Below, piece by piece: positions 1 to 64,000 of a DNA stretch of 64,000 nt (position 1 is its first letter; every line of letters starts with the position of its first letter). Source of the DNA: Leucoraja erinacea (lineage: Eukaryota); NCBI RefSeq assembly GCF_028641065.1, contig NW_026576728.1, positions 1 through 64,000 on the forward strand. Direction: 5' to 3'. The notes under the pieces are model-generated. The model searched no databases and was not told the DNA's origin. It saw only the letters and a program-made list of their open reading frames with translations. Made by a program: the position numbers and the translations under genes.

Positions 1-1440
1 AAGTAACATTAGCAAATTTGCAGATGATAAAAGCTGGGTGGCAGTGTGAACTGAGGAGGATGCTATGAGAATGGAGGGTGACGGACAGGTTGGGGGAGTG
101 GGCAGATACAGTTTAATGTGGATAAACGTGATGTTATCCACTTTGGTAGCAAAAATAGGAAGAAAGATTATTATCAAAATGGTGTCAAGTTGGGAAAAGG
201 GGAAAACACAACGAGATCTGGGGGTCCTTGTTTATCAGTCAATTAAAGTAAGTATGCAGGTACAGCAGGCAGTGAAGAAAGTGAATGGCATGTTGGCCTT
301 TATATCAAAAGGAGTTGAGTATAGGAGCAAAGAGGTCCTTCTGCAATTGTACAGGGCTCTAGTGAGACCACACCTGGAGTATTATGTACAGTTTTGGTCC
401 CCTAATTGAGGAAGGACATTCTTGCTATTGAGGGAGTGCAGTGTAGGTTCACCAGGTTAATTCCCGGGATGGGGGGACTGTCATTTGCTGAGAGAATGGA
501 GCAGCTGGGCTTGTACACTCTGGAGTTTAGAAGGATGAGGGGAGATCTTATTGAAACATATAAGATTATTAAGGGTTTGGAAACACGCTAGAGGCAGGAA
601 ACATGTTCCCGACGTTGGAGAGTCCAGAACCAGGGGCCACAGTTTAAGAATAAGGGGTAAGCCTTTTGAACTGAGACGAGGAAACACTATTTCTCCCAGA
701 GAGTTGTGAGTCTGTGGAATTCTCTGCCTCAGAGGATGGTAGAGACTGGTCCTCTGGCGTTCCGGCAGCTGTGGCGTTCCGAAGGCAGCATCGGAGATGT
801 GGCGTTCCAGAGGCAGTGGCAAGATTTTTGCCTCCATCACAGTGAGGAGGTTTTGGTGAACTCACTGTGGTGGATGTTAAATTTGTGTTTATTGGGTGTT
901 TTTGTCATTTTTATTATATGTATGACTGCAGGCAACAAAATTCCGTTCAGACCGAAAGGCCTGAATGACAATAAAGGCTACTTTACTTTACTTTCAAGAA
1001 AGAGTTAGATCGGGCTCTTAAAGATAGCGGAATCAGTGGATATGGGGAGAAGGCAGGAACGGGGTACTGATTGGGGATGATCAACCATGATCAGGAGTCA
1101 CTATGGTGGATGTTCAATGTTAAAATGTGTTTTGATTGTTCCGTTTGCAAGATGGCTGACGGAAGGGAGAGTGAACGCTGGCACGATTAGCTGCCGCTGC
1201 TCTCTCTCTGAATTGGGGATTGTTGATGTCCTTACTATTTATTTTATATTTTTTGTTTTGTTTCATTCTGCTTACATGTTTTGTAATCTGCTTACTAAAT
1301 TTTCTAAGGTGTCCTTGAGAGTCCTTGAAAGGCGCCCATAAGTATAAAGTATTATTATTATTATTATGATCACATTGAATGGCGGAGCTGGCTTGAAGGG
1401 CCGAATGGCCTACGCCTTGCACCTATTGTCTATTTCCTAT
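1..1440 (+). mobile_element. CR1 (HER1-like) LINE 3' fragment with nested insertions
   Basis: KFADD-like start, [30 protein letters not shown], characteristic 3'UTR. Confidence 0.9.
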
Positions 1441-1667
1441 TGTCTAACTCACATTTTTAATTCCTGCATTCCACAAGATCATATTTCTAATCACTGAACT
1501 GTTGGAACCGCCCAGGAAGTTTGCGACTATAATTGAAAGCGCATCTTCGGTTTGAGCTGAGAGCTGAGGAACAGAAGCTGAGAATTCAGACGAAAGACAA
1601 ATAGTTTCCACATTTTGATCTGCAGGTGTGTTAAACATCAGAGGAAGTTCAAATTCACCAAGTCAAC

Positions 1668-1682
1668 ATGGGCAATCAACAG
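1668..1682 (+). CDS. PLAAT gene A first coding exon (MGNQQ)
   Basis: ATGGGCAATCAACAG|gtaaat. Homologous mini-exons precede three other copies (20110, 27292, 34875). Confidence 0.75.
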
Positions 1683-4600
1683 GTAAATTTATTTGAATAC
1701 TTTTATTCTCAGTTCTGGTCACTGGGCAGGTGCTGGTTATCGATGCTCAGACATATTGTCTCCATCAGTCATAAAGTGTCTGAGCTCAACAACCTACACC
1801 CAGAGCCGTGGGAGACTGTGGTCTGCTGACAGTGGGCCGTACACGATGTGTGTTGGGGGGATTTTCCTGAACTTTCCCTCGTTCATATGTGGTGTTCAGA
1901 GCTTCCACCGATGCCATGGTGGAGCTGATGCCGGCTGTGATCAGGCACCGACACACAGCCCAAAGAAGGACGCGTTGTGGCATTTGGCAGGCCTCCTCAG
2001 TCATGGACGTAGGGTGATGTGGGGAGCGTGAAGTCAGAGGGTAAAGCGGGCTCTGGTTTTAACGCGCTGTTGTGTGGGGGGGGGGGGGGTGGGCATGCGG
2101 CGTCACACACACACTAACTACCCCCCTTGATATATTAATATTATTCATTTGGTCCTTTTACCCCATAACCGCCCTATCCACTGACACATAGCCCCCAACT
2201 CGCAGGCATGTCTTGAGGGGGAGGAGGAGTAGAGAGTGAGGGCAGAGATAGAGGGGGGGCAGAGACAGCGAGTGAGAGGGGCAGAGACAGAGAGGGGCAG
2301 AGAAAGAGAGAAAGGGGGGTGGAGGAGAGGAGGTGGAGGAGAGGGAGGATGGGTGGCGGAGAGGAGGGGGGGGAGAGAGTGAAGGGGAGGNNNNNNNNNN
2401 NNNNNNNNNNNNNNNNNNNNNNNNNNNNNNNNNNNNNNNNNNNNNNNNNNNNNNNNNNNNNNNNNNNNNNNNNNNNNNNNNNNNNNNNNNNNNNNNNNNN
2501 NNNNNNNNNNNNNNNNNNNNNNNNNNNNNNNNNNNNNNNNNNNNNNNNNNNNNNNNNNNNNNNNNNNNNNNNNNNNNNNNNNNNNNNNNNNNNNNNNNNN
2601 NNNNNNNNNNNNNNNNNNNNNNNNNNNNNNNNNNNNNNNNNNNNNNNNNNNNNNNNNNNNNNNNNNNNNNNNNNNNNNNNNNNNNNNNNNNNNNNNNNNN
2701 NNNNNNNNNNNNNNNNNNNNNNNNNNNNNNNNNNNNNNNNNNNNNNNNNNNNNNNNNNNNNNNNNNNNNNNNNNNNNNNNNNNNNNNNNNNNNNNNNNNN
2801 NNNNNNNNNNNNNNNNNNNNNNNNNNNNNNNNNNNNNNNNNNNNNNNNNNNNNNNNNNNNNNNNNNNNGAGGGGAGCTGGGCAGCAGCGTCCCCACCATG
2901 CGCCAGGCCTGAGCGAGGCCCGGGGCGATCTGAGGACTATCAAAAGCTTTTCCACCGTGCTTCCCCGCGCCCGTGCTGCGATAACAACCGCCGCAACCAT
3001 GTTGTAGAACTTCAAGGAGCCCATGGAGCACACAGCACGTGTATAGCGGCTTCAATCCAGAGCCCTGGGGTGGGGGGAGAGGGCGGCTGGGCCACGTAAA
3101 TCGCAGCTCGTGGAAAACAGTGCCCAGCAGGGTGCGCGGTGAAAACTCTGCGCAGCTTGCCGTGAGGAGCAGAAGCATTGTGACGTCATCCAGCTCGCTT
3201 CAGCTCGTTAGATTTTAAAATGATCTCAGATTGGTGAACAATTTTAGTAAAAAAACCCGGGAAATAATAAATCAAATTTTCAGATGAGGCGATTTTTGAG
3301 ATCATGAAGTAAATCCCTTCTGGAATATGTAATAATTTCACCATTAGCGCGTCGGGTTTTCGAGGAGATGTGAATCAAAGAAAAAGAGAGAAGGGGAGGG
3401 AGAGGGAGGGGGGGGGGGGGGAGGGAGAGAGAGAGAGGGGGAGAGAGAGGGAGAGAGGGGGGAGAGGGAGGGAGAGAGAGAGAGAGGGGTGGGGCGGCAG
3501 CTCGCGGGGGCCCGAGCTGAGGACGGTGAAAAGCAGCGGGGACCAGCCGATCGTGGCTTCCGTTAAGGGAAGCGCACCCACCAGCGAGACAGTGCCGGGC
3601 CGGGGGGGAGACAGACGATCGGGCCTCCCCGGAGAGGAAGTCGCCCCTGTAACGGGTAGAGAGGAGGTGAGAAGAGGAGGATCCAGGCGAGTGAGTGGGC
3701 TGCGAAATGCGGAGAGAGACAGAAGCGGCCTCTGACTCTCTGGAAACCCACAGCTGGAATGAGCGGGCGGGCGGGCGGGCGGGGGCTTCACGAGCTGCAC
3801 GGGCAGCACGGAGAAGTTTCAGCGCGTGAGGCGTCGCTGACCCCGAGATCTGTAGAACAAAGATCCTATAGCGGAGCTGAACAGAAGAATCTTTGTTCTG
3901 CAGAACTTTCTCTATCTTTCTGCGCCTTTTGAAGAACGGGGGGCGGGGGGTGGCTTGGCGAACATACCTCGTGGAAAACTGCGCATGCGCGTTGACAGCA
4001 ACTGCATTAATCCGCGGCAGCGGGGGGCGGGGCCAGGAGGCAGGTGTGCCTCGATTGGTGGGCATGTGGGCATTGTGACGTTAGCAGCAGGGAAGCGGCG
4101 ATTATTTTAAAAAATGAGTTTTGTTTATTCAAAATCTGGGGAAATAATTGACTGAATTTAGAGAGGAGTGGATTTTTGAAATCATCAGTTAAACCCCTAC
4201 TGAAATATGTAAACATCTCTGCGTTTTTGCGTCTGTTTTCGCGGAGTAACGAATCAAATGCAAAATAAATGACATACACNNNNNNNNNNNNNNNNNNNNN
4301 NNNNNNNNNNNNNNNNNNNNNNNNNNNNNNNNNNNNNNNNNNNNNNNNNNNNNNNNNNNNNNNNNNNNNNNNNNNNNNNNNNNNNNNNNNNNNNNNNNNN
4401 NNNNNNNNTAGCCCAACTGCAGCTCTTTGGGAACCTCCTTCTGCATATCAGCCTTCCGTTTCTGTTAAATATGAGAGATGTCAGTGCTTTCTCTCGACCT
4501 GCTCAACGGGAAATTCAACAGCTTTCTCAGAAACGCCAATTTATAATGCGCCATAACTTACCTGGGTTTCTTTCACTTTCATATTTATCTGGCTCCTTGA

Positions 4601-7600
4601 AAAGATCACCATCGCCTTCCTCAGGCACACCCTATGGGAGTAAGTTCCTCTTTACTCTACTCTCTGACTGTAAACACTTGAACTCCATTTTCCCTTTGTT
4701 TAACACTTTCCCTGTCGTTAACTTTGGATAAATATTAAATAAATGGAAACCTTCTGGTCTGAGCCATCGTTTGCATTGTTGTCAGGGGGTCTTCAGATGG
4801 TCAGAGAAGCATACATGGAAAAGTAACGGGCGATTTTTAAAAAAGAATGAGACAAAAAATCTAGTTTCAGCTTTCTCAATGAAACGCAGGAACAATTAGG
4901 CAGTTGGAAATGATTAACAACTGAATGTGGGAAAAGTTGGGGTTTGACATCCACAAACACTGAATTCACACCGGAGTTTATTTGATCGCTGCTTATTGTG
5001 TGGGAGAGAGTAGACACACTGCCCAGCACCACACGACTGAACCACAATGCTGCAAGGATTATAAGAACATCCATTTCTAACAAAGGTGAATGCACTAATT
5101 CATTGCCCAAAGCCAGGGTCAAACACCAATCTAAAATTAAATAAAACATATTTACAGTTTATTCCTCATCTTGCTTTTGTTGCCAGATAACCGGGCATCC
5201 TTGACTCTTTTAACTACATCTCAGTTTCTGTTTCCTAAGCCTTCTATTTTCTCATATTTAAGCCATCTCTCATCATCTGTTCCCTCATGAAAACTGTTGC
5301 AGGCACTCTGTGAATCCTGTGTGGATTCATCTGATCCCATTTTACCTTTCCCCATTTCACTACCCTCAGCCCCAAATCACCACAGATCAGTACGTTCTCT
5401 GGCAAGATGCTGAGATTTGTTGATCAGCAGACAGATGCAGTGATTCTTCAACCAGGACAAGTGAAGATCAACGGACAAAATTAAATAAATGTGAAATATT
5501 GACCTTTAGCTCAAGAGGGCTGGATCACAAATAGGAATTATCTTACAGTATTGGCAGATTTATCTAAATTAGTTCCACCTTCTTGGGTACACTGCTGCAC
5601 AGATTCACCAGGTAAATATTAAGATGAAGATTAATATCAGAACGAAGTATGAAGAGCTGGTCATAGACTGTCCCAAGCAGGGCTGGAAGGCAAGGTGTAT
5701 GCCCATAGCGGTTGGCTGCAGAGGTTTTGCAAGGCAATCGCTCTACAAAGCCTTGAGTGCACTGGGCATCAACGGAGTGGTGAGGAGAAAGGCCATCAAG
5801 AACACCACAGAGGCAACAGAGAAGGCCTCGAGATGGCTCTGGATCAGGAGAGAATGTCCATGGGGAGGAGCGAATGCCACCTTAACACAAGTCGTGGTCT
5901 GATCAACCACGGCTGGGTCGCCTGGGCGAAGGTGTCTGATGTTGAAAGACCCGAAGCACCCAATGACCCCAGGTTACATCACTGATGATAATAATAATAA
6001 TAAATTTAATTTATATAGCGCTTTTCTAAGACTCAAAGTCGCTTTACAATAGTAACAGACAATAGCAGACGGAGAAGCGGCGAACAAAGAGCGCCAGCGT
6101 CCTCTCCGTGCAGCACATAAAGAAAGAATACAGACATAACAGTAATAAAGAAATTTAAACATAGAAACATCCCCCCACAAAGTCCAGTCCCCATCCCATG
6201 TCCATGGGCCTATTGAGGCCTCCACAGTTGCCTCCACGGAGGCCCGATGTTCCAGGCCGTTCTCGCCGGGTGGTGTTGCTCCGGCGTCGGGAGAATCCTC
6301 TCAGCGGCATGGGAACCCTGGAACGGCCGCTTCCGTACTGGAGGCCGCGGCTTCCGAAGCCAACAAGGCCGCGCCGGATGGAGCTCCACAACTGGCGATC
6401 TCATCCAGAGATCCCAGGCTCCCGATGTAAAGTCAGCGCCGCCGCCCGCAGCTGGTCGCTCCTCAGACCCACAGATCCGCAATGCTTTTTTATCGCCGGT
6501 CCCAGCATACCGGAGTTCCAGTGCGGCGACCCGGGCAAGGCATTGCCCGCTCCGCGATAGCGCTCCAGTGCTGTGCCGCCGCTGAAGCCGTGTTACTGGG
6601 CGGTCCCCGACAGGAAACGCCGCTCCAGGCCCACTGGTAGGCCGCGAGGACGGGTCGAAACTGCAGCCCGGAGAAAAGCTGCCTCTCCGACCAGGTAGGG
6701 ACCCTGAAAGATATTTTCCCCCCTCCCCCCCCCCCCACATAAAAAAGTTTAGACCTCCAGAACAAAACACTTTAACTAACTAACTAACTAAAAAAAAAAA
6801 AAAGATGAAGATAAGGACAGCTACTGGCTGGGCAAGTACAAAGTGCACAAGTACAAAGTGCACAGATTTGATTTGCACTCCTGCAGGTACAAATGATTCA
6901 TGAAATATTATTTTGTTGTTGGGTTTGTTGTATTGAACCCTAACCATCAGAATCCAAATCACTACAAACGTCAGGTATTATCACAACGTTTAGCAGGTAC
7001 TATCGCAACATTTCAGAAACATTTGGACAAGTACGTGGATAGAACAGGTTTAGAGAGATATGGGCCAAAGGCAGGCAGGTGGGACATGTTAGTCAGTGTG
7101 GGCAGGTTGGGCCGAAGGGCCTGTTTTCACACTGTATGATTCGATGAAAATATAACCCAAATTGTTTAACATCTGGTGTTGGTTTATAATGTGATCTCTA
7201 TCTTATTTCCAGTTTAAACCAAAACCTGGAGATTTGATTGAAATACCTCGAAAGCGTTGGTATAAACACTGGGCCCTCTACATGGGAGATGGAGACGTCG
7301 TGCATTTAACTTCAGGTAAAAGCTGTTCACTTTTATTCTCCTATTTAACAAGTTTTGCATTGTAGACTTCTCTGCCCATGTGTAATTCAACCCATACCAG
7401 GGATACTATCAGATGATAAAAGACCATTTAATATCTATTCTAGATGGTGCAAGTGGAGATACGAGTACTCGATTCTCTAGGTCGGAAGGGATTGGTGTGA
7501 TTAAGAGGGAGCCTCTCGCTGACGTAGCTGGCAATAATTCCTGGAAAGTCAACAATAGATTCGACAAAATATGGAAACCATTACCCGTTGACAAGATAAT

Positions 7601-10600
7601 AAAAAAGGCTAATGAAATGATTGGATGCAGAGTGCGTTACAATGTACTAAGTGCAAACTGTGAACACTTTGTTAATTCACTTCGGTATGGTATAGATATA
7701 TCATTTCAGGTAAGTACAGTATATAACGTGGACATAAAGTCATTGTTCTTTGACGGGCCTGAGATTAATTTGGGGACTGGTCCTCCAGCGAATTATTGTC
7801 CCTTCAAATGCATGGGACATGATGGTACAAGAATGTTAAATGTATCCAACGCCTCTACGTTATACGCCTCTACTTCCTTAGAAGTTTGGCATGTCCCCTA
7901 CAACTCTCACCAACTTCTATAAATGCACCATAGAAAGTATTTTACCAGGATTCATCACATCTTGGTTTAGGAACAGCTCCATCCAAGACCGCAAGAAATT
8001 ACAGTAAATTGTGGATGCACCCCAGACCATCAGACAAACCAACCTCCCTTCTATTGACTCATACCTCATGCTGCCTCGGCAAGGCCACCAGCATAATCAC
8101 AGACGTGTCGCACCCTGGCAACTCCCTCTTCTCCCCTCTCCCATTAGGCAAGAGGTATAGAAGTGTGAAAATACACATCTCCAGATTCTGTCTGAAGAAG
8201 GGTTTTGACCCGAAACTTGCCTATTTCCTTCGCTCAATAGATGCTGCCTCACCCGCTGAGTTTCTCCAGCATTTTTATCAATCTACAGATTCAGGGCCAG
8301 TTTCTACCCAGTTTGAATACTTTTAATCTCAGCTTTGGTCACTGAGCAGATGCTGGTTATCGATGCTCATGTCTCCATCAGTCAGAAAATGTCTGAGCTC
8401 AACAACCTACACCCAGAGCCGTGGGAGACTGTGGTCTGCTGACAGTGGGCCGTACACGATGTGTGTTGGGGGGATTTTCCTGAACTTTCCCTCGTTCATA
8501 TGTGGTCTTCAGAGCTTCCACCGATGCCATGGTGGAGCTGATGCCGGCTGTGATCAGGCACCGACACACAGCCCAAAGAAGGACGCGTTGTGGCATTTGG
8601 CAGTCATCCTCAGTCCTGGACGTAGGGTGATGTGGGGAGCGTGAAGTCAGAGGGTAAAGCGGGCTCTGGTTTTAAAGAACATTTATAGCAGCAAAAGACA
8701 ATTTGGCCCAACTGCAGGATTTGATGCTCTTTGGGAACCTCCTTCTGCATATCAACCTTTTGTTTCCAGCAAATATGAGAGATGTCCTGAGAGTCTCTCT
8801 CGAGCTGCTTAATGGGAAATTCAAAAGCTTTCTCAGAAACGCCAATTTATAATGTGCTATAACTTATCTGGGTTGCTTTCACTTTCATATTTATCTGGCT
8901 CCTTGAAAAGATCTCCATCGCCTTCCTCAGGCACAGCCTATGGGAGTAAGTTCCTCTTTACTCTACTCTCTGACTCTAAACACTTGAACTCCATTTTCCC
9001 TTTGTTTCAAGTCAAGTCAAGCCAAGTCAAGTTTATTTGTCACATACACATACGAGATGTGCAGTGAAATGAAAGTGGCAATGCTCGCGGACTTTTGTGC
9101 AAAAGACAAACAACAAAACAACCAAACAAATTATAAACACAATCATAACACACATATTATTTTACATAATAAATAATGGAAGGAAAAACGTTCAGTATAG
9201 TTAGTCCCTGGTGAGATAGGCGTTTACAGTCTGAATTGCCTCTGGGAAGAAACTCCTTCTCAACCTCTCCGTTCTCACCGCATGGCAACGGAGGCGTTTG
9301 CCTGATCGTAGCAGCTGGAACAGTCCGTTGCAGGGGTCTCCCATGATTTTATTTGCTCTGGAGTTGCACCTCCTGATGTATAGTTCCTGCAGGGGGGCGA
9401 GTGAAGTTCCCATAGTGCGTTCGGCCGAACGCACTACTCTCTGCAGAGCCTTCTTGTCCTTGGCAGAGCAATTCCCAAACCAGATAGTAATATTTCCGGA
9501 CAAGATGCTTTCCACCGCGGCTGCGTAGAAGCACTGGAGGATCCTCGGAGACACTCTGAATTTCCTCAATTGCCTGAGGTGGTAAAGGCGCTGCCTTGCC
9601 TTACTCACGAGTGCTGAGGCGTGTGATGCCCATGTCATATCCTCGGAGATGTGGACTCCCAGATATTTAAAACAGTTCACCCTATCCACAGGATCCCCAT
9701 TTATCCTCAATGGAGTGTACGTCTTCGGATGTTGTGCCCTCCTAAAGTCCATGATCAGCTCCTTCGTTTTTTTGATGTTCAAGAGGAGGCTGTTATCCTG
9801 GCACCAGAGTGCTAGATCAGCCACCTCCTCCCGGTAGGCCTTCTCGTCGTTGTCTGAGATCAGGCCCACCACCACAGTGTCATCAGCAAACTTAATTATT
9901 GAGTTGGAGCTGAACCTAGCCACACAGTCATGTGTGTACAGGGAGTACAATAGCGGGCTGAGGACGCAACCCTGGGGCGATCCTGTGCTCAGGGTGAGGG
10001 ACTTCGATGTATTCCCTCCCATCTTGACTACCTGGGGTCTGGCGGTGAGAAAGTCCAGGACCCAGGCACACAGGGAGGTGTTGAGCCCCAATTCCATTAG
10101 CTTCCCAGCCAGTCTGGTGAGGACTATCGTGTTGAAGGCTGAACTGTAGTCTATGAACAGCATCCTCACGTAGCCTCCCTTCTGGCTGTCCAGATGGGAG
10201 AGAGCGGTGTGCAAGACCTGGGAGACCGCATCGTCCGTGGATCTGTTCGGACGGTATGCGAACTGCAACGGGTCCATGTTCCGAGGGAGGAAGGCGCAGA
10301 TGTGATTCTTCACCAGCCTCTCAAAGCATTTCATGACTACCGAGGTAAGGGCCACCAGACGGTAGTCATTCAGACAGGCTGGGGAGGCATTTTTTGGTAC
10401 CGGTACAATGATGGATTTTTTGAAGCAGACAGGGACCACGGACTTGTCCAGGGAGAGGTTGAATAATGTAGTGAGCACTGGAGCTAGCTGCGTAGTACAG
10501 GACTTGAGTACTCTTTAACACTTTCCCTGTCGTTAACTGGGTAAATATTAAATAAATGGAAACCTTCTGGTCTGAGCCATCGTTTGCATTGTTGTCAGGG

Positions 10601-13600
10601 GGTCTTCAGATGGTCAGAGAAGCAGACATTAAGAAGTAACGGGCGATTTAAAAAAAAGAATGAGACAAAAAATCTAGTTTCAGCTTTCTCAATGAAACGC
10701 AGGAACAATTAAGCGGTTGGAAATGATTAACAACTGAATATGGGAAAAGTTGGGGTTTGACATCCACAAACACTGAATTCACACCGGAGTTTATTTGATC
10801 GCTGCTTATTGTGTGGGAGAGAGTAGACACACTGCCCAGCACCACACGACTGAACCACAATGGTGCAAGGATTATAAGAATATCCATTTCTAACAAAGGT
10901 GTCTGCACTAATTCATTGCCCAAAGCCAGGATCAAACACAAATCTAAAATTAAATAAAACATATTTACAGTTTATTCCTCATCTTGCTTTTGTTGCCAGA
11001 TAACCGGGCATCCTTGACTCTTTTAACTCCATCTCAGTTTCTGTTTCCTAAGCCTTCTATTTTCTCTTATTTAAGCCATCTCTCATCATCTGTTCCTCAT
11101 GAAAACTGTTGCAGGCACTCTGTGAACCCTGTGTGGATTCATCTGATCCCATTTTACCTTTCCCCATTTCACTACCCTCAGCCCCAAATCACCACAGATC
11201 AGTACGTTCTCTGGCAAGATGCTGAGATTTGTTGATCAGCAGACAGATGCAGTGATTCTTCTACCAGGACAAGTGAAGATCAACGGACAAAATTAAATAA
11301 ATGTGAAATATTGACCTTTAGCTCAAGGGCTGGATCACAAATAGGAATTATCTTACAGTATTGGCAGATTTATCTAAATTAGTTCCACCTTCTTGGGTAC
11401 ACTGCTGCACAGATTCACCAGGTAAATATTAAGACGAAGATTAATATCAGGACGAAGTATGAAGAGCTGGTCATAGACTGTCCCAAGCAGGGCTGGAAGG
11501 CAAGGTGTATGCCCATCGTGGTTGGCTGCAGAGGTTTTGCAGGGCAATCGCTCTACAAAGCCTTGAGTGCACTGGGCATCAACGGAGTGGCGAGGGGAAA
11601 GGCCATCAAGAACATCACAGAGGCAGAAGAGAAGGCCTCGAGATGGCACTGGATCAGGAGAGAATGTCCATGGGGAGGAGCGAATGCCACCTTAACACAA
11701 GTCGTGGACTGATCAACCACGGCTGGGTCGCCTGGGTGAGGGTGTCTGATGTTGAAAGACCCAAAGCACCCAATGACCCTAGGTTACATCACTGATGATA
11801 ATAATAATAATAAATTTAATTTATATAGCGCTTTTCTAAGACTCAAAGTCGCTTTACAATAGTAACAGACAATAGCAGACGGAGAAGCGGCGAACAAAGA
11901 GTGCCAGCGTCCTCTCCGTGCAGCACATAAAGAAAGAATACAGACATAACAGTAATAAAGAAATTTAAACATAGAAACATCCCCCCACAAAGTCCAGTCC
12001 CCATCCCATGTCCATGGGCCTATTGAGGCCTCCACAGTTGCCTCCACGGAGGCCCGATGTTCCAGGCCGTTCTCGCCGGGTGGTGTTGCTCCGGCGTCGG
12101 GAGAATCCTCTCAGCGGCATGGGAACCCTGGAACGGCCGCTTCCGTACTGGAGGCCGCGGCTTCCGAAGCCAACAAGGCCGCGCCGGATGGATCTCCACA
12201 ACTGGCGATCTCATCCAGAGATCCCAGGCTCCCGATGTAAAGTCAGCGCCGCCGCCCGCAGCTGGTCGCTCCTCAGACCCACAGATCCGCAATGCTTTTT
12301 TATCGCCGGTCCCAGCATACCGGAGTTCCAGTGCGGCGACCCGGGCAAGGCATCGCCCGCTCCGCGATAGCGCTCCAGCGCTGTGCCGCCGCCGAAGCCG
12401 TGTTACTGGGCGGTCTCCGACAGGAAACGCCGCTCCAGGCCCGCTGTTAGGCCGCAAGGACGGGTCGAAACTGCAGCCCGGAGAAAAGCTGCCTCTCCGA
12501 CCAGGTAGGGACCCTGAAAGATAGTTTCCCCCTTCCCCCCCCCCCCACATAAAAAAGTTTAGACCTCCAGAACAAAACACTTTAACTAACTAAAAATAAA
12601 ATAAAAAGATGAAGATAAGGACAGCTGCTGGCTGGGCAGCCATGCACAGGACAGTGCCCCCAACCGTTATGAATCTTCTTCTGATGATGTGTTCAGGAGC
12701 ATCAATAGATGTATTTTTTAGCAAAAGGCTAAAAAATAATCACAAGTACAAAGTGCACAGATTTGATTTGCACTCCTGCAGGTACAAATGATTCATGAAA
12801 TATTATTATGTTGTTGGGTTTGTTGTATTGAACCCTAACCATCAGAATCCAAATCACTACAAACATCAGGTATTATCACAACGTTTAGCAGGTACTATCG
12901 CAACATTTCAGAAACATTTGGACAAGTACATGGATAGGACAGGTTTAGAGAGATATGGGCCAAAGGCAGGCAGGTGGGACATGTTAGTCAGTGTGGCAGG
13001 TTGGGCCGAAGGGCCTGTTTTCACACTGTATGATTCGATGAAAATATAACCCAAATTGTTTAACATCTGGTGTTGGTTTATAATGTGATCTCTATCTTAT
13101 TTCCAGTTTAAACCAAAACCTGGAGATTTGATTGAAATACCTCGAAAGGGTGGGTATAAACACTGGGCCCTCTACATGGGAGATGGAGACGTCGTGCATT
13201 TAACTTCAGGTAAAAGCTGTTCACTTTTATTCTCCTATTTAACATGTTTTGCATTGTAGACTTCTCTGCCCATGTGTAATTCAACCCATACCAGGGATAC
13301 TATCAGATGATAAAAGACCATTTAATATCTATTCTAGATGGTGCAAGTCGAGATACGAGTACTCGATTCTCTAGGTCGGAAGAGATTGGTGTGATTAAGA
13401 GGGAGCCTCTCGCTGACGTAGCTGGCAATGATTCCTGGGAAGTCAACAATGGATCAGATGGAATGTGGAAACCATTACCCGTTGACAAGATAATAAAAAA
13501 GGCTAAAGAAATGATTGGATGCAGAGTGCGTTACAATGTACTAAGTGCAAACTGTGAACACTTTGTTAATTCACTTCGGTATGATAAAGGTGTATCATTT

Positions 13601-14619
13601 CAGGTAAGTACAGTATATAACGTGGACATAAAGTCATTGTTCTTTGACGGGCCTGAGATTACTTTGGGGACTGGTCCTCCAGCGAATTATTGTCCCTCCA
13701 AATGCATGGGACATGATGGTACAAGAATGTTATATGTACGCCTCTACGCTATACGCCTCTACTTCCTTAGAAGTTTGGCATGTCCCCTACAACTCTCACC
13801 AACTTCTACAGATGCACCATAGAAAGTATTTTATCAGGATGCATCACATCTTGGTTTAGGAACAGCTCCATCCAAGACCGCAAGAAATTACAGTAAATTG
13901 TGGATGCACCCCAGACCATCAGACAAACCAACCTCCCTTCTATTGACTCATACCTCATGCTGCCTCGGCAAGGCCATCAGCATAATCACAGACTAGTCCA
14001 GTAGGATTCTGCTGGTTTTATCTTGTACTAAACGTTATTCCCTTATTGTGTATCTATACACTGTGAATGGCTCGATTGTAATCATGTATTGTCTTTCTGC
14101 TGACTGGATAGCACGCAACAAAAAGCTTTTCAATGTACCTCAGTACACGTGACAATAAACTAAACTAATGTTAACTGGCTGGCTTATGTATATTTGGCAG
14201 TGAGATCCAACTGGGTTGAGGATTGGGGTAATGTTTAGACTAAAATAGTAATGCTTTGAAGGGAAGGGGTGGCAAAGGCAAAAGTGGCAGTCACCAGAGG
14301 TCATGTCATCGATGACATCACTTAGAATCACTTGGAACATTTCTACTGTAGAATCCATTGCTATACTTGAAAATATCTTTTTTTTTCACAGGTTATTGCA
14401 GGAATCGTCATAATTGGTGTAACGGCCATCTTCAGTCCTGTTGCTGCTGTTGCTGCACTTGGTGCCGCCTGCCTTTTCAAGGTTTGTTCTTGTGTGAGCT
14501 CATCAGTGAAAAGCGCATCAGTGAAAAGCACATCAGTGAAAAGCACATCAGTGAAAAGCACATCAGTGAAAAGCGCATCAGTGAAAAGCACATCAGTGAA
14601 AAGCACAAAACAAACCTAG
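1668..14619 (+). CDS. PLAAT/HRASLS-family gene A with two tandem catalytic modules (exons 1668-1682, 7213-7315, 7444-7709, 13107-13209, 13338-13603, 14392-14619; ~326 aa if all spliced)
   Basis: All junctions are GT-AG and in phase. The motifs PGDLIEI, YKHWALY, VVHL and NCEHFV occur twice, followed by a hydrophobic C-terminal exon. Intron 1 contains N gaps. Confidence 0.8.
2062..4279. repeat. GC-rich repeat insertion(s) with assembly gaps, specific to gene A intron 1 (class uncertain)
   Basis: Absent from the paralogous introns (compare 8670 and 28080). Two related blocks at ~3175-3380 and ~4070-4279. GA-rich tracts. Confidence 0.45.
4508..4580. promoter_or_regulatory. Putative immune enhancer: NF-kB-like GGGAAATTCA, GAS TTCTCAGAA, IRF-E CTTTCACTTTC
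   Basis: Three motifs within 73 bp, repeated at 8814-8886, 28221-28293 and 35797-35869. Motif match only. Confidence 0.5.
5223..5236 (+). promoter_or_regulatory. ISRE consensus AGTTTCTGTTTCCT in PLAAT intron 1
   Basis: Matches AGTTTCNNTTTCY. Also at 11036, 21568 and 28936; mutated at 36861. Confidence 0.55.
5625..5985 (+). mobile_element. 3' fragment of a restriction-like-endonuclease non-LTR retrotransposon (HERO-like); duplicate at ~11435-11795
   Basis: KYEELV..C...[15 protein letters not shown]...AEKASRWLW motif. Confidence 0.7.
5986..6830 (-). repeat. GC-rich interspersed repeat with an L2-like (TTA)n tail; duplicate at ~11796-12660, related element at ~14670-15370
   Basis: Minus strand ends AAAGCGCTATATAAATT...(TTA)n. 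Absent from the B and C copies. Confidence 0.55.
7213..7315 (+). CDS. PLAAT module A1 exon 2 (H-box)
   Basis: ttccag|[34 protein letters not shown]|gtaaaa. Confidence 0.92.
7444..7709 (+). CDS. PLAAT module A1 exon 3 (NC motif)
   Basis: ttctag|DGASG...[24 protein letters not shown]|gtaagt; 266 nt. Confidence 0.93.
8189..8285 (+). mobile_element. Short Penelope-derived element with a 7-bp TSD (CAGATTC)
   Basis: CAGATTC at 8182-8188 and 8286-8292; empty site near 39053. Confidence 0.7.
9008..10513 (-). mobile_element. 5'-truncated Rex1/Babar-like LINE with an open RT ORF (9201-10478)
   Basis: [39 protein letters not shown]; AATAAA(CTTGA)n tail. Absent from the paralogous intron near 4700. 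Confidence 0.92.
13107..13209 (+). CDS. PLAAT module A2 exon 2 (H-box)
   Basis: [34 protein letters not shown] with canonical splice sites. Confidence 0.92.
13338..13603 (+). CDS. PLAAT module A2 exon 3 (NC motif)
   Basis: DGASR...[18 protein letters not shown]|gtaagt; 266 nt. Confidence 0.93.
14392..14619 (+). CDS. PLAAT gene A terminal exon: hydrophobic segment plus (SVKS[T/A])7 tail
   Basis: ttttcacag|[37 protein letters not shown](SVKS[T/A])x7KQT*; ATTAAA at 14636. Confidence 0.82.
   Translation, partial: VIAGIVIIGVTAIFSPVAAVAALGAACLFKVCSCVSSSVKSASVKSTSVKSTSVKSTSVKSASVKSTSVKSTKQT
14503..14607 (+). repeat. Coding 15-bp minisatellite x7 (TCAGTGAAAAGC[A/G]CA)
   Basis: Direct inspection. 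Confidence 0.95.
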
Positions 14620-15749
14620 AGTGTGCTGAGTTGTTATTAAAGCATTAATCAACCCCATTGATTGAGTCGATGCACCACCAGCATTGCTGCCTCGCCAACA
14701 GTCTGTCTGTCCTTTCTACTGTTTTTATTAATTTGTGTGTCAAAAGAATGTTTTAGAGTTTCTCGGTTTGTTTGATGTGGGGGGGGGATGGGGAGAATTG
14801 GGGGAAACTTTTTTTCAATCTCTTACCTCGACAGAGATGCGATTTTTCACGTAATCGTATCTCTGTCGCCTCTGCGGCCTAACATCGAGGAGTTGGCGGT
14901 CTTTCCTGGAGAACGGCCGCGGGCGCTGAGCGGACTTCAACATCGCGGAGCTGCGATCCTTTTCCATGGATCGACTGTGGAGAGCTCCAACCGCGGGGCC
15001 TGTGGACTTTAACATTGTGAAGCCAGCGGTCTCTGGTAAGAAGAGGCCGACTCGGGAGCTCCATGTCACGGAGAGAGTTTCAAACGTCCCGACGCGGGAG
15101 TTCCAATCATCCCGACGCGAGGGCCTCGGAGAGTCAGTAGCGGTGACTGCGGAGGGTTCAACAGCCCCGACCGCGTTGAACAAAGAGGAAGATAATTGAA
15201 CTTTATTACCTTCCATCACAGTGGAATCTGCTGTGGTGCATGTTTATGTTACATTTTATTTTATGTGGCAGGGTGCCTTGTTGCTTTTCACTTCGTATGG
15301 CTGTATGGGAACTCAAATTTCACTGTACCTTAATTGGTTCATGTGACAATAAATTAATCTTGAAATCTTGTATCTTTCTTCAGGTCCACAAAGGGTTTAT
15401 GATCTGCTATGATGCAGGAGGACTGATTTCAAAGCCAATCCACTTCACACCAAGCCTAACTTGTTATGGTGCCATACAAGCAGGATGAAGCATGCTATCT
15501 ATGCCACCTAATTAATTTAACAGCTCCATAGAAGGCCGCAAGATATTGTGGACGCAGCCCAGACCATCACACAAGCAACCTCCCCTCCATTGACTCCGTT
15601 TATACCTCGCGTTGCCTTGGCAAGTCCAGCAGCATAATCAAGGATGTGTCGCACCCTGTCCACTCCCCCTTCTCCCCTGTCCCATCAGGCAAAAGCTATA
15701 GAAGTGTGAAAACACACATACTTCTAGATTCAAGAACAGTTTCTTCACC

Positions 15750-16370
15750 TCAAAGATACCTTCTCCTACTTATCCTTGGACCACGATCCCACAGATGAAC
15801 ACAAGGCCTTAATCTCAAACACCATTACTGATTTCATCACTTCTAGCTATCTGCCATCCACAGCCTCCAACCTTATCGTTTCCCAGCCCGTTTTTATTTT
15901 CTTCCCAAATCCACAAACACAACTGCCCTGGCAAACCCATTGTTTCTGCTTGCTCCTCCCCCCTGGTCCAATCTCTCCCGATCTATGTCCAAGATACCTC
16001 ACATGCCCTTCGTCTCTTTAATAACTTCCGCTTTCAGAGCCCCCACTCCCTTACTAGTGACGTTCGGTCACTCTAAACCTCCATCCCCCACCAGGAAGGC
16101 CTTAAAAGCCCTGTGTTTCTTCCTCGACCACAGACCCATCCAATTTCCCTCTACTAACACTCTACTCCGCCTAGCGGAGCTGGTCCTCACCCTCAACAAC
16201 ATCTCCCTTGTCTACTCCCACTTCCTGTCTACTCCCAAGTCCAAGGCGTAGTTATGGGCACCCATGTGGGCCCCAGCTACGCCTGCCTCTTTGTATGACA
16301 GTCCTTTCAGGTGATGCAGAGGTTCACCTGCACCTCCTCCAACCTCATCTGCTGTATTCATTGTTCAGAG
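15750..16370 (+). mobile_element. Degenerate Penelope-like element fragments
   Basis: DHDPT...ISNTITDFI, TNTLLRLAELVLTLNN, MGTHVGPSYACLF-like pieces. Confidence 0.65.
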
Positions 16371-16429
16371 GAAACCCATGCGGTCTCAGGAAGAACCTGC
16401 AAGCTCCACACAGACATCATGCGAGGTCT

Positions 16430-17090
16430 TGGTTCTTGGTTTCTTGGTTTCTTGGTCCTCCAAAATATTCCAAATGGAATTTAAACTGGAGGTGGTGAAG
16501 GGAGGGCTTAAGCCAGAAAGGGTTATTGGGAAGAAAGAGCAAGAAGGGTTATTGGGAAGAAATTTAGTTGCATCTGGTTGGGTAACTATAGTTGGGTGGA
16601 GATTATTCCATGCTTTAATTGTGCGGGGGAAGAACGAATTGCTGTACACATCTGTCTTTGTAGCTGGGATCACAAATTGGATCGAATGCCCTCGTCTGCT
16701 CCTAATTGGTTTGGGTTTGGTGTAGGTCTTGTAATCTATGTCGAGCTGACCATTTAACATTTTGTAAAAACAGGTCCAACGGTGAGCTTCACGTGTGTGT
16801 GTCTTGGAGAGGGTTCCACCCCAGAGAATTCAGAAGTTTGGTGACACTCGCTTCTCTCCCATAGGTGTTAGTAACAAATCGAGCTGCCTGTCTGTCTTTG
16901 GGCACGTTCGATGGAAGACATGTTTTTATTTGTGTATGGGTCCCATGCTGCAACTGCGTGGTCCAAGTGAGGTCTCACGAGGGTGAAGTATAGCTTCTCC
17001 TTGACAGAAGTTGAACAATGATGAAAGTTGCTCCTCAGAAAGTTTAGGACACCTGGAGCTACGGCACTGTGTGTTTCTAACAACTGCACC
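16430..17090 (-). mobile_element. CR1-clade LINE 3' fragment (second family); copies at ~57190-57935 and ~63250-64000
   Basis: [29 protein letters not shown]; (CAAGAAAC)n tail. Confidence 0.7.
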
Positions 17091-17409
17091 ACTGTGTCTC
17101 TCCCCAAAGAGTCTTGTAGAGTCATACAGCATGGAAACATACCCGAATCAGAGTCCAGCACGGATTCTGACCTCACCACCATCGAAGAGATGTACAGCAG
17201 TCGTTGCCTCAAAAAGGCAGCCAGCATCATCAGAGACCCACACCACCCTGACCACGCTCTCCTTTCACCCCTGCCATAGGGATGGTGGTACAGGAGTCCG
17301 AAAACTGTAACGTGCAGGTTCAGGAACAAGCATCAGGCTATTAAACACAACGTCCAAATAAGCTCTGAATTACATACTTGGGGGCATTGCTTTTATCTTT
17401 TTACAGTCT

Positions 17410-17539
17410 CCGTGTCTGTGTCTGTGTGTGCGTCTGTCTGTCTGTCTGTCTGCATGTCTGTGTCTGTGTCTGTGCTTGTCTGTGTCTGTGTGTATTTGTC
17501 TGTATGTGTGTGTGTGTGTGTATTTGTCTGTCTGTGTGT
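17410..17539. repeat. (TG/TC)-rich microsatellite abutting an N gap
   Basis: Direct inspection. Confidence 0.9.
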
Positions 17540-19517
17540 NNNNNNNNNNNNNNNNNNNNNNNNNNNNNNNNNNNNNNNNNNNNNNNNNNNNNNNNNNNNN
17601 NNNNNNNNNNNNNNNNNNNNNNNNNNNNNNNNNNNNNNNNNNNNNNNNNNNNNNNNNNNNNNNNNNNNNNNNNNNNNNNNNNNNNNNNNNNNNNNNNNNN
17701 NNNNNNNNNNNNNNNNNNNNNNNNNNNNNNNNNNNNNNNNNNNNNNNNNNNNNNNNNNNNNNNNNNNNNNNNNNNNNNNNNNNNNNNNNNNNNNNNNNNN
17801 NNNNNNNNNNNNNNNNNNNNNNNNNNNNNNNNNNNNNNNNNNNNNNNNNACATATATGTACAGGACAAGTGCAGGCAGGTGGGTCTAGTGTAGCTGGGAC
17901 TTGTTGGCTGGTGTGGGCAAGTTGGGCCTGTTCCCACACTGTATCTCTCTATGACTATCATTTATTATATTGTTTACAGACTACTATAGTTTACATATTC
18001 TGTTGTGCTGATGCAATGAAGTGTTGAAGCTGCCAGAGGAAGTGGTTGAGGCAGATACTATAACAGCATCTAAAAGACAAAAAAAGACACAAATGCTAGA
18101 GTATGTTAGCTGGTCAGGCAGCATCTATGGAGGACATGGCTAGGCAATATTATGGCTTGGGTTCCTTCTTTGGACTAATCAATTTGAAGAAAGGTCCTGT
18201 CCTGAAATGTCACCAATCCATGTTCTCCAGAGATGCTGCCTGACCCCTTGTGGTACACCAGCACTTTGTGTAATGTGTGTACAGATTTGTTATGCTGCAG
18301 CCAGTAATAATGTCACTATTCTGTTGTTGATACACATGCCAATTAAACACTCTGAACTTGATTTAATGCTGTCTCTGTGTCTTGTAACTCTCTCATTGTT
18401 CGTGACTATCCCACAATTGGGCACATCTCAACATCCACCCAAGATGCAGAGTGCTGGAGTAACTCAACAAGACAGGCAGCATCTCTGGAGAACATGGATC
18501 AGTGAAGTTTCAGGTTGGACCCTTCTTCAGAATGGGAACGGAAGGTTCCAACCGGTTGAGTTACTCCAGCACAATGTCTCTTTTTTTGTAAACCAGCATC
18601 TGCAGTCCCTTGTGTCGCCATTTCACTAGTACACTGTGAAATATCCTCGAGGTATGCCTACTTTGAAGAAGTTCTCCTTCTTTCTCCGACATGAGTACTG
18701 TGAGACCCTCTGTCACTGCCCCTCCCTCTGTGATTCCAGTAGCTCTCCTGGCTATTGAAGTCTGAAGAAGTGTCCCCCTTAGAAAAGGCCATGTATAATG
18801 TCCTCCAGAGATGCTGCCTGACCCTCTGAATTACACCAGCATTGTGTTTTTTTTTAGTAAACCAGCATCTGCCTATCCTTGTTTCAACGCCTCGTATTAC
18901 AACTGGGCAGTGTACAACACAAGGAAGCGAACAATGAATTTTTCAATTTCAGGCAATCTCTCTCTCTCTCTCCTTTTACTCCACTACCACTATTCCCCGC
19001 TTTTCCCCTTTCAGTTTCAGTTTAGTTTATCGTCAAGTCAACCGAGGTACAGTGAAAAGCTTTTATTCTTTGCTAACCAGAAAGATAATTATATTTCGCT
19101 TGGGTAGTTTACACACCAGCGGTATGAACATTGACTTTTCTAACTTCAGATTAGCCCTTGCTTTCTCTCTCCATCCCCTTCCCCTTCCCAGTTCTCCACC
19201 TAGTCTTACTGTCTCTGACTACATTCTATCTTTGTCCCGCCCCCTCCCATGACAACATGGAGTAGTGAAGGGTCTCGTCCCAAAACGTCACCCATTCCTT
19301 CTATCCAGACATCCTTTAAGTTACTCCAGCATTTAAGTTACTCCAGCACCTACTGTAGAAAGACAATACATGATTCCCATACCCTCCTCCCCCTTGCACC
19401 CATTTATCACCCATTTCTGTCCTGTCCCCCTCCTGGTTCGATCCACCAACCACCCACACGTTTTCTCTACAAGATCCCCTCCCTCACCTCGTTCCACTTG
19501 TCCTCAACACTGCTATC

Positions 19518-19555
19518 CAAAGATCTTATAGCAGAGCTCCGCTATAAGATCTTTG
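19518..19555. mobile_element. 38-bp palindromic mini-transposon with an 8-bp TSD (CTGCTATC)
   Basis: CAAAGATCTTATAGC...GCTATAAGATCTTTG flanked by direct CTGCTATC. Confidence 0.7.
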
Positions 19556-20109
19556 CTGCTATCTACCCGCATTGCTGATGACTCTTGGATCACAGGGAGG
19601 GTGGCGGTTGCACCTCTAGAAAAATCTGTAACCCAATTTTCCATAAAACAGTGACCGCTGTACCCTTCTAGTTTACCATTTTCCATAAAGTCCATATGAG
19701 TGATTTTTTGTTGTGTATCTCACCTTGTTAATTGCTGAATAGATATTTACAAGGCAAAGATAGATAGATTCTTGATTAGTACGGGTGTCAGGGGTAATGG
19801 GGAGAAGGCAGGAGAATGGGGTTGAGGGGGAAATATAGATCAGCTGTGATTCAATGGCAGAGTAGACTTGATTAGGCGATTGGCCTATTTCTGCTCTTAT
19901 CATATAAACTTATGAATCGTGTGAAAGCAAAATTCTTATCACTGTTGGACCCGCCCAGGTTATTTTCAACTAGAGTCGAAAGCAAGTCTTGGGTTCGAAT
20001 TGAGAGCTGACAAACAGCTGAGAACTTTCAGACGAAAGACAAATTGTATCTACATTCTGATATGCAGGTGTGGTAAAAATCAGAGGAAGATCAAACTCAC
20101 CAAATGAAC

Positions 20110-23100
20110 ATGAACCATCGAAAGGTAATTTTTAATCTTAGGTTTGGGTCACTGGGCAGGTGCTGGTTATCGATGCTCAGACATATTGTCTCCAACAGTC
20201 AGAAAATGTCTGAAGCTCAACAACCTACACCCAGAGCCGTGGGAGACTGTAGTCTGCTGACAGTGGGCCGTACTCTATGTGTGTGGGGGGGGTCGACAGA
20301 TCAATTTTCCTTCTTGGGATTAACAAAGTTCCACCGTATCATTTCATCCTGGCTTTGGACAATCAATTAGTGTAGCCTCTTTTGTTCAAAATGAATGTTC
20401 TGATCATAATCCTTGTACCACCGTGGTTCGGTGGTGGTGATGGGGTATGTCGACCCTCTCCTGCACAAACATGAGCAGTGATCAAATAAACACGGAAGTG
20501 AATTCAGTGTTTGCGGATATCAAAGCCCAATTTGTTTGTGCATTTGTTTATAAAGGGTGGGGAACAAAAACTGGACAAGGGAGGGGGGAGTCGAAGATAA
20601 GGATATGGGCGAGATTGTTAATCGGTAGCCCTGTGTGGGTCGATTTGTGCATCTGGCGGCATGTGCCTGAGTGACCACCTATTTGTGCGCTAAGCCTGCA
20701 CCGAAGATTCATCCCCCATTACCCGTGGAACCAGACCTCACACTGTTAAGCCCAAGTTCCACAGCCTTCCATCCTCAGTAGGGTGGCCAATGTTCTCACT
20801 GCCAAATAAGGGACAAAAGATCAAAATACGGGACAAATTCCCCATGGCAATTCGTTGACCGACTCGGCCGTGGCTGGGTGAATGATGAGTTGGCCCGGGT
20901 GCTGGACTGCACACAAAGCCCAGCCGGCGGGCCAGCTGAGGAGTTTAGGTCCGTGTGCTGCGCGATGTCGCGCGCAAAGTCCGATGACCGGCCATGAGAA
21001 GGAGGGGTGGTGATGGAGTCGGCGGTAAGTGAAGGTCCGAAGATCGGACAACTGGCCGGGCTGCGTACCAACGGGGCAAAGGTCGAGGAGCTGCTGCTGC
21101 ACTATGTTGGGATGGGTGCGGCGTACCCAGATGCAGCGCTTCGACCCGACAGTCCCCTCGACCCGAGTAGTAGCAGTCAAATAGGGGACAAACCAATTTA
21201 GCCCAAAATACAGGCAAATACGGGACAGTTAGCCACCCTAATCCTCAGGGACTACCAAATACGACCTAGACTCTGATTTGAAAGAAAATTTAGAGCAGCA
21301 AAAACCTCCTGCATATCAGCCTTCGTTTCCAGTAAATATGAGAGAGGTCCTGAGCGCTCTCTCTCGAGCTGCTTAACGGGACCGAACCACGGTTGTGCAA
21401 GGATTATAAGAACATCCATTTCTAACAAAAGTGGCTGCACTAATTCATTGCCCAAAGCCAGGGTCAAACACCAATCCAAAATTAAATAAAACATATTTGC
21501 AGTTTATTCCTCACCTTGCTTTTGTTGCCAGATAACCGGGCATCCTTGACTCTTTTAGCTCCATCTCAGTTTCTGTTTCCTAAGCCTTCTATTTTCTCTT
21601 ATTTAAGCCATCTCTCATCATCTGTTCCCTCATGAAAACTGTTGCAGGCACTCTGTGAATCCTGTGCGGCTTCATCTGATCCCATTTTACCTTTCCCCAT
21701 TTCACTACCCTCAGCCCCAAATCACCACAGATCAGTACGTTCTCTGGCAAGATGCTGAGATTTGATGGTCAGGAGACAGATGCAGTGATTCTTCTACCAG
21801 GACAAGTGAAGATCAACGGATAAAATAAAAAATATGTGAAATATTGACCTTTAGCTCAAGAGGGCTGGATCACAAGAAGAAATTATCTTACAGTATTTAT
21901 CTAAATTAATGCCACCTTGGGCATCACCTTCTGCACAGATTCACCCTGTAAATATTAAGGCTAAAAACGATCATGAGTACAAAGTGTATAGATTTGATTT
22001 GCATTCCTGCAGGTACAAAAGATTAATGAATTATTTTGTTGTTGGGTTTGTTGTATTGAACCCTAACCATCAGAATCCAAATCACTACAAACATCAGGTA
22101 TTATCACAACGTTTAGCGGGTACTATCGCAACATTTAAGAAACATTTAGACAAATACGTGGATAGGACACGTTTAGAGAGATATGGGCCAAAGGCAGGCA
22201 GGTGGGACGTTAGTCAGTGTGGGCAGGTTGAGCCGAAGGGCCTGTTTCCATGCTGTATGATTCGATGAAAATATCACTACACTTATTAACATCTGATGTT
22301 GATTTCTAAAGTGATACTGATCTTATTTCCAGTCTGCCATTAATGCAAAACGTGGAGATTTGATTGAAATATGTCGAAAGGGTGGGTATAAACACTGGGC
22401 CATCTACATTGGACTTGGTGACGTCGTACATTTAACTTCAGGTAAAAGCTGTTCACTTTTTTTCTCCTATTTAACATGTTTTGCATTGAAGACTTCTTTG
22501 CCCAAGTGTCATTCAAGCCGTACCAGAGATACTATCAGACCTGATAAAGACCCTGATAAAGACCCAAAAATTGGAGGAACAGCACCTCATATTCCGTTTG
22601 GGGAGTCTGCACCCCGGGGGCATGAACATCGAATTCTCCCAATTTTGTTAGTCCTTGCTGTCTCCTCCCCTTCCTCAGCCCCCCTGCTGTCTCCTCCCAT
22701 CCCCCAGCCTTCGGGCTACTCCTCCTTTTCCCTTTCTTGTCCCCACCCACCCCCGACCCCGATCAGTCTGAAGAAGGGTTTCGGCCCGAAACGTTGCCTA
22801 TTTCCTTCGCTCCATAGATGCACCCGCTGAGTTTCTCCAGCTTTTTTGTGTAACCAAAGACCCTTTCATATCTATTCTAGATGGAGCAAGTGGAAATGTG
22901 AGTTTTCGCTTCTCTAGCTCGGCAGATGTTGCTGTGATTAAGAGGGAGCCTCTCACTGAGGTAGCTGGAAGTGATGCCTGCTATGTCAACAACAGTTCAG
23001 ACACAAGGTTTGAAGCATTACCCGTGGACATGATAATAAACAAGGCTAAACAAAGCATTGGACGGAAAGTGCATTACAATGTTCTAAAACAAAACTGTGA

Positions 23101-24380
23101 ACATTTTGTAAACACACTTCGATATGGTGAAAAGATTTCCTACCAGGTAAGTGCAGAAACATAAGACCATAACATATAGTAGCAGAATTAGGCCATTCGA
23201 CCCATCAAGTCTATACTGTCATTCAATGATCTATTTTTCCCTCTCAAACCCATTCTCCTGCCTTCTCCCCATAACATCTGATGCTCAACCTACTCCAAGA
23301 ACCTATCAATCTCTGCCTTAAAAATACCCAATGACTTGACTTTCAACGTCGCCTGTGGCAATGAATTCCACAGATTCCCCACCCATTGGATCAAGAAATT
23401 TCTCCTCATCTCCATTTAGATTTTCTGAGGCCGTAATGTTTGGTCCAAGACTCTCCAACTACTGAAAACATACTTTCCATATCTACTTTATCCAGGCCTT
23501 TCATTATCTGGTAGGTTTCAATGACCCCCCCCCCCCCCTCCTCATCCATCTAAACTCCAGCGAGTGCAGGCTGAGAGGTCAAAGCCATCAATTCCCTCAT
23601 CCAGATAATAACCTGGACAGAAAACCATTGAGGGGCCTGAGATGTCTTGGGCCCTCCAAATGTATGGGACATGGTGGTTCAAAGGCGTTACATGTTCAGC
23701 GGCTGGTTTGTGTACATTTGGCAGTGAAGGAGACAACTCACTACACTGGGTGATGACTGGGGTCAGGTTTAGAGCAGAATTGTATTCCAAACCAAGTCAC
23801 ACATGGGAGAGCAGGAAATAGAGGGATATGGATCAAGAACAGAGAGCTGAGATCAGTTTAACTATGCATCATGTTCGGCACAAGCAATGTGGGTCGCAGG
23901 TCCCATTTCTGTGCTGTACTCTTCTGTGTTCTATCTTCTTGAGGGAAGGGGAGGCAAAGGTACCGTGGGCAGGTCACCAGATGTCATGTCATCGATGACA
24001 TGTTTGGATGTTTAAGAAAGAACTGCAGATGCTGGAAAAATCAAAGGTAGACAAAAATACTGGAGAAACTCAGCGGGTGAGGCAGCATCTATGGAGCGAA
24101 GAAATAGGTGATGTTTCGGGTCGAGACCGCTCTTCAGACTGTCACCTATTCCTTCACTCCACAGATGCTGCCTCATCCGCTCAGTATCTCCAGCATATTT
24201 GTTAGGATCACACAATCACTTGGAACATTTTTGCTGTGGAATCCATGACTAAACATATTTTTTTCCCCACAGGCTGAGGATGCAAGCCTTGCTATTGGTG
24301 TAGGGTCTATCGTCACTGCAGCTGTAATGGGTGTCGGTGCCATTCTTGCCCTTCTATTGGGGGGGCATCATAAACAATGA
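20110..24380 (+). CDS. PLAAT-family gene B1, intact, ~165 aa (exons 20110-20124, 22333-22441, 22881-23146, 24273-24380)
   Basis: MNHRK|[36 protein letters not shown]|DG...NCEHFVNTLRYGEKISYQ|AEDASLAIGVGSIVTAAVMGVGAILALLLGGHHKQ*. GT-AG junctions, in phase. An alternative in-frame ATG lies at 20104. Confidence 0.88.
20779..21240. mobile_element. Non-autonomous hAT-like DNA transposon
   Basis: TIR TAGGGTGGC/GCCACCCTA; 8-bp TSD ATCCTCAG; GGGACA subterminal repeats. Confidence 0.88.
22333..22441 (+). CDS. PLAAT B1 exon 2
   Basis: H-box YKHWAIY...VVHL; ag/gt boundaries. Confidence 0.9.
22566..22855 (+). mobile_element. Penelope-like element 3' end (GIY-YIG C-terminus plus hammerhead-type motif) in B1 intron 2
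   Basis: [24 protein letters not shown], then CTGAAGAAGGGTTTCGGCCCGAAACGT; flanking AAAGACCC duplication; absent from B2. Confidence 0.8.
22881..23146 (+). CDS. PLAAT B1 exon 3
   Basis: KQNCEHFVNTLRYG; 266 nt like its paralogs. Confidence 0.92.
24273..24380 (+). CDS. PLAAT B1 terminal transmembrane exon
   Basis: Polypyrimidine acceptor, ~24-aa hydrophobic stretch, TGA; ATTAAA at 24415. Confidence 0.82.
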   Translation, partial: AEDASLAIGVGSIVTAAVMGVGAILALLLGGHHKQ

Positions 24381-25004
24381 AGGCTCATGAATAACAGAGT
24401 GTGCTGGATTCCTAATTAAAGCATTTAATTAACCCATTGACTGACTTGTGGTCACTGCTGATATATGGGAACTCTACTACAGTATCTTTCTTCAGTCCCT
24501 CACAGGGTTTATTAAATCTGATCACAACACTGCTATGATTCAGGAAGACTGATCTCAAAGCCAAACCGCTTCACATCAAGCCTACCTTGTCATGGTGGTA
24601 CACAAGCAGGGTGGACATATGGGGAGGGAAAGGATATTGAATTCTGGGCACTGGCTTGCAATACTGTGAGACAAGGGGAGAGCAGTAGGAAAGAAGCAGA
24701 ACGTATCACTTGAGGGTTTCGAGAGAGCAGCGAGCTCTCCGCAAAAATGGAAATCCAACTCCGTCAGTCGTATTCAGAATCCAAGAACAGGAAATGCAAA
24801 CCATCACCCTTTGAGATGTGTTAGAAGGAACTGCAGATGTTGGATAAAATCGAAGGTAGACACAAAATGCAGGAGTAACTCAGCAGGTGAGGCATCCCGG
24901 CGCATCTGAAGAAGGGTCTCGACCAGAAACGTTATCAATTCCTTCTCTCCATAGATGCTGCCTCACCCGCTGAGTTACTCCAGTATTTTGTGTCACCCTT
25001 TGAG

Positions 25005-25750
25005 ATAATAATAATCATAATAATAATATATTTTATTGTCATTGCACATCAGTGCAACAAGATTTGGGTTTGTAGCTTCCATCCGTTGTCATAACTTAAA
25101 TAACTAATAAAATTTAGATTTAGATACCCCAAGAAACATGGTTTGTAAAAGAACATCACAACAGTAAAACAGTTCAAACAGACTAAAGTGCAGATGTATC
25201 TGTGTGACGTGACCATCGGAGGGAGACTCCAGGGGGGGGGATGGGGGGCACTCAGCAGGGCCGGTTCAGAGCCGCTATAGCTCTGGGATTGAAGCTGTTC
25301 CTGAGTCTGGAGGTTCGGGCGTAGAAGGCCTTGTCACGTCTGCCGGAGGGAAGTAGTTCGAACAGCCCGCTACAAGGGTGTGAGGAGTCTTTATGGATGC
25401 TGACGGCCTTCCTGATGCACCGTGTGTGGTAGATGCCCTCCAAGGCTGGTAGCTGTGTCCCAATGATCTTCTGCGCTCTGTGGACGACGCGCTGAAGAGC
25501 TCTCCTCTCCGTCCAGCTGAGATACCACACAGAGATGCCATACGTTAATATGCTCTCTGCGGTGCAGCGGTAAAAGGTTGTCAGCAGCTGTTGGACAGAC
25601 CAGTCTGTTCTCAGGAAGAACAGTCGTTGCTGTGCCTTCTTGACCAGCACAGCGGTGTTGGTGGACCATGTGAGCTCCTCTGAAATGTGAGTGCCCAGAA
25701 ACTTAAAGCTGGACACTCTCTCCACACTGTCCACGTAAATGGAGATTGGG
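25005..25750 (-). mobile_element. Rex1-like LINE 3' fragment; paralogous interrupted copy at 32055-32403 and 34507-34592
   Basis: VERVSSFKFLG, KKAQQRLFFLR, RLRNSF.PRAI; (TTA)n tail. Confidence 0.85.
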
Positions 25751-25974
25751 GCAGAGATGTGTTTGTTTCAATAAATGCTGTCAAATTTAATTCCCTTGAC
25801 AGCAATTCACAGCACTTTATAGGGGATATTATTCAGCCTATGGTGTATGTTCTGACTCTCTGTATCAATCCAAGCTGGTTTCAAGGATCCAGGTCAATGT
25901 AAAGTTTCAATCAGGTAAAGTTAAAAACTGCCCACTGGTAAAAACATAAACAAAACAGCAAAAGACACATGTGA

Positions 25975-26160
25975 TGGTGTAACTCAGCGGGTCAGGCAGC
26001 ATCTGTGGAGAACATGGATAGGTGACGTTTCACAGAGTGCTGGAGTAACACAGCGGGTTAGGCAGCATCTGTGGAGAACATGGATAGGTGACGTTTCACA
26101 AAGTGCTGGAGTAACTCAGCGAGTCAGGCAGCATCTGTGGAGAACATGGATAGGTGACAT
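25975..26160 (-). repeat. ~66-bp tandem repeat x3 derived from the Penelope-type terminus
   Basis: Same unit as 49534-49850. Confidence 0.8.
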
Positions 26161-27291
26161 GGACAGCTGACCTACTGAGTTACTCCAGCACTAATTGTCT
26201 TTTTTTGTAAACCAACATTAAAAGTTCCTTGTTTCTCCAATAACACAATGAGCCTCATTGAATTCTGCATGCCACAGACACTGGCTTACAATGGCTGGTC
26301 TGGAGAACTTGGAAGGTTCTGGCACCATGCTGGGCCCTGATCTGACGAGAGGTTAGATGAGCTTGCAAGCAGGTTACACATATAATCATAAACCTGTCTT
26401 TCTTCCCGACTCTACAAACAACAGTCAGCTATGTTTAAAACTAGTCATCATCCCTAGTACTGAAAATAGGCTTTAGTCATCTGTCTCAGTAGTCCCTTGG
26501 GAGAGCAGGTTAACCCAATGGTTTTGCAGTTGTCTGTTGAGCTAGGTATTGAAAGTGAGCCTGTTTGTGTGGCAAAGGGAATGTTATCAGACAACTCCAT
26601 TTTAGCCGAGAAGCATGTTTCTCCTCCCTCACCTCCCATTCAGGAGCTGCAGCAGTCGTTCCAGGTGGACAGAGGTTCACATGCACCTCATTTACAGTCT
26701 AGGTTCCTTCTGCTGCTGGACATGGGGGGCAGGGTGTGGTGGAGACGCCCCTCAAAATAAGGGAAGGGATTCCACGGCAGTGGGCCACATGAGTGGCAAG
26801 GGTGTGGGGTAAAATTGTGATTTGGGGAAACTGTATATGTAGTGTAGCCACCGAGAATGTCGGATGGAGTTTTGTATGGATCATGTATTGTATATATTTA
26901 TTTCTCGAATAAAGTATATCTTGAAATAAAAAATCTAACCTCATCTACTGCATCTGGTGAGACCTTTCTACTTCATGAGAACAAAGTTTAGACATGGCGA
27001 CCATTTCACCAAATATTTACGCTTGATCTGCCAACTGAATCATCCGTAAGAGTGAGTCTTTATCACGCAGTGCACATTTTTTAATCGCTGAATTCCAGAA
27101 GACCAAATTTCTAATCACTGAACTGTTGGAACCGCCCAGGAAGTTTGCGACTAGAATTGAAAGCACGTCTTCAGTTTGAGCTGAGAGCTGAGGAACAGAA
27201 GCTGAGAATTCAGACGAAAGACAAATAGTTTCTACATTTTGATCTGCAGGTGTGTTAAACATCAGAGGAAGTTCAAATTCACCAAGTCAAC

Positions 27292-30200
27292 ATGAGCCGT
27301 CGAAAGGTAAATTTGTTTGAATACTTTTAATCTCAACTCTGGTTGTTAGAAATTTTCCAACAAAGACTATTACAAAAACAGAGGTAGAAACTGAACGAAC
27401 TTTATTGAGAGAGAGCCACACAGAGCCCAAGTGTCTATGGGAGTCTTCTCTGAGCTAATGCTGAAACCATCTCTTTTATACATTGATTTAGACAAAAAAG
27501 CATCCAGACAAATGGTAATGAACAAGGACACTCAGGATTCAAAGGAAATAACATTTAGCTGTGGAAAGTTACACCGGAGCAAGATTAGCCGTTCTGCAAG
27601 TTCTGTGATAGACTCTTAATCTCATGACCGAGACCTGTCAATTACTCGTGCCCTAGGCAGTTTTGGTAAACAATCTTGTGCAGACACAGATAGAATACAT
27701 AAGGAAATAAGTTACATTAATTTTTCCATCACTGGTCACTGAGCAGATGATTGTTATCGATGCTCAAACATATTGTCTCCATCAGTCAGAAAATGTCTGA
27801 GATCAACAACCTACACCCAGAGCCGTGGGAGACTGCGGGCTGCTGACAGTGGGCCGTACTCGATGTGTGTTGGGGGGGATTTTCCTGAACTTTCCCTTGT
27901 TCATATGTGGTCTTCAGAGGACATGGCTGCTGATGCCATGGTGGAGCTGATGCCGGCTGTGATCAGGCACCGACAAACACCGACAACGAAGGACGCGTTG
28001 TGGCATTTGGCAGTCATCCTCAGTCCTGGACGTAGGGTGATGTGGGGAGCGTGAAGTCAGAGGGTAAAGCGGGCTCTGGTTTTAAAGAACATTTATAGCA
28101 GCAAAAGACAATTTCGCCCAACTGCAGGATGTTATGCTCTTTGGGAACCTCCTTCTGCATATCAGCCTTAATTTCTGTTAAATATGAGAGATGTCAGCGC
28201 TTTCTCTCGAGCTACTTAATGGGAAATTCAAAAGCTTTCTCAGAAACGCCAATTTATAATGCGCCATAACTTATCTGGGTTGCTTTCACTTTCATATTTA
28301 TCTGGCTCCTTGAAAAGATCTCCATCGCCTTCCTCAGGCACAGCCTATGAGAGTAAGTTCCTCTTTACTCTACTCTCTGACTGTAAACACTTGAACTCCA
28401 TTTTCCCTTTGTTTAACACTTTCCCTGTCGTTAACTTTGGATAAATATTTAATAAATGGAAACCTTCTGGTCTGAGCCATCGTTTGCATTGTTGTCAGGG
28501 GGTCTTCAGATGGTCAGAGAAGCAGACATGGAAAAGTAACGGGCGATTTAAAAAAAAGAATGAGACAAAAAATCTAGTTTCAGCTTTCTCAATGAAACGC
28601 AGGAACAATTAAGCGGTTGGAAATGATTAACAACTGAATGTGGGAAAAGTTGGGGTTTGACATCCACAAACACTGAATTCACACCGGAGTTTATTTGATC
28701 GCTGCTTATTGTGTGGGAGAGAGTAGACACACTGCCCAGCACCACACGACTGAACCACAATGGTGCAAGGATTATAAGAACATCCATTTCTAACAAAGGT
28801 GTCTGCACTAATTCATTGCCCAAAGCCAGGATCAAACACCAATCCAAAATTAAATAAAACATATTTGCAGTTTATTCCTCATCTTGCTTTTGTTGCCAGA
28901 TAACCGGGCATCCTTGACTCTTTTAACTCCATCTCAGTTTCTGTTTCCTAAGCCTTCTATTTTCTCTTATTTAAGCCATCTCTCATCATCTGTTCCCTCA
29001 TGAAAACTGTTGCAGGCACTCTGTGAATCCTGTGCGGCTTCATCTGATCCCATTTTACCTTTCCCCATTTCACTACCCTCAGCCCCAAATCACCACAGAT
29101 CAGTACGTTCTCTGGCCAGATGCTGAGATTTGTTGATCAGCAGACAGATGCAGTGATTTTTCTACCAGGACAAGTGAAGATCAACGGACAAAATAAAAAA
29201 TATAAGTGAAATATTGACATTTAGCTCAAGAGGGCTGGATCACAAGAAGAAATTATCTTACAGTATTTATCTAAATTACTGCCACCTTGGGCATCACCTT
29301 CTGCACAGATTCACCCTGTAAATATTAAGGCTAAAAACGATCATGAGTACAAAGTGTATAGATTTGATTTGCATTCCTGCAGGTACAAAAGGTTAATGAA
29401 TTATTATGTTGTTGGGTTTGTTGTATTGAACCCTAACCATCAGAATCCAAATCACTACAAACATCAGGTATTATCACGTTTAGCGGGTACTATCGCAACA
29501 TTTAAGAAACATTTAGACAAATACGTGGATAGGACACGTTTAGAGAGATATGGGCCAAAGGCAGGCAGGTGGGACGTTAGTCAGTGTGGGCAGGTTGGGC
29601 CGAAGGGCCTGTATCCATGCTGTATGATTCGATGAAAATATCACTACATTTATTAACATCTGATGTTGATTTCTAAAGTGATACTGATCTTATTTCCAGT
29701 CTGGTTTCAAAGCAAAACGTGGAGATTTGATTGAAATACCTCGAACACTTGGGTATAAACACTGGGCCATCTACATTGGACATGGAGACGTCGTACATTT
29801 AACTTCAGGTAAAAGCTGTTCAATTTTTTTCTCCTATTTAACATGTTTTGCATTGAAGACTTCTCTGCCCAAGTGTCATTCAAGCCGTACCAGAGATACT
29901 ATCAGACCTGATAAAGACCCTTTCATATCTATTCTAGATGGAGCAAGTGGAGATGTGAGTTTTCGCTTCTCTAGCTCGGCAGAAGTTGCTGTGATTAAGA
30001 GGGAGCCTCTCACTGAGGTAACTGCAGGTGATCCCTGCTATGTCAACAACTGTTCAGACACAAGGTTTGAAGCAATACCCGTGGCCAAGATAATAAACAA
30101 GGCTAAAAAAAGCATTGGACGGAAAGTGCATTACAATGTTCTAAAACAAAACTGTGAACATTTTGTAAACAAACTTCGATATGGTGAAAAGATTTCCTAC

Positions 30201-31433
30201 CAGGTAAGTGCAGAAACATAAGACCATAACATATAGTAGCAGAATTAGGCCATTCGACCCATCAAGTCTATACTGTCATTCAATGATCTATTTTTCCCTC
30301 TCAAACCCATTCTCCTGCCTTCTCCCCATAACATCTGATGCCCAACCTACTCCAAGAACCTATCAATCTCTGCCTTAAAAATACCCAATGACTTGACTTT
30401 CAACGTCGCCTGTGGCAATGAATTCCACAGATTCCCCACCCATTGGATCAAGAAATTTCTCCTCATCTCCATTTAGATTTTCTGAGGCCGTAAAGTTTGG
30501 TCCAAGACTCTCCAACTACTGAAAACATACTTTCCATATCTACTTTATCCAGGCCTTTCATTATCTGGTAGGTTTCAATGACTTCCCCCCCCTCCTCATC
30601 CATCTAAACACCAGCGAGTGCAGGCTGAGAGGTCAACGCCATCAATTTCCTCATCCAGATAATAACCTGGACAGAAAACCATTGAGGGGCCTGAGATGTC
30701 TTTGGCCCTCCAAATGTATGGGACATGATGGTTCAAAGGCGTTACATGTTCAGTGGCTGGTTTTGTACATTTGGCAGTGAAGGAGACAACTCACTCCACT
30801 GGGTGATGACTGGGGTCAAGTTTAGAGCAGAATTGTATTCCAAACCAAGTCACACATGGGAGAGCAGGAAATAGAGGGATATGGATCAAGAACAGAGAGC
30901 TGAGATCAGTTTAACTATGCATCATGTTCGGCACAAGCAATGTGGGTCGCAGGTCCCATTTCTGTGCTGTACTCTTCTGTGTTCTATCTTCTTGAGGGAA
31001 GGGGAGGCAAAGGTACCGTGGGCAGGTCACCAGATGTCATGTCATCGATGACATGTTTGGATGTTTAAGAAAGAACTGCAGATGCTGGAAAAATCGAAGG
31101 TAGACAAAAATACTGGAGAAACTCAGCGTGTGAGGCAGCATCTATGGAGCGAAGAAATAGGTGATGTTTTGGGTCGAGACCGCTCTTCAGACTGTCACCT
31201 ATTCCTTCACTCCATAGATGCTGCCTCACCCGCTCAGTATCTCCAGCATATTTGTTAGGATCACACAGTCACTTGGAACATTTTTGCTGTGGAATCCATG
31301 ACTAAACATATTTTTTTCCCTACAGGCTGAGGATGCAAGCCTTGCTATTGGTGTAGGGTCTATCGCCACTGTAGCTGTAATGGGTGTCGGTGCCATTCTT
31401 ACCCTTCTATTGGGGGGGCATCATAAACAATGA
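27292..31433 (+). CDS. PLAAT-family gene B2, intact, ~165 aa (exons 27292-27306, 29700-29808, 29938-30203, 31326-31433)
   Basis: MSRRK|[36 protein letters not shown]|DG...NCEHFVNKLRYGEKISYQ|AEDASLAIGVGSIATVAVMGVGAILTLLLGGHHKQ*. Confidence 0.88.
27344..27731 (-). mobile_element. Solo LTR, 388 bp, 5-bp TSD CTGGT
   Basis: TG...CA termini; minus-strand TATAAAAG and AATAAA; absent from the A and B1 introns. Confidence 0.8.
29700..29808 (+). CDS. PLAAT B2 exon 2
   Basis: H-box; canonical splice sites. Confidence 0.9.
29938..30203 (+). CDS. PLAAT B2 exon 3
   Basis: NCEHF motif; 266 nt. Confidence 0.92.
31326..31433 (+). CDS. PLAAT B2 terminal transmembrane exon
   Basis: Near-identical to 24273-24380. 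Confidence 0.82.
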   Translation, partial: AEDASLAIGVGSIATVAVMGVGAILTLLLGGHHKQ

Positions 31434-32403
31434 AGGCTCATGAATAACAGAGTGTGCTGGATTCCTAATTAAAGAATTTAATTAACCCATTGACTGAATT
31501 GTGTTCACTGCTGATATATGGGAACTCTACTACAGTATCTTTCTTCAGTCCCTCACAGGGTTTATTAAATCTGATCACAACACTGCTATGATTCAGGAAG
31601 ACAGATTTCAAAGTCAAACCGCTTCACATCAAGCCTACCTTGTCATGGTGGTACCCAAGCAGGGTGGACATATGGGGAGGGAAAGGATATTGAATTCTGG
31701 GCACTGGCTTGCAATACTGTGAGACAAGGGGAGAGCAGTAGGAAAGAAGCAGAACGTATTACTTGAGGGTTTCGAGAGAGCAGCGAGCTCTCCACAAAAA
31801 TGGAAATCCAACTCCGTCAGTCGTATTCAGAATCCAAGAACAGGAAATGCAAACCATCACCCTTTGAGATGTGTTAGAAGGAACTGCAGATGCTGGATAA
31901 AATCGAAGATAGACACAAAATGCAGGAGTAACTCAGCAGGTGAGGCATCCCGGCGCGTCTGAAAAAGGGTCTCGACCAGAAACGTTATCAATTCCTTCTC
32001 TCCATAGATGCTGCCTCACCCGCTGAGTTACTCCAGTATTTTGTGTCACCCTTTGAGATAATAATAATCATAATAATATCTTTTATTGTCATTGCACATC
32101 AGTGCAACGAGATTTGGGTTTGTAGCTTCCATCCGATGTCATAACTTAAATAACTAATAAAATTTGGGTTTAGATACCCCGAGAAACATGGTTTGTAAAA
32201 GAACATTACAACAGTAAAACAGTTCAAACAGACTAAAGTGCAGATGTGTCTGTGTGTCGTGACCATCCGAGGGAGACTCCAGGGGGGGATGGGGGGCACT
32301 CAGCAGGGCCGGTTCAGAGCTGCTATAGCTCTGGGATTGAAGCTGTTCCTGAGTCTGGAGGTTCGGGCGTAGAAGGCCTTGTAACGTCTGCCGGAGGGAA
32401 GTA

Positions 32404-34506
32404 CAGGTGCACAACCTTTTATCCGAAGATCCAAATAACGAAAACCTCCGAATAGCGACATTTTTTCGGTCCTTGAAGAAAGGTCCTTGAAAACGTTCAC
32501 CGAGGGCGGCCCGCAGAGGTGACAGCGGAACCTCCGGTCGGTCCTCGAAGAAAGGGGAACTAAATCCCCATTCATAAAAGAGAAGGTGAGGGTATATTGC
32601 GCGGGAGGGTTAATAATTGACAATATGCTGCTACCTGCCAGCTGAGTTAAAAAGTTCCCACGGTAGACCCACGATACACAGTGTATCGTGAGTCTTGCGT
32701 GGGAACTTTTTAACTCAGCGTGCAGGCAGCAGTAGATTGTCGCTCCCTTCAGTTTCACCCCACCTGCACCCCTCTGCTTCCCGGCCATGTGTGTGACCCC
32801 TTCCCTCCCCTCTCCAGCTCCCCGCTCATTGCACCGGCGCGGGGGCTTTGTACTGTCTTCACGTCGCGATGCTAGCAGCACAGTGCCAGTCACCGGAGAC
32901 ATCAGGACCAACGGAATACCGACCCCCAGGCCCACTGCAAGCACGGAGATCCCAGATCAGCAACTCCAGCCCAGCCCCGTTCCAACTCCAGAGGAACACG
33001 CTCCCCGTATGGGCAGAAGCTGATGGTGTGCAAGGGGTACGTCTTGTTCTTGGGGTCGCGCAGTCGGGCTATGGGCGAACTGCCACTTGCCGCCATAGCG
33101 GCCCATCGGGGAGCGGATTCCTCTGGAGTTGGAGGGGGAGGGGGGTATTGTGCTGTTTGATCGCCCCCTACTATTCCAGGGACAGGGAGACAGGACATTC
33201 ACCGAGGGCGGCCCGCAGAGGTGACAGCGGATCGGTCCTCGAAGAAAGGGGAACTAAATCCCCATCCATAAAAGAGAAGGTGAGGGTATATTGCGCGGGA
33301 GGGTTAATAATTGACAATATGCTGCTACCTGCCCGCTGAGTTAAAAAGTTCTCACGGTAGACACGATACAGTGTATCGTGAGTCTTGCGTGGGAACTTTT
33401 TAACTCAGCGTGCAGGCAGCAGCAGGTTGTCGCTCCCTTCAGTTTCAACCCACCTACACCCCTCTGCTCCCCGGCCATGTGTGTGACCCCATCCCTCCCC
33501 TCTCCAGCTCCCCGCTCATTGCACCGGCGCGGGGGCTTTGTACTGTCTTCACGTTGGCGATGGCAGCAGGCCAGTGCAGTCACCGGAGACGTCAGGACCA
33601 ATTGGACGTCGACAACCAGGCCCACCGCAAGCACGGAGAACCCAGAGACCCACAGCCAACAGCAGCCCAGCCCCGCTCCAACTACAGAGGAACCTGGGTT
33701 GCGGATGACGGGGCGCAGCTCGGGGCGTCGTAGGGGCCCATCGGGGAGCAGGTTCCTGTTGGTCCTGACGTCTCCGGCCACCTGCTATCCTCCGGGAACT
33801 GTACCACCCTTGCAGGAGTGTGTGGTTGTTTGCAGTTGCAGAGGGAGGGGGCAAGGGCGGTACAGTTCCCAGTCTCAGCTCCAGTCCAGGGGAGTGGCCG
33901 GAGACGTCAGGACGAACGGGACAGCGACCCCCAGGCCCACTGCAAGCACGGAGATCCCAGAGACCCACAGCCAGCAGCAACTCCAGCCCAGCCCCGCTCC
34001 AACTCCAGAGGAACACGTAGGGGCAGAAGCTGATGGTGTGCAAGGTGTTCTTGGGGTGGCGCAGCTCGGGCTGTGGGCAAACTGCCACTTGTCGCCGTAG
34101 CGGCCCATCGGGGAGCGGATTCCTCTGGAGTTGGAGGGGGAGGGGGGTATTGTGCTGTTTGATCGCCCCCTGCTATCCCAGGGACAGGGAGACACAGCGG
34201 CTTTTTAGACTGGTGGGCAATCACTTCCAAAGTTCTGCCCACACAGTCAGTACACCTCTCCTACACTGCATTTCATACAAACATTTATTCTGCAAGAAAA
34301 AACGACATTGAAGACTCAAACTCGCGACCGAGTAACTGCCGGGATCAAGGCGCAAACTCGCAACCTTGCGGATATGAGCCGAACACTCTACCACTGAGCC
34401 AGCCATTAAAATCTAAGCTAAAAAATTTCCATTCCGAAGACCGACAAATTCTGAATTACGAAAAGTGGCTGGTCCCAAGGCTTTCGGATAAAAGGTTGTG
34501 CACCTG
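32404..34506. mobile_element. Non-autonomous Tc1/mariner(pogo)-like DNA transposon with internal duplications
   Basis: TIR CAGGTGCACAACCTTTTATCCGAA; TA TSD; empty site near 25354; no transposase ORF. Confidence 0.9.
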
Positions 34507-34926
34507 TAGTTCGAACAGTCCATTACAAGGGTGTGAGGAGTCTTTATGGATGCTGACGGCCTTCCTGATGCACCGTGTGTGGTAGATGCCCTCAAATATT
34601 TACGCTTGATCTGCCAACTGAATCATCCGTAAGAGTGAGTCTTTATCACGCAATGCACATTTTTTAATCGGTGAATTCCAGAAGACCAAATTTCTAATCA
34701 CTGAACTGTTGGAACCGCCCAGGAAGTTTGCGGCTAGAATTGAAAGCACGTCTTCGGTTTGAGCTGAGAGCTGAGGAACAGAAGCTGAGAATTCAGACGA
34801 AAGACAAATAGTTTCTACATTTTGATCTGCAGGTGTGTTAAACATCAGAGGAAGTTCAAATTCACCAAGTCACCAGGAACCATCGAAAGGTAAATTTGTT
34901 TGAATACTTTTAATCTCAACTCTGGT

Positions 34927-35314
34927 TGTTAGAAATTTTCCAACAAAGACTATTACAAAAACAGAGGTAGAAACTGAACGAACTTTATTGAGAGAGAGTC
35001 ACACAGAGCCCAAGTGTCTATGGGAGTCTTCTCTGAGCTAATGCTGAAACCATCTCTTTTATACATTGATTTAGACAAAAAAGCATCTAGACAAATGGTA
35101 ATGAACAAGGACACTCAGGATTCAAAGGAAATAACATTTAGCTGTGGAAAGTTACACCAGAGCAAGATTAGCCGTTCTGCAAGTTCTGTGATAGACTCTT
35201 AATCTCATGACCGAGACCTGTCAATTACTCGTGCCCTAGGCAGTTTTGGTAAACAATCTTGTGCAGACACAGATAGAATACATAAGGAAATAAGTTACAT
35301 TAATTTTTCTATCA
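34927..35314 (-). mobile_element. Same solo LTR, co-duplicated with the copy C 5' region
   Basis: Same position and TSD as 27344-27731. Confidence 0.8.
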
Positions 35315-36182
35315 CTGGTCACTGAGCAGATGATTGTTATCGATGCTCAGACATATTGTCTCCATCAGTCAGTAAATGCCTGAGCTCAACAACCTACACC
35401 CAGACTGTGGTCTGCTGACAGTGGGCCGTACTCGATGTGTGTTGGGGGGGATTTTCCTGAACTTTCCCTTGTTCATATGTGGTCTTCAGAGGACATGGCT
35501 GCTGATGCCACGGTGGAGCTGATGCCGGCTGTGATCAGGCACCGACAAACACCGACAAACACCGACAACGAAGGACGCGTTGTGGCATTTGGCAGTCATC
35601 CTCAGTCCTGGACGTAGGGTGATGTGGGGAGCGTGAAGTCAGAGGGTAAAGCGGGTTTTAAAGATCATTTATAGCAGCAAAAGACAATTTCGCCCAACTG
35701 CAGGATTTGATGCTCTTTGGGAACCTCCTTCTGCATATCAGCCTTCGTTTCTGTTAAATATGAGAGATGTCAGCGCTTTCTCTCGAGCTGCTTAATGGGA
35801 AATTCAAAATCTTTCTCAGAAACACCAATTTATAATGCGCCATAACTTACCTAGGTTGCTTTCACTTTCATATTTATCTGGCTCCTTGAATAGATCTCCA
35901 TCGCCTTCCTCAGGCACAGCCTATGGGAGTAAGTTCCTGTTTACCCTCTGACTATAAACACTTGAACTCCATTTTCCCTTTGTTTAACACTTTCCCTGTC
36001 GTTAACTGGATAAATATGAAATAAATGGAAACCTTCTAGTCTGAGCCATCGTTTGCATTGTTGTCAGGGGGTCTTCAGATGGTCAGAGAAGCATACATGG
36101 AAAAGTAACGTGGCGTTTTTTTTAAAAGAATGAGACAAAATATCTAGTTTCACCTTTCCCCATGGAATGCAGGAACATTTAA

Positions 36183-36511
36183 ATCCCTGTCCCATGATAC
36201 GAGTTCATTTCAAGAGCTCTCCCGAGTTTACCCTGATTCGAACTCGGAGATTTACGGTAATGTCCACTCGTCGGTACTCGGGGCTCTCGTGGACATTTTT
36301 CAAAGCGTTGAAAAATCTTCACAAGTCTTCCCGTGCTCAGCTGCCATTAGCGAGTCTTCCTGAGTACCCGCCGTTGGCGTTACGAGCTGCTAAGAGACGT
36401 CCCCAAGCTCCGACGTACCCGCTACGTTCATTCTCCGTGCTTACCACGAGTTTGATTTTTTTTTAAACTCGGGAGAGCTCTTGGAATGAACTCGTACCGT
36501 GGGACAGGGCT
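36183..36511. mobile_element. MITE (Harbinger-like TIR CCCTGTCCCA); second copy at ~62661-62967
   Basis: Long imperfect inverted termini; absent from the paralogous introns. Confidence 0.75.
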
Positions 36512-36876
36512 ATTAGGCAGTTGGAAATGATTAACAACTGAATGTAGAAAAAGGTAATGAAATGCATAAACAAGTTGGGGTTTGACATCCACAAACACTC
36601 AATTCACACCTGAGTTTATTTGATTGCTGCTTATTGTGTGGGAGAGGGTAGACACACTGCCCAGCACCACACGACCGAACCATGATGACGCAAGGATTAT
36701 AAGAGCATCCATTTCTAACAAAGGTGGCTGCACTAATTCATTGCCCAAAGCCAGGATCAAACACAAATCTAAAATTAAATAAAACACATTTGCATTTGAT
36801 TCCTCATCTTGTTTTTGTTGCCAGATAACTGAGTGTCCTTGTCTCTTATAGCTCCACATCAGGTTCTGTTTCCTAT

Positions 36877-37068
36877 GGGCCTGTCCTACATAGGTGATTT
36901 TTTCAGCGGACTGCTAGCGACTGTCAAGTTGCTGGCAGTCGCCTGAAAAACTGGAAACTGGAACGGCGACTGTCAGGGTGGAACACACACACACATCGCG
37001 TGGTGACCATGCGGCGACTGCATAGTGTCCTGCAGTCGTCTAAAAAGTCGCTTAAGTGGGTCAGGCCC
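36877..37068. mobile_element. MITE with GGGCCTG..C TIRs inserted next to the mutated ISRE
   Basis: GGGCCTGTCC...GGGTCAGGCCC; absent from the paralogs. Confidence 0.65.
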
Positions 37069-37891
37069 ATAGTCTTCCATTTTCTCTTATTTAAGCCATC
37101 TCTCATTGTCTGTTCTCTCATGAAAACTGTTGCAGGCACCTGTGAATCCTGTGCGGCTTCATCTGATCACATTTTACTTTTCCCCATTTCACTACCCTCA
37201 GCCCCAAATCACCACAGATGAATACGTTCTCTGGCAAGATGCTGCGATTTGATGAATAGGAGACAGATGCAGTGATTTTTCTACCAGGACAAGTGAAGAT
37301 CAACGGACAAAATAAAAAATAAGTGAAAATTTTTTAGCTCAAGAGGTCTGGGTCACAAGTAGAAATTATCTTACAGTATAGGCAGATTTAACTAAATTAG
37401 TTCCACCTTCTTGGGTACACTGCTGCACAGGTTCACCAGGTAAATATTAAGGCTAAAAAACAATCACGAGTACAAAATGTACAGATTTGATTTGCACTCC
37501 TGCAGGTACAAAAGATTAATGAATTATTATGTTGTTGTGTTGTGTTGTGTTCTTTTTGGCCGTATGGTAACTCAAATCTCACTGTACCAATTGGTGCATG
37601 TGACAATAAATGCAACTTGAACTTGAACCCTAACCATCAGAATCCAAATCGCTTCAAACATCAGGTATTATCACAACGTTTAGCAGGTACTATAGTAACA
37701 TTTAAGAAACATTTAGACAGGTACATGGATAGGACAGGTTTAGAGAGATATGGGCCAAAGGCAGGCATGTTAGTCAGTGTGGGCAGGTTGGGCCAAGGGC
37801 CAGTTTCCATGCTGTATGATTCGATGAAAATATAATTACATTTTTTAACATCTGGTGTTGATTTCCAATGTGATCCCCATCTTATTTCCAG

Positions 37892-38000
37892 TCTGCCATT
37901 AATGCAAAACCTGGAGATTTGATTGAAATACGTCGAACACTTAGGTATAAACACTGGGCCATCTACATTGGACATGGAGATGTCGTACATTTAACTTCAG
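37892..38000 (+). CDS. PLAAT copy C exon 2
   Basis: [36 protein letters not shown]. Confidence 0.8.
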
Positions 38001-38128
38001 GTAAAAGCTGTTCACTTTTTTTCTCGTATTTAACATGTTTTGCATTGTAGACTTCTCTGTCCACATGCAATTCAACCCACACCAGGGATACTATCAGATG
38101 ATAAAAGACCATTTAATATCTATTCTAG

Positions 38129-38394
38129 ATGGTGCAAGTGGAGATATGAGTACTCGATTCTCTAGGTCGGAAGAGATTGCTGTGATTAAGAGGGAGCCTC
38201 TCGCTGACGTAGCTGGCAATGATTCCTGGAAAGTCAACAATAGATCGGACATAATATGGAATCCATTACCCGTTGACAAGATAATAAAAAAGGCTAAAAA
38301 AAAGATTGGATGGAAAGTGCATTACAATGTACTAAATTCAAACTGTGAACACTTTGTTAATTCACTTCGGTATGGTATAGAGATATCATTTCAG
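38129..38394 (+). CDS. PLAAT copy C exon 3
   Basis: DGASGDMSTRF...[20 protein letters not shown]|gtaagt. Confidence 0.82.
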
Positions 38395-39813
38395 GTAAGT
38401 ACAGTATATAATCTGTGAATCTGTGGCATTCTCTGCCACAGAAGGTAGTTGAGGCCAGTTCATTGGCTATATTTAAGAGGGAATTAGATGTGGCCCTTGT
38501 GGCTAAAGGGATCAGGGGGTATGGAGAGAAGGCAGGGATGGGATACTGAGTTGGATGATCAGCCATGATCATATCGAATGACGGTGCACGCTCGAAGGGC
38601 CGAATGGCCTACTCCTGCACCTATTTTCTATGTTTCTATAACGTGGACATAAAGTAATTGTTCTTTGAGATTGCTTTGGGGCCTGGTCCTCCAGCTAATG
38701 ATGGTACAAGGGTGTTATATGTATCCAATGCCTCTACTTCCTTAGAAGTTTGGCATGTCCCCTACAACTCTCATCAACTTCTATAGATGCACCATAGAAA
38801 GTATTTTACCAGGATGCATCACATCTTGGTTTGGGAACAGCTCCATCCAAGACCGCAAGAAATTGCAGCAAATTGTGGAGGCAACTCAGACCATCAGACA
38901 AACCAACCTCCCTTCTATTGACTCCATTTATACCTCACGCTGCCTCTGCAAGGCCATTACAGCATAATCAAGGACCGGTCTCACCCCCGTCACACCCTCT
39001 TCTCCCCTCTCTCATTGGGCAAGAGGTACAGAAGTGTGAAAACGCACACCTCCAGATTCAGGGACAGTTTCTTCCCGGCTGTTATCAGGCAACTGAAGCA
39101 TCCTACCACAACCAGAGAGCAGTGCTGAATTTCTATCTACCTCATTGGTGACCCTTGATAGGACTCTGCTGGCTTTACCTTGCACTAAACGATATTCCCT
39201 TATTGTGTATTTGTACACTGTGAATGGCTCGATTGTAATCTGCTGACTGGATAGCACTATACAAAAAGCTTTTCACACTGCCTCTGTACATGTGACAATA
39301 AACTGAACTAATGTTTACTGGCTGGTTTATGTATATTAGGCCATGAGATCAAACTCACTCCACTGAGGTGGGGATTGGGGTAAAATTTAGACCAAAATAG
39401 AAATGCCGGCTGAGTCACACATTGAAGGGAAGGGGCGGCAAAGGCACAAGGGGCAGTCCCCAGAGGTCATGTCATTGATAACATCACTTCTTCTTGCATA
39501 TGGCATGTACAGCCTAAAGTTGTAGGTCAACTTGTTCTATTTGATGCCGGGTTGATTGCATTCGTTGACACAGGGCGGACCACATGAAGGTTACAATCTC
39601 CCACCCCGATGACATAACTTAGAATCACGGGTAGATAAAAATGCTGGAGAAATTCAGTGGGTCCTCGAGGCAGCATCTGTTGAGGGAAGGAAAAGGTGAC
39701 GTTTCGGGTCGAGAATCGGGTCGACAATTTTGGTTAGAATCGCAGAATCACTTGGAACATTTCTACTGTAGAATCCATTACTATACTTGAAAATATCTTT
39801 TTTTTCTCCACAG

Positions 39814-39957
39814 GTTATTAAAACATACTGCTTCTTTGGGGTAATGGCCATCATCAACCCTATTGCTGCTGTTGCTAGTGCTGCAGTTGGTGCCACCGCC
39901 ATTCTTAAAGGTTTGCCTTGTGCGAGCACATCATTGAAAAGCACAGCTAAAAAATAA
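39814..39957 (+). CDS. PLAAT copy C terminal exon (A-type tail with a single SLKST unit)
   Basis: VIKTYCFFGVMAIINPIAAVASAAVGATAILKGLPCASTSLKSTAKK*; ATTAAA at 39977. Confidence 0.75.
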   Translation, partial: VIKTYCFFGVMAIINPIAAVASAAVGATAILKGLPCASTSLKSTAKK

Positions 39958-41401
39958 CGGAGAGCGCTGAGTTTTTATTAAAGCATTAATCAACCCCATT
40001 GTTTGAGTCGATGTCATTGTTGAAATATTGGAACTTTTGTACAGTATGTTCCGCCATTCAATATGATCATGGCTGATCATCCAACTCAGTATCCCGTACC
40101 TGCCTTCTCTCCATACCCCCTGATCCCTTTAGCCACAAGGGCCACATCTAACTCCCTCTTAAATATAGCCAATGAACTGTGGCCTCAACTACCTTCTGTG
40201 GCAGAGAATTCCAGAGATTCACCACTCTCTGTGTGAAAAATGTTTTTCTCATCTCAACACATAATCCTCCGAAATTTCCGCCTCTTCCAACCAGCCACAT
40301 TTTCCCATCTCCACTCCTTTTCGACTTCCGCAGCTCTGGACCATTCCCTCTGCAACTCCCTGGTTAACTCATCCCTTCCGACCCAAACCACCCCCTTCCC
40401 CTGCAACCGCAGAAGATGCAACACCTGTCGCTATACCTCCTCCCTCGACTCTGTCCAGGGACCCCGATAGGTTATGTAGAGGTTCACCTGCACCTCCTCC
40501 AACCTCATCTACTGTGTCTCTAACCAAAGAGTCTTGTAGAGTCATACAGCATGGAAACATGCCCTTTGGCCCAACTCGTTCATACCTCATCTACACTAGT
40601 CCCATTTGTACGGGTTTGCCCATATCTCTGTGAAACGTTCCTATCCATCAACCTATCCAAGTGTCTTTGAAATATTGTTATAGTGCTCATTTACAAAACA
40701 GAAATAGGCCATTCAGCCCAACTCTGCTATGCTGACCAAGATTCCCTATCTACATCAATGTTGTCTGCTTTTACACTTAGTTTAGTTTATTATTGTCACG
40801 TTATTGTACTGATGGAGACTGACTAGCATTTGTTTGCGTGCTATTCAGTCAAAAGAAAGACTATGTATATATACAATTGTCATAGAGCCATACAGTGTAG
40901 AAACAGGCCCTTTTGCCCAACCTGCCCACACCGACCAACGTATCCCATCTACACTAGACCCACCTGCCTGCGTTTGGCCGATATCTCTCTAAACCAGTCC
41001 TGTCTATGTCTGAAGAAGGGTTTCGGCCCGAAACGTTGCCTATTTCCTTCGCTCCATAGATGCTGCTGCACCCGCTGAGTTTCTCCAGCTTTCTTGTGGA
41101 ACTGTCTATGCACATGTCTACTTGCATCCTAAATGTTGCGGTAGTCCCTGCCTTAACCACCGCATCCGACAGCTCGTTCCAGACACCCATCTATCTCCCT
41201 GAGCTTATGCCTAGACCACGGGATATTCAGCAGCCCCAAGTCGGCCGATCTGAGGGGCCTGGAGGTGGAGTGGTGGGTGAGAAGACTTTTAATGTAGGTG
41301 GGGGCAGGACAAGCCCATTGAGGGCTTTGTAGACATGGAGGAGGATCTTGAAGTTTATATGGAACAGCACAGGGAGCCAGTGGAGAGAGAGAGGCCAGGA
41401 T

Positions 41402-41935
41402 CATAGAAATATAGAAACATAGAAATTAGGTGCAGGAGTAGGCCATTCGGCCCTTCGAGCCTGCACCGCCATTTAATATGATCATGGCTGATCATCCAAC
41501 TCAGTATCCCGTACCTGCCTTTTCTCCATACCCTCTGATCCCCTTGGCCACAAGGGCCACATCTAACTCCCTCTTAAATATAGCCAATGAACTGGCCTCA
41601 ACTACCCTCTGTGGCAGAGAGTTCCAGAGATTCACCACTCTCTGTGTGAAAAAATGTTCTCCTCATCTCGGTTTTAAAGGATTTCCCCCTTATCCCTAAG
41701 CTGTGACCCCTTGTCCTGGACTTCCCCAACATCGGGAACAATCTTCCTGCATCTAGCCTGTCCAACCCCTTAAGAATTTTGTACGTTTCTATAAGATCCC
41801 CTCTCAATCTCCTAAATTCTAGAGAGTATAAACCGAGTCTATCCAGTCTTTCTTCATAAGACAGTCCTGACATCCCAGGAATCAGTCTGGTGAACCGTCT
41901 CTGCACTCCCTCTATGGCAATAATGTCCTTCCTCA
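41402..41935 (-). mobile_element. CR1 (HER1-like) LINE 3' fragment
   Basis: [16 protein letters not shown]...[16 protein letters not shown]. Confidence 0.9.
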
Positions 41936-42029
41936 TCGGGGCGATGTGGTGCTCGTCAGAATGGAAGATATGTTTTATCTCTTATCTATAGACACATCTC
42001 TTTATATACTATTTAAATGATCATAAATC

Positions 42030-42400
42030 TACCTTCTCTGGGCTTGAGTCTTCGTGAGACGAGGCGAGACGAGGCCGCGCTTTTACCTCACAGCAGCGGG
42101 CGCCCGCTCTCGACGTTTTGGCGGCAAAGCATCGGCGCACGCGGGGTTTCCCACCCCAAACCCCCCCCCCCCCCTCCCATTCCACGCAAGCGCAGTGCTG
42201 CTGGCGGCGCCGGCGGGTGGCGGCCGCGGTGCCGGCTGCTGATTGTGCGCACGCGCGGTGCCGGCGGATGCGGTTGGGAGCGCGCGCGGGGTGCCGGCAG
42301 CGGCAGTTGGGGCGCATGCGCGGGTGCGGTGGTGGAGACGACGACGACGACGACGACCACGACGACGACGCCATTAATTCACCTCATGAAAGGTAAAGAC
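42030..42400. promoter_or_regulatory. CpG island with NRF1-type GCGCATGCGC motif, (GAC)n run and a + strand splice donor
   Basis: Very CpG-dense; GCGCATGCGC near 42313; GAAAG|GTAAAG near 42392. Confidence 0.5.
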
Positions 42401-42464
42401 TGAGGGGGGGGGGGGGGGATGTTGGTTTATTCCATTGGCGCTTTGGTCAGATGAGACCAGTGGG

Positions 42465-42937
42465 GTCATTGCCCCCTCTCTCACAGCGCGGCGCTCCCTC
42501 ATTGCCCCCTCTCTCACAGTGCGGCGCTCCCTCATTGCCCCCTCTCTCACAGCGCGGCGCTCCCTCATTGAACCGTCTCACACAGCGCGGCGCTCCCTCA
42601 TTGACCCGTCTCACACAGCGCGGCGCTCCCTCATTACCTCACCGCCCCCTCTCTCACAGCGCGGCGCTCCCTCATTACCTCACCGCCCCCTCATTATCGC
42701 CCTCTCTCACAGCGTGGCGCTCCCTCATCGATCCCTCTCACAGCGCGGCGCTCCCTCATTACCCCCCCCCTCCCTCATTATCGCCCTCTCAAACAGCGCG
42801 ACGCTCCCTCATTACCTCACCGATCCCTCTCTCAAAGCGCGGCGCTCCCTCATTACAGACCGCCCCCTCTCTCAAAGCGCGGCGCTCCCTCATTACAGAC
42901 CGCCCTCTCTCACACAGCGCGGCGCTCCCTCATTACC
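42465..42937. repeat. GC-rich minisatellite (~31-45 bp units, core TCTCACAGCGCGGCGCTCCCTCATT)
   Basis: About 12 units by eye. Confidence 0.9.
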
Positions 42938-42994
42938 TTCAAGGGATGATACCGGGTCCTGACCCAGTCTCTCAGATCAATGGCACCTCCTTAT

Positions 42995-43490
42995 TCATAC
43001 CATTGTCTGAAGAATATTGTCTTCATCAATACTCGTACCGTTATCTGAAGAATATTGTCTTCATCAATACATACCGTTGTCTGAAGAATATTTTCATCAA
43101 CTCATACTGTTATCTGAAGAATATTGTCTTCATCAATACATACCATTGTCTGAAGAATATTTTCATCAATACTCATACCATTATCTGAAGAATATTTTCA
43201 TCAATATTACCATACTGTTATCTGGAGAATATTGTCTTCATCAATACTCATACCATTGTCTGAAGAATATTGTCTTCATCAATACTCGTACCATTATCTG
43301 AAGAATATTTTGATCAATATTCATACCGTTATCAGAAGAATATTGTCTTCATCAATACTCATACTATTGTCTGAAGAATATTGTCTTCATCAATAATACT
43401 ATTGTCTGAAGAATATTGTCTTCATCAATACTCGTACCGTTATCAGAAGAATATTGTCTTCATCAATACTCGTACTATTGTCTGAAGAAG
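42995..43490. repeat. AT-rich minisatellite (~36-39 bp units, core TCTGAAGAATATTGTCTTCATCAATAC)
   Basis: About 13 units by eye; ends in a hammerhead-type motif. Confidence 0.9.
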
Positions 43491-44534
43491 GGTCTCGACC
43501 CGAACGTCACCCATTGCCAAAAGCAGCTTTATTGTACCTGTAGTAGATCCACTCAATAACCAAAACTCTGTAGCCTCCTTTTGTTCTGGTATTTTACTTA
43601 ATGCACTTGTTTAATCGATAATGTTTAATTATTAATGTTTTATGTGTTATTCCTGTCACCGTATGTCGTGTTGTTACCTACGGGCGGAGCACCAAGGCAA
43701 ATTCCTTGTATGTGAATACTTGGCCAATAAACTTATTCATTCTTCATTCCTTCTTCATCTTATTGGGAGATTGCAACCTTCACGTGGTCATCCCTGTGTC
43801 AACGAATGCAATCAACCCGGCGTGCACAATCACATAAGATCAAATAGAACAAGTTGTCCTACAACTTTAGGCTGCACGCCACACGCAAGAAGAATAATCC
43901 ATCACTAAAGTCCAGGGTGTGTTGGCCATTACTCAACTTCAGAACCCATGCACACATTTACTCCACACAGGGACCCCACCAGGTTCAACACCTTCAGGCT
44001 GTTGAACGCCACACAACACTAACCTCAGAAACTCAGACAGCATAAAGTGTTTAAGAAGGAACTGCAGATGCTGGAAAATCGAAGGTAGACAAAAATGCTG
44101 GAGAAACTCAGTGGGTGCAGCAGCATCTATGGAGCGAATGAAATAGGCAACGTTTCGGGCCGAAACGTTGCCTATTTCCTTCGCTCCATAGATGCTGCTG
44201 CACCCGCTGAGTTTCTCCAGCGTTTTTGTCTACCTCAGACAGCATAAAACTGTGTTAAAATGTGTTAATTGTGTGGGTTTTTTTTGCTGTCATGACTCCA
44301 GGAATGAAATTTTGTTAAACCTTTGCTTGAATGACAATAAAGGATATTCTATTCTCCATTCTAGCATCACTGGAGATAAGGAATAGGTAACGTTTCGTGT
44401 CAAGACCCTTCTTCAGACTTTATTGTGTGTTATTGCGTTCATGGGCGTGTTACACCGCAGCAAGTAAGAATTTCATTGTTCCGTTAAACATGGCAATTAA
44501 ACATTCTTGACTTGATTCTTGTGTCCAGGAAATC

Positions 44535-44870
44535 TGGGGCAGCACAGAGGAGCAATGGTAAAATTGTTGCCGTACAGCATCAGAGACCCGGGTTCAATCC
44601 TGAATACGGGTACGGAGTTTGTACATTCTACCTGTGACCATGCGGGTTTTCCCCGAGTGCTTTGGTTTTCCCACACACTCCAAAAACGTGCAGGTTTATT
44701 GACTTTGGTAAAATTGTGTATAGGATTGGTGTAAATGTAAATTTGTCCCTAGTGTGTGTGTGTGTGTGTGTGTGTAGGGTAGTGTTTATGTGCGGGGATT
44801 GTTGGTTGGCACCGACTCGGTGGGCCGAAGGGCCTGTTTCCGCACTGAATCTCTAAATTAAACTAAAAGA
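44535..44870 (+). mobile_element. tRNA-derived V-SINE-like element; similar copy at ~55770-56065
   Basis: A/B-box-like head (GGTTCAATCC), GGAGTTTGTACATTCT core, (CTAAA)n tail. Confidence 0.7.
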
Positions 44871-47800
44871 GTCGGGGAATCGAGAACCAGAGGACATAGG
44901 GTTAAGGTGAAGAGATAAAGATTTAATAGGAATCTGAGGGGTGTATGGAACGAGCTGCCGGAGGAGGTAGTTGAGGCTGGGACTATCCCAACGTTTAAGA
45001 AACAGTTAGACAGGTACATGGATAGGACAGGTTAGACAATAGACACTAAGTGCAGTAGACCATTTGGCCCTTCAATGTGATCATGGCTGATCATCCAACT
45101 CAGTATCCCATCCCTGCCTTCTCTCCATACCCCCTGATCCTTTTAGCCACAAGGGCCACATCTAACTCCCTCTTAAATATAGCCAATGAACTGGCCTCAA
45201 CTACCTTCTGTGGCAGTGAATTCCACAGATTCACCACTCTGTGTGAAAAATGTTTTCCTCATCTCGGTCCTAAAATATTTCCCCCTTCTGTTCCTGCCTT
45301 CTCCCCATATCTTTAAGAGCCCTATCTAGCTATCTCTTGAATAATGCTATTGCACTGGGTGATTGCTGGTCAGCCTGGCCTCGGTGGGCTGTAGGGTCTG
45401 TTTCCGTGCTGTATCTGTAGTTTTTAAAAAAATGGATGAATTGAATCATTGCAACGGATCGAATGACCGTGATGCCCTGGCTTTGACTGGTGTATGTCAG
45501 GAAGCATTTGACGCACCAACCTGCAATAGAATAGAGTGACTCAACAGTCATTCATACTTAGCAGGATTTTATTTGGATAGAAAAAAATTGAAATACTTTA
45601 TATACTGAAGCAAAAGACACAGAAATGAGACCCTCACTGACGAAACACGCCTCAGACACGCACTCTCCGCGCACATAACAGACCTGCTGTTAATAGCTTA
45701 ACGGAGGCAAGGACGGAGAAAGCACAAAAAATTACACAGAGACACTTGTACACTGTTCCCGAGGAATCAAAGGGAGAATGGAAGCACATTTAATGGAAAT
45801 TTACAAAATGTAACTAATAAATACTCGAGGAAGAACGGTAAAGACTGTGGCAAAGAGGCTATTTGGAGAGCTCTTTGAAACAGCTGGCACAGAGATGATG
45901 GGTTGAATGGCCTTCTGCACTGGAAAGTGCTCTGAAGTCATAAATATCTTCTGCTAGTTATGTCCAACTGATGCTCTCAAGGAGTCTCGTATAATTCTGG
46001 AGTAACTCAGCGGGTCAGGCAGCATCTCTGGAGGCAACATTTTGGGTGGGGGATGTTCTGTCAGGGTCTGAAGAGGATTCCCGACCTGAACTGTCACCTC
46101 TCCATGTCACGGACCGACGAAAGACCCTTACTCGGAATATCTCCTATTCTTGTCATGTTATGAGGAATGGTGGAAATAGATAGCTGACATTTTGGAATGG
46201 TCCCAATCCAAAATGTCAGCTATCTATTTCCACCAGAGGTACTGCTTGACCTGCTGAGTTACTCAAGATTCCAGCATCTGCAGTTCCATGTGTCTCCCCT
46301 TGTAATTGTGCTTGCTATGTCGGAAGGAAGACTAAACAGATCCTGTGCATCTCAGCGCACCAACTCTCAGAAGTACCAACCCTAATCACAGCATGGATTC
46401 CAGAGGTTTGGCAATGAAGGGGTTCTTTATCAAGGAGACACTGAATGTCTGTCTGCTCACCGGCAGGCCTCAGGACTAATCCAGAATCCACTCTTTCCTC
46501 TAACAGACGCATAGAATACGTCCTGTTGCTAGTGGGGTCTGGTGAAGAGTCCCAGCCCGAGACGTTGCCTATCCATGTTCTCCAGTGATGTTGCCTGACC
46601 ACCACTTTGTGTCGTTGTTTCAACAGTGGATTACGCCTTGCTGAACACCCTAAGTAAAAGAAAAGCAGGCCATCATCATCTGTTGGCATCTGAAGAAGTG
46701 GCGACCTGATACGTCGCCTGTTCACTCCCTCCACAGATGCTGCCTGACCCGCTGGGTTCCACCAGCGCTTTGTATTGTGCTCAAGATTCCGGCATTTGCC
46801 TTTTCTGATCATTTGTTAATATGCTTGCGCATTCAATTGCTCACCATTCTTTGAACTAACTTTTATAAATCTGCTTTTAAAAAACAATTTTTTTTTTCTC
46901 CATAATGCAGATATTCACACACCAGTCCTCGAGGATCGAACAGTGCAGTGACTTCTGTCTGATTGCCTTACCCTCAATGGCAATAGGCTACCAGGCCCAA
47001 AGCAAGATGGATCCTGTTTCTTCATTGAACAGTAGTAACTTGCTGTTTTGGCGGCTCTCCTCTCAATGATCCCAAGAGGGATAGTCCAGTAACATGGCCT
47101 TTACTCCATTTGTTATGATCTAGCGTGTAGCAAAATGTCACTCACAGTACACACACACACACACACACGCACGTGTTCAACACAAGGACAAAATTCACTA
47201 TTTACAACATGGAGCAATAACGTTACCTGGAACACAAAACTTTGGGTGCAGCAGGAAATAGAGAGGAAGGGCATCATCTGACAGGCTCAGGATCTGCTCT
47301 CTCCCCTCTCCTCAACATTTGTCATCCATCCTCTGTACTGTGGCTCCCATTCTCGTAACACACCACACACACACACACACACCAAACACACGTTCAACAT
47401 CTTGGGATTTTTCTACCCTGAAGCAGAGGAGGCTGAAGAGTGACCTTAGAACGTGGGACAGTACAGCACAAGAACAGGCCCTTTAGCCCACAAGATACTA
47501 TATCTACCTGCGCACAATCCGTATCTGTCCACACCCCGCATTTCCACAGGGTACACGCACACCAAAAGCCCCAATCTTATCTGCCTCCTTCACCAACCCT
47601 GGTAGCATTTTCCAGGCACTAGTCACCCTTGCTAATACCTGACCTGACAGAGGTATAGAAAATAATGAGGGATATAGATAAAGTGAATGGTCACAGTGGT
47701 TTACCCCAGTCAGGAAGTCTAAAACTAGAGAGCATATGTTTAAGGTGGATAAAAATGCTGGACAAACTCAGCGGGTGAGGCAGCATCTAAGGAGAGTAGG

Positions 47801-49278
47801 AATGGGTGACGTTTCGGGTCGGGACCCTTCTTCATCTATGGAGAGAAGGAATGGGTGATGTTTCAGGAAGGGTCTCGACCCGAAACATCGCCAATTCCTT
47901 CTCCCCATAGAGGCTGCCTCACCCGCTGAGTTTCTCCAGCATTTTGTGTCTACCTTCAATTTATCCAGCATCTGCAGTTCTTTCGTAAACGAAAATCGTT
48001 TTCGTGCAGCCCACAGCTAACAATGGCCTGTTTCCTTTATCCCTTAGAAGAAGGGTCTCGACCCGAAACGTCGCCAATTCCTTCTCTCCATAGATGCTGC
48101 CTCACCCGCTGAGTTTCTCCAGCATTTTTGTCCATCTTCGATTTTTCCAGCATCTGCAGTTCCTTCTTACACATTACTGATATCTCATTTACCCAATTGA
48201 ATCTTTCACCCATTTACGGAGTTGGATGTAGAATAACAACACCCCCTCTTACACTATCCCATCACTTCACTTCCAGGGTACGATCGAACACGGAGTGAAG
48301 CTTCCTTAATAATGTCTCATCACACACTCCCCAGACATCACACACACACACAGGGTGAAGCTCCCTCTACGCCATCCCATCACACTCTCCCAGCGTCAGA
48401 CACACAGTGAAGCTCCCTCTACACCAAGTATAACCAACCGTGCACTGCTGAGGTAGGGTCAGGCCACAGTGGACACCGAGCGTTACTCCCTCGATACTGG
48501 CCTCACCCAGAGAAGGGCCAGCGTGGGTTAGATGAAGGGTAAAGATTACAATAGGGTGCAGGAAGAAATTGGGTATGCTGGTGGAGAGGAGTGGTGGTGG
48601 GGAAGACTCGAGCTGTTGCACCTGGAAATAAGATGCCTTCTGCAGCATCGTGCAAGGAAGGGACAGGGAAAGAAGAGGAGGTGATTCCTGCTTGCACCTT
48701 CACAGCAATATCTGGACAGTGTCACAGTTTAGGGAGTGGGTGGTGGGGCAAAACAGATGGTGGGATCACCAAACAGGGCCCTACACAGACAGGAGACAGA
48801 CAGACAGGGGATGCGCCAGACACAAACGGTATGACACAGACAGTATGACGTAGACGGGGTAAGACACAGACAGGGGTAGGAGGCAGACACAGACGGTACA
48901 AGGCAGACAGACAGGATACGAGGCAGACACACGTACAAGGCAGACAGACAGGATACGAGGCAGACACAGACGTACAAGGCAGACAGACAGGATACGAGGC
49001 AGATAGTACGGTACAGACGACACGGTACAGACAGGATACATTGCAGATACAAACAGAAGACGTAGATAGGGAGACGACACAGACACACACACAAACGCAC
49101 TATGAGTATAAAAGCTGCTCCTCTACACAGCTCGCCAGCTATGACGTTCCTCTCAAGAAACAGCCAGCGTTGCATCTCGGTTCTAGTTTCCAGTCGGATG
49201 TGCACTCCCGGCAGCTGGGAGTTTGCAGAGCAGACGTGGTCCTGAGCACCTTGCAGCCGTCCGTCCCTCTGCGCTGAG

Positions 49279-49397
49279 CTAGCAGCCGGACTTGCTGTAG
49301 GAGAAGAGTCCGATGGGGAAGTGCTTGACGTGAGTTGGCCACTGGGCAGCAAGCTGGAAAAACTTCACATCGTTCCAATCCAGCCCATCAATGGAGA
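49279..49397 (-). CDS. PACS1: PACS1 last coding exon
   Basis: [39 protein letters not shown]. Confidence 0.93.

Positions 49398-64000: not shown

Follow-up and report, generated by a model that had tools for sequence, protein, structure and literature searches.

Human PLAAT4 (RARRES3, TIG3) is described as a target of IRF1 and interferon, with GAS, ISRE and IRF-E elements in its promoter (PMC10102619), and IRF1 is reported to drive basal RARRES3 expression without STAT1 (PMC7819612). CIITA promoter IV is described as IFN-gamma-inducible, with a GAS, an IRF1 site and a first exon of its own (PMC6540827), and mouse Aim2 as having an inflammation-induced first exon, driven by NF-kB and IRF, that standard annotation had missed (PMC8260223). 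Among fish PLAAT genes, zebrafish rarres3 was reported to be induced by the virus SVCV (PMC11326706), and zebrafish plaat1 to be barely induced and to dampen IFN (PMC9510373); the main text of a zebrafish ISG preprint, whose gene list is in the supplements, does not name rarres3/hrasls (10.1101/693333). Cartilaginous fishes are reported to have all three interferon types (PMC6640115). A literature search covering few subscription journals returned no study of interferon-response elements or PLAAT arrays in cartilaginous fishes, and no stimulated elasmobranch study.

The window analysed here (64,000 nucleotides of Leucoraja erinacea) contains a duplicated gene array of five PLAAT (LRAT-domain) modules, M1 to M5 (Table 1), coding for enzymes of membrane lipids. 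Judged from their sequences, the modules belong to the PLAAT (HRASLS) family. Indeed, (i) the LRAT domain PF04970 is matched with E=6e-32, (ii) NCEHFV, HWA and VVH are present in all five modules, (iii) the PDB matches are PLAAT2/3/4, and (iv) exon 4 is hydrophobic on inspection by eye in four of the five (M2-M5), M1 having no exon 4 of its own. Human PLAAT4 is likewise an LRAT-domain enzyme with a Cys-His-His triad and a C-terminal hydrophobic segment (PMC10102619). The third catalytic residue is His in all modules and Asn in PLAAT1 (PMC10102619); PLAAT1 orthology was rejected on this residue and on the position of the skate genes outside the PLAAT1-labelled clade, which also separates them from zebrafish plaat1. 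In the tree, from which one of the 54 chosen rows, without the anchor motif, was left out, the skate genes fall in an elasmobranch clade (99/94; deep branches 40/65) and are relatives of human PLAAT4, orthology not being implied. PACS1 is the neighbour gene of the array; in human, the PLAAT2-5 cluster on 11q has PACS1 nearby. Allelic false duplication is unlikely for M1/M2/M5 versus M3/M4 (dS 0.24-0.28), and the presence of both subfamilies (M1/M2/M5-type and M3/M4-type) in Amblyraja and Rhinoraja in the tree also argues against it; the array further contains pairs that are 97% identical. The NCBI model P0084 starts MGNQQ, as does exon A of M1.

Table 1. Coordinates of the PLAAT modules and of the cassette features in the window
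Feature	Position	Strand	Remarks
M1 exon A region	1503..1682	+	GC box and TATA-like word; codes MGNQQ at 1668-1682; donor 1683
Perfect kB site GGGATTTTCC	1858..1867; copies 8471, 27876, 35448	+	~345 bp 5' of cassette, except M1
kB-like site GGGAAATTCA	4508..4517 (M1); copies 8814, 28221, 35797	+	one mismatch from consensus
GAS palindrome TTTCTCAGAAA	4523..4533; copies 8830, 28237, 35813	.	110 bp upstream of exon-B ATG
IRF-E	4569..4580	-	GAAAGTGAAAGA in M1; GAAAGTGAAAGC in M2/M4/M5
TATA-like TATTTAT	4582..4588	+	52 bp 5' of ATG; in 4/4 cassette copies; putative function
Candidate alternative first exon B	4612..4639	+	ends ATG GGA (4634-4639); 5' end predicted from TATA spacing
Splice donor GTAAGT, consensus	4640..4645; copies 8946, 28353, 35929	+	
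ISRE AGTTTCTGTTTCC	5223..5235; copies 11036, 21568, 28936	+	584 bp 3' of exon-B donor
M1 exon 2 (7213-7315) and exon 3 (7444-7709)	7213..7709	+	LRAT domain with His, His, NCEHFV Cys
Module M2	8312..14619	+	without exon A; cassette 8814-8886; exon-B ATG 8940; ISRE 11036
M2 exons	13107-13209, 13338-13603, 14392-14619	+	LINE insertion in M2 at 9008-10513
Module M3	19920..24380	+	exon A coding 20110-20124; ISRE 21568 retained; core identical to P0003
Module M4	27171..31433	+	cassette 28221-28293; exon-B ATG AGA 28347-28352; ISRE 28936; core identical to P0001
M4 exon A, transcribed	27171 or earlier to 27306	+	RNA coverage
M4 exons	29700-29808, 29938-30203, 31326-31433	+	
Module M5	34710..39957	+	ATG of exon A lost; cassette (35797-35869) intact, as is the exon-B ATG 35923

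An earlier note on this DNA had placed a kB-like/GAS/IRF-E cluster at 4508, 8814, 28221 and 35797, and an ISRE at 5223, 11036, 21568 and 28936. A motif search of the window recovered all sites of the cluster, and the ISRE at all four positions. The GAS core TTCTCAGAA stands at 4524, 8830, 28237 and 35813 and is actually an 11-bp TTTC-TCA-GAAA, GAAAGTGAAA marks the IRF-E on the minus strand at 4571, 8877, 28284 and 35860, and a copy of the ISRE in M5 (36861-36873), adjoined by a MITE-like insert, is degenerate by one substitution. The NF-kB consensus is GGGRNWYYCC. The sequence proposed as an NF-kB site at 4508 is present, and its single mismatch makes it a kind common by chance: 3.5 such kB sites are expected per intron in shuffles, and it therefore weighs little. 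The perfect kB site GGGATTTTCC, which the earlier note overlooked, is itself weak and arises in 13% of shuffles. The GAS matches TTCN2-4GAA and the IRF site matches AANNGAAA, as these are given in PMC7819612. The 2.4-kb intron 1 of M4 was submitted to dinucleotide shuffling, with motif definitions fixed only after the motifs had been noticed. Of 1000 shuffles, 2 had kB (one mismatch), GAS and IRF within 100 bp of one another, and the pair of GAS and IRF, kB not being required, turned up in 26 under a lenient definition and in 3 under a stricter one; the 13-bp ISRE appeared in 1.1% and the 12-bp IRF-E in 1.4% of shuffles. The 24 kb of the window outside the PLAAT modules hold no motif cluster, and shuffles of these 24 kb gave one in 8 of 200 under the lenient definition. 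The clustering is directly seen to be non-random, and ISRE, GAS and IRF-E near a start site fit their consensus beyond chance, as in interferon-stimulated genes.

The cassette is followed by a TATTTAT, an ATG and a consensus donor, and is therefore read as an internal promoter with an alternative first exon; its anatomy looks like that of a promoter before such an exon. Anatomy and reading frame are directly legible: the joint of exon B to exon 2 is in phase 0 with an open frame in four of four copies, the cassette-to-ATG spacing is identical in all four, with no intervening upstream ATG, ATG and donor stand 63-69 bp 3' of the IRF-E, and in M4 and M5 intron 1 has no other GTRAG on its plus strand than this donor. 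An in-frame ATG with GTAAGT within 100 bp occurred in 0.21% of 9200 shuffled windows (2.1% with the looser GTRAG). The exon-B ATG has C at -3, which is a weak start context. With a donor and an in-frame start 3' of the response elements, the cassette agrees with an inducible alternative promoter of the CIITA promoter IV type, where a GAS is followed by an IRF1 site and the separate first exon lies beside constitutive promoters; unlike in CIITA, the skate GAS has no adjoining E-box and exon B is a predicted exon of two codons, and no homology is implied. Exons of the mouse Aim2 type came from reads, whereas the skate exon B is predicted from sequence and carries a start codon. Losses among the modules are complementary: M3 has only exon A, its cassette and exon B having gone through a deletion of ~525 bp at about 21382, M2 has no exon A, and exon A of M5 has no in-frame ATG. 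Catshark RefSeq isoforms have three codons before exon 2 (MGE in four proteins, MKE in one) and a stingray record has a lone M; since they are seen as proteins and not as DNA, these short starts only hint at an exon like exon B, and those of catshark could instead be a shortened exon A. The TATTTAT, the ATG and the in-frame donor (ATG GGA followed by GTAAGT, 4634-4645) had gone unremarked in the earlier note.

We give about even weight for and against the reading that we prefer, in which the cassette is an internal promoter of the IFN-gamma/IRF1 type with a two-codon alternative first exon in intron 1. At rest, the transcript would start at the upstream exon A, whose five codons read MxxRK or MGNQQ; exon A spliced to exon 2 is the part of this resting scheme that RNA directly documents. 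In response to infection or to IFN-gamma, the GAS would be occupied by STAT1 dimers and the IRF-E by IRF1, perhaps with assistance from NF-kB, and transcription would start ~30 bp 3' of TATTTAT. The resulting exon B of ~28 nt, ending in ATG GGA, would be spliced in frame to exon 2 and yield a near-identical enzyme (MG or MR replacing MxxRK) at a higher level, while the downstream ISRE would add type I/III IFN input. Factor binding, induction, exon-B transcription and an anti-pathogen role are predicted by this scheme. An interferon-responsive array is plausible from the motifs and by analogy with known systems, and the exon-B anatomy suggests an infection-switched PLAAT version, plausible though unproven.

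Four of 24 listed RNA runs of unspecified treatment were aligned at 85% likeness (two contig sets, one at depth 2-4, one without expression). Three of the four showed exon A joined to exon 2 (depth 37, depth 22 and one read), so that the "intron 1" location given by the earlier note is right for the expressed transcript; run X10 had no reads on PLAAT exons. Over exon B of M4 (28199-28416) depth was 0 in all four runs, and no transcript joining exon B, which is short, to exon 2 was among the matches listed. The five little-skate NCBI proteins examined do not use exon B, and no exon-B isoform was found in skates among 20 NCBI proteins looked up; the skate models examined begin either within exon A or at a point 5' of exon 2. 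These observations favour the view of the earlier note, to us rather doubtful, that the cassette is an intronic interferon-responsive enhancer boosting the exon-A promoter, which lies 0.9 kb upstream in M4 and M5 and at least 2.8 kb in M1, ATG-GTAAGT being incidental. The motif shuffle statistics hold equally for an enhancer, and M3 retained its ISRE after losing the cassette; however, an enhancer leaves unexplained both the in-frame ATG with a consensus donor at a fixed short distance past the IRF-E (0.2-2% by chance) and the intact cassettes of M2, which has no exon A of its own, and of M5, where exon A is without ATG.

Between modules with no more than 78% likeness in exon 3, the cassette is 93-96% alike, and was therefore spread by recent conversion or recombination. 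The copies are one event copied four times and their recurrence is not independent; the earlier note had cautioned as much, correctly and with understatement, because the segment was homogenised between old paralogues. Such a single event is also what would be expected if the motifs arose by chance in one ancestral intron and were multiplied by duplication and gene conversion without regulatory function. This unlikely origin gains from the post hoc choice of motifs, from the lenient triple clusters in shuffled non-PLAAT DNA, from the lost cassette of M3 and the mutated ISRE of M5, and from the barely induced zebrafish plaat1 (PMC9510373). Among the paralogues, the whole 82-bp cassette is no more conserved than its flanks (8/82 versus ~10% variable), and the four motifs of the earlier note by themselves give 2/46 variable columns against 146/1421 in the flanks (p=0.14); columns of motifs, ATG and donor together vary less (2/71 versus 146/1421, p=0.021, paralogues only). 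Against a chance origin, several independent low-probability features share 2.4 kb in promoter order, and the PLAAT family includes known IRF1/IFN targets. Very improbable, finally, is a functional element under another STAT/IRF pathway (STAT5 or STAT3, or basal IRF1/IRF2), tissue-specific rather than infection-induced. The STAT5-type consensus is TTCYNRGAA, which TTCTCAGAA also matches, and IRF1 is reported to sustain basal RARRES3 without STAT1 (PMC7819612); however, GAS, IRF-E and ISRE together are typical of IFN responses, and no basal use of exon B was seen in the four runs.

The human PLAAT4 promoter resembles the skate cassette in its IRF-E, ISRE and GAS (PMC10102619), whereas the skate elements sit behind a constitutive upstream exon and in five tandem modules. 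Tentatively, and with less confidence than the internal promoter itself, a two-promoter design may be proposed for elasmobranch PLAAT genes: a constitutive exon A alongside a hidden exon B of 2-3 codons (MG/MR in skate, perhaps MGE/MKE in catshark) that is inducible through IFN-gamma and IRF1. In the skate array, conversion would hold the regulatory block uniform as the catalytic exon diversifies, and the duplicates would be dividing the promoters, with A alone in M3 and B alone in M2 and M5. If so, the shark and ray PLAAT array would be a counterpart of primate PLAAT4 that had expanded independently, the GAS-IRF promoter grammar would be common to jawed vertebrates, and a third vertebrate lineage would have taken PLAAT enzymes into service as interferon effectors. 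Both the types of motif and inducible alternative promoters in general are already well known, which limits the surprise. The GAS/IRF-E/ISRE module and the predicted junction would offer a cheap, specific reporter or RT-PCR readout for skate IFN-gamma signalling.

Furthermore, the selection signal invoked by the earlier note is suggestive in that dN/dS is above 1 in close pairs (3.3 and 2.1), and falls short of significance (p=0.18 each, 0.064 pooled). The NCBI model for M5 has an odd upstream start, and that for M2 fuses M1 and M2. A structured RNA was set aside, with 0 Rfam matches in 1400-40500. Depth is 0 over 27763-28634, and a common, high-copy transcribed repeat is therefore an unlikely origin of the cassette, a rare LTR being conceivable; reads at 85% likeness pile up more than 1000-fold on a SINE-like piece at ~29480-29635.

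Five plus-strand tandem modules (M1-M5) of a gene with an LRAT domain (PF04970, E=6e-32) lie at 1400-40000, each encoding the catalytic motifs HWA, VVH and NCEHFV. The exon 2-4 core of M3 is 100% identical to the NCBI protein P0003 and that of M4 to P0001 (both "PLAAT3-like", Leucoraja erinacea), P0082 is the counterpart of M5 among NCBI proteins, and P0084 is an NCBI model spanning M1 and M2, with 7213-14619 as one protein with two LRAT domains. In a tree of 53 proteins, whose deep branches lack resolution, the elasmobranch sequences form a single clade (99/94) outside the PLAAT1-labelled clade, and the skate sequences a single sub-clade (96/95). A PACS1-like gene with minus-strand exons (51708-60654) lies downstream of the array; database records suggest that PLAAT-PACS1 linkage is common to Amblyraja, Pristis, Heterodontus, Chiloscyllium punctatum and four squamates, and in human, PACS1 lies near PLAAT2-5 on 11q.

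The interferon-type motif cassette of M1, M2, M4 and M5 (kB-like site, GAS and IRF-E) is a candidate inducible alternative promoter. TATTTAT directly follows the IRF-E, and 52 bp further on stands ATG GGA (ATG AGA in M4) and then the donor GTAAGT; this spacing is identical, and free of any other ATG, in all four copies. The donor of this putative first exon (exon B) would join the exon 2 acceptor in phase 0 with an open frame. The first introns of M4 and M5 contain no other plus-strand GTRAG (M1 and M2, whose introns carry insertions, have eight each). Among 9200 shuffled windows of 100 bp, 0.21% held an in-frame ATG with GTAAGT, and 2.1% did when the donor was relaxed to GTRAG. In exon B and the upstream five-codon exon A the modules complement one another: M3 has only exon A, M2 lacks an exon A of its own, and that of M5 has no ATG and an in-frame stop upstream. 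RefSeq catshark isoforms carry MGE (four proteins) or MKE (one) immediately ahead of exon 2 and a Potamotrygon record starts with a lone M, while in the majority of the other elasmobranch records five codons precede exon 2, as with exon A; seen at the protein level, such short leads could be exon B or something else. Exon A of M1 (1668-1682) starts MGNQQ and exon B would start MG; a glycine at position 2 could permit N-myristoylation. We propose, with moderate confidence, that STAT1 and then IRF1 would act on an internal promoter in the cassette upon IFN-gamma, that a two-codon exon B would be spliced to exon 2, and that the downstream ISRE would provide type I/III interferon input. The cassette would operate in like manner to CIITA promoter IV, and exon B would resemble unannotated inflammatory first exons, as these are described in the parts consulted of PMC6540827 and PMC8260223, respectively.

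Every motif of the earlier note was found at its place, and the motif observation is confirmed and beyond chance. When M4 intron 1 was dinucleotide-shuffled 1000 times, the three motifs clustered within 100 bp in 2 shuffles under lenient definitions and in 0 under stricter ones, all definitions having been picked once the motifs were already known. GAS and IRF alone did so in 26 (lenient) or 3 (stricter) of 1000, and the 13-bp ISRE and the 12-bp IRF-E appeared in 1.1% and 1.4% of shuffles, respectively. No cluster was present in the 24 kb of the window outside the array, of which 8 of 200 shuffles gave a lenient cluster. The kB site at 4508 departs from the consensus by one mismatch, and an intron is expected to hold 3.5 sites of this kind. 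That the motifs are a product of chance is improbable. The GAS and IRF cores match those in the part of PMC7819612 consulted.

The RNA result stands mostly against the exon B reading, in a weak test. Four of 24 listed runs were mapped to 27000-30260 at 85% likeness, and the exon A-exon 2 joint (GT..AG, 2393 nt) was supported by contigs of depth 37 in X1 and 22 in X2 and by a single read in X14. Since contigs reach back to 27171-27192 in exon A, this is probably a first exon, and the earlier placement of the cassette in intron 1 is right for the resting transcript, with the joint in three of four runs. Depth was 0 across 28199-28416, the exon B region of M4, in all four runs, and exon B was not seen among the matches listed; X1 and X2 are contig sets of guessed RNA status from which rare forms are dropped, X14 has a depth of only 2-4, X10 had no coverage of the PLAAT exons, exon B would measure just about 28 nt and run treatments are not on record. 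Its absence from all five little-skate NCBI proteins examined, even where a start codon is needed, also counts against exon B. A role of the cassette as an enhancer of exon A is possible, if rather unlikely, and as the input of another STAT/IRF pathway very improbable. Promoter and enhancer taken together, an interferon-type function of some kind is thus probable.

Over the cassette and exon B segment, M1, M2, M4 and M5 share 93-96% identity in each of their six pairings. Exon 3 is less alike, with 78% identity of M4 to M1 and M2 and 82% to M5, and dS between the two module subfamilies is 0.24-0.28. The cassette and exon B segment has therefore been made uniform by conversion or recombination, unless M4 is a chimera; the earlier caveat that recurrence is not independent holds, and the recurrence counts as one event. 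In M3, the cassette was lost through a deletion whose break runs through the kB site. Among paralogues, 2 of 46 columns vary in the four named motifs, against 146 of 1421 in the flanks (p=0.14), or 2 of 71 once the perfect kB site, TATTTAT, ATG and donor are added (p=0.021); 8 of 82 vary in the whole 82-bp cassette. This column variation lends weak support to constraint on the motifs.

Differences are mostly amino-acid-changing between M1 and M2 (16.5 non-synonymous, 1.5 synonymous; omega 3.3) and between M3 and M4 (20 and 3; omega 2.1). The selection signal mentioned earlier is only suggestive, as dN/dS did not reach significance (p=0.18 each, 0.064 pooled). The non-synonymous rate also exceeds intron divergence (about 2%) in these pairs (p=0.0014 and 1e-5), an excess of which intron conversion could be the source. 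Such divergence fits a defence gene without proving one, and the reading of the array as interferon-stimulated genes is plausible. In the parts consulted of the respective sources, human PLAAT4 carries GAS, ISRE and IRF-E elements, is targeted by IRF1 and IFN and limits both hepatitis A virus and Toxoplasma (PMC10102619), zebrafish rarres3 is listed as SVCV-induced or SVCV-studied (PMC11326706, PMC8138431) and zebrafish plaat1 shows barely any induction (PMC9510373); those of PMC10760033 and PMC13005343, on squamate plaat1 loss, are silent on any skate array.

Insertions and repeats in the modules
Feature	Position	Strand	Remarks
GC-rich, CpG-island-like insertion, M1 only	2062-4409		CpG o/e 0.88; starts after TTAA; two gaps
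LINE insertion	9008-10513	minus	437-aa reverse-transcriptase frame (PF00078); between M2 exon B donor and ISRE
MITE-like insert, terminal inverted repeats, M5 intron 1	36179-36509		
MITE-like insert, terminal inverted repeats, M5 intron 1	36876-37070		
Inverted copy of intron 1 segment 4934-5123, inside M3	20342-20533		77% identical

The GC-rich insertion of M1 sets the perfect kB site apart from the cassette and contains a ~300-bp unit repeated twice (about 3040-3350 and 3960-4270, by eye). The second MITE-like insert directly follows the mutated M5 ISRE, and the inverted copy in M3 predates the module duplications.

In M4, intron 2 (29809-29937; 129 nt) is in frame and stop-free and is spliced out in the X1 and X2 contigs; its retention would add 43 residues to the catalytic domain. 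A patch of M1/M2/M3 type (29746-29749) on an otherwise M4-like transcript, in the X2 contig and two of four X14 reads, suggests either that alleles are mosaic or that exon 2 underwent gene conversion. M1 lacks the transmembrane exon 4, and two-domain models also occur in Amblyraja, Hemitrygon and Heterodontus; if the two-domain M1-M2 protein is real, the M2 cassette would yield a one-domain isoform from within intron 3. The C-terminal tail of M2 (14497-14616) is a tandem repeat of SVKSA/T (15-bp unit), and a similar repeat varies in copy number among Amblyraja isoforms.
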